Positions 1 to 64,000 are shown, counted from the stretch's first letter. The stretch: 64,000 bases of DNA from an uncultured Puniceicoccaceae bacterium (GCA_963933835.1 CAWVVV010000007.1:20083-84082); one strand, 5' to 3'. The notes: generated by a model from the letters alone, not told the origin. A program made the numbers and translations.

Positions 1-177
1 TGGAATTTCGAGATTGCCCGCATAGGCAGTCTCGAGGTGAAGGACGCCTGCACTGATTTGGGCGATCTCACCAACAAGGCGAGAGCCGTCGTTGGTTTGA
101 ACGACATCAGCGAAAGTCAGAGATGCAGCACTGAGAATACACAGAGCAGCGGCAGTATTTGGGATGTGATTACGCAT
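1..177 (-). CDS. 5' end of a secreted protein, probably DUF481-type outer membrane protein (runs off the window)
   Basis: ATG at 177 reads MRNHIPNTAAALCVFSAASLTFADVVQTNDGSRLVGEIAQISAGVLHLETAYAGNLEIP: signal peptide followed by a D-x-V-x3-DG-x2-L-x-G-x-I motif. Confidence 0.6.
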   Translation of the reverse strand, partial: MRNHIPNTAAALCILSAASLTFADVVQTNDGSRLVGEIAQISAGVLHLETAYAGNLEIP

Positions 178-442
178 GTAATGATTGATTAAATTGGTAA
201 GAAGACAGACAGAACGGTCTCAATTAAGTGGCAGCGCTAGGGACGTGTTTACGAGTCCGCAAAAAAAAATTACAATTCGTGAACACCTGTTTAAGTTTTA
301 CGCAGGATTTACAAAGGGTTTGCACCTAACTATCACCGTTATACGCGTGCATAGCCTCAAATCTCAAAAGACGGCTGCTGGAAGACCGCGTTTCCAAATT
401 TATCCGACTGAAAAGGTGTCAAAAACCTCGGGAAGGAAAAAT

Positions 443-518
<76 letters not shown>

Positions 519-637
519 ATCAAAGAGGCCGTAAGAAGGCGTCGGCACTGACCTCCGTCAACTCCAATTTTAGATAAAGTCGAAATTCGTCCTTTTCCTT
601 GAGCCTTTCCGACGAAGAACCATCGTCGCCTAGCTCA

Positions 638-3583
638 ATGCCAGATCCCAGCCTGCCAGATCTTTCCCGTGACGCCCTTGTCGACCTTGGTGGTTGGGCT
701 GTGCTCAAAGAAGCGCGGGCGCTGTATCAAGCAGGAGCGGTTCAGCATGTGGAATGGAAGGCTCCCCTCCTCAGTGCAGAGGTCGGGATGGGCAATGCCC
801 GCTTCTTCCCAAAGTTAAACCTCAAGTCGCTCACCTTTGCGGAGAATCGCTGCAATTGCCCAGAGGGTCGACGAGGCCAAATTTGCGCTCACGCGGTTGC
901 CGCCTGTATCGCGATCGAAAGACAAGAAGACACCCCTCCTCCCTCTCCCCCTCCAATAGAGGCAGAGGAACGCGTCGAAGAAGTAACCGAACAAGCCATC
1001 CGCTCTATCCGCACGAGTGACGGCGGCACCACGCTCGTCCTCCGCTTCCTCCTCCCGCCAAATCTTTCCACCGCTGCCCCGCGCGACGCGATCATGACCA
1101 AGATCGAGGTCGCCGCGGGCCGTGAACTAACCACCCCAGAAAAACTCTCGCCCACCATTTCATATGCGCTGAGCGATGCTCACCAAAAGGCTTACGCTCT
1201 TCTCGAGAATTGGTGTGGAGGCAAACCCGGCAGTCTAAATCAACTCCGCCGCGACCAACTCCTCGCCCTCGTCAATGCGCTCCGAGGCGAACCCGTTTTC
1301 GCGTGGCTGAAGCAGCCTGATGCGCCCATCGCTTGGTCAGACGAGAAACTTATAGGCGTCGAAGAACACCTCGATGTCATCGATAAAAGCAGCGGATCGA
1401 TTCAACCGGCCGCGACACTTACCCCTCTTTCAAAGCCGACCGAGAAAGACAAGCGGCCCGCTCCGTCCATAGCCGTGCCGCGCCGAGGAACCGCACGCAA
1501 AGCACCCTTAAAGCGCCCCTCTGCCGTCACCGCGATGAAGAGTCGCATCGCCCGTGAAGGACGCCCCGGATCACGCATCCAAGTTGACGGATCGACGCGC
1601 TTTCTGGCCATTCAGCTGCCCGATCGCGAAAACCTCCTCTACGAACCAGGGCGAAAAATCCTCAAGGAAAACGGCTTTCGCGTCGAACCCTCGAATGGCA
1701 AATGGTGGCTGCGGGATCGTCACAAAACGCTCAACTTTCTCGCCGAACATGAAGCGATTCTTCGAGACGAACTAGACGCCTTCTTCACCGACAACTTTCG
1801 CGAAAAGACGCGCTCGATAAAACGCATCACGCCCAAGACAAAGATCGCTAAAAGCGGGTCGGACTTTCGTATCAATGTAAGTCTCGATGTGCCCGAGATC
1901 GAACCCAATGAAGTCTTTCGAGCCCTCGCTAGCCGTTGTCACTACATCGTCAAAGACCCCTTCGTTTACCTCTTTTCTCCCGCCCAACTCGAACAACTTA
2001 ACCGGGCGCAACAGGCCCTCAGTGGTGAAAAATCACGGGTCCTGACTCCACGCTTTGAAACAAAGCTGAAGTCATCCCAGCTGCGCGACGCCGAGCAGAT
2101 TCTCGAGGACCTAGACGAAGACATTGCTTTACCCGAGGATTGGAAAAAGCGCAGCGCCGCCCTCGCTCGCCTCGATAAGCTCAAAGAACCACCTATCAGC
2201 GAGAAGCTGGATACTACCCTGCGAACGTATCAGAAAATTGGGACAGCCTGGCTTTGGCATCTCTACGAAAACAAACTCGGAGGCATCCTCGCCGATGAAA
2301 TGGGACTGGGTAAAACGATCCAAGCTCTCGGGCTCCTCACCTGTGCGAAGAGGGCCTTGTCACGTCCGTCTTTAGTTGTTTGCCCAGCCTCCCTACTTGC
2401 CAATTGGGAACGCGAAGCAAACACCTTTGCGCCCGAACTGACAGTCTTTCGCCATCACCGCGAAGGACGGATCAAGGAAGTTGAGGAAGCCTCAAACTAC
2501 GACATCATCGTCACTTCCTACGCCACCCTTTCGCGCGACGAAGATCTCTTTGCCCAAGTTGACTGGAACATCGTCCTCGCCGACGAAGCTCAACACATCA
2601 AGAACCGCCGCACGCGCGCGGCCAAGGCACTGCGCCGCCAGCAAGCGGAAGCACAGTTTGTTCTCACCGGCACTCCGGTCGAAAACAGCCTCGACGATCT
2701 GCGAAGCATCTTTGCCTTCATCCTTCCTGGGTATCTGGCCGCCATGCCCCCCGGCACGACAGGTGAAGACCGCAGGTGGTATGACCAGCGCCATCGTGCG
2801 CAAGCAGCCCCCTACATTCTCCGACGGACAAAGCAGCTCGTCGCACCCGAGCTCCCGGAAAAGATTCAGCAGACAATCTACTGCGACCTGACGACGAAAC
2901 AACGGGCACTGTATCAAAAAACGCAGATCAAGACCGAGCGGGCCGTCGCCGAACTCGAGCTCGCGGGGAAAAGCGAAGCGCAGGTTCGCATTGCGGCACT
3001 CGCTCAGCTCCTACGCCTGCGCCAAGTCTGTGCCGAGCCGCGCCTCCTTGACGACACCCTCTCTCCGACGGACTCCGCCAAGCTCGAGGCCTTTGCCGAA
3101 ATCCTCGATGAAGCGGTCGACGGCGGACACCGCATTCTCGTTTTCTCACAATTCGTCAAAGTCCTCAACTACCTGCGCCAGTTCCTCGAAGGACTCGGCC
3201 TGCCCTACTGCTATCTCGATGGCAAAACGCGCGATCGCCTCGGCGAATGCGACCGTTTCAACGGAGACGACTCGATCCCGGTCTTCCTCATTTCGCTCAA
3301 GGCGGGCGGCACCGGTCTAAACCTGACTGGTGCGGACACCGTCGTGCATTTTGACCCTTGGTGGAATCCTGCCGCAGAGGATCAAGCGACTGACCGCGCT
3401 CACCGGATCGGCCAAAAGCGCACCGTCACGAGCTACAAACTGATCACGACCAACACCGTCGAAGAAAAGGTCCTCACCCTCCAAGCCGAGAAATCAGCCC
3501 TTCTGCGCGACCTCCTCGACGAGAGTGCAGCCGCCACTGCGAAAGTGGGGATTGCTGACCTAAAGGATCTTCTCAAGGGGTGA
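638..3583 (+). CDS. SWIM zinc finger SNF2-family helicase
   Basis: CNCP...CAHAVA SWIM motif; LADEMGLGKT, DEAQHIKN, TGTPVEN, SLKAGGTGLNL, QATDRAHRIGQ motifs; ATG at 638 preferred to TTG at 599. Confidence 0.92.
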   Translation: MPDPSLPDLSRDALVDLGGWAVLKEARALYQAGAVQHVEWKAPLLSAEVGMGNARFFPKLNLKSLTFAENRCNCPEGRRGQICAHAVAACIAIERQEDTPPPSPPPIEAEERVEEVTEQAIRSIRTSDGGTTLVLRFLLPPNLSTAAPRDAIMTKIEVAAGRELTTPEKLSPTISYALSDAHQKAYALLENWCGGKPGSLNQLRRDQLLALVNALRGEPVFAWLKQPDAPIAWSDEKLIGVEEHLDVIDKSSGSIQPAATLTPLSKPTEKDKRPAPSIAVPRRGTARKAPLKRPSAVTAMKSRIAREGRPGSRIQVDGSTRFLAIQLPDRENLLYEPGRKILKENGFRVEPSNGKWWLRDRHKTLNFLAEHEAILRDELDAFFTDNFREKTRSIKRITPKTKIAKSGSDFRINVSLDVPEIEPNEVFRALASRCHYIVKDPFVYLFSPAQLEQLNRAQQALSGEKSRVLTPRFETKLKSSQLRDAEQILEDLDEDIALPEDWKKRSAALARLDKLKEPPISEKLDTTLRTYQKIGTAWLWHLYENKLGGILADEMGLGKTIQALGLLTCAKRALSRPSLVVCPASLLANWEREANTFAPELTVFRHHREGRIKEVEEASNYDIIVTSYATLSRDEDLFAQVDWNIVLADEAQHIKNRRTRAAKALRRQQAEAQFVLTGTPVENSLDDLRSIFAFILPGYLAAMPPGTTGEDRRWYDQRHRAQAAPYILRRTKQLVAPELPEKIQQTIYCDLTTKQRALYQKTQIKTERAVAELELAGKSEAQVRIAALAQLLRLRQVCAEPRLLDDTLSPTDSAKLEAFAEILDEAVDGGHRILVFSQFVKVLNYLRQFLEGLGLPYCYLDGKTRDRLGECDRFNGDDSIPVFLISLKAGGTGLNLTGADTVVHFDPWWNPAAEDQATDRAHRIGQKRTVTSYKLITTNTVEEKVLTLQAEKSALLRDLLDESAAATAKVGIADLKDLLKG

Positions 3584-3696
3584 AAATGAGTTTTGTAAGG
3601 ATCGCCCTGCCTCTAAAACGCTTTCGCTAATACACTTACCTCCACCCTTTACAGTGATCGAACATGCGGTGTTAATACTCAGTCTTTGAGACTGTT

Positions 3697-4746
3697 GTGA
3701 CTTTGAGCGAACCGATCCACAGTATAGAGGCCCATGGGTTGACCAAATTCTTCGGGGCCACTGCCGCGGTTAAAAACGTGTCCTTTCAGATCGCGCCGGG
3801 CGAAGTCGTCGGCTTTCTCGGCCCTAATGGAGCAGGTAAAAGCACCACGCTCCGCATGCTTTCTGGGCTTCTACGGGCTGATCACGGAGAGGCTTACGTT
3901 AACGGCGTCTCGGTGGCACGGAATCCTACCTGCGTGAAGCGCCAACTCGGATTCATGCCAGAGAACAATCCACTGCCTGAAGACCTCCGAGTCATCGAAT
4001 ACCTCAGCTATCGGGCTCGCCTCAAAGGTGTTCCTCGGAAGGAACGGGCAAAGCGCATCGATGAAGTGCTCGAAGCCTGCGATCTTCAACGCACCGCACG
4101 CCGCAAACTCATCGGCTCACTCTCAAAGGGCTTTCGTCAGCGCGTTGGCCTCGCTGACGCGATTCTTAGCAAGCCTGCCGTGACCATTCTCGACGAGCCG
4201 ACGATCGGCCTAGATCCTCACCAGATCCTACAAATCCGGAAGCTGATCGAAAATCTCAAGGGCCGGACCACAGTGATGCTCTCAAGCCATATTTTGTCAG
4301 AAGTAGAGATTTCATGTGACCGCGTGATCATTCTTAACCGCGGAGTGATTGTTGCTTCCGGTGTACCCAAGGAACTGCGCCAAGAATTTTTCCCCGGCAG
4401 CCGCTATGAAGCCGAAATCGCGGGCGACCCAAAGACGCTCGCATCCGTCATCGGCTCAGCTGGGATCGAATGCGGCTTGGAAGATCCTGCGGCCAATGAT
4501 GAGGGGAACCCTGATTTCCGAAGAATCTGTCTCAGCTTTAAGGAAGAAGAAGACCTCAGCGAAAAACTCATCAACAAGATCACCTCTACTGATGGTCTTC
4601 GTTTAAAGCACTATTCGGCTCACCCCGTTACGCTCGAAGACATCTTCCTCGCCGCCACCCGGCGAAGCTGGGAAGTCGAAATGACGACGCAACCTGCTGA
4701 AATACCGGGTGAAGATGAAAAAGCCGAGGAGGTGGCACAGCCATGA
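3697..4746 (+). CDS. ABC transporter ATP-binding protein (GldA-like)
   Basis: GPNGAGKST Walker A, LSKGFRQR signature, ILDEPT Walker B. Confidence 0.92.
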   Translation: MTLSEPIHSIEAHGLTKFFGATAAVKNVSFQIAPGEVVGFLGPNGAGKSTTLRMLSGLLRADHGEAYVNGVSVARNPTCVKRQLGFMPENNPLPEDLRVIEYLSYRARLKGVPRKERAKRIDEVLEACDLQRTARRKLIGSLSKGFRQRVGLADAILSKPAVTILDEPTIGLDPHQILQIRKLIENLKGRTTVMLSSHILSEVEISCDRVIILNRGVIVASGVPKELRQEFFPGSRYEAEIAGDPKTLASVIGSAGIECGLEDPAANDEGNPDFRRICLSFKEEEDLSEKLINKITSTDGLRLKHYSAHPVTLEDIFLAATRRSWEVEMTTQPAEIPGEDEKAEEVAQP

Positions 4747-5507
4747 AGAATTTCACCGTCCTGCTCCGCCACGAATTACGCTCGCTCTGGATACATCCGT
4801 CGACGTATCTCGCGGCCGTCCTAGCGCTCCTCATGTTGGGGTTTTTCTACTACATAACCATCGCTGAGTATGCGCAAGCTGCCCAGTCTGAGCTACCCAA
4901 CGCCCGTTTCTTTCGCTTCTTCTTATTCCCCGTCGTTCTCCTCGTGCCGATGCTGACGATGAAGAGCCTCGCTGAGGAAAGGCGTCTGGGAACTCTACAG
5001 ACGCTAATGACGACCCCAATTGGGCCAACCGCTGTCGTTATGGCGAAATTTTTCGCGGCCTATATCTTCTACTGCGCCGTTTGGGGCATCGCACTCGCCT
5101 ACCCTTTATTGACCGTTCTCGTTCTTCCTCAAGCAGAGCTGCGACCACTTCTTTTAGAACCCGGATCGTTACTCGGCGGCTACTTTTTCGTTACAACGAG
5201 CGGGATGCTTTTCGTCGCACTCGGCATATTTACCAGCAGCCTAACCCGGAGCCAACTCATCGCGGGAATGCTCAGCTTCAGCGCAATCTTTCTTCTCATC
5301 ATTGGAGTCACCGCGATCGAACACATCGCGCCGGGCTTGGGTTCTCGGGAACAGATTTCAAGCGTGACGCTCTCCTACATGCAAACCTTTGATCACTATG
5401 AGGATGCCGTTCACGGGATGATCGACCTGCGCCCCTTGATCTACTACTTCAGCACAACTGCGCTCATCCTCGCCCTCTCCAGCCTCGTCGTGGAGGCAAA
5501 GTCTTAA
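4743..5507 (+). CDS. ABC-2 type permease (GldF-like)
   Basis: About 6 hydrophobic segments, AEERRLGTLQTLMTTP motif, 4-nt overlap with the ATPase gene. Confidence 0.88.
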   Translation: MKNFTVLLRHELRSLWIHPSTYLAAVLALLMLGFFYYITIAEYAQAAQSELPNARFFRFFLFPVVLLVPMLTMKSLAEERRLGTLQTLMTTPIGPTAVVMAKFFAAYIFYCAVWGIALAYPLLTVLVLPQAELRPLLLEPGSLLGGYFFVTTSGMLFVALGIFTSSLTRSQLIAGMLSFSAIFLLIIGVTAIEHIAPGLGSREQISSVTLSYMQTFDHYEDAVHGMIDLRPLIYYFSTTALILALSSLVVEAKS

Positions 5508-5512
5508 GCCGT

Positions 5513-6997
5513 ATGCCGCGAGTCTCCGACCAGTTCTCCTTAGCAAATAGGGTGCGATTTATTCATCGCATTATCCAGGGGCTTCTCGCCGTTTTCCTTG
5601 TCCTACAGCTGAACTATTTCGGCATGACCCACTACGTCCGCTACGACGTAACCCAGAACCACTTTTTTACCCTCTCCCCTGAGACGCGCGCACACCTGAG
5701 AGAGCTGGATGAACCGATCAAGATTATCGTCACAACCCCGAAAAACTCTCCTCAGAGAGATGTGTCTTTACTTTACGAATACACGGAGAATCTCCTTGAA
5801 CAATACGACCATGCTCTGCGCGAAATGGGGCAAGGTGACCTCGTTCAGATCGAGTATGTTAACATCTACCGCGACTTAGAGCGAATGCGCGATCTCGCCA
5901 ATAAATACGGCGTTGAAGATGAGAATCTCATTGTTGTCGCAGGACCCGAACGCACCCGCGTCCTCACCCCGACTGACCTCTTTGATTTTGAAGACATGGA
6001 GGCCGAGGCCTTCAAAGGCGAGCAGGCACTCACGACTGCGTTGCTCGAAATCACTACAGCAAATCGCCCAACGATCTACTTCACTGTCGGCCACGGCGAA
6101 ATGCGTCTCGATGATGTCTCCCAAGATCGCGGACTGAGCGAACTCGCCTCAGCCCTGAATGAGAAAAACTTCGCAATCGGGCATCTCGATCTAAGTCAGG
6201 AATCAGTCATCCCAGACGACGCCGACCTGATTATATGTGCGGACCCCCGAGGACCCTTTCTTCCTGCCGAAGTCGAGCTCTTGCGACGCTACTTGCTCGA
6301 TCGCGCTGGTCGCCTCTCAGTCTACCTCTCGCCAACCAATAACGCTGGGCTCACGACCTTGTTCGAAGACTGGGGCATTCGGGCCGACGACATGGTCATT
6401 TTTGAAACCGGTTCAGCTTTCATCGGCTCGGCCGGCAGTTTCCTCATCCGTCGCTTCAGCGAGCATCCGATGACTGATCCGATAACTAAGAATGATGTTT
6501 TTCTCGTCTCCGGCGTCATGCGTCCGGTCCGCCCCGACCCTGCAGCTCCGATTGACGAACGCCTAAAGGTGCAGCCCCTTCTATTTAGCTCAGACTCTAG
6601 CTGGGGCGAAGCCGGTTACCACAGTGGTGGAACCCCGAGCTTTGACGCCGCCACAGATTTACCAGGACCCGTCATGCTTGGCGCACTGGCGGAACGGCGG
6701 GCAGCATCTCAGCTCGGCATTCAGATCCCAGGTGGCCGTGTCCTTGCGATCGGGAGTGGCGATCTCCTCGCCAACCGTCGTCTAAGTTCATCCCTCGGCA
6801 ATCAGCTCTTTTTGTTCAGCCAGATCAACTGGCTCCTCGAACGCGACCAAACCCTCGCCCTGCCACCTCGGAAAATCGAGAGCTTCCAATTCAACCTCAG
6901 TCAGGCAGAGCTCAAGCGCCTCGCTATTACACTACTTATAATCCCATTGTTGATCGGCGTGCAGGGTCTGGTCATTATCTGGATTAGAAAATTTTAA
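5513..6997 (+). CDS. GldG-family ABC transporter auxiliary component
   Basis: N-terminal TM, RYDVT..FTLS, IYFTVGHGE motif, C-terminal TM. Confidence 0.85.
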   Translation: MPRVSDQFSLANRVRFIHRIIQGLLAVFLVLQLNYFGMTHYVRYDVTQNHFFTLSPETRAHLRELDEPIKIIVTTPKNSPQRDVSLLYEYTENLLEQYDHALREMGQGDLVQIEYVNIYRDLERMRDLANKYGVEDENLIVVAGPERTRVLTPTDLFDFEDMEAEAFKGEQALTTALLEITTANRPTIYFTVGHGEMRLDDVSQDRGLSELASALNEKNFAIGHLDLSQESVIPDDADLIICADPRGPFLPAEVELLRRYLLDRAGRLSVYLSPTNNAGLTTLFEDWGIRADDMVIFETGSAFIGSAGSFLIRRFSEHPMTDPITKNDVFLVSGVMRPVRPDPAAPIDERLKVQPLLFSSDSSWGEAGYHSGGTPSFDAATDLPGPVMLGALAERRAASQLGIQIPGGRVLAIGSGDLLANRRLSSSLGNQLFLFSQINWLLERDQTLALPPRKIESFQFNLSQAELKRLAITLLIIPLLIGVQGLVIIWIRKF

Positions 6998-7006
6998 CGG
7001 GTATCC

Positions 7007-8914
7007 ATGCGCCTCAGACTCACACTTTCCCTCCTTCTACTGAACGCAGCCCTGTTCAGCTACCTTTTATACCTAGACCAGAGTGGTGAAGTCTCAGCCA
7101 ACGACTCTCGCCTCGTCTTTCCTCCCGGCATGGTGGAACAAGCAGAGGTGATTTCGGTGCAAAACGCCGCCACCACGGATACTTGGTCAGCGGAGAAAAC
7201 GGGTGAACGCTGGATGCTGCGCGAGCCCGTCCTCTGGCCCGCCAACCCCTTTGCGATGAAAAGCCTGACGGCAGCACTTCGCAGTCTACGCTGGGAAACC
7301 CGTTTTGCTGTCGATGATCTCTCTGACGTTGGGCGTGAACTCGAGAATTACGGTCTCGGTGCCGGCGCTTCGACGTTGAGCCTCCGGGTCGGCGAAGAGA
7401 CGATCACGCTACGCCTCGGGGCACCGACCGAAATCGGCAGTCGCCTCTACGTTCTCTCTCCAGACGAAAAAGAAGTCTTCGTCGTGCAGCGCCAAGTTCT
7501 TGAGGGACTAGAGCTCTCCTCAGATCGCCTCTTCGACACCCAAATCATCCAAATCCCGCCGGCTGAAGTCCGCAGCATCTACATTCAGAGCGGGAACAAC
7601 GGCTCGAGCCGAATCGAACTTCTCCGCGAAAACGAAAGTTGGGTCTTGCGCGCTCCAATTCGTGTCGGGGCTTCCAACGGAGCAGTCACGACCGCCCTCG
7701 ACGACCTTTACCTCACGACGGCCAAAGAATTTGCGGACGTCGCACCCTCGATCCACGGCCTTGATACCCCGTCCCTCCGGCTCAACATCAACGGCACCCA
7801 ACGCCAACAAACCTTGCTCGTGGGTAGCCCGGTTGAAAACGCCTCCAACGGAGCCACCGCCTACGCAAAGCTCGAAGCCTATCCGACTATCTTCGTTGTC
7901 GACCAGTCCTCACTGAGCCCGTGGACCCAGCCGCAGGAATCGCTCCGCGAGCGGCGCATTACCCCTTTCAACCCTAATAACGCTAGTGCGATTCAGATCA
8001 TTAGTGATAATCTAAGCATCAATCTCCAGAAACTTGAATCGGGGCGCTGGCAACTGATTACTTCCGGCGATGACAGCACCCTTCGCACCCTCACAGCCGA
8101 CTCAGGCATTGTCCGAGATTTGATCATAAGGCTGTCCTCGATCGAGGCGCTACAATTCATTTCTGATGCGCCTTCGGAGGCAGACCTCGACCGCTTCGGG
8201 CTCGCTTCACCTCAGCGCACGGTGAGAATTCGATTGGAAAGCGATGAATCCTACGAGCTCCTCCTCGGAGATCTCGACCTCACGGCATTGAGCCCAGAGC
8301 AGTCGAATCGTCTCTTTGTGAGCACGGCAGCAAATTCCACCGTCTATCAGACCACTGCCTCGATTCTCGCCTACACTCCACTCGGGTCACTGCATTATCG
8401 CGAGCGTATCACCGAAGCACTCCCCACTGGAGCAAAAGTGACCGCTCTGCGCCTTCTTGAGATTGGAAGCAGCACGCCGCTACTCGAGACCACCCTCCTC
8501 GATGATGGGAGCATGCAGAGCGATGGCACCTTGAGCGAAGCTGAAAGCAAGGCCCTCCTCGCCCTCAGCAAGGCCTTCCGCCGTTTTCCGGTGCAACGCT
8601 TCATCAGCGAAGGATTCACGGATCCTCTAAAACTGGATGCCGAGACTGAGCTCAAATGGCGCTTTGCGATCGAAGCAGATATCCAGCTCAGCGGCGCAGC
8701 CAGCGCCGAGACAAGGCGCTACGTTCTAACCGAACGACTGGGCGGACGGACGCAATTTGCCGGGAGCGAAGCCCTCGACCTCGTTTTTGTCCTACCTCTG
8801 GAGCTGATCGATCCGCTCCATCCGATTATATTCAATCGGCCTCGTCCCGACGAGGAAGACATCCCACAGCCTCCCGCGACCGCTCCAGTCCTCACCCCTC
8901 TGGAAACGCCTTAA
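7007..8914 (+). CDS. DUF4340 domain protein
   Basis: N-terminal anchor; repeated (Y/F/H)GL..P motifs; usual position after GldG-like gene. Confidence 0.75.
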   Translation: MRLRLTLSLLLLNAALFSYLLYLDQSGEVSANDSRLVFPPGMVEQAEVISVQNAATTDTWSAEKTGERWMLREPVLWPANPFAMKSLTAALRSLRWETRFAVDDLSDVGRELENYGLGAGASTLSLRVGEETITLRLGAPTEIGSRLYVLSPDEKEVFVVQRQVLEGLELSSDRLFDTQIIQIPPAEVRSIYIQSGNNGSSRIELLRENESWVLRAPIRVGASNGAVTTALDDLYLTTAKEFADVAPSIHGLDTPSLRLNINGTQRQQTLLVGSPVENASNGATAYAKLEAYPTIFVVDQSSLSPWTQPQESLRERRITPFNPNNASAIQIISDNLSINLQKLESGRWQLITSGDDSTLRTLTADSGIVRDLIIRLSSIEALQFISDAPSEADLDRFGLASPQRTVRIRLESDESYELLLGDLDLTALSPEQSNRLFVSTAANSTVYQTTASILAYTPLGSLHYRERITEALPTGAKVTALRLLEIGSSTPLLETTLLDDGSMQSDGTLSEAESKALLALSKAFRRFPVQRFISEGFTDPLKLDAETELKWRFAIEADIQLSGAASAETRRYVLTERLGGRTQFAGSEALDLVFVLPLELIDPLHPIIFNRPRPDEEDIPQPPATAPVLTPLETP

Positions 8915-8926
8915 GCCCCATCGGAT

Positions 8927-11752
8927 ATGCGTTGGCGAAGCATTTCCTGGACAGCTTGCAAAGGTGGCTACCGCTTCTGTCTCGGTACCATCAATCTCGC
9001 TCTATTTTGCATCACTGGAGTGCAGATCCTGATGATCGGATCGATCCTCGTCGTCGGAACGATCGCGATACCTCAGGCCGCCCAGAGCTATCTCGAAAAA
9101 CGCTTTGAGCAAGAAGGGCTTCACGTCAGTTGGGGCCGCGCGCTTTTTGACCTCACGGGCAAAATCATCTTCGAAGATTTCGCTCTTCTAGATCCGACAC
9201 GCGAAAATCCCATTTTCGAAGCAGAGCACGTTCGCGCGGACCTAGATGTTACACCTCTTTTTTGGCGCGGACCACTTCAGCTCGAGAGCTTCTTCCTCAG
9301 AGAAGGCGCTCTCTACCTGCTCCCCGAGCTGTCAGATGGCTCGGACGAGCCCATTCTCAGAATCAGCGAGATCAAAATCGATAAAGACTGGAACTCGATC
9401 AAGATTGAGGAAGCCCACCTTGCGCTCCGCAAGACCCGCATCCTCGCACGCGGTAAGCTGACGCTCGAAGGCTACGATTTTGCCGGCCAAGACTCGGTTA
9501 ACTTATCCAAACTATGGCGGCGCAGCTCTGCCAAGCTCGTCCCGCTGATCGAATACATCGAGCTCGTGGAAGAATCACTGATCGAGCTCACTTTCGAATC
9601 CAGCAGTGCCTCAGCATGGTCTGCTCTTGCCGACGTTCATGTTCCTCATTTCGAAATCACTTCCCCAGCCCGCGTTCAGGTCGAGCAAATCCACGCTCAA
9701 GCCACTGTCTCCTTCGTCGACAACCACGTCCTTCTCATTGATCCCATAGTGTTCACCGAGGAGGTTAGTTTTGAAAGCGATGGCAAACAGCTGACCCTGC
9801 TCAACCCGAGGCTAGATATCTTTGGGGACAATAAAACCCTCAGCACCGGCATCACCTGCCCGAGCTCATTTCAACTCCTAGGGCATTTGGGCGTCCCTGA
9901 GCTGGGCCTCGTCACTCTAAAACTAGAGGGAGAGCTTGATGAGGGCCTCACGCTCCTCGATCCCGCGTTGACGCTTCATCGCGAAGGGATGCGTTTGAGG
10001 CTCAACACTGAGACACCCGCGGCGAATGCTGACAGAGAGATCCACTTTGATTTTGTGGGCGAGCCGGATGCGGTTTTCGACCTACCCATGTTGCTCGGCG
10101 GCGGGATCGGAAAGCGGACCGACTTTAGCCAGCGCACGAAAATCGATGGGACGCTATTTCTAGGTCCCGACAATTCGATCGGGAAAGTAATATTCGGAAT
10201 AAATGCGAAGCATTTCACGGTGAAAGAGGCCTTCTTCGACGAAGCCCGCACCGAAGGTATTTACGAAGACAAACGGCTGCAGGTCGGACCTATTCGCGTT
10301 TTCAACGATGATGGTCAGAATGCCGAAGGCTACTACATCCATAGCTTCGACGATACAGGCTTTCGCATCGTGGCCTCGGGCGAGGTGAAAGCCCACTTCC
10401 TTGATTCATTGCTTCCACCGTTCTACACCAAACTCTGGAATGACATCGATCCCGGCGAACGCCCCGCAGCGGCAGATGTCGATGTTACGGGAAAATGGAA
10501 AGAGCGGACGAGCATACAGGCCTTTGTTGATATCAAGGCAAACGAAGTTGGTTTCCGCGGATTGCCCGTCAGCGACGCAAATGTACTCGTCTGGTATGCT
10601 TATGGATTCGCCGAGCTCATTGGGCTCGAGGCCCTCACCGACGGGTACGGTACGCGTGGAGACATCGCTTTCACTTTCGCGCGGCCGGGGAGCAAAAACG
10701 GCAACCGCGTCTTTGTAGACGTCAGCACAATTCAACCGCTGGACACCATCCCTGTCGTTTTCGGACCTGACATGGAAGTCCTCGCTGAGTTGATGAGATT
10801 CGAGAGCCCACCACTCACTCAAATCAAAGGTTTCGTGAACTATGGGGCAGAGGCTGCCATCAAGCAAAGTATCGACCTCAAAATACTTTCCCGCAGCGCA
10901 GGCACCTTTCGCCGCGTCCCCTTCGACCGGATCCAGCTCAACGTCTACCAAGAAAACACCTTAAACTTCATCCCCCTCTTGGAAGGTGAAATTGACGAAG
11001 GCCGGATTAGCTTGGTCGGGGAGATCAAGCCAGCAACGAAGGGCGAAGGTTGGGCCGCTGACCTATTGATCGATTCGGATAACCTCCCTCTGGAAACTTT
11101 CAAAAAAATCCTCATCGAGCTCGACCCGGCACCCTCACTCACGCTCGGCCCCCCAAAGACTCCGCCGCTGAAGGGGAAAGTGGACCTCCAACTCGAGGTG
11201 AGCTTCGACGGCGTTCCGTGGGAAAGCCTCGAAGGCAGTGGAGAACTGCGCATCGAGGACGCAAATCTCGGACGCATCCACCTCTTCGGCGGCCTTTCTC
11301 GTGTCTTCTCCTCCGTTGGGCTGACGATGACATCACTGAATCTCGATCGCCTCCAGACCAGCCTTGAACTTGCGCCCAAAGAAGTTCGTATGCCCGATCT
11401 GACACTGCGCGGAGATGCCCTGCGGGTCGATTCACCTGGCAAAGTCATCCTTCCCAGCACTTTTCTCGACTTCCGAGCAAAGGCTTACCTCCTGGACCAG
11501 GAGCAGCGCAGCCTGCAGTCGGTCCTCGGATCGATCCTGAGCCCGCTGAGCTTCTTTCTCGAAGTCGACGTAAAAGGCACCTTCGACACCCCTATTTGGC
11601 GCCTGACGAAGAACCCTTTCAACCTCCTTCGCGCTCCACTGAAAAACCCCACGAGCACATCCGACGGGGCCCCGGCAGAAAAGCAACCAAGCCAAAATCT
11701 CCCCCGCCCGGCTCAGAAACCATCCGGCGTTAACCCTGCGCTGGAAGAATAG
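8927..11752 (+). CDS. AsmA-like/YhdP-like large periplasmic protein
   Basis: 941-aa ORF, N-terminal TM, beta-rich, C-terminal ...VDVKGTFDTPIW typical of AsmA-like C-termini. Confidence 0.6.
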   Translation: MRWRSISWTACKGGYRFCLGTINLALFCITGVQILMIGSILVVGTIAIPQAAQSYLEKRFEQEGLHVSWGRALFDLTGKIIFEDFALLDPTRENPIFEAEHVRADLDVTPLFWRGPLQLESFFLREGALYLLPELSDGSDEPILRISEIKIDKDWNSIKIEEAHLALRKTRILARGKLTLEGYDFAGQDSVNLSKLWRRSSAKLVPLIEYIELVEESLIELTFESSSASAWSALADVHVPHFEITSPARVQVEQIHAQATVSFVDNHVLLIDPIVFTEEVSFESDGKQLTLLNPRLDIFGDNKTLSTGITCPSSFQLLGHLGVPELGLVTLKLEGELDEGLTLLDPALTLHREGMRLRLNTETPAANADREIHFDFVGEPDAVFDLPMLLGGGIGKRTDFSQRTKIDGTLFLGPDNSIGKVIFGINAKHFTVKEAFFDEARTEGIYEDKRLQVGPIRVFNDDGQNAEGYYIHSFDDTGFRIVASGEVKAHFLDSLLPPFYTKLWNDIDPGERPAAADVDVTGKWKERTSIQAFVDIKANEVGFRGLPVSDANVLVWYAYGFAELIGLEALTDGYGTRGDIAFTFARPGSKNGNRVFVDVSTIQPLDTIPVVFGPDMEVLAELMRFESPPLTQIKGFVNYGAEAAIKQSIDLKILSRSAGTFRRVPFDRIQLNVYQENTLNFIPLLEGEIDEGRISLVGEIKPATKGEGWAADLLIDSDNLPLETFKKILIELDPAPSLTLGPPKTPPLKGKVDLQLEVSFDGVPWESLEGSGELRIEDANLGRIHLFGGLSRVFSSVGLTMTSLNLDRLQTSLELAPKEVRMPDLTLRGDALRVDSPGKVILPSTFLDFRAKAYLLDQEQRSLQSVLGSILSPLSFFLEVDVKGTFDTPIWRLTKNPFNLLRAPLKNPTSTSDGAPAEKQPSQNLPRPAQKPSGVNPALEE

Positions 11753-11850
11753 CTCGACCTTTGACGTTGCAGAGCGCCATTCCACTCGCGTAATTTACGC
11801 TGTTTTAGTCCCCCTCTCATCACCGAACTCAGCCCTAGGAAACTGTAATT

Positions 11851-12291
11851 TTGGACCTGAAAGAAATTAAACAAATCGTCGATTTAATGAAGCGCTCAGC
11901 TCTCACTGAGTTCGAAATCGAAGAAAAAGACCTTAAACTCCGCATTTGCCGGAGTAACGGCGAAACGCAAACTGTCTATGCGGCACCTGCTCCGGCACCC
12001 GTCGCGGCGGCACCGACCGCAGCAGCATCCGCGGCAGCGCCTGTCGAAGACGATAACAGTAAGAAAGTGAAGTCCCCCATGGTGGGCACTTTCTACGATT
12101 CACCTTCGCCTGACAGCCCTGTCTTTGCTAAGGTTGGCGATAAGGTCACCGCAGACACCGCTGTTTGCATCGTCGAGGCGATGAAGGTGATGAACGAAAT
12201 CAAAGCTGAAGTTACAGGTACAATCACGGAAATCTGTGTTGTAAACGGTGACTCAGTGGAGTTTGGCCAAGCCATCTTTAAGGTCCAGTAG
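11851..12291 (+). CDS. accB: Acetyl-CoA carboxylase biotin carboxyl carrier protein
   Basis: SPMVGTFY and EAMKVMNEI biotinylation motif; Ala/Pro linker. Confidence 0.96.
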
Positions 12292-12298
12292 CGCTCAC

Positions 12299-13669
12299 AT
12301 GTTCTCCAAAATTCTCATCGCCAATCGTGGCGAGATTGCTCTGCGCATCATCCGTGCATGCCGCGAAATGGGCATCGAAACGGTTGCCGTCTACTCGGAA
12401 GCCGACGAACAGTCTCTCCACGTCCAACTTGCCGACGGCGCGATATGCATCGGCAAAGCACCTGGGTCCGAAAGCTACCTGCGCCCAGAGCGTATTATCG
12501 CGGCGGCCGAAATCAGTGATGTCGATGCGATCCACCCCGGCTACGGATTCCTCGCGGAAGACGCTGACTTCGCCGAGCAGTGCGAAGACTGCAAAATCAA
12601 ATTTATCGGACCTCGCTCAGACGCTATTCGAAAAATGGGCGACAAGGCTGTTGCCCGCCAAACCGTGAAAGTAGGCGGTGTTCCGACCGTTCCAGGGAGT
12701 CTGGGTGTAATCGACACCTCGGAAGAGGCCGTGATCGTCGCTGAGCAGATCGGTTTCCCGGTTATCATCAAGGCCGTGGCAGGCGGTGGAGGACGCGGAA
12801 TGCGCCTCGCCCACAATAAAATATCCTTTCACAAGGAATTTGCGGCAGCTAGCAACGAAGCCGCCAAGGCCTTCGGAGACGGGGCCGTCTACATTGAGAA
12901 ATTCGTTGAAGAGCCGCGCCACATCGAATTTCAAATTCTCGCCGACGAACACGGCAACGTCGTTCACCTCGGCGAGCGTGATTGCTCCATTCAGCGTCGA
13001 CACCAAAAGGTCGTTGAGGAAGCCCCTTCACCATTCATCACTGCAGAGATGCGTGAAGCGATGGGTAAGGCCGCCACCGACGCCGCAAAAGCATGTAATT
13101 ACTCGAACGCCGGCACGATCGAGTTTCTCGTCGATAAGAATCGTAACTTCTACTTCATCGAGATGAACACGCGGATTCAGGTTGAGCACCCCGTGACCGA
13201 AGAAGTCACCGGCATCGACCTGATCAAAGCCCAAATCCGGATTGCAGCTGGCGAAAAGCTCTGGATGAAGCAAAAAGATATCAAGGTCGAAGGGCACTCC
13301 ATCGAAGTGCGTGTGTGTGCCGAAGATCCATCGAATAACTTCATCCCCTCCCCCGGCACGATCACACTCTACTATGCGCCAGGAGGCCGTGGCGTGCGGA
13401 TCGATAGCCACGCCTATAGCGGCTACACCGTTCCTCCTTTCTACGACAGTATGATCGCGAAAGTGATCACGAAAGGAAAGGACCGCGAGGAAGCGCTCGA
13501 TCAAATGAGCCGCGCCCTCCACGACTATCTCATCCGTGGGATCAAAACGAATATTGGATTCACTCAAGCGATCATCCAAGATCCCGTCTTCCGCAGCGGC
13601 GCAGCGACAACGAAATTCGTCGAAGATTTTCTCGCTCGCACGCCTAAAGAACGCTTTATTAAAGAGTAA
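12299..13669 (+). CDS. accC: Acetyl-CoA carboxylase biotin carboxylase
   Basis: [45 protein letters not shown] at 12299. Confidence 0.96.
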
Positions 13670-13707
13670 GAAACCAAGCGATTACACCCTTTAAACCAAC
13701 TTCCCCC

Positions 13708-14118
13708 ATGACCGACGAAAACGAATACGAAGAACCAACCGAAGTCACCGCGATCGAGATCGAAGATGACGGCGACGGTAACATCACCATCAACAACAAC
13801 GTCGTCGCCAACATCATATCGATGGCCGCGAAAGAAGTCCCTGGCGTCTTCGGTTTAGCAAGTGGTAGTTTTCAAGGTCTCTTTAACAAGGGTGGCGTCA
13901 TCTCAGTCGATGAGGACGCTGGGGGGAATTACCGTATCCGGGTTAAGGTCATCCTCATCTTTGGGGTGCGCATCGGTAAAGTTGCCGAAGAAGTGAAGCG
14001 CTCAATCAAAGAGCAGGTCGAGATCATGACTGACAAAGAAGTCTCGCGCGTAGACATCGTTGTCGATGAAGTCCGCCACCCGGAAAGACCGGAGAGCGAA
14101 CTTGAGCTCGAAGACTAA
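13708..14118 (+). CDS. Asp23/Gls24 family protein
   Basis: G.I.I...VVA.I...AA.EVPGV pattern; common neighbour of accBC. Confidence 0.85.
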   Translation: MTDENEYEEPTEVTAIEIEDDGDGNITINNNVVANIISMAAKEVPGVFGLASGSFQGLFNKGGVISVDEDAGGNYRIRVKVILIFGVRIGKVAEEVKRSIKEQVEIMTDKEVSRVDIVVDEVRHPERPESELELED

Positions 14119-15334
14119 GGTCAGCTCTACGACGGACTCATCCTCGACTGATCCCGTCCTCAGTCGCCTGACTGATCTTGCTCATGGGAGGACCTTTTCC
14201 TTTGGGGAACACTCGACCGAAAGCGGTGAGCGCGTACCAGTTGCTACCGGTGAATTCTGGACGTCTAAACAGCGCACCGGAAATCCTCTCCATGAGCTCT
14301 CCTATCGGGCTTGCTTTAAGCCGCAGCTGCCTGCGCTCTTCATCGAGGCCCTGACACGCCCAGGAGGCCACGTCCTCGATCCTTTCGGAGGTCGGGGCAC
14401 AACTGCCCTCGAAGCCCACCTTCGCGGCCGCAGGGCGACGAGCAGCGACCTGAATCCACTCAGCGCTATTCTTCTAAAACCAAGGATCAACCCACCCTCG
14501 CTGGTGGAGATCGAAACCGCACTCAGCGCTTTGCCTGAGCACTTCGCGGGAGATCTGCCCGAAGAGCTCCTGACTTTCTACCACCCAAAAACGCTCGAAA
14601 CCCTGTGTGCCTGGCGCGCGTATTGGATCGAGCGTGGCGACAAACTGACGCCCGCTGAAAACTGGATTCGAATGGTCGCAACCAATCGACTGACAGGACA
14701 CAGCCCCGGTTTCTTTTCCGTCTACACGATGCCGCCTAATCAAGCCGTGAGTGTGGCGAGCCAAACCAAGATCAATCAGCGCCGGAACCAAACGCCACCC
14801 TTCCGCGAGGTGAAAGCCCTTGTTCTACGCAAGTCACGCCAGCTTCTAAAGTCGTATCAGAAACCCACTACACAGCAACTTTCTCAAGCGCTCGTTGCGA
14901 GCGCCGATCACATCAGCTCACTCGAAGACAACTCGGTCGATCTCGTCGTAACCTCCCCTCCCTTTCTCAATGTCGTCGATTACGACGGAGACAATTGGCT
15001 GCGCAATTGGTTCAATGGCTTGCCCTCTCAGTCAGGCCTCTGGGTCACGCCTTCCGTTAGTGAATGGCAGGCACTCATGACAAAAGCCCTCCGCGAAATG
15101 CACCGCGTATTGCGCTCAAATGGATACGTTGCCTTCGAAGTCGGCGAAGTGCGCAAAGCCACCATCCCGCTTGAAGAGCAAGTCATCAACGCTGGAAAAG
15201 CAGCCGGCCTCCGGCCGATCGGTATCCTCGTCCACGCCCAGAACTTCACCAAAACCGCCCATTGCTGGGGCATTGATAACAATGCCAAGGGCACGAACAC
15301 CCAGCGCATCAGTCTTTTTCAGAAAAGGCCATAA
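14102..15334 (+). CDS. Orphan N4/N6 DNA methyltransferase
   Basis: VLDPFGGRGTT SAM-binding motif and VVTSPPF catalytic motif; TTG at 14102 has GGAGAG just upstream; no cognate endonuclease seen. Confidence 0.85.
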   Translation: MSSKTKVSSTTDSSSTDPVLSRLTDLAHGRTFSFGEHSTESGERVPVATGEFWTSKQRTGNPLHELSYRACFKPQLPALFIEALTRPGGHVLDPFGGRGTTALEAHLRGRRATSSDLNPLSAILLKPRINPPSLVEIETALSALPEHFAGDLPEELLTFYHPKTLETLCAWRAYWIERGDKLTPAENWIRMVATNRLTGHSPGFFSVYTMPPNQAVSVASQTKINQRRNQTPPFREVKALVLRKSRQLLKSYQKPTTQQLSQALVASADHISSLEDNSVDLVVTSPPFLNVVDYDGDNWLRNWFNGLPSQSGLWVTPSVSEWQALMTKALREMHRVLRSNGYVAFEVGEVRKATIPLEEQVINAGKAAGLRPIGILVHAQNFTKTAHCWGIDNNAKGTNTQRISLFQKRP

Positions 15335-15460
15335 AGTGCCTAGAATCTGTGTATCCACTTTCTGATACAAATACGACAATCCTAATTTTTCAGCACCTGA
15401 TTCGTTAGTTCATATAGCATTCAATGCGGCTTGATCAGTTCATCGATTCTTGCTCGCTAC

Positions 15461-16315
15461 TTAGAAACGCTTTGTGAATCCAGCGAAAGCGCCTAGGTCA
15501 TCAGCAGTGTCGTTCAACCCGACCTGCACACCACAATCCAACACCAAATCGTTGTTTACAGCAAAGGTGAACCCACCCGCTCCATAGACCTGATAAGGCG
15601 TATCTCCCGTGACTCCAATGTATTCGATGAACATTCCCAGTCGATCCGAAAGATCGAATCCGAGAACTGCCGAGTGGAGAAATTCGAATTCGTGGGCTTG
15701 ATTGCTGTCGTCATATACAATGTCAAACTCAGCCATAAGTCCCAAGCCGATTCGATCGGTAAGTTGGGTGGAGAAAGGTATGATCAACCCTCCTTCCCAT
15801 TCATCATTACTCAGTGCCGTTCCGGTCGGAACTTTGACGAAAGGGAATAACGCGAGAGCTGTATCTCCGCCGTCATTCCCCCACAAATTGTATTTCAGAC
15901 GCAATTGCACGTCGCCAAATCCTTCCGTTCTGTTGCCTGTTTCAGGGTCCACCCAAGTGTAGGCATCAAAGATGAACTGTAATTCGGTGTTGTTCGTTAA
16001 ACCAACCTTAGAATTAGTCGACATCAGCGTATAGGCAGTGTCTCCCTCATCTCGCCTCCAATCAAAAAGGCTGACCTCGAGAACGAAATGTCCAGCGTCC
16101 ACTGTGAGCGGACTCTCCGTGGCATCTGGCCGATCCGGTGAAAGTTCCCGCATTGATTCTTCGGGTGTTGGGTTAAAGAGGTTGTAATGGCTCTTATTCG
16201 TGGTCTGCCCATCGGCAGAAATCGACATATCACCTGACTCACTGGCAAAGGCCGTTAGTGCGGTAACTAAGTATGCAATGGTCGTAGCTATTGGAAGGTG
16301 CGGTATACGAGGCAT
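15461..16315 (-). CDS. Outer-membrane beta-barrel transporter (MetA-pathway/SphA-like)
   Basis: Signal peptide, DRPDATESP..V motif, GFGDVQLRLKYNL, terminal Phe; start 16315 or 16333. Confidence 0.8.
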   Translation of the reverse strand: MPRIPHLPIATTIAYLVTALTAFASESGDMSISADGQTTNKSHYNLFNPTPEESMRELSPDRPDATESPLTVDAGHFVLEVSLFDWRRDEGDTAYTLMSTNSKVGLTNNTELQFIFDAYTWVDPETGNRTEGFGDVQLRLKYNLWGNDGGDTALALFPFVKVPTGTALSNDEWEGGLIIPFSTQLTDRIGLGLMAEFDIVYDDSNQAHEFEFLHSAVLGFDLSDRLGMFIEYIGVTGDTPYQVYGAGGFTFAVNNDLVLDCGVQVGLNDTADDLGAFAGFTKRF

Positions 16316-16340
16316 GATGTGAAAAATAGGCAATGGATTG

Positions 16341-16382
16341 AATGTAGCACAGGCTACAATTTAATGTAGCCTGTGCTACATT
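16341..16382. promoter_or_regulatory. Perfect 18-bp inverted repeat made of two TGTAGC-N4-GCTACA palindromes; putative repressor operator
   Basis: aatgtagcacaggctaca-atttaa-tgtagcctgtgctacatt directly upstream of the beta-barrel gene. Confidence 0.7.
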
Positions 16383-16440
16383 GAGAGCTTATCAACTGCT
16401 AAATTCAGCTACGTATGCACCGTCGAGAAAGATGCATCGC

Positions 16441-16466
16441 CACGGCACCACTTCGTGCCGCCCTAC
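16441..16466 (-). repeat. GTAG-type REP-like hairpin
   Basis: Minus strand GTAGGG-CGGCAC-GAAGTG-GTGCCG. Confidence 0.45.
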
Positions 16467-16528
16467 AGAAGTGCGAGGGACGACGGGGAGCCCCCACTGC
16501 CCTATCCTCAAACCCACTCGCGTAATGT

Positions 16529-16828
16529 AGCGCCGACCACATCAGTGCCCTCGAAGACAATTCGGTCGGTCTCGTCGTAACCTCCCCGCCCTTTCTCGAC
16601 GTCGTCGATTACGACGGAGACAATTGGCTGCGCAATTGGTTCAATGGCTTGCCCTCTCAGTCAGGCCTCTGGGTCACGCCTTCCGTTAGTGAATGGCAGG
16701 CACTCATGACAAAAGCCCTCCGCGAAATGCACCGCGTATTGCGCTCAAGTGGATACGTTGCCTTCGAAGTCGGCGAAGTGCTCAAGGGCACAAACACCCA
16801 ACGCATCAGCCTCTTCCAGAAGGCATGA
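16529..16828 (+). pseudogene. Diverged duplicate of the methyltransferase 3' end with a 132-bp in-frame deletion
   Basis: Aligns to 14900-15154 and 15287-~15325; reads ...VVTSPPFLDVVDYDGDNWLRNW...EVGEVLKGTNTQRISLFQKA*; no start codon. Confidence 0.9.
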
Positions 16829-16956
16829 CCTGAGTGCTCCAGCGAATTCATTTGTTTTTGAATTCCAGACAGCGCCTCAACTTTGATCAGACTATCTTCT
16901 GTTTTTAAACTGACGACAGCTTGACCACGTTGATGAAATTGGATGTCATTTGAGGC

Positions 16957-17937
16957 ATGCCAACTGACCTTATTCGTCCCTTGATGTGAGCGCTACTCTT
17001 CCTTTCCCTAATCGGAGACGCAACATTGAAACATGGGCAAGAAATCCTCGTCACGAGTATCGAAAATCCAACTACAGGTGAATTCGATTTAAGCTTAACC
17101 ACACCCGTTGATCAATTCATTCGTGTCGAGGTATCCTCCAGTCTGGGACAATGGGATGGCTTGTTTACTTTTCGAAGCAGTGGCACTGACACGCTCACTG
17201 ATACCACTTCTGGACTAAGCACTCTTCCACGCTATTATAGAGCAATGGCCCTGAGTGAAACCGAGATCGTTACGGGGGATCTTTTGGCCACGAGCGAAGG
17301 CGAAGCGATTATTCACCCGATCGAGCACGCCTCTTTCTTAATTAGCTGGAACGGACTGATAATCTACAACGATCCTTCCGACAGTGCCGATCTCTACGAG
17401 GGTCTCCCCCAGCCGGACCTCATTCTCGTCAGCCATCGGCATGGTGATCATTTCAGCGCAAGTACGCTCGAATCAGTCAGAAAGGCAGGAACCGTCATCG
17501 TAGCTCCAGCCTCTGTCTTTGATCGAATGACATCGGCCCTTCAGGCGGTGACGACCTCCTTAGCAAACGGTGAAACAACGACCGTGTCGGGGATGCGGAT
17601 AGAAGCCGTTCCAGCTTACAACGCTCGGCACACGCGAGGCGAAGGGAACAGCTATGTCCTAACTCTAGGCGGGAAACGGTTCTATATGTCTGGTGACACT
17701 GAAGACATTCCGGAGATGCGTGCCTTGAGCAATATTGATGTCGCTTTCATCTGCATGAACCTTCCATTCACGATGAATGTCACTCAAGCCGCCAGTGCTG
17801 TAAGAGAATTTCAACCCGATGTCGTCTACCCCTACCACTACCGGAATCAAGATGGGACCTTTTCAGATCTCGAAGACTTCAAATCGCAAGTTGGCTCCGA
17901 CCTAGAGATTGAAGTCCGCTTTCGTGATTGGTACTGA
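16957..17937 (+). pseudogene. Secreted MBL-fold metallo-hydrolase with in-frame TGA at codon 11
   Basis: GAGG then ATG at 16957: MPTDLIRPLM*ALLFLSLIG..., in frame with ORF 17026-17937 containing SHRHGDH and SGDT. Confidence 0.7.
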
Positions 17938-17999
17938 AAATCAAATCAGTTCAGCAGAACTGCGCTTCAGCCTCTACAAGAAGGATTAGCGCAAACAGC

Positions 18000-19067
18000 C
18001 TAGATCCACTCGCGCTGTTGCGCGGCGAGGGCTCGATTGAGTTTTTTGGCGAGGAAAGGGCCTCGATAAATCAAACCAGTGTAAACTTGGATGAGGTGTG
18101 CCCCGACGTCCATCATCCGCCCAGCGGAGGCCGGATCGTCGATTCCACCGACGCCGATGATGGGGAGCTTCCCTTCGGTTGCTCTGGAAATGTATTTCAC
18201 TACGTCGACCGAGCGGTGATGTAGCGGTCGACCGCTCAGACCACCTGCCTCATTTGACTTCGAGATCGGTCCTGGACGAACAATCGTCGTGTTGGTCGCG
18301 ATAATACCATCGAGCCCGACATCTGAGATTGTCTGCAGGACGTCGTCAATTTCCTGGAAGCTAAGATCTGGAGCGATCTTGAGTAGAATTGGTTTAGGGC
18401 GGCTTCCGAACTTCTTCGAACGGGCGGCGTTCGCTTTGGTTATCTCACCGAGGAGCTCGGGCAAATAGGCGGAGCCTTGGAGTTTGCGTAGCTCTGGTGT
18501 GTTTGGACTACTTACATTGATTGTGAAGTAGTCCGCGTAGTCGGCCAGAAGTTGAAAGGAACCGATGTAATCGCTGGCGGCATCAGAAAGCGGTGTCACC
18601 TTCGACTTGCCGAGGTTGATTCCGAGCGGCAGGGGGCGATCTTGGTGAGCACCATCTTGCTTAAGGCGCGCGGCGACTTCCTCTGCCCCATCGTTGTTAA
18701 AGCCCATCCGGTTGATGATCGCCTCTTCACTGCGCAGGCGAAAAAGACGGGGCTTCTCATTGCCGGGCTGCTTGTGAAAGGTGACTGTCCCGATTTCAGC
18801 AAAGCCAAAGCCCAAAGCCGGCATTGAACGCCAAACGCGGGCGTCTTTGTCCATGCCAGCAGCGAGGCCAACTGGGTTGGGAAACTTTACTCCGAAGAGC
18901 TCGATCGGTTCAACCCCATCAATGTGACCATTGCAACGCTCCATCAGCCGACACACTGGGCGCACTCGGCTTAATATCCCAAGCGCTCGCACTCCTATTT
19001 CATGGGCCTTTTCAGCATCCTTCCGAAAGAGGATAGGACGCAGAACTTTTTCATAGTAAAAACCCAT
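18000..19067 (-). CDS. pyrD: Quinone-dependent dihydroorotate dehydrogenase
   Basis: NPVGLAAGMDK, NRMGFNN, INVSSPNTP, KIAPDL, GGLSG. Confidence 0.95.
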   Translation of the reverse strand: MGFYYEKVLRPILFRKDAEKAHEIGVRALGILSRVRPVCRLMERCNGHIDGVEPIELFGVKFPNPVGLAAGMDKDARVWRSMPALGFGFAEIGTVTFHKQPGNEKPRLFRLRSEEAIINRMGFNNDGAEEVAARLKQDGAHQDRPLPLGINLGKSKVTPLSDAASDYIGSFQLLADYADYFTINVSSPNTPELRKLQGSAYLPELLGEITKANAARSKKFGSRPKPILLKIAPDLSFQEIDDVLQTISDVGLDGIIATNTTIVRPGPISKSNEAGGLSGRPLHHRSVDVVKYISRATEGKLPIIGVGGIDDPASAGRMMDVGAHLIQVYTGLIYRGPFLAKKLNRALAAQQREWI

Positions 19068-19277
19068 TCGCCGGTATGCTGGAGGCGTTCTTCTGTTTTT
19101 CAAGCGCCATCGACGGGCTCACCACAGCCTTCAAAATGCCTGAAAACGGCTGCCGAGAAGCCAAAGGGCACGTCTTAACACAGAGCTCATGCATCAGTGC
19201 CGTTCTTTTTTACTTGTCAGAGTGAGGACGCTGGCGACTTTTGGTCACAACTCATACCCCCCTAACAAAATAGCACA

Positions 19278-20009
19278 ATGTCGACGACTAGTCAGAAATT
19301 AGAATGGTGTATTGTTCGCCTCGGCGAAGATATGAACTGGTGGGTCCATGAAATTTCCGACCCTGTCCGGTGGGATGTTGACGGGCTCAGCATAGTGGAC
19401 CCCCGCCAAATGGGTTACGTCGTTGAGCTCTGCGCCCCGCTTCGCGAGTATGGCTTCGATACCGACTCGATCGAACGGGCGTTTTATACCTTCGCGATGG
19501 ATAAGGAGGAAAAGGGCAGCAACATCCGTCTCGTTCGCACCCCTGAGTGCCACCTCGAAGATGAAGATGGCGTGCTCTTTGGGCTGCCCGATATCCTCGA
19601 CGAAGACAAAGGACCTTACGCCGACTTTCTTGACGCAATCACTAAGGCACGTGTTCGCCTTCTCAATGATCAGATCAAATTCGAGCAGAATCTGACGATC
19701 GACGAACTCGAAGAGGAAATCCGCGAACGCCAAAATGCCGACTTCATGGAAGGCAAAGCGGTGCATGCTTTCACCGACATCACCTCAATCCTCGAATACG
19801 TGCCTCTGGGCTTCGAAATCGAAGAAGATGACGCTGATGTAAGTTCCGACGGCGAAGACATCGGCGACCTTTCTGAATTCAACGACGCAGATGCGGACGC
19901 GAAAATTCAAGAAGACGATACGATGAAGTGGGAAGAGGAAGAAGAGGATGAGTCGAAGAAAGAATTCGACGAAACTGTTTCCGATCGCCCAGACGACCTC
20001 GACAAGTAG
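19278..20009 (+). CDS. Hypothetical protein with acidic C-terminus
   Basis: 243-aa ORF with host-like codon usage; no family recognised. Confidence 0.7.
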   Translation: MSTTSQKLEWCIVRLGEDMNWWVHEISDPVRWDVDGLSIVDPRQMGYVVELCAPLREYGFDTDSIERAFYTFAMDKEEKGSNIRLVRTPECHLEDEDGVLFGLPDILDEDKGPYADFLDAITKARVRLLNDQIKFEQNLTIDELEEEIRERQNADFMEGKAVHAFTDITSILEYVPLGFEIEEDDADVSSDGEDIGDLSEFNDADADAKIQEDDTMKWEEEEEDESKKEFDETVSDRPDDLDK

Positions 20010-20052
20010 CCACTCAGGCAGCTTCAGACTTTATCCAATTCCACGTTACCGA

Positions 20053-20487
20053 CTATTCGGTGGCGTGGATTTTTTCTACCCGTTGAACATGGCGCCCACC
20101 TTCGAAGGTGCTGTCCAACCAAGCATCAACCACTGCAGGCAAACTGCGTTGTGGAAACATCCGACCGCCGATCGAGATGACGTTGGCGTCGTTGTGCGCC
20201 TTCGTGAGCTGAGCACTTTCGGCATTCCACACAACACCGCAGCGGATGCCCTTTACCTTATTCGCAACGATCGCTTCACCATTGCCACTGCCCCCGAAGA
20301 CGATGCCGAGATCACTCTCGCCTTTCGACACGGCCTCCGCCGCCGGACGCACAAAATCAGGATAGTCACTACGCTCGTTCGAAAATGCGCCGTGGTCGAT
20401 GACTGTTATGCCACGCGACTCAAGGTGCGCTTTAACGATTTCTTTTGCAGCATATCCAGCGTGATCGGTCCCAAGCGAAATTTTCAT
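20053..20487 (-). CDS. rpiB: Ribose-5-phosphate isomerase B
   Basis: GTDHAG, DYPD, GGSGNGE, HNDAN, FEGGRH. Confidence 0.95.
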   Translation of the reverse strand: MKISLGTDHAGYAAKEIVKAHLESRGITVIDHGAFSNERSDYPDFVRPAAEAVSKGESDLGIVFGGSGNGEAIVANKVKGIRCGVVWNAESAQLTKAHNDANVISIGGRMFPQRSLPAVVDAWLDSTFEGGRHVQRVEKIHATE

Positions 20488-20548
20488 AGATGATGAAATC
20501 ACTGCTGATACACATCTGCGTCAACGGCAGACCACTCCGATAGGATCT

Positions 20549-21610
20549 CTAGATCCCGCTTGCTGATGCATTGTCATCAAGCTGTGAGGCTGAGCCAGGA
20601 GCCGCACTCAATCCAGCCGCTTCACTCGCCCACTCCTTCGCGAAATAGGTCAGAATTAAATCCGCTCCGGATCGCTTGATCGCGATCAAGCTCTCGTCGC
20701 GGCTACGCTTGTAGTCGAGCCAACCGAGCTGCGCCGCAGCATGAATCTGGGCATACTCGCCGCTGACTTGGTAAGCCGCCACCGGCACATCCGAGAGTTC
20801 AGCCGTCTGTCGGATAATATCGAGATAGGCTCCCGCTGGCTTGACCATGACGATGTCGGCACCCTCTTCGAGATCGAGCTCAACCTCCCGAGCCGCCTCG
20901 CGGACGTTGGCTGGGTTGAGCTGATAGGTATCCTTGCCGAGCAAGGCCGTGCCCGCGGCCTGAGCGCTGCCAACGGCATCACGAAACGGACCATAGTAAG
21001 CGCTATTGAATTTAGCCGAGTAGGCGATGATCCCCATCTGCGTGAAACCTGCTAAATCAAGTGCCTCGCGGATGAATAAAATGCGCCCATCCATCATATC
21101 ACTGGGAGCGACGAAATCGACACCCGCCTCGGCTTGGAGCACCGCCATTTGAGCGAGGATCTCCACCGTCTCGTCGTTCGCCACGTCGGAACCATCTTCG
21201 GTCAAAACACCGTCGTGTCCATGTGTCGTGTAGGGATCTAGGGCGACGTCAGTGATCACGAGCATCTCGGGCAGCACCTGTTTAATCGCGCGAACCGCGC
21301 GAAGCACGAGTGTATCGGGATTTAAAGCCTCTTCGCCTTGAGGAGTCTTGAGTGAAGGTTCGAGCTTGGGGAACAGTGCGATCGCCTTCACCCCAAGACG
21401 CTGAAGCTGCATCGCTTCCAGACACAGAGCTTTGATTGGAAAACGCAGCTGCCCAGGCATTGAAGCGATCGGCTCAGAAGCCCCCTCTCCCTCGATAACA
21501 AAGAGTGGTTGAATAAGATCTTCCGTCCGCAAAACAGTTTCCTCAACTAAAGAACGGATCGCTGGCGTGCGCCGCAAGCGGCGCGGACGAGGCATCGATT
21601 CAAAACTCAT
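20549..21610 (-). CDS. hemB: Porphobilinogen synthase
   Basis: RPRRLR, DVALDPYTTHGHDG, APSDMMDGR, MVKP, AYQVSGEY. Confidence 0.96.
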   Translation of the reverse strand: MSFESMPRPRRLRRTPAIRSLVEETVLRTEDLIQPLFVIEGEGASEPIASMPGQLRFPIKALCLEAMQLQRLGVKAIALFPKLEPSLKTPQGEEALNPDTLVLRAVRAIKQVLPEMLVITDVALDPYTTHGHDGVLTEDGSDVANDETVEILAQMAVLQAEAGVDFVAPSDMMDGRILFIREALDLAGFTQMGIIAYSAKFNSAYYGPFRDAVGSAQAAGTALLGKDTYQLNPANVREAAREVELDLEEGADIVMVKPAGAYLDIIRQTAELSDVPVAAYQVSGEYAQIHAAAQLGWLDYKRSRDESLIAIKRSGADLILTYFAKEWASEAAGLSAAPGSASQLDDNASASGI

Positions 21611-21739
21611 AGGACTACTTTAGGACAAAACCGCAGAGCGCCAAGCGGGAAGAAGAATTACTCTTCGCTGAGACAAGATTGCCAACATTTCTTGGGCTTG
21701 TGCCTGGGACGAGGGGCTTCATCGTGGAGGCCTCACGTG

Positions 21740-23554
21740 ATGACTCTTCTTCGTAACAACGCCCTATGGTTGGGAGCGATCGCTCTACTTCTCTTAGGCG
21801 CCTACTACCCGGTCATCTTTAGCGAATACGGATTCACCGATGACTACTACGCCATCACTCTGCACAAGACGGTCGGCCCTTGGGATTTCAAAACGCTCTA
21901 CACTGTCTTGGGGCGGCCCATTTGCTCCGTTCTAACCGGCTACGCTTTTGCCCCGGTCGAAACTATTTCAGACCTCGCCTATGTGCGCGCGATCAGCGTC
22001 ATCACTCTAGCGATTACCGGGATGAGCGCTTTTCTGATTCTGAGGAACTTCCGAATTTCAGAATCCTGCGCCCTTTTAGTCGCTGCTGTGCTGACTCTAA
22101 ATCCGGCGGCAGGTGTCTTTGCCGGGTGGGCGGCAACTTTCATTTATCCGCTTTCCGTCCTCATTTCACTCATCGGAGGCTGGTTCATCATTCGAGGGCT
22201 GGAAGACTGTCGGTGGCGCACTGCAACAGCAGGCTTCGCCTGCCTTCTAGTCTCTTTCTTCATCTACCAACCGACCGCACTCGCCTGTCTCGTTCTATTT
22301 GCGGTCCATTATTACACCCCAAGAGACAAAGCCGAAAAGCCTCCCTTTCTACAATGGAGCGCAAGCATCGCGATTACCTCCGTAGCGATGGTCGTCTACT
22401 ACATTCTCTATAAGAGCTACCTTCCGCTCCTTGAGCAATATGGAATGACTACAGACCGCGGTGGCATCGTCACCGAAATCGGTGACAAGCTCGCCTACTA
22501 TTTCAAGGGTCCGCTCTGGGAATCTATTCTATGGTGGGCTTACTACGCACCAAAATGGGTCGGGTGGGGCATTCTGAGCATGCTCATAAGCGCCACCCTC
22601 TATCTTGTATTTGGACATGCAAAAAGATCTGGCTGGCTAAGCTCTTCCATTCTCACCGCTTTGCTCCTAGCCACCCTATTGCTAGCCTCCTCCCCGATCA
22701 TCGTCCCTCATCAGAATGATCATCAGCTACGCGTATTTTATCCACTGATCGTCCTCTTGGGTGCGATATACGCCATCGCTTTTGGGCAACTCACCCAACG
22801 TCTCTCTGGCTGGCTGAAGCTAGCTCTTCCCCTCTTCATAGTCATTTTGCTCAGTCTGCTCAGTCATCACTACGTCAACGAAGGTATCGTAAAGCCCCAC
22901 ACGAATGAAGTGCAGGCCTATAAGTCCTATCTCGAGGAGAACCTTCAGGCGCCTCCTGAGTTTGCCTTTTTCATTCATCCCATCCTCGCGAAAGAAGACG
23001 TATCAAGCTTGGGAGCCTTTCATGAATACGGTCGTTACTCCTCATGGCTCCCGTGGGTGCCGCATTCGTTGATCAATATTTTGCTCTGGGAACAAGATCC
23101 ATTACGAATGGAGCAGCTTCAAGAAGCAGAGATCATCCAAGTCTACCCATGGCAAATCCATCACTTCCCGGAAGGGGCTGTTGTTCTGGACGGCTACTAC
23201 ATTCAAGCGAACACACGAACCCCTCCCTACAAAGCATACAAAAACAACATGCTTGCTGGATTCGTCCCCGATGCCGTTGAAAACCCTCTCTTTGGGACGA
23301 CTGAAACGCTCAACCGGGATTGGTTCTTTGCATTGAATTTCGGCTTTTTTAAAAGCCTCGGCGACAACGCTTACCAATTCTTCGATTACGGAACCTATGC
23401 GATTGAGCCGATCGATTCGCCAGAAGGTTCCATCGAGATGATTGACGAAAAGGGCCAACGCCTCATCACTTCAGAAGCCCATTTCCCTTCTGTTTACGAC
23501 CCCGTTACAAACACACACTTTCAACTAACTCAAAAGATTTTTTCGACACTATGA
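21740..23554 (+). CDS. Multi-TM GT-C-like (GtrII-type) glycosyltransferase with C-terminal aromatic module
   Basis: N-terminal TM then DDY and GRP motifs, YQP motif, about 11 TM segments, soluble C-terminal tail. Confidence 0.6.
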   Translation: MTLLRNNALWLGAIALLLLGAYYPVIFSEYGFTDDYYAITLHKTVGPWDFKTLYTVLGRPICSVLTGYAFAPVETISDLAYVRAISVITLAITGMSAFLILRNFRISESCALLVAAVLTLNPAAGVFAGWAATFIYPLSVLISLIGGWFIIRGLEDCRWRTATAGFACLLVSFFIYQPTALACLVLFAVHYYTPRDKAEKPPFLQWSASIAITSVAMVVYYILYKSYLPLLEQYGMTTDRGGIVTEIGDKLAYYFKGPLWESILWWAYYAPKWVGWGILSMLISATLYLVFGHAKRSGWLSSSILTALLLATLLLASSPIIVPHQNDHQLRVFYPLIVLLGAIYAIAFGQLTQRLSGWLKLALPLFIVILLSLLSHHYVNEGIVKPHTNEVQAYKSYLEENLQAPPEFAFFIHPILAKEDVSSLGAFHEYGRYSSWLPWVPHSLINILLWEQDPLRMEQLQEAEIIQVYPWQIHHFPEGAVVLDGYYIQANTRTPPYKAYKNNMLAGFVPDAVENPLFGTTETLNRDWFFALNFGFFKSLGDNAYQFFDYGTYAIEPIDSPEGSIEMIDEKGQRLITSEAHFPSVYDPVTNTHFQLTQKIFSTL

Positions 23555-23745
23555 GCTCTACTAAACGACTCCTAATCACATCCGTTCTATCAGCCATCCT
23601 GCTCTCAGGATGTGTTGCCACTAAAGTGGTCTCAACAACCGTCGGAGTGGCTGGCCAAGCGGCCAAAACCACCATCAAAATGACGGGCGCAGTCGGTGGA
23701 GCGGTGATTCCAACTCGCCCTAAAGAGCAGAATGAATCTAGATAG
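23551..23745 (+). CDS. Small lipoprotein
   Basis: LLSGC lipobox; VATKVVSTTVGVAG helical body. Confidence 0.7.
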   Translation: MSSTKRLLITSVLSAILLSGCVATKVVSTTVGVAGQAAKTTIKMTGAVGGAVIPTRPKEQNESR

Positions 23746-23786
23746 ACCTTTCACAAATAACAACTGGAGCAGCCTCGACCCCTGAT

Positions 23787-24116
23787 ATGAAAAACTGCCC
23801 TTATTGCGCTGAAGAAATTTAAGACGAAGCGATCAAATGTCGCCACTGTGGTGAATTTCTCACTACACAAGGACGTGACCCAGCCGCTGAAGAAAAGCCG
23901 CCTTGGGTTTTTCTAACCGCTTTCATTATCCTCGCCCTAGCTTTGGTCGGACCTTTCGCCTTACCCCTTATTTGGCTCCACCCAAGGATCACTCGGGGAT
24001 GGAAGATTATTCTCAGTGTGACTATTGTTCTCCTCACAGCGATCCTGATCAAACTCTCCGCTATCGCGACGAAGGAGCTGCTTGAGATGTATTCTGAACT
24101 CCTCAATGAAATGTAG
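23787..24116 (+). pseudogene. Zinc-ribbon membrane protein with in-frame TAA at codon 12
   Basis: MKNCPYCAEEI*DEAIKCRHCGEFL then TM segments to TAG at 24114; Q (CAA) expected at the stop. Confidence 0.85.
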
Positions 24117-24154
24117 TAAGCAACCTTATCCTAATCGTAGATTTCCAGCATCTG

Positions 24155-24460
24155 CTAGCCCGCAAAGCGATAGCCAACATCCCTAATCGTTTTGATATAT
24201 GCGGGCGCCTTAGGATTTGATTCTACTTTTTGGCGGAGTGTAGTCACGCAGCGATCCACACTACGTTGAGTAACCAGGATCGAAGAGCCCCAGACGTGAT
24301 TCATAATGCCCTGGCGCTTGAGCGCTTTTCCTCTGTGTTCTAAGAAATATTCGAGAAGTCGATATTCTTTGCCCGTGAGGACGACTTCATCTTCATCGCG
24401 AAAAAACTGGTGAGACGTACGGTCTAGGCGACAGTTACCGAAATCCAGCGTGCTTGCATC
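24155..24460 (-). pseudogene. OmpR-family response regulator remnant (winged-helix domain only)
   Basis: LTGKEYRLL...RSVDRCVTTLRQK...IKTIRDVGYRF; receiver domain absent. Confidence 0.8.
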
Positions 24461-25524
24461 CGCTAAACGGTGACGACTTCGGTTCAATCAGAGGGCTTGG
24501 CAGCGCCGTTCCACTTTCCTTTAGTATGAGCACAGCAGGGGCGACGATTGAAGCTGGGGAAATCGCCCTCGCAGATGATCAAAGTGTATGGATTCAGTTC
24601 ACCACTCCTTACGCTATTCCACTCGAGTTAGAAACAATCATTACGAGTGGCACTTCGTCGGTCTTTGTTGTCGAGGTGTACACCAATTTTCAGAACGCGA
24701 TTGAAGACATTGTGCAGGTCACCGGGAACAGTGACATCTCCCAACCTCTCAACTTTACATCGACGAGGAACACGAGCTATGCGATCCGCTTCGCTAGCTC
24801 TGAGGATGTCGATTTCAATTTATATATCAGGCCAACCGGCATCTTTGACAGCTACGTCTCGGATAACACCTACGAAACGTATACATTTAATTTGACCAAT
24901 GCACCTTTGCGCTTCGGGGGAGATAACTTTGATGCAGGGGCAGAAGGCAATGAACCCAGTTTGGATGGCTTTGACGACAATACCGTCTGGGCAAAACTGG
25001 GCTACTACAATGATGAGCCAGGCGTACTCATCATCGACACATTTGGAAGCGATTTTGATACGGTGCTCCATGTCTTTGAAGGCATCGGTGCACCTTCCAC
25101 CCTCAATCTACTCGCTCTTAACGACGACTTAACTGGAAGTACTCTGAGTCGAGTCACGCTATCCATCACTCCGAATACACAGGTCTCTGTGCGTGTGACT
25201 GGTTTCGGGCCCGCTGCAACTGGCAATGTCGTCCTTAATGCCGATTTCAAGCCGGCTGGACAAGATACAGCCCTCGCGGCACTCAAAGACTCCCTCGATC
25301 TCGATGTCTGCTTCTCCCAAGTCCTTGGAACTAACATCGAACTGCCTTGGGTGGCATTCGGGGAATACGCCTATCGGGTCCAGTTTAGCTCTACCACCTC
25401 CAGTTGGGTCACGATTGAGGATGTCGTTCCTTCAGAGGCCTACGACCCAGCCTATACTTATGCCTTCAGCCTCCCTGGGGCCGGTCCTCATTACGTCCGC
25501 GTCGAGTTTCTCGGAGAGCCCTAG
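24454..25524 (+). pseudogene. N-terminally truncated surface protein with PPC-like repeats and Verrucomicrobia-type C-terminal domain
   Basis: DDF...AGATIEAGE..VW and IDTFGSDFDTVLHVF..LNDD repeats; YRVQFS....W...YVRV tail; no signal peptide or clear start. Confidence 0.6.
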
Positions 25525-25674
25525 AAGTTGGACGAACGCTGCGAGCGTCTCAATTCCTCAGGAATAGATCTCTCGATTCTAAAATGGGGGATGAATGATT
25601 CCAGAGTGTAGAACACTGGTTTCCTTCCATTTGAAGACGGGGCACTCCCCTCCTTCAGGAATCACCGCGTATCC

Positions 25675-25706
25675 AAAAAAAAGACCCCACGCTTCCGTGA
25701 GGTCTT
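25675..25706 (-). terminator. Rho-independent terminator of the PEP-CTERM gene
   Basis: aagaccccacg-cttc-cgtgaggtctt stem next to A8 (T8 on minus strand). Confidence 0.7.
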
Positions 25707-25729
25707 AAAAGAATTGAATGCCTAAGGTG

Positions 25730-25990
25730 TTATCGACGGCGGACGGCCAAGAATCCAAGGGTCGCGAGACCTAGTAGGGCGGCTGCAGAGGAAGGCTCTG
25801 GGACGACCACCAGATTAGCACGGATCTCGCCTCCACCATTAGCAGCGGTGTGCACGTTGATGTAGTAAAGGCCGTTGAGTAAATCTGTCTCGTTTGCAGA
25901 TGTCGTCGAAAGATCAATTAAGACCACTTGAGAATATAGGCCGCTCGCAAGCGCGCCGAAGAGAACAGTGAAGAGGATGCTTTTTTTCAT
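25730..25990 (-). CDS. Miniature PEP-CTERM protein with partial CHRD domain
   Basis: Signal peptide MKKSILF...; DLLNGLYYINVHT...GGEIRANL; VPEPSS-TM-RRR. Confidence 0.8.
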   Translation of the reverse strand: MKKSILFTVLFGALASGLYSQVVLIDLSTTSANETDLLNGLYYINVHTAANGGGEIRANLVVVPEPSSAAALLGLATLGFLAVRRR

Positions 25991-26201
25991 AAGATACAGA
26001 CTTGGGGTGAAAACCACTGACGAGATAGGTGGTAAGAGACCGGATGTTAGGCTGATGAAGGTTGATAGCGCAAGGCTTTGATGCGCAATCAGAAGAAATC
26101 TCCGATGTCTTAGGGTTCATGCTCTAAAACTCCCTCATAAGACAACTAGCCAAAAAAGGGCGTGCCATCGCCAGTCAGCCTGCTAGCACTCTCTCTTTCC
26201 C

Positions 26202-28034
26202 ATGAAAGAGATGACCCCGTTAGAAGAGTTGCGCCACTCAGCCGCGCACATCCTTGCCACTGCTGTTCTCCGTGTTTTCCCGGAGGCCCAACTCGACATC
26301 GGTCCACCGACCGACAGCGGCTTCTATTACGACCTCGATCTCGATCATAAGCTCACGGCCGACGACCTCGTTAAAATCGAGGAAGCGATGAAGGCTGTGG
26401 CGAAAGAGAATCAGCGCTTCGAACGCTTTGAACACTCCCGCGAGGAAGCCACCGCCCTGATCAAGGAAATGGGGCAGGAACGCTACAAACTCGGTCGTCT
26501 CGCGGACATCCCCGAAGGCGAAGCGATTTCCTTCTACCGCAACGGCGAATTCACTGATCTCTGCGCTGGCACGCACATCAAGTATTCAAAGAAGCTCAAA
26601 GCCTTCAAGCTCCTCTCCATCGCGGGCGCCTACCACCGCGGTGATGAGAAGAACAAGCAGCTCCAGCGCATCTACGGAACCGCCTTCCCAACCAAAGACG
26701 AACTCGCCACTTACCTCGAGAATCTCGAAGAGGCGAAGAAGCGCGACCACCGCAAACTCGGCAAAGACCTCAAGCTCTTTCACATCGACGAAGACGTTGG
26801 CCAAGGCCTCGTCCTCTGGACTCCAAATGGTGCCGTTGTCCGCCAAGAGCTGCAGAACTTCATCGGCGAAGAGCTGCGCAAGCAGGGCTACAACCAAGTC
26901 TTTACGCCCCACATCGGAAAACTCGGCCTCTACAAGACCTCCGGTCACTTCCCCTACTATCAGGAATCGCAGTTCCCTGCGCTCGTCGACCGCGACCAGA
27001 TCCAGGGACTCGCTGACGAGGGATGCACCTGTGCGCAGTTGGCCAATCAAATGGAAGCCGGCGACATCGAAGGCTTTCTCCTCAAGCCGATGAATTGCCC
27101 GATGCACATCAAGATCTTCGACAGCCAGCCTCACAGCTATCGAGATCTCCCCGTGCGCCTTGCTGAGTTCGGCACCGTCTATCGCTGGGAACAAAGCGGC
27201 GAGCTCAACGGCATGACCCGTGTCCGTGGCTTCACTCAAGACGACGCCCACATTTTTTGCACCCCCGAGCAACTCAACGACGAAGTCAAAGGCTGCCTCG
27301 AGCTCGTCAAAATCGTTTTCAAAACTCTCGGGATGAAAGACTACCGCGTTCGCGTGGGTCTGCGTGATCCCGACAGCACGAAGTTCGTTGGCAACCCAGA
27401 CAACTGGGACAAAGCCGAAGCGGCTTGTCGCGAAGCCGCCGAAGGCCTCGGCGTCCCCTTCAGCGAAGAGCCCGGCGAAGCCGCCTTCTACGGCCCGAAA
27501 ATCGACTTCGTGGTCAAAGACGTCATCGGTCGCGAATGGCAACTCGGCACTGTCCAAGTTGACTACGTTCTCCCTGAGCGCTTCGAGCTCAGCTACGTCG
27601 GCGCGGACAACGGCAACCACCCCCCTGTCATGGTCCACCGTGCACCTTTCGGCTCGATGGAACGCTTCACTGGTGTCCTCATCGAACACTTCGCAGGCAA
27701 CTTCCCCGCGTGGCTCTCCCCTGAGCAAGTCCGCCTCCTTCCGATCACCGATGCGCAGAACGACTTTGCTCGTGAAGTAGAAAAACAACTACACGACCAA
27801 GGTATCCGCACTTCGATCGACACCCAGAGCGACAAGTTCGGTGCGAAAATCCGCCGTGCAGAAATGGACCACGTCCCTTACATGTTCGTGATCGGAAAAA
27901 ACGAAGCCGCCGAAGGCCAAGTTACGATCCGCTCCCGCACGAACAAGTCCCACGAAGGTATGCTCCCCGCCGCCGAAGCCGTCGCCAAGATCATCGAGAT
28001 CGTGAAGACCCGGGAATTGCCGGAAGCGGGGTGA
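26202..28034 (+). CDS. thrS: Threonine--tRNA ligase (short N-terminus)
   Basis: RHSAAH, DLCAGTH, RDHRKLG, KPMNCP, RVRGFTQDDAH, AFYGPK, HRAPFGSMERF. Confidence 0.97.
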   Translation: MKEMTPLEELRHSAAHILATAVLRVFPEAQLDIGPPTDSGFYYDLDLDHKLTADDLVKIEEAMKAVAKENQRFERFEHSREEATALIKEMGQERYKLGRLADIPEGEAISFYRNGEFTDLCAGTHIKYSKKLKAFKLLSIAGAYHRGDEKNKQLQRIYGTAFPTKDELATYLENLEEAKKRDHRKLGKDLKLFHIDEDVGQGLVLWTPNGAVVRQELQNFIGEELRKQGYNQVFTPHIGKLGLYKTSGHFPYYQESQFPALVDRDQIQGLADEGCTCAQLANQMEAGDIEGFLLKPMNCPMHIKIFDSQPHSYRDLPVRLAEFGTVYRWEQSGELNGMTRVRGFTQDDAHIFCTPEQLNDEVKGCLELVKIVFKTLGMKDYRVRVGLRDPDSTKFVGNPDNWDKAEAACREAAEGLGVPFSEEPGEAAFYGPKIDFVVKDVIGREWQLGTVQVDYVLPERFELSYVGADNGNHPPVMVHRAPFGSMERFTGVLIEHFAGNFPAWLSPEQVRLLPITDAQNDFAREVEKQLHDQGIRTSIDTQSDKFGAKIRRAEMDHVPYMFVIGKNEAAEGQVTIRSRTNKSHEGMLPAAEAVAKIIEIVKTRELPEAG

Positions 28035-28116
28035 TCATTCGGACACGGGCGCGATGAATGCATGCCCTAGCTTCGACACACTTCCCCCGTTTTTACGCTG
28101 CCGGAGCAGGCCTCCA

Positions 28117-28167
28117 GTGAACAACTTGTGAACATCTCCGCCTCGCAGAAAGTGAACATATGTTTAC
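28117..28167 (+). promoter_or_regulatory. LexA-box-like motifs upstream of the IS91 transposase
   Basis: GAAC-AACTTGT-GAAC (28119-28133) and GAAC-ATAT-GTTT (28154-28165). Confidence 0.4.
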
Positions 28168-28179
28168 ATTCCGTGAGGC

Positions 28180-28744
28180 ATGTCCGCCCGCTATCGCCCT
28201 CGGCAGGCCCGAGCCTCGGCGCTCTGGCAATGCCTCCACACCGCCCTGCCGGATTTCCTGCGGCACTACGCGGAGCGCCACGCCTCTACCCTTGGTCCAC
28301 TGCTCCCCGAACGCCAAGCCGCCCTCGAGCGCTTCCTGCGCTGCGGCGATCTCAGCCAGGGCTTTCTCCGTGTGCGTTGTGAGGACTGCGACCACGAATA
28401 CCTTGTTCCCTATACCTGCAAACAGCGCGGGATCTGCCCGACCTGCCATCAACGCCGCAGCGTCGACCTCTCCGCCACCATCGCGACGGAGATCTGCGCC
28501 CCCGTGCCCCACCGGCACTGGGTCTTCACTATTCCACAACTCCTCCGCCCCGTCTTCCGCCGCGAGCCCCGCCGTCTCGGCCTCCTCGCCCGCCTCACCG
28601 CCGACTGCCTCACCGACTACCTCCGCGACCGCACAGGCCTACCCGAAGGCCGCCCCGGCATCGTCCTCGCCTTCCACACCTTTGGCGATCGATGATCCCG
28701 ATCCCTGGGCCCACGAGAGCGAGCCGATCTTCTGGAGCGATTGA
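28180..28744 (+). pseudogene. IS91-family transposase with large internal deletion
   Basis: FLRCG...CEDC...CKQRGICPTC zinc-binding domain, HRHWVFTIP, HTFGD then out-of-frame jump at GATC (28687) to the tail IDDPDPWAHESEPIFWSD*; HUH/Y2 core missing. Confidence 0.9.
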
Positions 28745-28957
28745 GCCACCCGTGCGGGAATGCAGGACCCCAGCTCGGCCCTGATGCGCCCGCACCTCCC
28801 GCGGCGCTGCTTCACCCTGCCCGCAAATCACATTCCAAACGGCAATTTCCTTGTCTTTTCAGCCCCAGCCCTCCAAAAACGCCCCAGATTTCAATCGACT
28901 CCCTCGCTCTCGCCTTCCGCCAACCACCGCTCGCCCATACACACGAACCCCTCCCCC

Positions 28958-29028
28958 TTAAACCCCCACCCGCTGGCGCGGGCTAAGGGTGCATCGTTAC
29001 TTTCCCGAAAAGCAAATTCCTATCAGTT
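28958..29028 (+). repeat. 71-bp direct repeat, copy 1 (oriIS-like end)
   Basis: ttaaacccccacccgctggcgcgggctaagggtgcatcgttactttcccgaaaagcaaattcctatcagtt, identical to 37858-37928. Confidence 0.95.
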
Positions 29029-29211
29029 GCTGGCCAAGCTCCGGAGTAAGTAGGCGGAACGAATACTCTTCTCCTGTTCCTAGAGCACTTTGCGGAAAGT
29101 AACCGATCCTAGGAAAATCAGGTTCATTCCGATGGCGGCCACTTGCGATTCCGTTGATTTAACCTGACGTTAGCATCCGATTGGAATTCTTCCAAAAAAC
29201 ACTCCTCTAAT

Positions 29212-29895
29212 ATGCGATTGCTGATTGTCGAAGATGATACCGAGGTTCGCGACTTTGTCTCCAAGGGATTCCGTGAATTGGGTGCGACCGTCGATACCGC
29301 GTCCGATGGTGCCGAAGGGTTGTTTTTGGGAAGCAGTGAATCCTACGATGTCATCATCGTCGATCGCATGCTTCCCAAGCTGGATGGGATTCGTCTGATT
29401 CAGGGATTACGAGGCATCGGAAAAGAGACCCCGGTCTTAATCTTAAGCGCATTGGGAGAGATCGACGACCGGGTGCTCGGACTCCGGGCGGGTGGCGATG
29501 ATTACCTGGTCAAACCCTTTGCATTCGCAGAACTGCATGCTCGAGTTGAAGTGCTTGGAAGGCGTTCAAATCGAGCCAGCGTTCCGGATCGAAGTAGCAT
29601 CCTGAGCGCACAGGACTTGAAAATGGATTTACTCAAACGTAGAGTGTCTCGCGGAACCGAAGATCTCGAATTGCAGGCCAAAGAGTTTCAATTACTGGAA
29701 TATCTATTGCGGAACAAAGGCACCGTGGTGACACGAACCATGTTGCTGGAGAATATCTGGGACTATCATTTCGATCCTCAAACCAATGTGATTGATGTTC
29801 ATGTCAGTCGATTGCGGAGCAAAATTGACCACCCGGAATCAAAGGAGAGCCTCATCCGAACAATCCGTGGAACTGGCTACATCATCGATGACTGA
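29212..29895 (+). CDS. OmpR-family response regulator
   Basis: LLIVEDD, DRMLP, GGDDYLVKPF, WDYHFDPQTNVIDVHVSRLR. Confidence 0.95.
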   Translation: MRLLIVEDDTEVRDFVSKGFRELGATVDTASDGAEGLFLGSSESYDVIIVDRMLPKLDGIRLIQGLRGIGKETPVLILSALGEIDDRVLGLRAGGDDYLVKPFAFAELHARVEVLGRRSNRASVPDRSSILSAQDLKMDLLKRRVSRGTEDLELQAKEFQLLEYLLRNKGTVVTRTMLLENIWDYHFDPQTNVIDVHVSRLRSKIDHPESKESLIRTIRGTGYIIDD

Positions 29896-31270
29896 TTCGA
29901 GGAACTACTTCCGAAGCTCCAGTTTCAAAATGGCACTCTTCTTCACGGTGCTTTTGAGCGCGGCGGTTTTGAGTTTGGGATACTTTCTGTATGATTATGG
30001 GCGAGAAGAGTATCAGCGGGAGAGCGAACTGGTCATCGATGCGGAGATCGAGAATCTTTTGCTAGAGCTCAAACTCAACACGGAAGAATCGCTCAAAGAG
30101 ATTGTTGATGAAAGAGCGGTTGAACGTGAAGGGGTTTTCTATCTCTTGGTCGATTCGCAATCGAATTGGCTCGCGGGTGACTTGAGGTCCATTCCGGACG
30201 CCGTTGCTCGCATTGCCGAAGGGGTCATTCGTTTTAAGGTCGATGTTGGCACCGGGGAAAAATCTGACTGGCGAATCGTCGCGGCAAAAATTCATACTTT
30301 CCCGGACCAAGCTCAGTTGTTGGTCGCACGGGATGTCAGTGTGATTAACGAACGATTCCTGTGGCAGCGCACCTTAAGCTTTCTCAGCATCGCTTGTTTA
30401 TTCTCCATTGTTCTGGTCAGCTTTTTTATCAGCTTTTTCGTCGTCACTCGGATCAATCGAATGTCCAACATCGCCCTTGAGATTGTGGCGACAGGCAATC
30501 TATCGAAACGGCTAGCGGTGGATTCGCGATGGGATGACATGAGCCATCTCGCGGGGGTCTTCAATCAGATGCTCGATCGGATCGAGTCATTGATGGAAGG
30601 CGTCAAACAAGTATCTGACAACATTGCACACGATCTACGAACCCCTCTCGCTCACCTTCGAAATCGGTTGGAGGTGATGCAGCAGAGCGACCCTGAGAGT
30701 GAAGAAGTCGCTGCTTTGATCAAGGAGTCCGATCGTTTGCTGCAGACCTTCGGCTCGCTTTTGCGGATTTCGAAAATGGATTCTGAAGTCGACCAATCAA
30801 ACTTTGAGAAAGTCGACCTCCAAAAGATCGCAACCGATTCCGTCGAGTTCTACCGCCCCATGGCGCTTGAGCAAAATATGGAGCTCCTCTTTGAGGGCGA
30901 ATCCTGTTTCATACGGGGCGATCGAAATTTGCTGTTCCAAGCCATCTCCAACGTAATCGACAATGCGATCAAGTACTCTCCCGCCGGAGGTCAGATCCGA
31001 TGCGTTCTAGTCGAAAATCAATCCACCGTTGAAATTGCTTTTGCGGATCAAGGCATCGGCGTTTCGGAAAAGGATAAAAAACGTCTTCTCGAACGGTTCT
31101 ATCGCTGCGATCCCAGTCGTTCGACCAGTGGCACTGGACTTGGACTCAGTCTGGTGGACTCGATCGTCCGCCTCCATGACGGGTCGATTGATTTTCAGGA
31201 TGCCCACCCAAATGGTCTCATCGTGAGGTTGACCCTTCCACGAAAGAGCGCAAAGATTACACAGAGTTAA
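29888..31270 (+). CDS. HAMP-domain sensor histidine kinase
   Basis: 2 TM, HAMP, AHDLRTPL H-box, NVIDNAIKY, DQGIG, GTGLGLS. Confidence 0.95.
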   Translation: MTDSRNYFRSSSFKMALFFTVLLSAAVLSLGYFLYDYGREEYQRESELVIDAEIENLLLELKLNTEESLKEIVDERAVEREGVFYLLVDSQSNWLAGDLRSIPDAVARIAEGVIRFKVDVGTGEKSDWRIVAAKIHTFPDQAQLLVARDVSVINERFLWQRTLSFLSIACLFSIVLVSFFISFFVVTRINRMSNIALEIVATGNLSKRLAVDSRWDDMSHLAGVFNQMLDRIESLMEGVKQVSDNIAHDLRTPLAHLRNRLEVMQQSDPESEEVAALIKESDRLLQTFGSLLRISKMDSEVDQSNFEKVDLQKIATDSVEFYRPMALEQNMELLFEGESCFIRGDRNLLFQAISNVIDNAIKYSPAGGQIRCVLVENQSTVEIAFADQGIGVSEKDKKRLLERFYRCDPSRSTSGTGLGLSLVDSIVRLHDGSIDFQDAHPNGLIVRLTLPRKSAKITQS

Positions 31271-31273
31271 TCT
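31252..31273. promoter_or_regulatory. AGATTA-N8-TAATCT palindrome, copy 1
   Basis: AAAGATTACACAGAGTTAATCT about 46 bp before the oxidoreductase start. Confidence 0.65.
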
Positions 31274-31319
31274 AACCGCCATTCGGCAGCAAGTGAGGAT
31301 ATGCTAAGGTATCCCCTTG

Positions 31320-32591
31320 ATGAAAACCTCGAGAAAGAAAATTGCAGTAATCGGTGGAGGCATTTCCGGTCTCGGAGCGGCCTACCTACTGAAAGATGCG
31401 ACGGATCTAACACTCTTCGAGAAGAATGCCTATCTCGGTGGACACAGCCGAACCCTTGAAGTGGAGGTTAGTGGAAAAACGGTGCCGGTCGACACAGGCT
31501 TCATCGTCTATAACGAACGGAACTACCCACTCTTAACAGGGCTGTTTCGGCACCTGGAAGTTCCAGTGGTCGAGTCAAACATGTCCTTCGGAGTTTCCAT
31601 CAATGACGGCTGGTTGGAATTTTCATCAGGTGGTTTGCAAGGGCTATTCGGAAGTATTCGCAATCTTACAAATCCAAAGATGTGGCGACTGGTCAGTGAT
31701 ATTTTGAAGTTTAATCGCGGTGCGATGAAATATCTTGAAGCCCCAGGGGACATTTCACTTGGACAGTGTTTAGACGAGATTGGCGTCAGCGATTGGTTCC
31801 GCTACTATTACATCCTGCCAATGGGCGGATCCATCTGGAGTTGTCCGGTCGAACAAATCCTAAACTTTCCCGCTGCAGCCTTTCTTCGGTTTTTCAACAA
31901 TCACGGTCTATTGACGGTGGCCGACCAGCCGCAATGGTACTCGGTCGTCGGGGGTTCGAAAGAATACGTGAACAGGCTGATCGACCAATTCTCAGGACAA
32001 ATAAAAATACGCTCTGGCGCTAAGAGCGTTTCGCGAATCAGCGACGGAGTTCAGGTGACCGATGAAACGGGAGAGGTCGCGGTATTTGATGAGGTGATCA
32101 TCGCAGCCCATGCGGATGAAGCACTTAAGCTGAACGAAACTCCCACTCCCGACGAAGAAGAGATCCTCTCTGCCTTCAAGTATCAACCCAACGAAGTGAT
32201 CTTGCACACCGACGATTCCTTTATGCCAAAACGTCGATCGGCATGGGCAAGTTGGATCTACTCTTCTGAAGAAAAGGCGGACCGGAGCTACGCAATCTCA
32301 CTTAGCTATTGGATGAACAATCTTCAGGCCTTGGACACCGACACCGACGTCTTCGTGACTTTGAACCCCGGCAAAGCACCCGCCGAGAAGACCATCCTCA
32401 ACCGCCATATTTTTGACCATCCGGTTTTTGATCAGGCCTCGATTGAAGCGCAGAAACGGATCGAGGAAATCCAAGGAAAGGACCGCGTTTGGTATTGCGG
32501 TGCTTACCAGCGAAACGGATTTCACGAGGACGGGCTTTGGAGCGCGGTTAGAGTTGCCGAAAAAATGGGGATCACACCCAGTTGGATATAG
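31320..32591 (+). CDS. FAD-dependent oxidoreductase (UfaD-like fatty acyl desaturase)
   Basis: IAVIGGGISGL, GGHSRT, VDTGFIVYN, YWMNNLQ, GFHEDG; neighbours DUF1365 and cfa-like genes. Confidence 0.85.
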   Translation: MKTSRKKIAVIGGGISGLGAAYLLKDATDLTLFEKNAYLGGHSRTLEVEVSGKTVPVDTGFIVYNERNYPLLTGLFRHLEVPVVESNMSFGVSINDGWLEFSSGGLQGLFGSIRNLTNPKMWRLVSDILKFNRGAMKYLEAPGDISLGQCLDEIGVSDWFRYYYILPMGGSIWSCPVEQILNFPAAAFLRFFNNHGLLTVADQPQWYSVVGGSKEYVNRLIDQFSGQIKIRSGAKSVSRISDGVQVTDETGEVAVFDEVIIAAHADEALKLNETPTPDEEEILSAFKYQPNEVILHTDDSFMPKRRSAWASWIYSSEEKADRSYAISLSYWMNNLQALDTDTDVFVTLNPGKAPAEKTILNRHIFDHPVFDQASIEAQKRIEEIQGKDRVWYCGAYQRNGFHEDGLWSAVRVAEKMGITPSWI

Positions 32592-33364
32592 CCTCAAAAT
32601 TGCTTTTCTCAAAGGTTTCGCACCGGCGGCTTTTCCCAAAAGAGAACCGATTCTCCTACCGTGTGTATAGTCTGGTTTTTGATCCCGAGAAGATTGATGA
32701 ACTGGCGGATGGGCGTTGGTTCGGCGTCGATCGATGGGGACTGTTTTCTTTTCATCGAAAAGACCATGGAAATTGCGATGGAAGCTCGTTAACCGAATGG
32801 GCAAAAGGAGTGGTCAATCGGTATGGGGTCGATTTAGGGGTAAAGCGCTTTGTCCTCATCGCGATGCCCCGTGTGCTCGGCTACGGATTCAATCCAGTCA
32901 GTTTTTGGCTGTGCTTGGATGAGGAGGATGCGCTGAAAGCAGTCATTGCCGAAGTCCACAACACCTTTGGCGAACGTCACCTCTATTTCTGCCGAAACAA
33001 AGACGGAACCGCGATTGAATCGAATGACGCCATCGAGGCGGAAAAGATGTTCCACGTTTCTCCATTCATGGAACGATCGGGACACTACCGATTTAAATAC
33101 AATCTGAGCGACCGAGGCTTCTCGGCAGTGATCAATTACTACGACCTAGAGGGGAGGAAAAAGCTCCTAACATCGATGGCAGGAACATTTTCGGACAATA
33201 GCCGTAGACAGCAGCTTTCTGCCTTCATTCGCTGCCCGTTGGTTACCCTGAAAACGGTCGCGATGATTCACTGGCAAGCCGCCAAGCTAGCGCTCAAAGG
33301 GATTCGTTATGTTCCGAAACCTCCCCAGCTAAACGATTCATACAATTCTGAATCGAAAGATTAA
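32582..33364 (+). CDS. DUF1365 family protein (UfaO-like)
   Basis: V.HRR..P, PRVLGYGFNPVSFW, AEVHNTFGERH, K.FHVSPF, IHWQA. Confidence 0.9.
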   Translation: MDIASKLLFSKVSHRRLFPKENRFSYRVYSLVFDPEKIDELADGRWFGVDRWGLFSFHRKDHGNCDGSSLTEWAKGVVNRYGVDLGVKRFVLIAMPRVLGYGFNPVSFWLCLDEEDALKAVIAEVHNTFGERHLYFCRNKDGTAIESNDAIEAEKMFHVSPFMERSGHYRFKYNLSDRGFSAVINYYDLEGRKKLLTSMAGTFSDNSRRQQLSAFIRCPLVTLKTVAMIHWQAAKLALKGIRYVPKPPQLNDSYNSESKD

Positions 33365-33377
33365 TTATAGTTAATCT
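33356..33377. promoter_or_regulatory. AGATTA-N8-TAATCT palindrome, copy 2
   Basis: AAAGATTAATTATAGTTAATCT about 54 bp before the cfa-like ATG. Confidence 0.65.
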
Positions 33378-33431
33378 TCCGGCCACCCGGAGTAGAGGCG
33401 ACTCGTGATAGAATGCAGAAGTAATAAAGCC

Positions 33432-34595
33432 ATGTTTGAACAAATCATTCAAAAACGATTCTTAACTTCTCTTGAACAAGTTCGATTCGGAAGTATCGAG
33501 GTCACGACTCCTTCTGGACAGATCCATATATTCGAGGGAAGCGAGCTAGGAGCGAAGGCGGACTTTCACCTGGAAAGTTGGTCGGTCGTCGCGAACTTAG
33601 CGTCGAAAGGCGAAGTGGGCTTTGCTTCCGATTATCGAGATGGCCTATGGAACACCTCCAATTTGGAAGCATTGATCACGTTTTCTCTGGAAAACGAGGA
33701 ACACCTCACTGGTTTCATTGAAGGCAACTGGTTGTCACGAATCGGGGCCCGCATAGGCTACCTTCTGAATTCAAATTCCCTGCGAGGAAGTAAGCGCAAC
33801 ATCCATGCTCACTATGATTTAGGGAATGAGTTTTATTCATTGTGGTTGGATTCCACGATGTCCTATTCATCGGCTCTGTATCTTGATCCGAATGAACCGA
33901 TCGCCGTGGCTCAAGAGAACAAATACGACCGACTGCTCGATCGGATTGAAGATCCCTCTGGATCCATCCTCGAAATTGGTTGTGGATGGGGTGGATTCGC
34001 AGAACGGGCCATCACTCGAAACGACCGAGAAATCAAAGGCGTCACGCTCTCGAAGGAGCAGCTTGATTTTGCATCGAAACGTTTGAACGGATCCGCTGAT
34101 TTCGCTTTTCAGGACTATCGTCATATCCAAGGAAAATTCGACAACATCGTTTCAATCGAAATGTTTGAAGCGGTGGGAATTAAGTATTGGAATTCCTACT
34201 TCTCGCAACTGAGAAGACTCCTCAAGACAGGTGGAAAGGCGCTTGTTCAATCGATCGTAATCGAAGAGAAGCATTTTGAATCCTACCGAAAGGGTTCTGA
34301 CATGGTCCGCAGTTTCATCTTTCCAGGCGGGATGCTCCCAAGTGTCGAACGCTTCGAGAAAACGGCCCAAGAAGGAGGAATGGAAACAAAAGACGTTTTC
34401 CTATTCGGTCACGATTACGCCCGGACCCTTCGAGTTTGGTTGAAGAATTTCGATGCGAATATAGCGGAGGTAAGAAGCCTTGGGTTCGATGAGTCATTCA
34501 TCAGGATTTGGAGATACTATCTCGGTTCGTGTGCTGCCAGTTTTCAAACCGGACGGATCAATGTAGGTCAGTTCGAACTACAGGCTGCAAGGTGA
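33432..34595 (+). CDS. cfa: Cyclopropane-fatty-acyl-phospholipid synthase family SAM methyltransferase (UfaM-like)
   Basis: NIHAHYDLGNEFY, ILEIGCGWG, SIEMFEAVG, IFPGG; ATG at 33432. Confidence 0.88.
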   Translation: MFEQIIQKRFLTSLEQVRFGSIEVTTPSGQIHIFEGSELGAKADFHLESWSVVANLASKGEVGFASDYRDGLWNTSNLEALITFSLENEEHLTGFIEGNWLSRIGARIGYLLNSNSLRGSKRNIHAHYDLGNEFYSLWLDSTMSYSSALYLDPNEPIAVAQENKYDRLLDRIEDPSGSILEIGCGWGGFAERAITRNDREIKGVTLSKEQLDFASKRLNGSADFAFQDYRHIQGKFDNIVSIEMFEAVGIKYWNSYFSQLRRLLKTGGKALVQSIVIEEKHFESYRKGSDMVRSFIFPGGMLPSVERFEKTAQEGGMETKDVFLFGHDYARTLRVWLKNFDANIAEVRSLGFDESFIRIWRYYLGSCAASFQTGRINVGQFELQAAR

Positions 34596-35152
34596 TGAAC
34601 CACGCCATCCGCTCAGTCGCATCAAAACTGCGAATCCTTTTTCTCACGATCATTTGTTTTTCGTGCTCAGCCACGCTTTTGGCATCTGTTCCAAAAATAG
34701 TCGAAGTTCAAATTGAAGACGCGCAACTGGTAGGGGAAGCCCGGATGAAGGTTCTCTTCTTCAACCTCTATGACATTGCTCTTTTCGCGCCAAAAGGAAC
34801 TTTCAATTCCTCCCTACCCTTTGCCTTGGAATTGAACTATCTTCGAGAAATTAAAGCCCGGGTCATCGCCGAACTCTCCGCGGAGGAAATGCGTCGACAA
34901 GGAAACAGTGAAGTAGATCTGGCTCGTTGGTATCGACAGATGGAGTTCATTTTCCCGGATGTCAAAAAAGGCACTTCCCTCATTGGTATATTCGATCAGG
35001 CCGGTGAAACACACTTTTACCAAGACAATGAATTGATTGGAACCATCGCTGATCGAGCATTTTCTGAATCCTTCAGCGCGATCTGGCTCGGTCCCGATTC
35101 CAGAGTTCCCAAGATCAAAAGGATACTGACCGGAGAGCAACCAATCGAATGA
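34595..35152 (+). CDS. Chalcone isomerase-like protein
   Basis: Signal peptide, G.A....F.LY, FPDVKKG, F..IWL; overlaps the cfa stop. Confidence 0.8.
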   Translation: MNHAIRSVASKLRILFLTIICFSCSATLLASVPKIVEVQIEDAQLVGEARMKVLFFNLYDIALFAPKGTFNSSLPFALELNYLREIKARVIAELSAEEMRRQGNSEVDLARWYRQMEFIFPDVKKGTSLIGIFDQAGETHFYQDNELIGTIADRAFSESFSAIWLGPDSRVPKIKRILTGEQPIE

Positions 35153-36486
35153 GACCGCTAAAGAAGACAGATCTCTTCAATTACGGAATTCTCGCATTTC
35201 CACTCTCAATTGCAGGACTTCCCCTCTATCTGCAGGCCCCTGATTTATATGCAACGGAGCGGGGAGTTTCGCTAGCATTGATGGGGATAGTCTTATTGGG
35301 ACTACGTTTCTTCGACGCGATTCAAGATCCTCTCATCGGAAGGTTGTCCGATCGATTCCAGCGCAACCGGAACCTCATCATGGGTGGCGGGACGATTACC
35401 CTGTGTATCGGTCTTTTCGCACTGATGAACCCGCCCGCAGAGGCCGGGATTATCTGGTTTTCCATCTGGATAGCGTTATCGGCCACTGCCTATAGTATCG
35501 CCACGATCAACCTGAATACAGTGGGAGGGCTCTGGTCCTCCAATCGATTTGAGCGAACACGCATTGTTACGATTAGAGAGGGACTTGCCATCAGCGGGGT
35601 TCTTTTTGGGGTGGTCACCCCGGCCGTCCTCGCGCTGTGGTTGGGGAGAGCACTGGGGTTTCAGATTTTTTCCCTGATCATCGCCGCGATTCTCTTGCTA
35701 GCTTGGATTCGTTATCGCCGGTGGAGTCGTGAACACAACCCCTCGAGCGCTGTTAGCCAAATGGAAGCACAGCCTACGGCGGCCCATTTTGCCTCCTTTC
35801 CCAAAGAGAGCGGCACTCGAAAATTGCTGTTTGTCTCGCAACTCGGCGCCTTAGCGTCGGCCTTCCCCGCGGTCCTCTTTCTCCTCTTTGTGCGGGAAAG
35901 ACTTGGAATGGATGAATGGTCTTGGCTCTTTCTCCTCCTCTATTTTGGAGCTGCGATTGTCGGATTTTCTTTCTGCAAGAATTTGTCCCGTAAGGTTGGG
36001 AAAGTGGCTGCCTGGCGAATCACAATCTGGGGTTCCATCATTGCATTTAGCGGGGCGCTCTTCGCCGGAGAGAACAGCGGAATACTCTTCGGGATAGTAT
36101 GCCTCGGCAGCGGGTTCTTCTTGGGAGGCGATGTCATCTTCCCGAATTCTTTGATGGCCGATCGAGTCGGCAAGAATACTGACGGTCGTCGAACGGCGAG
36201 CTCTGCATTCGCATGGCTTTCCTTCATCTACAAATTTGCGCTGGGACTAGCGGCCGCGGTCGCTTTTTCAGTTCTGGAATTTGTCGGTTTCAAATCCGGA
36301 ACCACCCACGGAGCAGGCGTCCTCATGGTACTCACCTTTCTCTACGCGGCCTTGCCAATCATTTTAAAAATAGCCACCGCGCTGCTCCTCAAAACGTGGC
36401 AACAGAATCTCGAAGGAAATGAAATTTATGAAAAAACGAATAGCAATGAGCTTGGCAGCGATCGCTGCCATGATTTTAGCACTTAA
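35149..36486 (+). CDS. MFS (GPH-like) transporter
   Basis: About 12 TM, DAIQDPLIGRLSDR, ERTRI motifs. Confidence 0.85.
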   Translation: MRPLKKTDLFNYGILAFPLSIAGLPLYLQAPDLYATERGVSLALMGIVLLGLRFFDAIQDPLIGRLSDRFQRNRNLIMGGGTITLCIGLFALMNPPAEAGIIWFSIWIALSATAYSIATINLNTVGGLWSSNRFERTRIVTIREGLAISGVLFGVVTPAVLALWLGRALGFQIFSLIIAAILLLAWIRYRRWSREHNPSSAVSQMEAQPTAAHFASFPKESGTRKLLFVSQLGALASAFPAVLFLLFVRERLGMDEWSWLFLLLYFGAAIVGFSFCKNLSRKVGKVAAWRITIWGSIIAFSGALFAGENSGILFGIVCLGSGFFLGGDVIFPNSLMADRVGKNTDGRRTASSAFAWLSFIYKFALGLAAAVAFSVLEFVGFKSGTTHGAGVLMVLTFLYAALPIILKIATALLLKTWQQNLEGNEIYEKTNSNELGSDRCHDFST

Positions 36487-36976
36487 TGGATGCCAAAGTA
36501 ATATGAAAATTGAAACCTACGCAAATGAACATCCGACCGTCAGTGTACGGGAATATTTTAATGGCCCGATCAAGGCTTGGGGATTGATCCAGAATCGAAA
36601 GGGAGATGTGACGACTCGCTTTGATGTAGAGATGATGGGAACTTGGGACGGCGATACAGGCACCCTCGAAGAAGATTTCCGCTACTACGATGGTCGTGAG
36701 CAAAAGCGAGTATGGACGATCAAAGAGTTGGAATCAGGTCAGTTCTCGGGAAGTGCGTCTGACATTGTGGGCACCGCCACGGGCGAACAAAAGGGCAATG
36801 CGCTTCGGTGGAACTATCAGATGGATATCGAAGTCGATGGAAGAACCTATCGGATTCAATTCGACGATTGGATGTGGTTGATGAACGACGGCATTCTCAT
36901 CAATCGTTCTTATCTGAAGAAATTCGGTTTCACGGTGGCAGAACTGACGCTGTTCATGCAGAAGACTGAATCGTGA
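36428..36976 (+). CDS. DUF3833 family lipoprotein
   Basis: LNGC lipobox, YFNG...AWG, EDF.Y.DG...RVW, FDDWM. Confidence 0.88.
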   Translation: MKKRIAMSLAAIAAMILALNGCQSNMKIETYANEHPTVSVREYFNGPIKAWGLIQNRKGDVTTRFDVEMMGTWDGDTGTLEEDFRYYDGREQKRVWTIKELESGQFSGSASDIVGTATGEQKGNALRWNYQMDIEVDGRTYRIQFDDWMWLMNDGILINRSYLKKFGFTVAELTLFMQKTES

Positions 36977-37713
36977 GTGATCGATTGAGAGGGAAACACT
37001 ACTGGCTAGTCGGAGCCAGTTCGGGAATTGGACGCGCCTTGGCCTTGGAACTCGCAAAGCGAGGGGTGCACCTGACCTTGTCTGCGCGCTCGCTGGAGAA
37101 GCTCCAATCGCTGCAAAAAGAAATCGGGGATAAAGCAACGATCAAGCAACTGGATGTGACGGATGCGGATGCAATTGATGGAGTCGTATCGGAGCTTGAA
37201 GACCTCTCAGGAGTGGTATTCCTAGCCGCCGCATACAATGCGGAATCGGGTAATTCTCGAACCGATGCAAAGCGCATTTTCGAGACGGTTAACATCAACC
37301 TAATCGGAGGCATCTATTTAGCGGAGGCAGTAAAAGCGAAGCTTCAAAGCGCTCCCGATGGAGTCCTCGCTCTTTACGGAAGCATTGCTGGGTACAGTGG
37401 TCTGCCAAACGGGCAGCCTTACTCGGCGACCAAGGCAGGGCTGATCAATTACGCAGAAAGCCTAAGAACGGAACTCCGGGGTTCTGTTGATGTGAAGATA
37501 ATCAATTCCGGTTTCGTCGACACTCGCCTAACGCGTAAAAATGATTTCCGGATGCCGATGCTCATTACACCAGAAGTAGCCGCACGCCGAATTGCCGATG
37601 GTTTAGAAAGCCGACGTTTCGAAATTGTTTTCCCCCGACGATTTGCCTGGGTTGCGAAGCTCCTGCGAGGCCTACCCTATTGGCTCTTTTTTCGGGCGAC
37701 TCGGCGGCTTTGA
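36973..37713 (+). CDS. SDR family oxidoreductase
   Basis: GASSGIG, YSATK, GFVDTRLT.KNDF.MP. Confidence 0.92.
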   Translation: MSDRLRGKHYWLVGASSGIGRALALELAKRGVHLTLSARSLEKLQSLQKEIGDKATIKQLDVTDADAIDGVVSELEDLSGVVFLAAAYNAESGNSRTDAKRIFETVNINLIGGIYLAEAVKAKLQSAPDGVLALYGSIAGYSGLPNGQPYSATKAGLINYAESLRTELRGSVDVKIINSGFVDTRLTRKNDFRMPMLITPEVAARRIADGLESRRFEIVFPRRFAWVAKLLRGLPYWLFFRATRRL

Positions 37714-37857
37714 GGCTTGATTCAATGGCTAAAGCACCCGCTATCTAGCTTGGATATCCCGGATTGTAAACAACTCGGGATGTAGGCGAAGAAACTGCAC
37801 TTGCTACAAAAACCCACTACTGATCCGATTTTCCGCTATGAGTCAGTGAACCCCAGG

Positions 37858-37928
37858 TTAAACCCCCACCCGCTGGCGCGGGCTAAGGGTGCATCGTTAC
37901 TTTCCCGAAAAGCAAATTCCTATCAGTT
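37858..37928 (+). repeat. 71-bp direct repeat, copy 2 (solo oriIS-like end)
   Basis: Identical to 28958-29028, exactly 8900 bp downstream; ...CCTATCA is followed by GTTC. Confidence 0.95.
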
Positions 37929-38075
37929 CATCACCGGCGCCTGGACACGTTTCCCTCGTAAGCGAACATCCGAAGAGTGAACAACGGGGATGCCCCCCTG
38001 CCGACCTTCTAAACGCCCCCACCCCTTTGGGATCGAAGCTTGCGACTTGCCTTAGGAATTCCGCAGATTTCAAGC

Positions 38076-39992
38076 ATGTCCTCTCTCGAAGAACCCCTCC
38101 GTTTACTACAAGAGCGCTTTGGCTTTCAGGAATTTCGGGCCGGACAGATAGCTGTTATTCAGTGGCTCTTGGAAGGACGTAGTGCGGGCGCGATATTTCC
38201 GACGGGTTCGGGCAAAAGTCTTTGCTACCAATTGCCCTCCTTGCTTCTACCGGGGCTCACACTTGTCATCTCGCCGCTACTGGCGCTGATGAAGGATCAA
38301 ATCGATAGCCTGCGCGCAAAGGGTATCCAAGCGGAACGTCTCGATTCGAGCCTCGAAGAGGCGGACTACCGACGCGTGACCGATGCCATTCGCGCGGGCA
38401 CAGTCAAACTCCTGTTTGTCGCGCCTGAACGGCTAGGCAACGAACGTTTCCTTAACCTCATTCGCGGGCAAACCATCAGCCTACTCGCGGTCGATGAAGC
38501 CCACTGTATCTCCTCTTGGGGACACAACTTCCGCCCCGATTACCTAAAGTTAGCCGACGCTGCAAAAACACTTAAAGTCGAGCGCGTGCTCGCACTCACC
38601 GCGACGGCCACACCACAAGTCGCTACCGATATGGCAGAAGCCTTTGGCATCGCCGCGGATGACATGACCAACACCGGCTTTTATCGTCCCAACCTCGAAC
38701 TGCGTGTCACGGCCTGCCACGATGCCGGGCGCCCCGCCCTCCTGCTTCAACGACTCAAGGAGCGGCCTGCTGGCGCCACGATTGTGTATGTGAGCCTACA
38801 GCGCCACGCCGAAGAAGTCGCGGCCTGCTGGCAAGCCGCCGGCTACAACGCAGCCCCCTATCATGCCGGCATGGCTGCGGACAAACGTAGCAGCACGCAG
38901 GAAGCCTTCATGGAAGGACGCATCCCCATCATTTGTGCCACGATCGCCTTTGGTATGGGTATCGATAAGTCTGACATCCGCTACATCTACCACTACCACA
39001 TGGCCAAAGGCTTCGAAAGCTACATGCAAGAAATCGGGCGGGCGGGGCGCGACGGGCAGCCTTCGGTTTGCGAACTTTTAGCCTGCCCAGACGATGCCAC
39101 CACTTTAGAAAATTTCGTCTACGGAGACACGCCCGACAACGTCAGCTTACGCGGGCTTCTCGAAGAACTGTTGGAGGAGGGCACAGGCATTGACATTGCC
39201 CTGACCGACCTCTCCCGACGCTTCGACATGCGTCAACTGGTGATCAGCACTCTACTCACACGGCTCGAACTCGCAGGCCTGATTCGCGCTCAAGGGCACT
39301 ACTACGGCAGTATTCGTTTCGCTCCAAAAAGCGACGACAAGACCCTACTCAGTCAATATCCCGCCAACCAAGCAGCCTTTCTAGCGAAGGTTTTCACCTC
39401 CTGTAGCAAAGCAAAGAAATGGGTCACCTTGGATATGGATCAAGCGATCGCCACGACCAAGCAAGATCGCAGCGTCATCCTTCGTGCATTGGAAAGTTTA
39501 GAAAGCAAAGGCCTAGCGGAACTGCAACTCGCCGGCTATCGGCAACGTTTCGAACAACTCGTTCAAGAGCCAGAGATCGACCAGATCACCGAAGCAATGA
39601 CCGCCAGCTTTGAAACGCATGAGCAGATGGAGATTGATCGAATCCACCGCATGCTCGACTACGCGAACGAACCAAGCTGCCTGACTGGAAGATTGCTCCG
39701 ATACTTTGGCGAAGAAATCAAACCCTGCGGCCACTGCAGCGCCTGCCATGGGCAGGCACAAAAAGAACTCACGCCTCGCAAGCGTCCAAGCATGGACAAC
39801 TGCGATCTAGAAGGCTTTGACGCACTCACGCAAGCGCACCCAAAAGCGTTGGAACGCCCACGCCAGCAAGCACGTTTCCTGTGCGGCCTCAACTCACCCG
39901 CAGTTTCCGCGGTGCGCGGCCTACGCGGGAATGCCCTCTTTGGTCGCTGCAGTGAAGTGCCTTTTGCCGATGTCTTAACGACTCTGCTTTGA
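38076..39992 (+). CDS. recQ: RecQ-family ATP-dependent DNA helicase
   Basis: [50 protein letters not shown] zinc motif. Confidence 0.9.
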
Positions 39993-40301
39993 TCGAAATA
40001 GAAAGCACCTAAGGGCTCTGCCGTGCACGCGTCCTATACGACGTGGTCAAACGAATAAGGACGAAGCGAAGCGTGGATGAAGTAGTGCATTTCTCCAAAC
40101 CGCGACATCGTGGGAGCGGCTAACAAGTCTCACTCTACTACTTGGCACTACTGCTCCTCGTCGTCTTTTTCCTCGCTCGCGAGCCCGTCCCCTTTCGTTA
40201 CCTCGACTGCTAGGGTAACCCCTAGGGCCACAGAGGTGACACAATTGACATGGGTGCCGGCTGCGTCAGATACTGTTCCATAGCCGCGATGCTACCCATC
40301 G

Positions 40302-41273
40302 ATCGAGAAGATCTATTGCCTGAATCGCGGCGGCGAACCCCACGCGAGAACCCTCAAGTCTCTCAAGGATCGAGGGCTCGACGTATCAAGCGAGCGCATT
40401 GAGTCCTTCAGCGCCGACCTGACCCTGCCGGACTTTGATCTGGATCCAAACGCGCTAGCAGGAGTCAACCTCGTGATTCACAACGCATGGAGCGTGAATT
40501 TCAAGATGGGTGTCTCATCTTTTGAAAACCACCTTCAAGGAACGCGTAACCTGATTGATTTCAGCGCCAAGTCGAAGGCTCGCTTTTTCTTTGTCTCATC
40601 GGTTTCCGCCGCGGCCCGCTCGGGCAACCCTATTACGGAATCGCATCTCAATCACTTCACGGACGCTCAACAGATCGGCTACGCTCGTTCGAAACATGTT
40701 GCCGAGCGGTTGTGCCTTCATGCCTCTCTCGCGGGACTCGATGCCCGTGTCTTAAGAGTGGGACAAATCGTGGGTGATACGCGAAAAGGACAGTGGAATG
40801 AGACTGAGGCCATTCCGCTCATGATCCGCGCCGCAGTGAGCATGGGTGCGCTACCCACGCTGAACGACACCCTGAACTGGCTTCCAATCGACGCCGTTGC
40901 ACAAGTTGTGACGGAGCTCTGTCATGACCCCGAGCACCGTGACGTCTATCACTTGGTCAATCCAAAGTCCTTCAACTGGGGACAAGATTTACTGCCGATG
41001 CTGCGTAGCGCTGGCTTAAACTTTGAGGAAGTCTCGACGCAAGAATCGCTCGAGCGCCTCGCGACTAGCGATCCAGACCCCGAGGTCAATCCGACGATCA
41101 AGCTGCTCGAGTTTTTCAGAACCAAATACGCTTCGCAGAAGAGCGGACTTGCCGTGAAGTTCGAGACTGAATCGACTGAACGTGTCAGCCCAGCACTGCG
41201 GACGGTTGGTGCACCCGATGCCACCTTGATTCGCAAAATGGTGGATTACTGGACGCAGCAATGTTGGAAATAG
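40302..41273 (+). pseudogene. Thioester-reductase (R) domain fragment of an NRPS-like/carboxylic-acid reductase
   Basis: Frame open from IEKIYCLNRG... through IHNAWSVNF, GYARSK, RVGQIVGD; Rossmann Gly motif and A/T domains absent. Confidence 0.8.
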
Positions 41274-41498
41274 CCGTAGAAGCCACCACCACAGCGCAAC
41301 TGGAACTTTAGCGGACTACCCCTCTGCTCGCTGACCAATCGTCCGTAGCAAGCCATACGCTGCTAATGGGAAGAGGGCAAAGAACACCCACGGGGAGTAT
41401 CCAAAAAACGCGACACCAGAGTATCCGATGAGACTCGTTAGCACCATTGTCGACAGCGCGTAAGGCAATTGAGTGGCCACATGATGCAAGTGATCACA
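41202..41498 (+). repeat. 297-bp direct repeat, copy 1 (reductase 3' end plus orphan antiporter 3' end)
   Basis: Matches 42665-42961 with 11 substitutions counted by eye. Confidence 0.93.
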
Positions 41499-41522
41499 CC
41501 GCGTTTGGCCCCTTATCCCAAC

Positions 41523-42497
41523 CTACTTTCCGCCATACCAGATGGCACGACGCCAGTTGTGCGGGTGTAAAGTCTTCAAGGTCGCCTCATCCAGTGGCGG
41601 CTGGTCCGAGACTGCGGCGTTGGCGACTGCCTGCTCGGCATTACGAGTGCCTGCGATCACCGTGCCGACCGCCGAATGCGCTAGCGCAAAGCCCAAGGCC
41701 GTCTCCGGCAGACTACGTGCATTCTCACCAAGACTAGACTTGATACACTCAACCCGCTGCACCGAACGCGCCAAACGGTCACCTTCGAAATAGCCATTCC
41801 TAAAATCTCCCTCAGAAAATTGATGATCGGCGGCGTATTTACCAGTCAGCACCCCTTCATCAAACGCCACACGCACAATAATACCGACGCCATGCTCTTC
41901 GGCCACTGGCAATAATTCCGCCGCCGGTTCCTGCTCGAAGATATTATAAATCACCTGCAACGAATCAATAATCCCCATCCGCATCAAATCGATTGCACTA
42001 TTCTGATCATGCTCCGGCGTCGAGATACCCACCGCACGGATCTTCCCCTCCTGCTTCATCTTTTGCAAAATTTCTAGCGGCTTCGGATCTTTATTCCAGG
42101 CACGCGTCCATGTATGCAACTGCAGCAAATCAATCGCCTCGACATCTAACTGACGCAGGCGCTCCTCCACATTCTCGCGCAAATGACGCTCACTGTAGCG
42201 ATCCTCCCAGCGGCAATACGGGCTCGGCGGCCACGGTCCAGACATTGGCGGCGTCTTAGTCGCTACAAAAATCTCCTCCGATCGAGACTTCAACAGCTTA
42301 CCGATTAGCTGTTCGCTATGCCCATCGCCATAGCCCTCAGCCGTATCGATGAAATTGACGCCGGAATCCACTGCGCGGTGCAACGCTGCCATCGAGTCAG
42401 GATCGCCCTGAGGGCCCCAACTACCACCAATCGCCCATGCACCAAAACCGATTTCTGAAACGTTCCATCCGAGATCACCAAATTTTCGATATTCCAT
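41523..42497 (-). CDS. Aldo/keto reductase
   Basis: SEIGFGAWAIGG, FIDTAEGYG, ATK, IDLLQLH; ATG at 42497. Confidence 0.92.
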   Translation of the reverse strand: MEYRKFGDLGWNVSEIGFGAWAIGGSWGPQGDPDSMAALHRAVDSGVNFIDTAEGYGDGHSEQLIGKLLKSRSEEIFVATKTPPMSGPWPPSPYCRWEDRYSERHLRENVEERLRQLDVEAIDLLQLHTWTRAWNKDPKPLEILQKMKQEGKIRAVGISTPEHDQNSAIDLMRMGIIDSLQVIYNIFEQEPAAELLPVAEEHGVGIIVRVAFDEGVLTGKYAADHQFSEGDFRNGYFEGDRLARSVQRVECIKSSLGENARSLPETALGFALAHSAVGTVIAGTRNAEQAVANAAVSDQPPLDEATLKTLHPHNWRRAIWYGGK

Positions 42498-42636
42498 GCC
42501 GCTGATCGAATCATTGGTCGCTAAAATCACAAGGTGGAAACTCAACAGACGGGCAAAGCACACTAAAACTCTAACGCGCATGAATTCCTCCGCCCACGAT
42601 TCCGCCTCCAAAACCTGTATTATCGGCGGGGGGCGA

Positions 42637-42658
42637 AAGGGGTCAAACGTGACCCCTT
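42637..42658. repeat. AAGGGGTCA-N4-TGACCCCTT hairpin
   Basis: Perfect 9-bp stem ending 6 bp before repeat copy 2. Confidence 0.55.
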
Positions 42659-42664
42659 ATCCCA

Positions 42665-42961
42665 ACGGTTGGTGCACCCGATGCCACCTTGATTCGCAAA
42701 ATGATGGATTACTGGACGCAGCAATGTTGAAAATAGCCGTAGAAGCCACCACCACAGCGCAACTGGAACTTTAGCGGACTACCCCTCTGCTCGCTGACCA
42801 ATCGTCCGTAGCAAGCCATACGCTGCTAATGGGAAGAGGGCAAAGAACACCCACGGGGAGTATCCAAAAAACGCGACACCGGAGTATCCAATGATACTCG
42901 CTAGCACCATTGTCGACAGCGCATAGGGTAATTGGGTGGCCACATGGTGCAAGTGATCACA
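42665..42961 (+). repeat. 297-bp direct repeat, copy 2
   Basis: Matches 41202-41498; contains the functional antiporter 3' end. Confidence 0.93.
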
Positions 42962-44542
42962 TCCGGTGGCGACGGAGGACAATACCGTTGTATCCGAAAT
43001 CGGACTACAATGGTCACCGAAGATGGCTCCATCCAAAACCGCCGCTGCTGTTAAAATAAACAAAGCCATCTGGCTCGGGTCGCCTGCCCCTAGCGTCCAG
43101 ACGAAGGGTAGCATGATCGGAATCATCACCCCCATCGTTCCCCAGCTCGTGCCCATCGCAAAGGCCATCCCCGCCGCGAGCAAGAAGGTGAGCAGCGGCA
43201 CTGCTACGACCGGCATACCATCCCCGACAAGGGAAAGTAAGTAGTAGCTCGTGCCGAGCGATTCACAGATCGTCTTCATCGCCCAGGCCATCGGGAGAAT
43301 AAAGAGCGTCACGCCCAAGGTTGGCAGCGAGCCCATATAGGAAGAAGCCGCTTCCACCGGTTTCAGGATGCGTTGTGCTAGAGGCAATGTGATTGCGATA
43401 ACACCACCAACGATCGCAGCCCAGAATAGAATCAATGGCACTCCTGGCCCTCCCGCTGGAAGACTTGGATCATAGACCGTGATGCCAAAAATATCCCGCA
43501 CCCCAGAGAGTGAGAAATAGTCCGGAGTCACCCCGTCACGGATTAGGCGACGAGACCCAACATAGAGGATCCCGAACATCACCCCCGAGACCACCGTCAC
43601 GAGAGGAATGGCTGCGTTAAACCAGCGAAAAGGCGTGCCTGCTGGTGGCTCTAGTCTTTTCGGGTTTTCGCGCAGAAGCGGCCGCGCATCCAGCGCAATC
43701 AAAGTGCCCTCTTTCCGCGCCCGTTTCTCAGCCTTCAGCATGGGGCCGAAGTCCCGCTGGGTGAGAATGTTAATCGCAAGAAACATGATCGTCCCCCAGC
43801 AGTAAAACCGCACCGGGACCATCTGCACAAAGATCGCATAGCCCCCCGTTTCGAGCCCAAGCGATTGGGCCATTGAACCTAGGAGCCATACTTCGTATGC
43901 GATCCAGCTCGAAATAACGGCTAAGCCCGCAATCGGCGCGGTCGTAGAATCGACCAAATATGCGAGTTTCTCGCGCGAGATACGGAAGCGATCGGTCAAG
44001 CTACGCATCGTTTGCCCGACAACGATGGTGTTGGAGTAATCGTCGAAGAAAATCATCAATCCTGCCCCCATCGTGGCTATTTGGGCTGAACGAGCGGTCT
44101 TCGCTATTTTAGAAAATACTAAAACAAGGCCTTGAATCCCACCGCTCTTGTAGAGCACGTGCACCATTCCAACGAGGGCGAAGAGGAATCCGAAGATATA
44201 GAGCGAGAACTGCCCCAAGATGTTTGCGAGAAGGAAGTTGGTGAGCGCATTGGGAATGAAAACGAGTGGGTTCCATCCGTAATAAAGCACCGACCCAGTC
44301 AAGAAAGCACAGCTCAAAGCTGCGACCAATGATCTAAAACTGATCGCCACGACCACTGCCACTAAAGGCGGCTGCATCGAGCTCCAGTGCCCCTGCCCTT
44401 GCTCAGCTGAGGCGTCCAGTGTCCCCGTGGGCAGAAAAGTGAGAACCAAGCAGATCGCGACAAGGCTCCCGATGCACCACAACCAGCGCTTTGGCATGGC
44501 CCAAAGATTCGGGAAGATAATTTGAGGATTGGAATCAGACAT
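42779..44542 (-). CDS. NhaC-family Na+/H+ antiporter
   Basis: FFDDYSN, SREKLAYLVDST, GTSWGT, GDHCSPISDTT. Confidence 0.9.
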   Translation of the reverse strand: MSDSNPQIIFPNLWAMPKRWLWCIGSLVAICLVLTFLPTGTLDASAEQGQGHWSSMQPPLVAVVVAISFRSLVAALSCAFLTGSVLYYGWNPLVFIPNALTNFLLANILGQFSLYIFGFLFALVGMVHVLYKSGGIQGLVLVFSKIAKTARSAQIATMGAGLMIFFDDYSNTIVVGQTMRSLTDRFRISREKLAYLVDSTTAPIAGLAVISSWIAYEVWLLGSMAQSLGLETGGYAIFVQMVPVRFYCWGTIMFLAINILTQRDFGPMLKAEKRARKEGTLIALDARPLLRENPKRLEPPAGTPFRWFNAAIPLVTVVSGVMFGILYVGSRRLIRDGVTPDYFSLSGVRDIFGITVYDPSLPAGGPGVPLILFWAAIVGGVIAITLPLAQRILKPVEAASSYMGSLPTLGVTLFILPMAWAMKTICESLGTSYYLLSLVGDGMPVVAVPLLTFLLAAGMAFAMGTSWGTMGVMIPIMLPFVWTLGAGDPSQMALFILTAAAVLDGAIFGDHCSPISDTTVLSSVATGCDHLHHVATQLPYALSTMVLASIIGYSGVAFFGYSPWVFFALFPLAAYGLLRTIGQRAEG

Positions 44543-44643
44543 CTTTGCAAGGAGCGTGATCGAGCATCACGAAGATAAGGTAAATATCAGATACCTTCAT
44601 GCATGAGTGCAATGAAACCCTCTACAAAACTTAGGCGCCATCC

Positions 44644-45531
44644 ATGACCTCCTTTCCTCTCAGGATCTTCATCTTGATCACCGGTGTATTCTTTTGCGCC
44701 ACTGCAATTATCTTCATCAAGGCGAGCGCGATCCACCCAGTGCTATTAGCCTCGCTCCGGCTAGTCGTGGCGACGGCCTTCTTGCTCCCCCTCTTTCTGC
44801 GCGATCTCAAGCGGGAGCCGATCCCTCTTCTTGAGTGCTTTCGCGCTTCTTTTTGGCCTGGAATTCTTCTGGGGCTCCATTTCATGACGTGGCTCGCAGC
44901 CGCCCGTATGACGAGTGCCGCGAACGCTGCCCTGATCGTCAACCTCGCTCCCGTGGCAATGCCCTTCATGCTCTACCTCCTCGTAAAGGAGCGTGTGAAT
45001 CGCTTCGAGATCTTCGGCACCCTCCTCGCTATGGCAGGCACCGCGATCCTCTTTGGCGCAGACTTTCACATCAGTAAGACCTACTTCATGGGCGATGTGA
45101 TCTGCTTAATCTCGATGCTCTTCTTTACCCTCTACTTGGCACTCGGGCGACGTAAGCGGACCTACAAAAGCATCTGGATCTATGTTACGCCGATCTACGC
45201 CACATCGAGCGTATTTTGCTTCATTTGCTCCCTATTCTTTACCCATCCACTGCACGAGCCTTGGTCGATCCGTGAAGGGCTCCTCCTGCTGGGGCTCGGA
45301 TTGATCCCTACGGTATTGGGACACTCCATTCTCAATTGGGCGATGACACATCTACGCGGTCAGCTTGTCAGCATCGTCAACATGGGCCAATTCATCTTCG
45401 CCGGCATCATGGCTTACCTCTTCTTCAGCGAAGTCCCTGCTTCACTCTTTTACCCAGCCTGTGCACTCCTGATCAGCGGAGCCATTCTTGCGATGAGAAC
45501 GGGTAAAAAACCCGCCATGGCAAAGTCATAG
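44644..45531 (+). CDS. DMT/EamA family transporter
   Basis: About 10 TM in two repeats, PTVLGH motif. Confidence 0.88.
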   Translation: MTSFPLRIFILITGVFFCATAIIFIKASAIHPVLLASLRLVVATAFLLPLFLRDLKREPIPLLECFRASFWPGILLGLHFMTWLAAARMTSAANAALIVNLAPVAMPFMLYLLVKERVNRFEIFGTLLAMAGTAILFGADFHISKTYFMGDVICLISMLFFTLYLALGRRKRTYKSIWIYVTPIYATSSVFCFICSLFFTHPLHEPWSIREGLLLLGLGLIPTVLGHSILNWAMTHLRGQLVSIVNMGQFIFAGIMAYLFFSEVPASLFYPACALLISGAILAMRTGKKPAMAKS

Positions 45532-45834
45532 CAAGCGCAACCACACCGGTAGATTCGTAGTCGATAGCATAGAGGCTCTATAGAACTATTCTCGCGATGC
45601 TTTAGACTGCAACTGGCTATCCATGCACTAGCAAAGCCGCTTCAGTCGTTCGAGTTGCTCGATCTCTATAGAAAATTCATCAAGATTCCATGTTTCTATG
45701 CCGATTAACAGGAGTTATGATAGGTTCCAGCTAACTCAGTGATTAAAAATGCTTTTGCATCAACATCTCTACTTCGCAAGTAACCCCATTTATCACATTC
45801 TTGCCTTCGACGATCAGCGTTCATCAAACAGCTA

Positions 45835-47007
45835 ATGAAACCGCTGACTAAATATGCCTTGATGTTCATCATCCTATTCTTGGGTTTTAATATCCTCGAG
45901 TATGAAAATTTCTTTTCAATCGAGGTTGCTCTAGATAAGATACACAAAGGGAAGCATCTAAAGGCAGCAGGCTTCATGGTTGCCTACGCAGCTTCAACCT
46001 TAGGAATACTATCCATCGTTCTTTGCTCATCTCGAGCAGTGCGAATCACAGGGTCTATCGTAATTGGCATATTCATATCTGTTAATACGTTCAACTTATT
46101 CGTCTCAGGGCAAAACGTAGCGCTCGCCGATGTGATGGCCGCAACTTCTCTGTCATCGTATACAACTACATTTGTCTCAACACACCTGAAGTCCGCGATC
46201 AGTTCTTGTCTCCTAAGCTTGCTCCTGGTTATTGCGTTTTGTAAATTGGCTTCCAAGCTTGGTGCACGACTTCACCAAATCTGCCTATTGACCGTCCCTT
46301 TCGCCTTACTGCCTGTCTACGCTACCCTTTGGAGTACTGTCGCATTCATCGACGATTTCCCCTCGCCAGTACGGATACCGATGCTGTTCGCCTATAACTC
46401 TTTAAATTCTAGTTACTCAGGCCCACGTGAAGAAGTTAAGTTGCACGCAGACAAAGCAAATCAACCCAAACATATCATTTATATAGTAGATGAAAGCATT
46501 CGGGGCGACATGATCAGCATCAATGATTACCCAAAAGACACCACTCCATTCCTGCGGAGCGTAAGTTCAAGTTTCCTAAATTTTGGTATTACAAATTCAA
46601 TTACAAATATCTCATCTGGAAGCAACATAGCTTTAATCTCTGGTTTGAGATCCGATCAATGTCCCGATATCAATCAACAGTCCTTAAAAAACGCGACGAT
46701 CTTTCAGTATGCACAAGCAGCCGGCTACCAAACCTACTTCTTAGACGCACAATGTGAACCTGGAGTTTATGCCAATTTTATGCGAGATGAAGACTTCAAG
46801 TCGATTGACCATACATTCTATTCAAAAAGCATACCTGATATACCACACTTTGATAAAGATTCTGTCTTAGCAGAAGAACTGATTCGTGTTCTGAAAAGTT
46901 CAGAGCCCAGTTTCGTATATTTAAACAAGTACGGCGGGCACCCTAGCCTTAAGACAAGATTACTGTCGCCTACGCTCCCTGTCGTATCGAGGATTAATTA
47001 CGTATGA
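45835..47007 (+). pseudogene. Membrane sulfatase-like/phosphoethanolamine-transferase-like protein, C-terminally truncated
   Basis: About 5 TM, IVDESIRGD, TTPFL; similarity stops after NKYGGHP (~46945); visibly AT-richer than flanks. Confidence 0.65.
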
Positions 47008-47654
47008 AAACTGTTCCATCCGAAGTCGTTCTCGATGCCCTGAAGTGGCGCTACGCGGTTAAAGAATTTGAAGCAGGGAAGACGATTCCCGAGGAAACGA
47101 TTGCTGCGTTGAAGGAGGCCCTCGTTCTGACGCCGTCTTCTTTCGGACTTCAGCCTTGGAAATTTATTTTCATCTCTGACCAAACACTGAAGGATCAGAT
47201 GCCAGCGCTTTCATGGGGGCAGGCTCAGCCGAAGGACTGTTCACATATGGTCATCTTAGCGGTGAAGAAGGGTTACACTCGTGCAGATGTGGGAACCTTT
47301 ATCGAGCGGATGGCGGAGGTGCGCGAGGTGACGGTGGAGTCACTCAACGGCTACGAACAGTTTGCAGGTGGCTTTGTTGATCAAGCGGTCGAGCAAGGTT
47401 GGGTCGACGACTGGGCAACGAAGCAAATCTACATCGCCTTAGGGCAACTCATGATGTCGGCCGCCCTGCTCGGGGTCGATGCGTGCCCGATGGAAGGCAT
47501 CGCAAATGACGACTACGACAAGCTCTTGGGTCTCGATGCCGATGGCTATCATTCCGTCGTCGCGTGCCCTTTAGGCTACCGTGCAGAGAGCGACAAATAC
47601 GCGAGCCTAGCCAAGGTACGCTACGCAGCCGATGACGTGATTCAGGACGTCTGA
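47004..47654 (+). CDS. Nitroreductase family protein (NfsB-like)
   Basis: WRYAVK.F, PSSFGLQPW, KQ.YIALG, DACPMEG. Confidence 0.92.
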   Translation: MKTVPSEVVLDALKWRYAVKEFEAGKTIPEETIAALKEALVLTPSSFGLQPWKFIFISDQTLKDQMPALSWGQAQPKDCSHMVILAVKKGYTRADVGTFIERMAEVREVTVESLNGYEQFAGGFVDQAVEQGWVDDWATKQIYIALGQLMMSAALLGVDACPMEGIANDDYDKLLGLDADGYHSVVACPLGYRAESDKYASLAKVRYAADDVIQDV

Positions 47655-47708
47655 GTCTGAATTGAATTCAACCGGTTAGGCAGCCCTGCACGATCCAGTC
47701 TACTGATA

Positions 47709-47780
47709 TGGAGGGTCCGGCTCCTGTCGGATCTCAGGCGCTCCCTCGACCTCAGGCGGACGGGCGAGCCCATCCCTCCA
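47709..47780. repeat. GGAG-type REP doublet (REPIN-like)
   Basis: TGGAGGG-tccggctcctgtcgga ... ggacgggcgagcccat-CCCTCCA, inverted pair with internal hairpins. Confidence 0.5.
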
Positions 47781-47873
47781 ATGCGCGATTTCAGACAGTT
47801 CTGACTCTGGACAGATAACCGGCCACTGCGGCTCTAGACGACTGGCTGGAAAAGTGGTGCTGAAAATCGGCGT

Positions 47874-48170
47874 CTAAGAGACATTGTCCTTTTTCATGCG
47901 TTTCGAAGCTCGCGCCAAAATCTCGACGTAGCAGGTCTCAGCTTCCTCGGTGAGCGATTCGCCGATCGCCTTCGACAGCTCGGAGACATGCATCACTTTG
48001 GCAGTTTCAGCGTTCTCTCCGATTCGGCAGTCGAAGTCCCAAAAGTCAAAGCCCTCGGGGACGTCCTTCCGGCGCTCGCGCTTGAGATACTTGTTTACCT
48101 CGGAGCGGATCGCCTCGACGAGGCGTTCGGGTTTGGTTTTCGGATGCGTGAGCGGGAAAGTCTTCTTCAT
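47874..48170 (-). CDS. DUF6172-like small protein
   Basis: MKKTF.L..P...P.R....I...V.KY.KRERRK..PEG.DFWDFDC. Confidence 0.75.
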   Translation of the reverse strand: MKKTFPLTHPKTKPERLVEAIRSEVNKYLKRERRKDVPEGFDFWDFDCRIGENAETAKVMHVSELSKAIGESLTEEAETCYVEILARASKRMKKDNVS

Positions 48171-48273
48171 GAGTCGTGACTAAGCCAGCAACCTATCAGC
48201 ACCTTCATAGCAAGGTTGAAAGCCTCAATGAGGTCGCTAATCTGTCTGAAAAGAGACGGTTGGAAACACACAC

Positions 48274-48330
48274 AAAAGCTGCCCCCATGCGTGGAGGCAG
48301 CTAATCAAGCTCGGCAAATGCCGAGCTTTT
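48274..48330. terminator. Tandem terminator-like hairpins
   Basis: aaaagctgcc..ggcagct and aagctcggca-aa-tgccgagctttt. Confidence 0.55.
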
Positions 48331-48577
48331 GAAGCCGTTTACTAGCGCTAGAGACGCAGTCGTAAACGTGTCATGAATCTAAAGTCTTGGTGGGTAGCGC
48401 GTTGGCCAAACCCCTCCCGTAAACGGACAGTCATGAATCCATTCATTCCTATCAAGGGGCGTTTACCCTATATTCGCATATTAATTGCATTTATTTTATA
48501 ACTCAATACCACCTAACGCAATGAAGTGCTTGTCTACTGAGAGGCTCTACTTTTGAAGGTTTCCTCATGGACATTGT

Positions 48578-48609
48578 GGTCGGCTCCGACCCTAGAGTCG
48601 GAGCCGACC
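48578..48609. repeat. Perfect 13-bp inverted repeat (REP-like)
   Basis: ggtcggctccgac-cctaga-gtcggagccgacc. Confidence 0.6.
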
Positions 48610-48760
48610 CGCTCCCTATCCTCTCCCTTCCTCAGTTAGTCCTCTGAAATGTGCCTCAGCCCACCTGCATAAAAACGGAATATTATTATGCATTGAATTG
48701 CAAAAAGCGGTTTTTGGCAGCTACCTAAATCCCTCTCCACTCTTCTACCCTGAAGTTCCT

Positions 48761-49111
48761 ATGAAAGTCCCCTCGATGACAACAGGGCCCAACCACCCGA
48801 TGGCAGAACTCCGCAACCAGACCATCCATGCCTTCACTGATCTCCTCCTCCACGACATGGGGCCAGGGCTAGCAGACAACATGGCAGAAGGTGATGCTTC
48901 CGGCGCTGAATGGCGCACTGCTCCGCTCTGGAGCATCGGCCTGACTGCGGGCGTCAGCGGCGGCGAAGCCTATCTGCACGACGGCCGAGCACGCACCCTC
49001 GAAGAAGCGATCCTCTGGCATGGCGGCGAAGCTGAAGATGCTAAAGAAGCCTTCCGCACGATGTCCGCCTCCGATCGCGATGCGCTGGTCACCTATCTCC
49101 AGTCGCTCTAG
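48761..49111 (+). pseudogene. Di-heme oxidoreductase (DHOR) family C-terminal fragment
   Basis: FTDLLLHDMG..LAD, EWRTAPLW, YLHDGRARTLEEAILWHGGEA; CxxCH motifs missing. Confidence 0.8.
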
Positions 49112-49123
49112 GTTCCAGCTACT

Positions 49124-49622
49124 TCAAAACAACGAAAGCTCGACCCACTCTTTGGTGCTAAATTGATAGACCCAAGGGAAGGACGATTCGCTGGTCCACT
49201 GCCAGCCGCGTGACTGGGTGTAGAACGGAATCAATGACGTCTGTGGTGGAGTCTCCGATGCTTGAATTAACCTCTGAAAAACCAAAAGTGACCTGATAGA
49301 AACCACTTCCATGGATCGCATCAAAGACCGCCGTTACTTTGGTAATGTGATAGCTATATGGCCCCGCTAGCTTAATCCAGATCCTATTGAAGCTTACGTC
49401 TACCTCCGCTGTGCCCTGCTCGCCAAGAGGCAGAAGTTCTTTATCTATATCCACTGCATAGCGAAGATCTGCCCAATACCCTTCAGAGGAAAAAGGGTCT
49501 CTCTTATTGGTAACATAAGCCTCAACCTCCGCTCCCTCAAACGTCACTCATGTCTGTGCGCGCAGAGCCGGAACGAGCAGTGTCGCTACGAGGGCAAAAA
49601 CTTCAATGGAGCGTTTGTTCAT
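49124..49622 (-). pseudogene. Secreted protein with Trp-rich C-terminal module; in-frame TGA and a frameshift
   Basis: MNKRSIEVFALVATLLVPALRAQT*VTFEG...; tail GWQWTSESSFPWVYQFSTKEW lies in another frame (shift near 49230). Confidence 0.65.
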
Positions 49623-49778
49623 GGCTAGCTTTAGTTAAGCCAAAAATAAAACGTCCCTAACTTTCTACAGTGTAGTTTCAAAAAGTCGAGCCTTCTCGCG
49701 CCGTCTTGACTGAAGCACGCCGGATACGGTTTCAGAGTGTTCGAGGACTTTTTATGTTGCTAAGCAGAGCTTGTTCTA

Positions 49779-50258
49779 GTGTGCTATATTACAGCGGTGT
49801 GTAGCTCATTCAAACGTCTGTGTGTCCTAGGTCTTTTCGTTCTGGCGGTGACGACCACCCTACTCTTTCGATCGCAATCAAACGACTCGACTGGAACCGC
49901 TGCTCCCGATGCTAAAGAGATCAATCCAGGCTCTCCATTCACGCGTCCGCAGAGCGTGCCGTCAGTTTCAATTCAAACTGACAGTGTTTTGGTCACGATT
50001 GAAGCCGCTCCTGACGTTCCGCCAATTCGACCCTTATCCGAGCGCATGCGCTTCGACACAGAAGGACTCGAGGTCGTTGTGCATCCGGACGGACGCAAAT
50101 CGCTTCATCTCCAAGGGCGATACATGCACATGGCGACAGCGGCCGTAGACGACGCGGGTAATAAGATCGCTGCCTGCACCTCGAACCATGATCACGTGCA
50201 CGACATGCCTCGCTACGCGGTAACATCAGGTGCGACCACGCTTTCACAGATCCGCTAA
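49779..50258 (+). CDS. Hypothetical secreted/anchored protein upstream of the PA-domain peptidase
   Basis: N-terminal hydrophobic segment; GLEVVVHPDG...LQGRY...C motif; overlaps the next gene. Confidence 0.6.
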   Translation: MCYITAVCSSFKRLCVLGLFVLAVTTTLLFRSQSNDSTGTAAPDAKEINPGSPFTRPQSVPSVSIQTDSVLVTIEAAPDVPPIRPLSERMRFDTEGLEVVVHPDGRKSLHLQGRYMHMATAAVDDAGNKIAACTSNHDHVHDMPRYAVTSGATTLSQIR

Positions 50259-52023
50259 TTCCAGAGCGCTCTTGCTCGATTTGCTTGCCGTTGGTCTGGC
50301 CATCCTGCCGGCTCAAAATACCTCCGCGGCAACTTTTGTCCTCCAGAATGCCGACGGCACAGGGTTCGGGCTCAATGACACTACGTCGGCAATCCCTGTG
50401 GGAGGGAATCTTGGAACAACGATCGGTCAACAACGCCAAAACGTCGTAATGGAAGCGGGACGTATTTGGGGCCAGTATCTTGTGAGTGACGTACCGATCA
50501 TCCTCCGCGTCGAATTTGAATCACTCAGTGGATCAATTCTGGCAGGGGCGGCCGCCGTCGATGTCGAGTCCGACTTTGCCAACGCCCCGCTACCGGACAC
50601 CTGGTATACGATTGCCCAAGCAAACAGCCTCGCGGGTTTTGATCTTCAGCCGGGAAGCCCCGACATCGGTATCACAATCAACGCGAACAACGACGACTGG
50701 TACTACGGCTTCGATAGCAATGCAGCCTTCAATCAAACCGACATGCTCGATGTCTTGCTCCACGAGATCGCCCACGGTCTAGGATTCTTCACCCTCACGA
50801 GCTCGAACGGTTTCTTTTCGCAGAATCAGCCCGATGTCTTTGCCCGCCTCTTGTTTGACCAACAACTACAGGGCAGTTGGCCGGATCTCACCACTGGCGA
50901 ACGCTTCAGCTCGGGCACCAATGGTCCCTTCCTCACCTGGCTAGGGCCAGCGACCGCCGCAGCCCAAGAGAGCATCTTGAATATCAATTTACAAAGCGTC
51001 TTCTCCCTCAACGCTTCTCTTCCCACTGGGGAACGCTACCCGCTGGCGTTCATAGCGGCCAGCTTTGGACCCGCTGCATTATCGAGCGGTTTTGAAGGCA
51101 CCCTCGTCCTCGTCAATGATGGCGTGGGCGATCCTCGCGACGCCTGCGAGACCATCGCCAATGGAAGCGCCCTCAACGGCAACATCGCCCTCATCATGCG
51201 GCAGGACTGCAATTTCGCCGACAAAGTCTTCGAAGCTCAACTGGCAGGCGCAAGCGCGGTCCTCATCTACAACAACGTCGACACCGAGATCATTCCGATG
51301 GGCTTACCCCAGGGCTTCGACGATAGCGTTTTAAATATTCCAGCTGTGGCGATCTCCCGCCTCGATAGCATCGTCCTGCTCGATGCGCTCAACCAAGGAT
51401 CGGTCACACTCACGACAGAGGCCCAATCCCCAGGAACGAACAATGGGCGTTTGCAACTCTACGCCCCGAGCTTCTTCGACGACGGCTCTTCCATCTCACA
51501 CTGGTCGACAAGCGCCTCCCCCAATCTGCTGATGGAGCCCTTCATCAATCGTAACCTTCGAGACGATCTCGACCTCACCCTCACTCTGATGAAGGACCTC
51601 GGTTGGCAAGTGCTCGACATCCCGTATCCACATCTCACCTATGACCTTTGGGTGGAAGAAACGCTCCAAGGCGAGCCGCTCGACGCGCAGGGCGACGACC
51701 CCGACAACGACGGCGTCTCAAATATCGAAGAATACTTTTTCGCCGGAGACCCAAAGGTCGTGGACCCCGACATTCTACCGCTCTTCGAAATAAAGAGTCT
51801 TAATTTTAACTACAGCTTCACCCGCTCCCTCTTGTCTTCTGACCTCAGTTATGAATTTGAAGTATCGCACAATCTTCTGACCTGGACGACGGCGGAAGAA
51901 GGCAATGACTACGGCCTCATATCCGAAGCAGCCATCGGCACTCAGGCAGAAGAAGTCACGGTTCGCATTCGAGAGGGAACTGAGCACCCATTTCTACGAC
52001 TGCGCATTTTCGCCACAGAGTGA
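50230..52023 (+). CDS. Secreted PA-domain zinc metallopeptidase with Verrucomicrobia-type C-terminal domain
   Basis: HEIAHGLG, PA domain (IALIMRQDCNF..KV..AQ.AGA), GSSISHW, LMEP, DPDNDGVSNIEEY, ...FLRL. Confidence 0.8.
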   Translation: MRPRFHRSANSRALLLDLLAVGLAILPAQNTSAATFVLQNADGTGFGLNDTTSAIPVGGNLGTTIGQQRQNVVMEAGRIWGQYLVSDVPIILRVEFESLSGSILAGAAAVDVESDFANAPLPDTWYTIAQANSLAGFDLQPGSPDIGITINANNDDWYYGFDSNAAFNQTDMLDVLLHEIAHGLGFFTLTSSNGFFSQNQPDVFARLLFDQQLQGSWPDLTTGERFSSGTNGPFLTWLGPATAAAQESILNINLQSVFSLNASLPTGERYPLAFIAASFGPAALSSGFEGTLVLVNDGVGDPRDACETIANGSALNGNIALIMRQDCNFADKVFEAQLAGASAVLIYNNVDTEIIPMGLPQGFDDSVLNIPAVAISRLDSIVLLDALNQGSVTLTTEAQSPGTNNGRLQLYAPSFFDDGSSISHWSTSASPNLLMEPFINRNLRDDLDLTLTLMKDLGWQVLDIPYPHLTYDLWVEETLQGEPLDAQGDDPDNDGVSNIEEYFFAGDPKVVDPDILPLFEIKSLNFNYSFTRSLLSSDLSYEFEVSHNLLTWTTAEEGNDYGLISEAAIGTQAEEVTVRIREGTEHPFLRLRIFATE

Positions 52024-52039
52024 GCCTTTTGAGGGGGAT

Positions 52040-52204
52040 TGTCGGAGCGGCTGCGAACTCCGTAATTCCTTGGATCATTGCCTCCGCCGAACCGCCCGAC
52101 GGCGTCGGCCAACGCTCGACGTCTCCACAGACGCGGCCTTCGACGACGTCAACGAGCGCCGCTTTAACCGAACCGCCACCGATATCGATGCCCAAGATTT
52201 CCAT
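52040..52204 (-). pseudogene. ROK-family (polyphosphate glucokinase-like) N-terminal fragment
   Basis: MEILGIDIGGGSVKAALVD....G.....R.PTP; similarity lost after about 54 aa. Confidence 0.75.
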
Positions 52205-52317
52205 ACCTTAGAGAGATCCATCCTTTTGCCGTTGTCAGCCACTGATTTCATTTCCCACAGGCCATATCCCCTCTTTCAGGTTTACTTCGGATCAAGATAC
52301 AAAAATGCTCTCAATCT

Positions 52318-52701
52318 ATGAAACTCGAACATGTTGCCCTAAATGTTAGCGACCCCATCGCGATGGCCAAGTGGTACTGTGAGCACATCGGCTTATCGAT
52401 CGTCCGTTCGTCGGAAGAAGCCCCCTTCGCTCACTTCCTCACCGATGAGAGCCGAGACAGTATGATTGAGATCTACTGCAACCCACCTGACGCCGTCCCC
52501 GACTACGCTTCTTTGGATCCCCTCGTCGTTCATCTCGCCTTCACTTCAGAGGATCCCATCGCCGACAAAGCCCGCCTCGAAAAAGCAGGCGCTACATTTG
52601 CACTTGAAACGAGAACAAACACCGGCGGCCACCTCGTCATGATACGTGATCCCTGGGGCCTCTGCGTCCAACTCTGCAAGCGCGGCTCCAAGATGCTGTA
52701 G
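52318..52701 (+). CDS. VOC/glyoxalase family protein
   Basis: EHVALNV, IEIY, HLAF, RDPWG. Confidence 0.9.
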   Translation: MKLEHVALNVSDPIAMAKWYCEHIGLSIVRSSEEAPFAHFLTDESRDSMIEIYCNPPDAVPDYASLDPLVVHLAFTSEDPIADKARLEKAGATFALETRTNTGGHLVMIRDPWGLCVQLCKRGSKML

Positions 52702-52820
52702 CACATTCGCGGCATAGCAGAGTTCACAACCCTATGATGACTTCGCCCTATCGGGCTTTCATCCCTTAGTCCCAGTTTTGGATACATAAAGCCGAATTGC
52801 CCCATGATTACCGGAAGGAC

Positions 52821-54311
52821 ATGATCGACGATCTCAACACCCTCTTTGTCTGTGCGACAAAACGAAGCGGCAGCACCTATATCTGCCGGTGGATGGCGCA
52901 GCAACCGGACCTGCCCTATGTCCGGGAATGGTTCCAGGCCTTTCAGATCAATGAGTCTCGCCGAAGTTACGGCCTGCCCCAAAACGTGCCGTTAGAGACG
53001 CTCATTGCAGAGATCCGGGAAAAAGAAAAAGAGGGCAACTGGTTTGGGATTAAAATCATGTGGGACAACCTCGTGGGCATCCTGAAAAAACGGACTGACC
53101 CGCGCTACAAGGAAGCCTCCCTTGAGGAACTCGTGAAGGCCTATTTCCCGAACGCGAAGTTCATCTGGATAACACGGGGAAACAAGGCGGCGCAGGCTGT
53201 CTCCCTCGTGAAGGCGCTCCAGACGGGCGTCTGGGAAGTGCGTCCGAATGGGCCAAAGCCCAAGCCGCGGGATCACACCCTGCGCTACAGTTTCCTCGGC
53301 CTCGAAGAGCAGCGAGAGATTGTCGCCGAAGAGGAGAACCAATGGGCGAGTTTCTTTGAGGAAGCCGGTATCGAACCGCTCAAGATTTCTTACGAAGCCT
53401 TTAAGGCGGATCCGCCAAAATACATCGCGCACATTCGTGAATTGATGGGGCTCGATCCAGCGGCTGAAGCGATACCCCCGAAAGCCGAAAAAGAAGTCGC
53501 CAAGACTCACGACGCGACGAACCGAATTTGGCTCGAAAAGCACGCCAGCGATCAGGCGATGCTCGAGAGCGCAATCTCACCACAGGCAGCCCTCGCCCCA
53601 CCCCGTATTACCGGAGTCAGGCCACTAATCGAGGCGAAGAAACACCCTGAGCCAGAGCTCAATTGGGAATGTGAAGTGTCGTTTGCTAACGAAAACCCTG
53701 TGCCGTATCATAGGAGAGATGGCGCATCATCAGACGATTGGCCCCGGCTGACTGCACACTGGCGTGAAAAGCTAACCGGGAAGGTCACACTCACAGACAT
53801 TCAAGAACTCCCTCAAGACATCCCGCCCGGCTTAACAACGAGCCCACTCATTCTCATCGCACCTTCCCAGCCCGGGCACTACGAGCTGACGCTAACAATT
53901 GAGGCCGCCGCAGGAGATACTCCAGCTTTCACTGCCGACATCGATTGCAATTATCCAAAGCCGCTCGACGCGCTCTACAAGCTTGTCGGGGAATTCGAGA
54001 ACTACCATGGCGAGTGGATTTGCTCCCCGTGGTTTGGGTTTATTTTCGTTCCTGAATACCCGTGGATTTACCACGACATACATGGGTGGCTCGAATGTCC
54101 GCAGGAAGATACCGACGATGCCTCAGACGAACTCACTTTCAGTGACGCCGGTCTCGGGACTTGGACCACCACTCGCCACGGCTACCCACTGATTCACCAC
54201 AAGCAGACGGGCAAGACGCTTAAGTTTCTCCGTGTTGATGACGATCAACGCATCTTCGCAGATGAAAACGGAGTCGAAATCAACGCAGTCAAGACCATCG
54301 CCAGCGACTAA
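52821..54311 (+). CDS. Stf0-family sulfotransferase + Ig-like domain + Trp-rich C-terminal module
   Basis: KRSGST PAPS loop, GIKIMW, R.N..AQAVS..KA.QT..W, YE; AP..PG.Y.L; SPWFG...YPWIYH..HGW. Confidence 0.82.
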   Translation: MIDDLNTLFVCATKRSGSTYICRWMAQQPDLPYVREWFQAFQINESRRSYGLPQNVPLETLIAEIREKEKEGNWFGIKIMWDNLVGILKKRTDPRYKEASLEELVKAYFPNAKFIWITRGNKAAQAVSLVKALQTGVWEVRPNGPKPKPRDHTLRYSFLGLEEQREIVAEEENQWASFFEEAGIEPLKISYEAFKADPPKYIAHIRELMGLDPAAEAIPPKAEKEVAKTHDATNRIWLEKHASDQAMLESAISPQAALAPPRITGVRPLIEAKKHPEPELNWECEVSFANENPVPYHRRDGASSDDWPRLTAHWREKLTGKVTLTDIQELPQDIPPGLTTSPLILIAPSQPGHYELTLTIEAAAGDTPAFTADIDCNYPKPLDALYKLVGEFENYHGEWICSPWFGFIFVPEYPWIYHDIHGWLECPQEDTDDASDELTFSDAGLGTWTTTRHGYPLIHHKQTGKTLKFLRVDDDQRIFADENGVEINAVKTIASD

Positions 54312-54399
54312 CCTGCGAGGAGCGTAGGCAGTATTGAACAAACCATTGCCCAAAGATATCTTACTGTTATCTTAAGCACCCTTAACTCTCAGTCTCTTT

Positions 54400-55167
54400 A
54401 TGAAAAAACTCCTAATTATTTTAGCTATTCTGGCGGTCGTCTTCATCGGACTCGTCTACTTCGTCGGCGGGGCGTCCTTGAACAAAGGCATTCAAGCCGC
54501 TACCCTGAAATTCGGCCCACCGCTCACTGGAACAGAGATCGAGCTAGCAGGTGTTCACATCTCCCCTCTCAGTGGTAGTGGTGTGATATCCGGGCTACTC
54601 ATCGGTAATCCTGAAGGCTTTAAAACCGAGAAAGCATTCAGCGTAACAAAAATGGAGATCAAGCTCTCCCCCAAATCTCTTCTCAGCGATACGATCGAAA
54701 TCGAACGTATCCTTATCGACGCTCCTGAGATCATTCTCGAGCGGGCGAATGGGACCACTAACCTCCAGCAGATTCAGGACAACATCGCCGCAGCCACAGC
54801 TTCTGGCGACTCAGAGGATCCAGAAGCAGACGAGGTTCCTGCTGAAGAAGGAGAACCGATTAAGCTTTCGATCAAGGAGTTCGTTTTGAGCAATGCCAAC
54901 GTCTCTGTATCCATTCTCGGACAAAGCCAGTCGCTGAACCTTCCTACACTTCGTCTGACAGACCTTGGGACTGAGCAGGGCGGAGTTTCGCCCGACGAAA
55001 TCGCGAAGGAAGTCATGAAGGCCATCACCCGAGCGGTGGGCCAAGCGGTTGCAGACATGGGCACCAAAGCACTTCAATCTCCAGACCTCATCAACGATGT
55101 GAGCGAAAAGCTGGGTGGCTTCCTCAACAGGAAAGACAAAGAAGAAGAACCTGCGAACGCCGAGTAA
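54400..55167 (+). CDS. AsmA-family/DUF748-like protein
   Basis: N-terminal TM, GNPEGF, I.I..I.I..PEI..E....NL. Confidence 0.7.
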   Translation: MKKLLIILAILAVVFIGLVYFVGGASLNKGIQAATLKFGPPLTGTEIELAGVHISPLSGSGVISGLLIGNPEGFKTEKAFSVTKMEIKLSPKSLLSDTIEIERILIDAPEIILERANGTTNLQQIQDNIAAATASGDSEDPEADEVPAEEGEPIKLSIKEFVLSNANVSVSILGQSQSLNLPTLRLTDLGTEQGGVSPDEIAKEVMKAITRAVGQAVADMGTKALQSPDLINDVSEKLGGFLNRKDKEEEPANAE

Positions 55168-55188
55168 TCGGCATCAACAGATTTGAGT

Positions 55189-55228
55189 AAAAAGAAAGCG
55201 CAACCAGAACCCTGGTTGCGCTTTTTCT
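55189..55228. terminator. Bidirectional rho-independent terminator
   Basis: aaagcgcaaccag-aacc-ctggttgcgcttt with A/T tracts between convergent genes. Confidence 0.85.
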
Positions 55229-55271
55229 ATAAAGCTATCTGAGGCGAGAAACTCGCCTGCTCGCGAACTGC

Positions 55272-55580
55272 TTAAACGTTGATCGCGATATCGACGCCGG
55301 CCGGGAGGTTCAGCTTCTTAAGCTCGTCAACCGTCTGGGCTGTCGGCTCGACGATGTCGATCAAGCGCTTGTGTGTGCGTTGCTCGAACTGCTCCATCGC
55401 CTTCTTATTTACGTGAACAGAGCTGTTGACCGAGAGCTTCTCGATCTTCGTTGGCAAAGGCACGGGACCCGCAACACGGGCGCCGGAGCGCTTTGCTGTA
55501 TCGACGATGTCCGCCGCGCTTTGGTCAATGATGCGATAGTCGTAGCCTTGAAGGCGAATGCGTATGCGTGGTCCACTCAT
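55272..55580 (-). CDS. rpsJ: 30S ribosomal protein S10
   Basis: [23 protein letters not shown]. Confidence 0.97.
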
Positions 55581-55623
55581 AATATAAAGAACGAAGTTTG
55601 GGTTTTAGTTACTTGAGAGAAAG

Positions 55624-57789
55624 TTAAGCGCGCGCAGGTGCACGGCCAGTTGTTTGTACGATTTTATTGAGAACATTCTGCGGAACCTCTTCAAATTGGT
55701 CCGGCTCCATCGAATAAGAGGCGCGGCCCTTGGAAAGAGAGCGCACATCCGTGGCGTAGCCAAACATCGCCTCGAGCGGCACTTGGGCAGAAATTTTTGT
55801 CAGGCTACCTTTTGCAGTGATTCCATGAATCACTCCGCGACGACGGTTGAGATCTCCGACGATGTCACCCTGATATTCGTCGGGCGTCTCGACCTCGACC
55901 TTCATGATCGGTTCGAGCATGACAGGTGAAGCGGCGTCCATCGCTTCGCGGAAAGCAAAAATACCTGCCATTCGGAAAGCCATTTCCGACGAATCAACGT
56001 CGTGAAAGGAACCACTAATGAGGCGGACTTTAATATCAACGACAGGATATCCAGCCACAACACCAGTGAGTAAGGCCTCTTTGATCCCCTCTTCAGTTGG
56101 CTTGATGAATTCCTTCGGAATCACGCCAGCTAGAATCTCGTTGGAGAACTCGTAGCCTTTGCCACGTCCGTTGGGTTCGATTTTGATGACCGCGTGGCCA
56201 TACTGTCCGTTGCCACCAGACTGACGGACAAATTTGTGGTCACCATCGCCGATGGCGCGAATCGTTTCGCGATAGGATATCTGCGGTTTACCGACGGCTG
56301 CTCCAACTTTGAATTCGCGCAGGAGGCGGTCACGGATGATGTCGAGGTGCAGCTCGCCCATACCTGAGATGATCGTCTGCCCTGTTTCTTGGTCGGTGTT
56401 GACCGCAAAAGTAGGGTCCTCTTCCGCCAGACGCTGAAGCGCGAGCGACATTTTTTCCTGATCTGCAGTGGTCGCAGGCTCAACTGACATCGAAATGACC
56501 GGCTCCGGAAATGTGGGTGGCTCTAGAACGATATCCAATCCCTTTGCTACAAGCGTATCACCCGTGCGCACATCCTTGGGCCCAATCAGCGCCACAATGT
56601 CGCCCGAATAGGCAACATCGATGTCCTCACGGCGATCCGCGTGCATCACGACGAGCCGACTTATACGCTCAGTTTTTCCGGTGCGTTGATTGATCAGAGC
56701 AGCTCCCTTTTTGAGACTCCCCTGATACAACCGAAAGAACACGAGGCGACCCGTGAAGGGATCCGTAAAAAGCTTAAAGACTAATCCTGCGAGCGGCTTA
56801 GCATCGTCAGGCGAGACCACGAGTGTCTTGGACTCATCGTTGAGCGACATTCCCTTTTGCGGCGGGATATCAAGCGGGCTTGGCAGATAATCAACGACCG
56901 CATTGATCAGCCGTTGAACCCCTTTATTTTTAAAGGCTGATCCGGGCAAAACACCCACAACTGAATGCGTAAGGGTCGCCGCGCGAATCGCTATACGCAG
57001 TTCGTCCTCCGAGATCTCTTCGCCTTCGAGATATTTATCGGCCACACCATCGTCGACCGATGCAATCTCCTCGATGAGCTTCTCGCGGTATTTCGCTGCC
57101 TCTTCGGCGTGCTCAGCGGGGATCTCCTCTTCAGCAAATCGCGTCCCTTGGCCCTCCTCTTCGTAATGGATGGCCTTCATCGTCACGAGATCGATCAGAC
57201 CCCGAAAGTTCTCTTCGGCCCCGATCGGCAAGAAGAGTGGCAACGCATTGGCACCGAGCTTTTCGCGAATTTCCTCAACTGCAGCGAGGAAGTTGGCACC
57301 GGTGCGGTCCATCTTGTTTACAAAACAGATGCGTGGAACGCTATACTTGTCCATCTGCCGCCAGACCGTCTCGGACTGAGGTTGGACACCCGCAACTGCG
57401 CAGAAAACGGCTACAGCGCCATCTAAGACTTTCAGTGAGCGCTCTACTTCCGCAGTGAAATCAACGTGCCCGGGCGTATCGATGATGTTGATGCGGTGCT
57501 CAATGCCCGCAAACGGCCCTTCCGCATTCGTCCATTCAGTCGAAATGGCAGCCGAAGTGATCGTAATACCACGCTCACGTTCCTGTTCCATCCAGTCCGT
57601 TGTAGCGGAGCCTTCATGAACTTCACCGATCTTATGGATCTTGCCGGTGTAAAACAGGATACGCTCAGTCGTCGTCGTCTTGCCCGCATCAATGTGAGCA
57701 GCGATTCCAATATTTCTCTGGAATTCAAGCGGCGACAAACGATCGGCTGAGTTAGCCGGCGAAAGTGAGGTATCCTCAGCAAAAGCCAT
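55624..57789 (-). CDS. fusA: Elongation factor G
   Basis: [37 protein letters not shown]. Confidence 0.97.
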
Positions 57790-57864
57790 AATCGTAAACG
57801 TGCTTGAATTAAAAAGAACAATGAAAGTCCGCCCGATCAGGGACGGATCACGGGCGAACGCCCG

Positions 57865-58335
57865 CTACCAACGAAGGTGTGCAAAGGCGCGATTCGCCTG
57901 AGCCATCCGGTGCATGTCGTCTTTTTTCTTAACGACCACACCCGTGTTATTGTAAGCGTCGAGAATCTCAGCAGCGAGGTTCTCATGCATCGAGCCGCGA
58001 CGACTGCGAGCAGCCCCCACAAGCCAGCGAAAAGCAAGGCTCTGTTGACGCTCAAAAGGAATTTCCAAAGGCACTTGGTAAGTTGTTCCACCTACGCGGC
58101 GGCTCTTCACTTCGAGCTTTGGACGAATGTTCTCCAATGACCCCAAGATAAGGTCGATTGGATCGCCCTTCTCGAGTTTTTCACTCACGCGCTCGAAAGC
58201 ACCATAAACGATCTTTTGAGCGATACTCTTCTTGCCGTCATTCATGACGACATTGATGAGGTGGCTCACGAGTGGACTATTATAACGGGAGTCCGGCAAA
58301 TGCTGGCGCTTTTCAGCTCTACGACGACGTGACAT
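57865..58335 (-). CDS. rpsG: 30S ribosomal protein S7
   Basis: GKKS.A, RRVGG.TYQVP, HRMA.ANRAFAH. Confidence 0.97.
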
Positions 58336-58358
58336 GGGAAAATGGGATCAGTTGATGA

Positions 58359-58739
58359 TTACTTACTAGCTTTAGGACGCTTTACGCCATACTTCGAGCG
58401 GCTGCGGCGGCGCTTATCAACACCTGTGCAGTCTAGGGTACCACGAACGATGTGGTAACGAACACCTGGAAGATCCTTAACACGACCACCACGCACGAGA
58501 ACAACACTGTGCTCCTGTAGGCTGTGGCCTTCGTCAGGGATGTAAGCGATGACCTCAAATCCACTCGTAAGACGCACCTTAGCTACCTTACGAATAGCCG
58601 AGTTCGGCTTTTTCGGGGTGCGGGTCATGACTTGGGTGCAAACACCACGGCGGAAAGGGTTAGCCTTCAGCGCAGGCGATTTGCTCTTCTCGGCCTGAGC
58701 GGCACGAGGACGGCGTACGAGTTGATTGATGGTTGGCAT
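58359..58739 (-). CDS. rpsL: 30S ribosomal protein S12
   Basis: [27 protein letters not shown]. Confidence 0.98.
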
Positions 58740-58877
58740 CTGGAAAGGGCTCGAAATCTAGAGAAAAACGGAGAAAAGATGCTTAATCCGAAGGCGAAGC
58801 AAGCCTTTTCACATAAAAATCTCCACCCATTTAACCTGAATCATGGCCAACCCCTCCTAGGCCCCCACAAACACTCA

Positions 58878-60342
58878 TTATTTTTGCGCCTTTAGCCGGG
58901 ACTCTTTCAGTTCATCTACCAGCTCAGGCAATCGAATCCAGCGCTCTTCATCCATCAATTTAAAGAGTGGATACTGCTTTGAATTCGTCCAGATCCATCC
59001 GAAAGACGGAGCATTAAAGAAATAGGAGTCCTCTGACGCCCCAGGACCACTGCACCAAACCACGCCAAGCCCTGAATGCGTAATCTTCGGAAATTCACTC
59101 ACGTCAGCGCGCCCAAACCAGCCACTCATGGCGCCCTCTAATTGACCCGATACTCCGAAGTATTCAGCCGCTTTGGCACCGACCTCACCTGCCCATGCCT
59201 CTACTTTGGCTTCGGTCACCGTTCCTAAAAGGCCTCCATTCGAACCCCTTGCGAGGTAAACCCTCAATCGGTAATCTCCAGGCGCTTTAGGGGTAGATAT
59301 GACAATGCCAGCCTCAATCGAACTATTCGGATCCACCGGTTCCTCCAGCGGAATCGCATTCAGACCATACTCTTGGAGCGCTGGATCTGTCACATCGACG
59401 CCACTCCCATCGCTCCACCCATACTTTAAGACCAGCCAATCGCTCGCATCCAATTTCCCAAAGGGCTCTAACCCTTCTGGACCATCGCTATGGAGCCTCG
59501 CCTTACAACAGACTTTCGTATTCGCGCCCACACTTAATGGCAAATTCAAAAGCTCGATAGCAGCATCAATTTTCGAATCTTCGACAGCAGCTCTCTTCCC
59601 TCCATCTTTCAACCCGTTCTGCAGGGTCTCGAACTGACTAGACCAACTGGCATTGATGCTGTCCGCCATTTTGGTATGAATATTCTTAGACGGATCCACT
59701 TCTCCGTCTAATTCGATGCCGCAGTGGTCTAAAACTTTTTCCACCGTCCCAACGTAGTCCGAGATGAATTCTTCGTAACAAACCTCGAAACTAGGAATTT
59801 TATTCTCCTCGAAGAATGCCGCCCAGGCCGCCTCCTCCGCTTCTATTGTCTGGAGGTATTTGAAAATCGATGAATAAGAAAAGAAAAGGGTGTCCGCATC
59901 TAGACGCCTATTCTTCTGCGTATTTGACCACTTATTCGACTGGAGCGCCTTCGCAAATGACACTGCCTGCTGGAGGCGATTTCGGCGGTGAATTCGAATG
60001 AAATAGGGCTGCGGAAAAACTTCCTTGAGCGCCTTGTATGGATCAATCTCACCCTTCGCCGTAAGACTAGGGAGTTTCGCTAGATCGGCCAGCATGAGCT
60101 TGATCCCAAACACCCCGTTCGGCGTTTGCTCAGCCTCTTGAACCCCCAAAAAATAATCCTTCAAGCTGAGTTCATCTGTGCGGTACTTGACCTTTTTGTC
60201 CGGATTCAAGCCTTCCGGAGTGCAACCACTCATCGAAGCGCCCCGCCTTCCACGTCGCGGCCAGCGCATGACAAAAGAAACTGCTTCCAGTGCGTGGAAG
60301 CGCACAAACAAGGATTGATTTTTTGGGTCGTGAATCTGACAC
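58878..60342 (-). pseudogene. Second Stf0-family sulfotransferase + Ig-like + Trp-rich module, frameshifted near 60200-60230
   Basis: GTG at 60342 gives SILVCALPRTGSSFFCHAL...DEW, stop at 60172; the remainder (TPNGVFGIKLM, QAVSFAKA, SGWFG, FGWIWT..YP) is in another frame. Confidence 0.8.
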
Positions 60343-60413
60343 AACGTGCTAGAGCTTGCGATTCAGGACAACAAGATGGAGAGAAGCAATAAGATTCTTC
60401 CGCATTCACTTTA

Positions 60414-62630
60414 TCAATCGACCGAGTAGTAGCTTTCAATTACAGAAGAATCCCTAAGTTGATCCATATACTTGCGCATCACAGCTTCAAATTCAGGCGT
60501 TTCTCGAATTGAATCAAACTTCGGATCAACCAGAAACAATCCCACAGTAAACCCATTTTGAGTCGATAGGATTTGGTCAATCAACTGAGCCGACTCTTCG
60601 GCCATTCCAAGATGCGAATAGGTGTATGTACAATCAAAGAGTGTATCAAAATAGTCTCGATAGTGTCGCGTAGGGTTAGCCGCTTCCAGCGCCGCTTCAA
60701 TCCATTCTAAAGCCTCATCCTTATCACCTAAGAGCGCCAAGCCCTCCGCATAGGCTATCGCATATCTATCCGGCGAAAAACGCTTCATCCACCTACCTTT
60801 AAGTGACGTCTCCAACTCATTCAGGTAGCTCTTTAAATAGGAATTCGCGAGACTTCTATTCCCTGCTTTAAGATAATGCCAAGAGCGAATGATAGCCAGA
60901 TCTTGCTGCATAACCCAAAACGTATCCGCTGTATCAATACTCGATAGGTGATCGATCACTTCATCGTACTTACGTTGCATTGTAAGGACGGACCGCGAGA
61001 CAAACCCCGGGAATTCTGTTTCCCCTGCCAGCCTATCGTAAACTTCAACAGCTTCATCAATCGAACCTTCATCTAATGAAGTATTGAAGGCCTTCATAAC
61101 TAGAGCGAAAGCAATGATATCCCTATCACCATTCTGCTCAGCATTTCTAATTCCCTCATCTAGTGTCTCATGGACTTTTTCTCTATTTCGATTTGATCGA
61201 TAGACCTCTACCCTCTCGCGAAAATTCACATATGAACCCTGCTCTTCCGCCCTCCCAATAAGACGTTGAGCGGCAAAGTTTTGCCCCGTATTTAAATAAG
61301 CTGTCGCAAGCAAATTGTAAGGCCACGGCTGTATATGCTCCGGCTCTGAAGCCTCATAATTCTCAAGGGCTTTCTTGTAGTAGAAGATTGCTCTATGCGG
61401 GTTGTTTTCATACAAATTGTAGTAATCTCCTGCGACAATATTAGTCTCATAATCATCGGGCAAAACAGAAATCGCTCGCTGACTAGCCAAATAGATTTCC
61501 TCATGCCATACAGGATCATATTGATTGCGAAAACCTTTCCAGACAGCGTTTCCAAAAATAGATACAAAGACTCTATGAGCCTCTGGATTATCGGGATCCA
61601 GACGCAGCACTTCTTTTTGCATTTCAAGCAAGGGAACAAATAACTTCGTCTCTGGTTGATTATCATCCCAATAGTTTACCAACATGCCTTCACGTTCAGT
61701 CGTGATACGAGCGATCAACGCCTCTCTTTCAGCCTTGGCCGCTCCATGTGCGGAAAAAGTTCCTTCAAGCACGCGATAAGCATCGATTGCTAATTCGTAG
61801 GCTGCGCGCTTCTGAAAAACCAACAGATCTTCATATTTACGCAGACTTTCATCATAGGTCTTTGCCCAAAGATGATTATCCGTCTCCGCCTCGATCAATT
61901 GGACCGTGATTCGCAGTTTGCTGTTAACTGCCTGAATGCTGCCTTCAATGACAAAATCGGCACCAATCGTGCGCCCAATTTCAGGAATCGTCGGGCGATC
62001 GGCTCGGAACTGCATGATTGATGAACGCGAAATCACGTCCAAAGGATCCATCTCCGCTAATGTTGTAAGCAGTTCTTCATGTAATCCCTCCCCCGCTACG
62101 CGAGTTTCAGCACCGTCGCCAATTACATCAAAGGGTAAAACTGCGATCGTCCCTAAAACATACGGGCGTTCAGCCGATGAAGCCGCTAGCCTTACATCCG
62201 TGGAATCCGAATCAGTATGAACGCCAAAGTAGAATATGAGTGATAGGGCCCCGAAAATCACCGTCGGGAGACCCGCTGCCCACGCAATTGTTAGCAAATT
62301 ACGCTTTGTGCTGAGCTCTTTGTCGTCCGTATCCGATGCTGTTCCTTTCGCAACTTTCGCTGTTTTGATGCCATCCGGTGTCAGCTCGAAGGCCCAGCCA
62401 ATGACTAAAGCGATCGGAAAACCAAGAATTAGCATGAGAACTACAAAGCGATAGGCCCAGACTGGAATGCCAAAGCTGGCGAAGGTGCTGCTCGCCACCT
62501 GGATGATGAGCTAAGCTACAACCGCGTAAGTAGCTGCTAGTCGAAAGACTTTACGACGTTTCAGCTCCGAAAAGAATCCACGCTTCCCTTGGGAGCCTTG
62601 CTCAGGAGTTTGTTCTTCTGGTGAAGACAT
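60414..62630 (-). pseudogene. Membrane TolB-like/TPR protein with in-frame TAG at codon 40
   Basis: MSSPEE...FFSELKRRKVFRLAATYAVVA*LIIQVA... (Trp expected), IAVLPF, VISRSS, LRITVQLI, HLWA..YD. Confidence 0.82.
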
Positions 62631-62746
62631 AAAAATAGACGCTTACTGCAAAAGCACAGAGCAAAAGATCGCATTTCACGAACACCAGCAAGGATGATTC
62701 TCCCCCCTCGTTTTCCCAGACGAGACATTCGAGGTCTGAAAGCATG

Positions 62747-62780
62747 AAGCCCCGACGCTTCCTTTCGGATGCGCCGGGGC
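62747..62780 (-). terminator. Probable rRNA operon terminator hairpin
   Basis: gccccgacgc...gcgccggggc stem just downstream of 5S. Confidence 0.5.
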
Positions 62781-62785
62781 ACAAT

Positions 62786-62901
62786 ACTGGCAATGACCTA
62801 CTCTCACACCGCATCGTGGCGGCACTACCATCGGCGGCTACGGGCTTAACGCTGGTGTTCGGGATGGGAACCGGTGTTTCCCCGCGCCTGTATTCACCAG
62901 A
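62786..62901 (-). rRNA. rrf: 5S rRNA
   Basis: Conserved GACCTACTCTC, ACTACCATCGGC and GTTCGGGATGGGAACCGGTG in reverse complement; ends approximate. Confidence 0.93.
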
Positions 62902-63032
62902 GTGTAATCCTCAAGTGAGTCGTTCAGGTACGACGGTAGTATGTGAGTCATTGCAATGAACAACTCTTGGAAATATATAATTTAGCCCATGTAGGTAATA
63001 AAAACGTCTGATTTTGCAAACTAGGTTTAATA

Positions 63033-64000
<968 letters not shown>

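Follow-up and report, generated by a model that had tools for sequence, protein, structure and literature searches.

A likely furan-fatty-acid operon probably captured by an IS91/ISCR-family element in an uncultured Puniceicoccaceae bacterium

Analysis of the window, the whole 64,000-nucleotide stretch of DNA from an uncultured Puniceicoccaceae bacterium (genome G000), revealed a nine-gene operon enclosed by two copies of an IS91/ISCR-family element end (Table 1). With a probability of roughly 0.55, we interpret this arrangement as the product of a capture in which the transposase of the element took up 8.8 kb of chromosome, probably that of a related bacterium, while copying its own end of ~70 bases. 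Judged from sequence, the cassette probably belongs, as a single unit, to a recurring and little-described type of gene-collecting array.

Table 1. Features of the cassette and its borders, in window coordinates.
Feature	Position	Strand	Basis or remark
thrS, host gene bordering the ~26-kb variable region on the left	26202..28034	+	ORF; comparison with G002
IS91/ISCR-family element, internally deleted	28117..29027	+	69% DNA identity to G028 element over 28117-28548; ~947 bp deletion
Palindromic box, likely host LexA (SOS) site, predicted	28152..28167	.	13 nt upstream of transposase start
Transposase remnant, zinc-binding N-terminus only	28180..28695	+	HUH and catalytic Tyr region missing
Orphan transposase C-terminal tail	28688..28744	+	55% identity over 20 positions to G028 tail
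C5-TTAAA-C5 motif	28953..28967	+	later repeat copies retain right half only
Repeat 1, native oriIS end	28958..29028	+	probable element end at 29027 (CCTATCAGT)
Cargo, probably captured, 8.83 kb	29028..37857	+	both ends in non-coding DNA
OmpR-family response regulator	29212..29895	+	TIGR01387 1e-70, below cut-off; 72-74% to g10 homologs
Sensor histidine kinase	29888..31270	+	HAMP, HisKA, HATPase_c domains
ATTA-N4-AGTTAAT box and -10-like TATGCT upstream of ufaD	31255..31305	+	likely regulator site / internal promoter, predicted
FAD oxidoreductase, likely UfaD desaturase	31317..32591	+	PF01593; Amino_oxidase-type; order as RPA2571 / RSP1091
DUF1365 protein, likely UfaO oxygenase	32582..33364	+	PF07103 2e-74; UfaO has DUF1365
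CMAS-family methyltransferase, likely UfaM	33405..34595	+	PF02353; Gln at E. coli Cfa His266 position; EMFEAVG
Chalcone-isomerase-like protein (Chalcone_3)	34595..35152	+	PF16036
MFS_2/GPH transporter	35149..36486	+	profile matches
DUF3833 protein, 185 aa	36419..36976	+	RSP1088 is 186 aa
SDR oxidoreductase, 246 aa	36973..37713	+	RSP1087 is 245 aa
Repeat 2, copied oriIS end, closes the unit	37858..37928	+	probable end at 37927
RecQ-family helicase, first gene past repeat 2, part of variable region	38076..39992	+	profile match; relatives compared

The original prediction of two identical 71-bp repeats around nine intact co-oriented genes was confirmed by repeat and ORF analysis. The repeats showed 100% identity with a start-to-start distance of 8,900 bp, and they were the only perfectly identical pair among the 16 direct-repeat families of the window; a genome-wide BLAST of the source genome revealed a third, degenerate 60-nt copy (G000:C4:7140-7199) without the ori core. 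By motif and context, the window repeats represent ends of the oriIS type from an element of the IS91/ISCR family. As had been proposed, the left repeat is the downstream end of an IS91-type transposase remnant, which comprises the N-terminal 171 residues and, being truncated, matches PF14319 (2e-20) and NF033538 (9e-26) below both cut-offs. The remnant frame ends one residue past HTFGD, right before the HUH motif found in all four longer relatives; compared with the G028 element, ~947 bp are absent, catalytic motifs included, and the C-terminal tail follows directly after the gap. The left end of this single-copy element lies somewhere within 28035-28116, and similarity to the G028 element begins at 28117. 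Since the downstream copies retain only the right half of the C5-TTAAA-C5 motif, the repeats have a fixed left edge in the motif centre. The bases following the repeats, GTTG and GTTC, had been read as IS91 target tetramers, which was not borne out because the element terminates at CCTATCAGT, GT included.

The palindromic box upstream of the transposase is likely, by prediction, a host LexA site. Allowing at most one mismatch, we found its pattern three times in G000: at the transposase, 6 nt before a polymerase-like gene, and at one other site; the lexA promoter contains GAACA repeats. We take the N-terminus encoded by the polymerase-like gene to be that of a Y-family (DinB-like) polymerase. 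The Verrucomicrobia LexA motif TGTTC-N4-GAACA was discarded as a candidate, as its single site in G000 lies elsewhere than at the window element. Additionally, the plus-strand sigma-70 consensus was absent from both window repeats. Hairpin strength was rejected as a general trait of the repeats (fold z of -2.6 to +1.8 over five repeats), and none of these five contained an end-to-end stem. A metagenome scan with the hairpin of the window revealed eight loci, comprising two copies of the window region, one of the C4 region, two related repeats in other contexts (L092 and L093) and three apparent chance matches.

The ori core was found in 69 of 401 class genomes, compared with 3 for the reversed control. 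A recurrent layout was evident, in which a transposase gene is followed, often on the same strand, by alternating repeats and cargo; neighbouring sites no more than 10 kb apart shared their strand in 70 of 81 pairs, counted in six genomes picked for many sites, with G419 entered with 100 listed of its 209 sites. In particular, G231 contained an intact transposase gene and then 13 of the 14 sites of the genome on two contigs, G028 contained a near-full transposase with two empty and two cargo units, and G419 showed 209 ori sites versus three short transposase fragments. Adjacent repeats were at least 85% alike in 60 of 106 pairs (18 of 43 in G419), compared with 141 of 2,802 pairs between loci. 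The long relatives of the transposase, with an N-terminal zinc domain, HUH and YxLR, all passed NF033538 (4/4). The C5-TTAA-C5 pattern was rejected as a stand-alone marker; it occurred in 5 of 301 genomes, below the reversed control. The earlier reading had missed that the cassette is likely a single unit of this array type.

The structure of the repeats was similar across arrays. The left edge is fixed at TAA(A)C within a C-run/TTAA/C-run motif, and all 12 full G231 copies begin at TAACCCCCC, 56 nt from the end. The right edge was placed after CCTAT+4 nt because of short stutters of 4-11 nt, which are located there together with the empty units. Of 192 distinct ori sites from 15 genomes, 37 contained a tandem duplication; 33 of these duplications fit a boundary 2 nt past CCTATCA and four do not. 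The number of sites with a period of 4-12 was 34, versus a mean number of 5.6 in the control (sd 2.4, maximum 15 in 500). Over the 192 sites, the two bases that follow CCTATCA move together with the repeat, positions +3 to +6 lack a tetramer consensus, and a weak preference against G is evident just past the ori end (181 sites). Seven ori copies on the Trichlorobacter plasmid pIAE1, in which -35/-10-like hexamers are visible, likewise diverge after CCTAT+4.

The array cargo was found to be ordinary chromosomal DNA, cut regardless of gene borders and often mid-gene, with several genes per unit on either strand and a GC range of 0.35-0.67. A captured carA piece in G231, cut within the first ten codons, matched the intact carA of another genus (G273) at 98 of 98 nt, while the carA of G231 itself was 77% identical at the amino acid level; this is the near-identical donor for one junction only, 98 nt long at a contig edge in draft genomes. 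At the two junctions compared with homologs, that in carA and that in a PRTase gene of G028, the flanks were non-contiguous. Other searches for array donors revealed none in five genomes, repeats only in 45 genomes, and nothing near-identical outside G423 in 61 genomes. For the window, the best relatives of the methylase, the one widely searched cargo protein, were 57-64% identical (120 listed of 8,000 candidates scored), with no donor above 64% among the matches listed, and the cargo ends did not match the flanks of G011, G438 and G440.

As evident from its composition and distribution, the window cargo is horizontally gained, which supports the original prediction on this point. Its GC content is 49.8% compared with a G000 median of 53.7%, a value equally low in 2 of 428 equal-sized windows, and a tetranucleotide distance as large was found in 7 of the 428, a set that includes windows overlapping the cargo; GC, GC skew and tetranucleotide use all shift inside the repeats. 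Only five of the 401 genomes of the order were found to contain this version of the operon, and a search of the two same-genus genomes gave no match. The same nine-gene order, two-component pair included, is present without repeats in three relatives (G011, G438 and G440), so the cassette was not built by the element.

The region starts, by comparison with relatives, a ~26-kb insert after thrS. An empty thrS-recQ site had been anticipated and was not found; in the same-genus genome G002, thrS directly adjoins a homolog of the gene at window position 54400. The window recQ was found in neither same-genus genome at E<=1e-100, and five relatives have five different neighbours downstream of thrS. 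DNA contigs covered all 30 bins of the region in X2, X3 and X4, which come from two studies, and 14 of 30 in X5. Runs X9-X17, with little or no share, play no part in these results. Present-day excision, also proposed, was not borne out: G000, which is 97% complete, yielded no intact transposase, and the contigs of eight runs, in which rare variants are dropped, contained neither a circle joint nor an empty-site joint. The X1 depth of 10.5-10.9 over the cassette versus 10.1 and 8.5 over the flanks speaks neither for absence nor for activity. Because the transposase gene is broken, the captured piece is likely now stranded.

In the mechanism that we favour, each capture is inferred to copy the ori end. 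After nicking the ori end on the bottom strand, the HUH transposase would stay bound to it, and the freed 3' end would copy either a handful of bases or the complete 50-78-nt ori before being rejoined. Rejoining with nothing between would yield a stutter or an empty repeat, and rejoining with incoming foreign DNA between would yield a new repeat-cargo unit; arrays would thus gain a single repeat with each capture. Once finished, units may at a later time move elsewhere or depart as cargo+ori circles, and selection would then retain useful whole operons such as that of the window. Pure local copying leaves unexplained why many rows contain a mixture of repeat families, and a mini-element that inserted and then read through would yield the same products.

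A two-step classical route, in which the arrays are a by-product of ordinary IS91 behaviour, is a serious alternative that we nevertheless consider doubtful. Early termination at C-TTAA-C would create a 50-78-nt ori-end miniature that inserts beside DNA, and one-ended read-through would give a cargo+ori circle; a crossover, or an exchange mediated by the transposase, would then insert this circle at a resident ori. The earlier idea of crossover of an ori+cargo circle comes close to this route and is still live, with no circle joint seen. Work on IS801 describes fixed-length right-end miniatures and mobilisation of adjacent DNA (PMC3189936) and a copy that can stop precisely where another one ends (PMC6354349); the mixed repeat families in rows of G419, G423 and G428 fit mobile units, and the carA donor continues with T past the junction, in keeping with the weak not-G preference. 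However, no lone copies of the own repeat family were found outside arrays in G231 (13 of 14 clustered) and G273 (5 of 5), the carA of G273 is intact, and the 4-11-nt stutters are left unexplained. The carA junction had also been tried as a refutation of miniature insertion, and that argument fell because GT is part of the element.

Two further explanations are far less probable. If the operon were ancestral and two miniature ori elements had inserted independently on its sides, the non-coding cargo ends and the degenerate third copy would be accounted for, but the composition shift, the rarity of this operon version, the perfect identity of the repeats and the identity of repeat 1 as the native end of the element make this highly improbable. 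Slightly more remote still is movement of the units by an integron integrase at attC-like or attC-inserted sites. The left edges (YTAAC) and right edges (GTT/GTA) are loosely similar to the attC core-site consensus, although other repeat families end in TT, TC or CC, not GT, the window repeat is no more stably folded than shuffled versions of it (z -0.83), and the units are multi-gene, with genes on either strand and genes that are cut. The array contigs of G000, G028, G231 and G273 had no tyrosine recombinase among their listed genes, and G000 has only two in total; this explanation is largely refuted.

The resemblance of the cargo to Ufa furan-fatty-acid genes, noted in the original prediction, was supported, and the methylase active site is UfaM-like and not Cfa-like. 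Ufa loci include RSP2144 and RSP1091-1087 of R. sphaeroides and RPA2571-2569 of R. palustris, UfaO carries DUF1365, and RPA2571-2570-2569 suffice for 9M5-FuFA (PMC7380195). The cargo contains a UfaD-like flavoprotein, a DUF1365 protein and a CMAS methylase together in the order of RPA2571-2570-2569, and its final two genes correspond in length to RSP1088 and RSP1087; the likeness to the R. sphaeroides and R. palustris proteins is one of domains, gene order and lengths. The closest named match to the three core genes was a Paracoccus plasmid cluster (39-51%). His266 of the Cfa bicarbonate triad is replaced by Gln, as in the tested Halomonas UfaM, which sets the cargo methylase apart from Cfa of Halomonas, E. 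coli and Lactobacillus; by eye, in this single reference pair, Halomonas UfaM reads EMIEAVG / LQAITI and Halomonas Cfa GMFEHVG / LHTIG. By these residues, the cargo methylase is of the UfaM type, not a cyclopropane synthase. The best curated matches of the methyltransferase are cyclopropane synthases, every one below the cut-off, and a cargo that yields only methyl-branched or cyclopropane fatty acids, or acts on another lipid, is unlikely given the Gln residue and the gene order.

The cargo looks like ufaD-ufaO-ufaM with helpers and a two-component pair, and likely encodes the synthesis of furan fatty acids, which protect membranes, being a known pathway in a new host. UfaM would methylate cis-vaccenate, UfaD would then desaturate it, and UfaO would add O2 to form the furan ring (after Lemke 2020), under the linked OmpR/kinase pair in place of sigmaE-ChrR. 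In contrast to the known Ufa loci, the cargo lies inside a probably captured unit and includes a chalcone-isomerase-like gene, whose product presumably has a fatty-acid-binding fold. RNA contigs from one sample span the nine-gene region, and the captured pathway is apparently expressed. The ATTA-N4-AGTTAAT box is invariant in four of four genomes, though overlapping the kinase stop, and RNA contigs of X6 and X8 begin at 31319 and 31316, close to the predicted internal promoter.

Compared with known elements, the arrays are, on sequence grounds, a variant of ISCR/IS91 gene capture. They share an HUH transposase with YxLR, 26-27% identical to the ISVsa3 and ISPps1 transposases, with ISCR elements (ISCR1, ISCR2/ISVsa3, ISCR8/ISPps1, ISCR28), as well as an ori with TTCCTAT 200-400 nt beyond the transposase gene and, as reported for ISCR28, a gene sandwiched between two ori ends (bioRxiv 2025.01.22.634252). 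LexA control, demonstrated for ISCR1/2/8 (PMC13393415), is likely for the window element from its predicted box. In contrast to the variably truncated ISCR elements, array repeats measure only 36-78 nt and have a left edge that is fixed within each family, rows reach at least 12 repeats behind one transposase, and the cargo is environmental-bacterial chromosome, not resistance genes; scores for ISCR clade Ia (NF052416) were 102-166 bits, far below the cut-off of 925. The broad IS91 features, an HUH/Y transposase with an N-terminal zinc domain and a TTCCTAT oriIS downstream of its gene, are present. For IS91, an ~80-bp ori end suffices, and descriptions of the family state that no target duplication is made (PMC13181058). 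The arrays differ from IS91/IS801/IS1294 proper in lacking the GTTC/CTTG target after the end and in duplicating the ori end at junctions. IS801 is known to form ori-end fragments of fixed size, with miniatures of 229, 360 and 679 nt (PMC3189936), and to show ori-to-ori termination, whereas array miniatures stand in ordered rows and are not scattered. As in integrons, an enzyme gene heads a same-strand row of repeat-closed units, with enzyme-less orphan rows and likely SOS control, but the enzyme is an HUH transposase, there is no attC hairpin, and the units are multi-gene chromosome pieces in either orientation.

Gene pick-up by ISCR elements has been argued mostly from resistance plasmids. 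The environmental arrays record the capture reaction many times and cleanly, and they yield rules on cut, copy stop, leftovers and intake: the cut falls after CCTAT+4, copying halts at the C-TTAA-C motif, events without capture leave stutters and empty repeats, and 0.1-9 kb of chromosome is taken in. We tentatively suggest that this HUH transposase clade may be an SOS-induced DNA sampler that cuts at C-run/TTAA/C-run, copies its short ori end per event and stores arbitrary chromosome pieces of neighbours in ordered repeat-spacer rows, as a third growing array beside integrons and CRISPR that can import whole operons. In that scenario, the C-run/TTAA/C-run motif would serve as a second, built-in cut site, where the displaced strand would be G-quadruplex-like. 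Should one protein and a site of ~70 bp be enough to insert unrelated DNA of kilobase length, core-genome regions could be transferred in Verrucomicrobiota by this route, which might also be of use as a tool. The window illustrates that such capture can bring an intact, apparently expressed pathway into a 1.9-Mb marine genome.

As was originally predicted, we found identical 71-bp repeats spaced 8,900 bp apart and enclosing nine intact co-oriented genes, and an IS91-family element adjoins repeat 1 on its left, confirming that this repeat is the end of a transposase remnant. The remnant retained the last ~20 codons and the zinc domain, which shares 60% identity with the protein of the relative G028, and approximately 947 bp had been lost, including the HUH and YxLR motifs. 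When the source genome G000 (1.94 Mb, 97% complete) was queried with the long G028 protein, no second transposase of the same family was found. The GC content, skew and tetranucleotides of the cargo deviated from those of the host, and the runs containing at least half of the window were marine metagenomes. The cassette is now probably fixed, save for possible rare recombination between its repeats. We also observed a degenerate third copy (G000:C4:7140-7199) close to an integrase-like ORF; it showed the family left edge and lacked the ori core. Additionally, a repeat variant (L093; record 6 of sequencing run X1) lay on an 18-kb contig with a depth near that of the host and was absent from G000; this variant may be a fourth copy missed by the assembly.

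In the same-genus genome G002, thrS was directly adjoined by a homolog of the gene at window position 54400, and the segment from 28035 to ~54350, including recQ, was therefore assigned to a variable region. The empty thrS-recQ site sought in the original prediction was not found in G002; recQ was present in 6 of 36 family genomes and was not detected in either same-genus genome. For the rest of the region, the single comparison fits both a gain in G000 and a loss in G002. Further features are listed in the table below. The piece enclosed by the 297-bp repeats carried CCCCTTATCCCAA at either end, with a GGGGTCAAACGTGACCCC palindrome before the second copy, and looks like a second, unrelated type of insertion within the variable region.

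Coordinates of the ori repeats and of further features in the window and in the relative G228
Feature	Location	Remarks
Repeat 1, 71 bp	window 28958-29028
Repeat 2, 71 bp	window 37858-37928
Direct repeats, 297 bp, 96%	window 41202-41498, 42665-42961	flank an aldo/keto-reductase-like gene
Direct repeat, 263 bp, 95%	window 14900-15162, 16529-16791	methyltransferase-like coding stretch; 1,629 bp apart
Stand-alone NAD_binding_4 (terminal reductase-type) fragment	window 40473-41273	after recQ; apparently without N-terminus
ufaD-like/DUF1365 pair and tRNA-Ser	L074 (G228:C90) 2977-6751	behind intact transposase

According to PMC7380195, the methylase UfaM, the FAD desaturase UfaD and the oxygenase UfaO, which carries DUF1365, are sufficient for synthesis of the furan fatty acid 9M5-FuFA, RSP1089-1087 are dispensable for it, and ufaD-ufaO-ufaM are adjacent in R. 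palustris. The likeness of the cargo to Ufa loci held, as the window order was that of R. palustris. The window methylase kept Glu239 and Tyr317 of the Cfa bicarbonate triad and had Gln at His266; the tested Halomonas UfaM likewise has Gln at this position, and Halomonas Cfa keeps His (PMC12089945). Judging from these sequence features, the cargo quite probably encodes a furan fatty acid pathway. An identical nine-gene order without an ori repeat was found in the relatives G011, G438 and G440 (protein identity 42-74%), and the G438 and G440 operons shared their downstream neighbour and differed in their upstream neighbours. This version of the operon occurred in 5 of 401 genomes of the order, and more distant DUF1365 genes (29-34%) were common in the family. 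Among the matches listed, the named cargo homologs outside Opitutales were proteobacterial, mostly alpha (51-57%), and one of the closest homologs was labelled Opitutales by its source. The repeat-free operons and this distribution of homologs indicate that the operon existed before capture and most likely originated in a relative.

RNA contigs from one sample (runs X6 and X8), which report the presence of transcript only and neither level nor strand, covered 31316-35752 and parts of other cargo genes and left the transposase remnant and 37146-38600 uncovered. This coverage suggests that a promoter ahead of ufaD drives expression; a box at that place was invariant in four of four genomes. The linked two-component pair would control the operon, as inferred from its linkage. 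An independent unit in G228 contained another FAD-oxidoreductase/DUF1365 pair, 39% and 29% identical to that of the window; in place of a short repeat, 197 bp of transposase 3' sequence stood ahead of its closing ori.

With up to one mismatch allowed over 17 nt, the ori core was found in 69 of 401 genomes of the class, compared with 3 for the reversed control, and also in NC10 and delta-proteobacterial genomes and in the Trichlorobacter plasmid pIAE1. The ori copies were often arranged in rows of units, each unit being a cargo piece closed by one ori repeat. In G028, three tandem 49-50-bp repeats came after a near-full transposase, and beyond them lay pieces of 4.2 kb and then 3.1 kb, each closed by a repeat. 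G231 contained an intact transposase gene and then a series of 56-bp repeats identical to one another; the two contigs C206 and C220 held 13 of its 14 ori sites, which closed units of 56 to 3,053 bp. G419 had 209 ori sites versus three short transposase fragments. Neighbouring sites shared the same strand in 70 of 81 pairs from six genomes chosen for many sites, a count in which kin and repeated sites are non-independent and G419 is represented by part of its sites. The 102 units collected, with an upper cut-off of 12 kb, were 36-9,156 bp long (median ~1.7 kb; GC 0.35-0.67) and included genes for FkbM methylases, glycosyltransferases, a P-type ATPase, a peptidase, a desaturase and similar proteins. 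A Pfam match was obtained for 21 of 42 unit frames scanned, and several units started or stopped within a gene.

The cargo genes of G231 and G028 had separate copies elsewhere in their own genomes (75-80% DNA identity) and gene-length homologs in relatives (64-81%). One G231 unit end was identical at 98 of 98 positions to the start of intact carA in G273, a member of another genus; G231 also has its own carA, and the junction between piece and repeat falls on the edge usual for the family. As it sits at the end of a contig in draft genomes, this match may be an artefact of binning or assembly. At G231:C206 7932-8002, a full repeat had an inverted 17-nt ori core fused to its left edge and the intervening unit was apparently inverted, which suggests strand switching at the ori. 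Recurring 150-210-bp units in G419 (L101, L109, L114 and L115) contained a CTTTGCGTCTTCGCGTCTTTGCGTGAG-type hairpin repeat, a kind that occurs in GxxExxY-gene flanks. Plasmid pIAE1, from a cultured Trichlorobacter lovleyi strain, carried several related transposases and ends with a common ori core, separated by chromosome-like genes (shc, cbiB, nadD-gmk, groES, trigger factor) and integron remnants.

Tandem duplications at the ori end (CAGT, TCAGT, TCCTATCAGT or entire empty repeats, for example) were present at 37 of 192 distinct sites. A boundary two bases past CCTATCA fits 33 of these 37, whereas the boundary first proposed, with GTTG/GTTC as target tetramers, fits 3 and was replaced. Short-period duplications numbered 34, compared with a control mean of 5.6 (maximum 15 in 500). 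On pIAE1, two related ends were present in four and three copies, which diverged past CCTAT+4, where a 37-bp duplication also ended. As the duplications and the pIAE1 divergence agree on this edge, the predicted end of the element is most likely CCTATCAGT. The following base showed avoidance of G (11 of 192) and no other preference, in contrast to the CTTG/GTTC targets of IS91 (PMC13181058). On the other side, downstream copies began at (T)TAA(A)C or CAAC at a distance fixed per family: 56 nt in 12 of 12 G231 copies, 49 in 5 of 5 G028 copies and mostly 75-78 in genus g152. In all seven correctly sliced contexts, the copy that opens the row lay within a C-run/TTAA/C-run motif, and in five of them (the window, G028, G231, G309 and, as a fragment, G273 C17) transposase sequence was present upstream. 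The displaced strand of this motif contains two or more G-tracts; that these form a G-quadruplex is speculation.

Transposition of IS91 starts at oriIS, proceeds by a rolling-circle mechanism and uses bottom-strand circles, and termination fails in 1-14% of events (PMC13181058). We propose, at a probability of roughly 0.55, that capture would begin with a nick at the ori, that the free 3' end would copy 4-78 nt and that rejoining would follow with or without foreign DNA; copying before rejoining would duplicate the ori at every capture. Adjacent repeats were alike in only 60 of 106 pairs, which counts against pure local copying, and in G419 likeness was enriched by adjacency (18 of 43 versus 141 of 2,802); units probably also move. 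A tentative, less probable alternative is that a miniature inserted, read-through generated a circle and the circle re-integrated at a resident ori. IS801 produces fixed-size ori-end miniatures (PMC3189936) and can stop at the end of another copy (PMC6354349). Integron action as the mover of units was rejected, and both integron tests were negative. The sequences themselves would fit either capture route; duplication by nick, copying and rejoining is the reading we prefer.

A palindrome located 13 nt ahead of the transposase start has just two other occurrences in G000, one directly preceding a likely DinB-type polymerase gene. SOS control has been shown for ISCR1, 2 and 8 (PMC13393415). Given the rarity of the palindrome and its recurrence before the DinB-type gene, the transposase is likely to be under SOS control. 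In G433, a TGTTC-N4-GAACA palindrome, presumably an SOS-type site, lies upstream of a transposase start (L143, G433:C147, just before 3548) and differs from the window's box. This suggests that the site may be retuned host by host.

The window element belongs to IS91 in the broad sense and the feature works like ISCR gene capture; it differs from IS91 proper in having no target tetramer and in its duplications. In the IS91/ISCR/ISCR28 literature, searched mostly short of full text, we found no description of chromosomal cargo set between ori copies of fixed length in ordered rows, and the nearest published cases were the ISCR28 sandwich and the IS801 miniatures. The present analysis adds the edge rules, the stutters (the short duplications at the ori end), the spread in the class and the whole-operon example. 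The feature is real and is a variant of ISCR/IS91-type capture, for which the Trichlorobacter lovleyi pIAE1 strain is a possible experimental handle.
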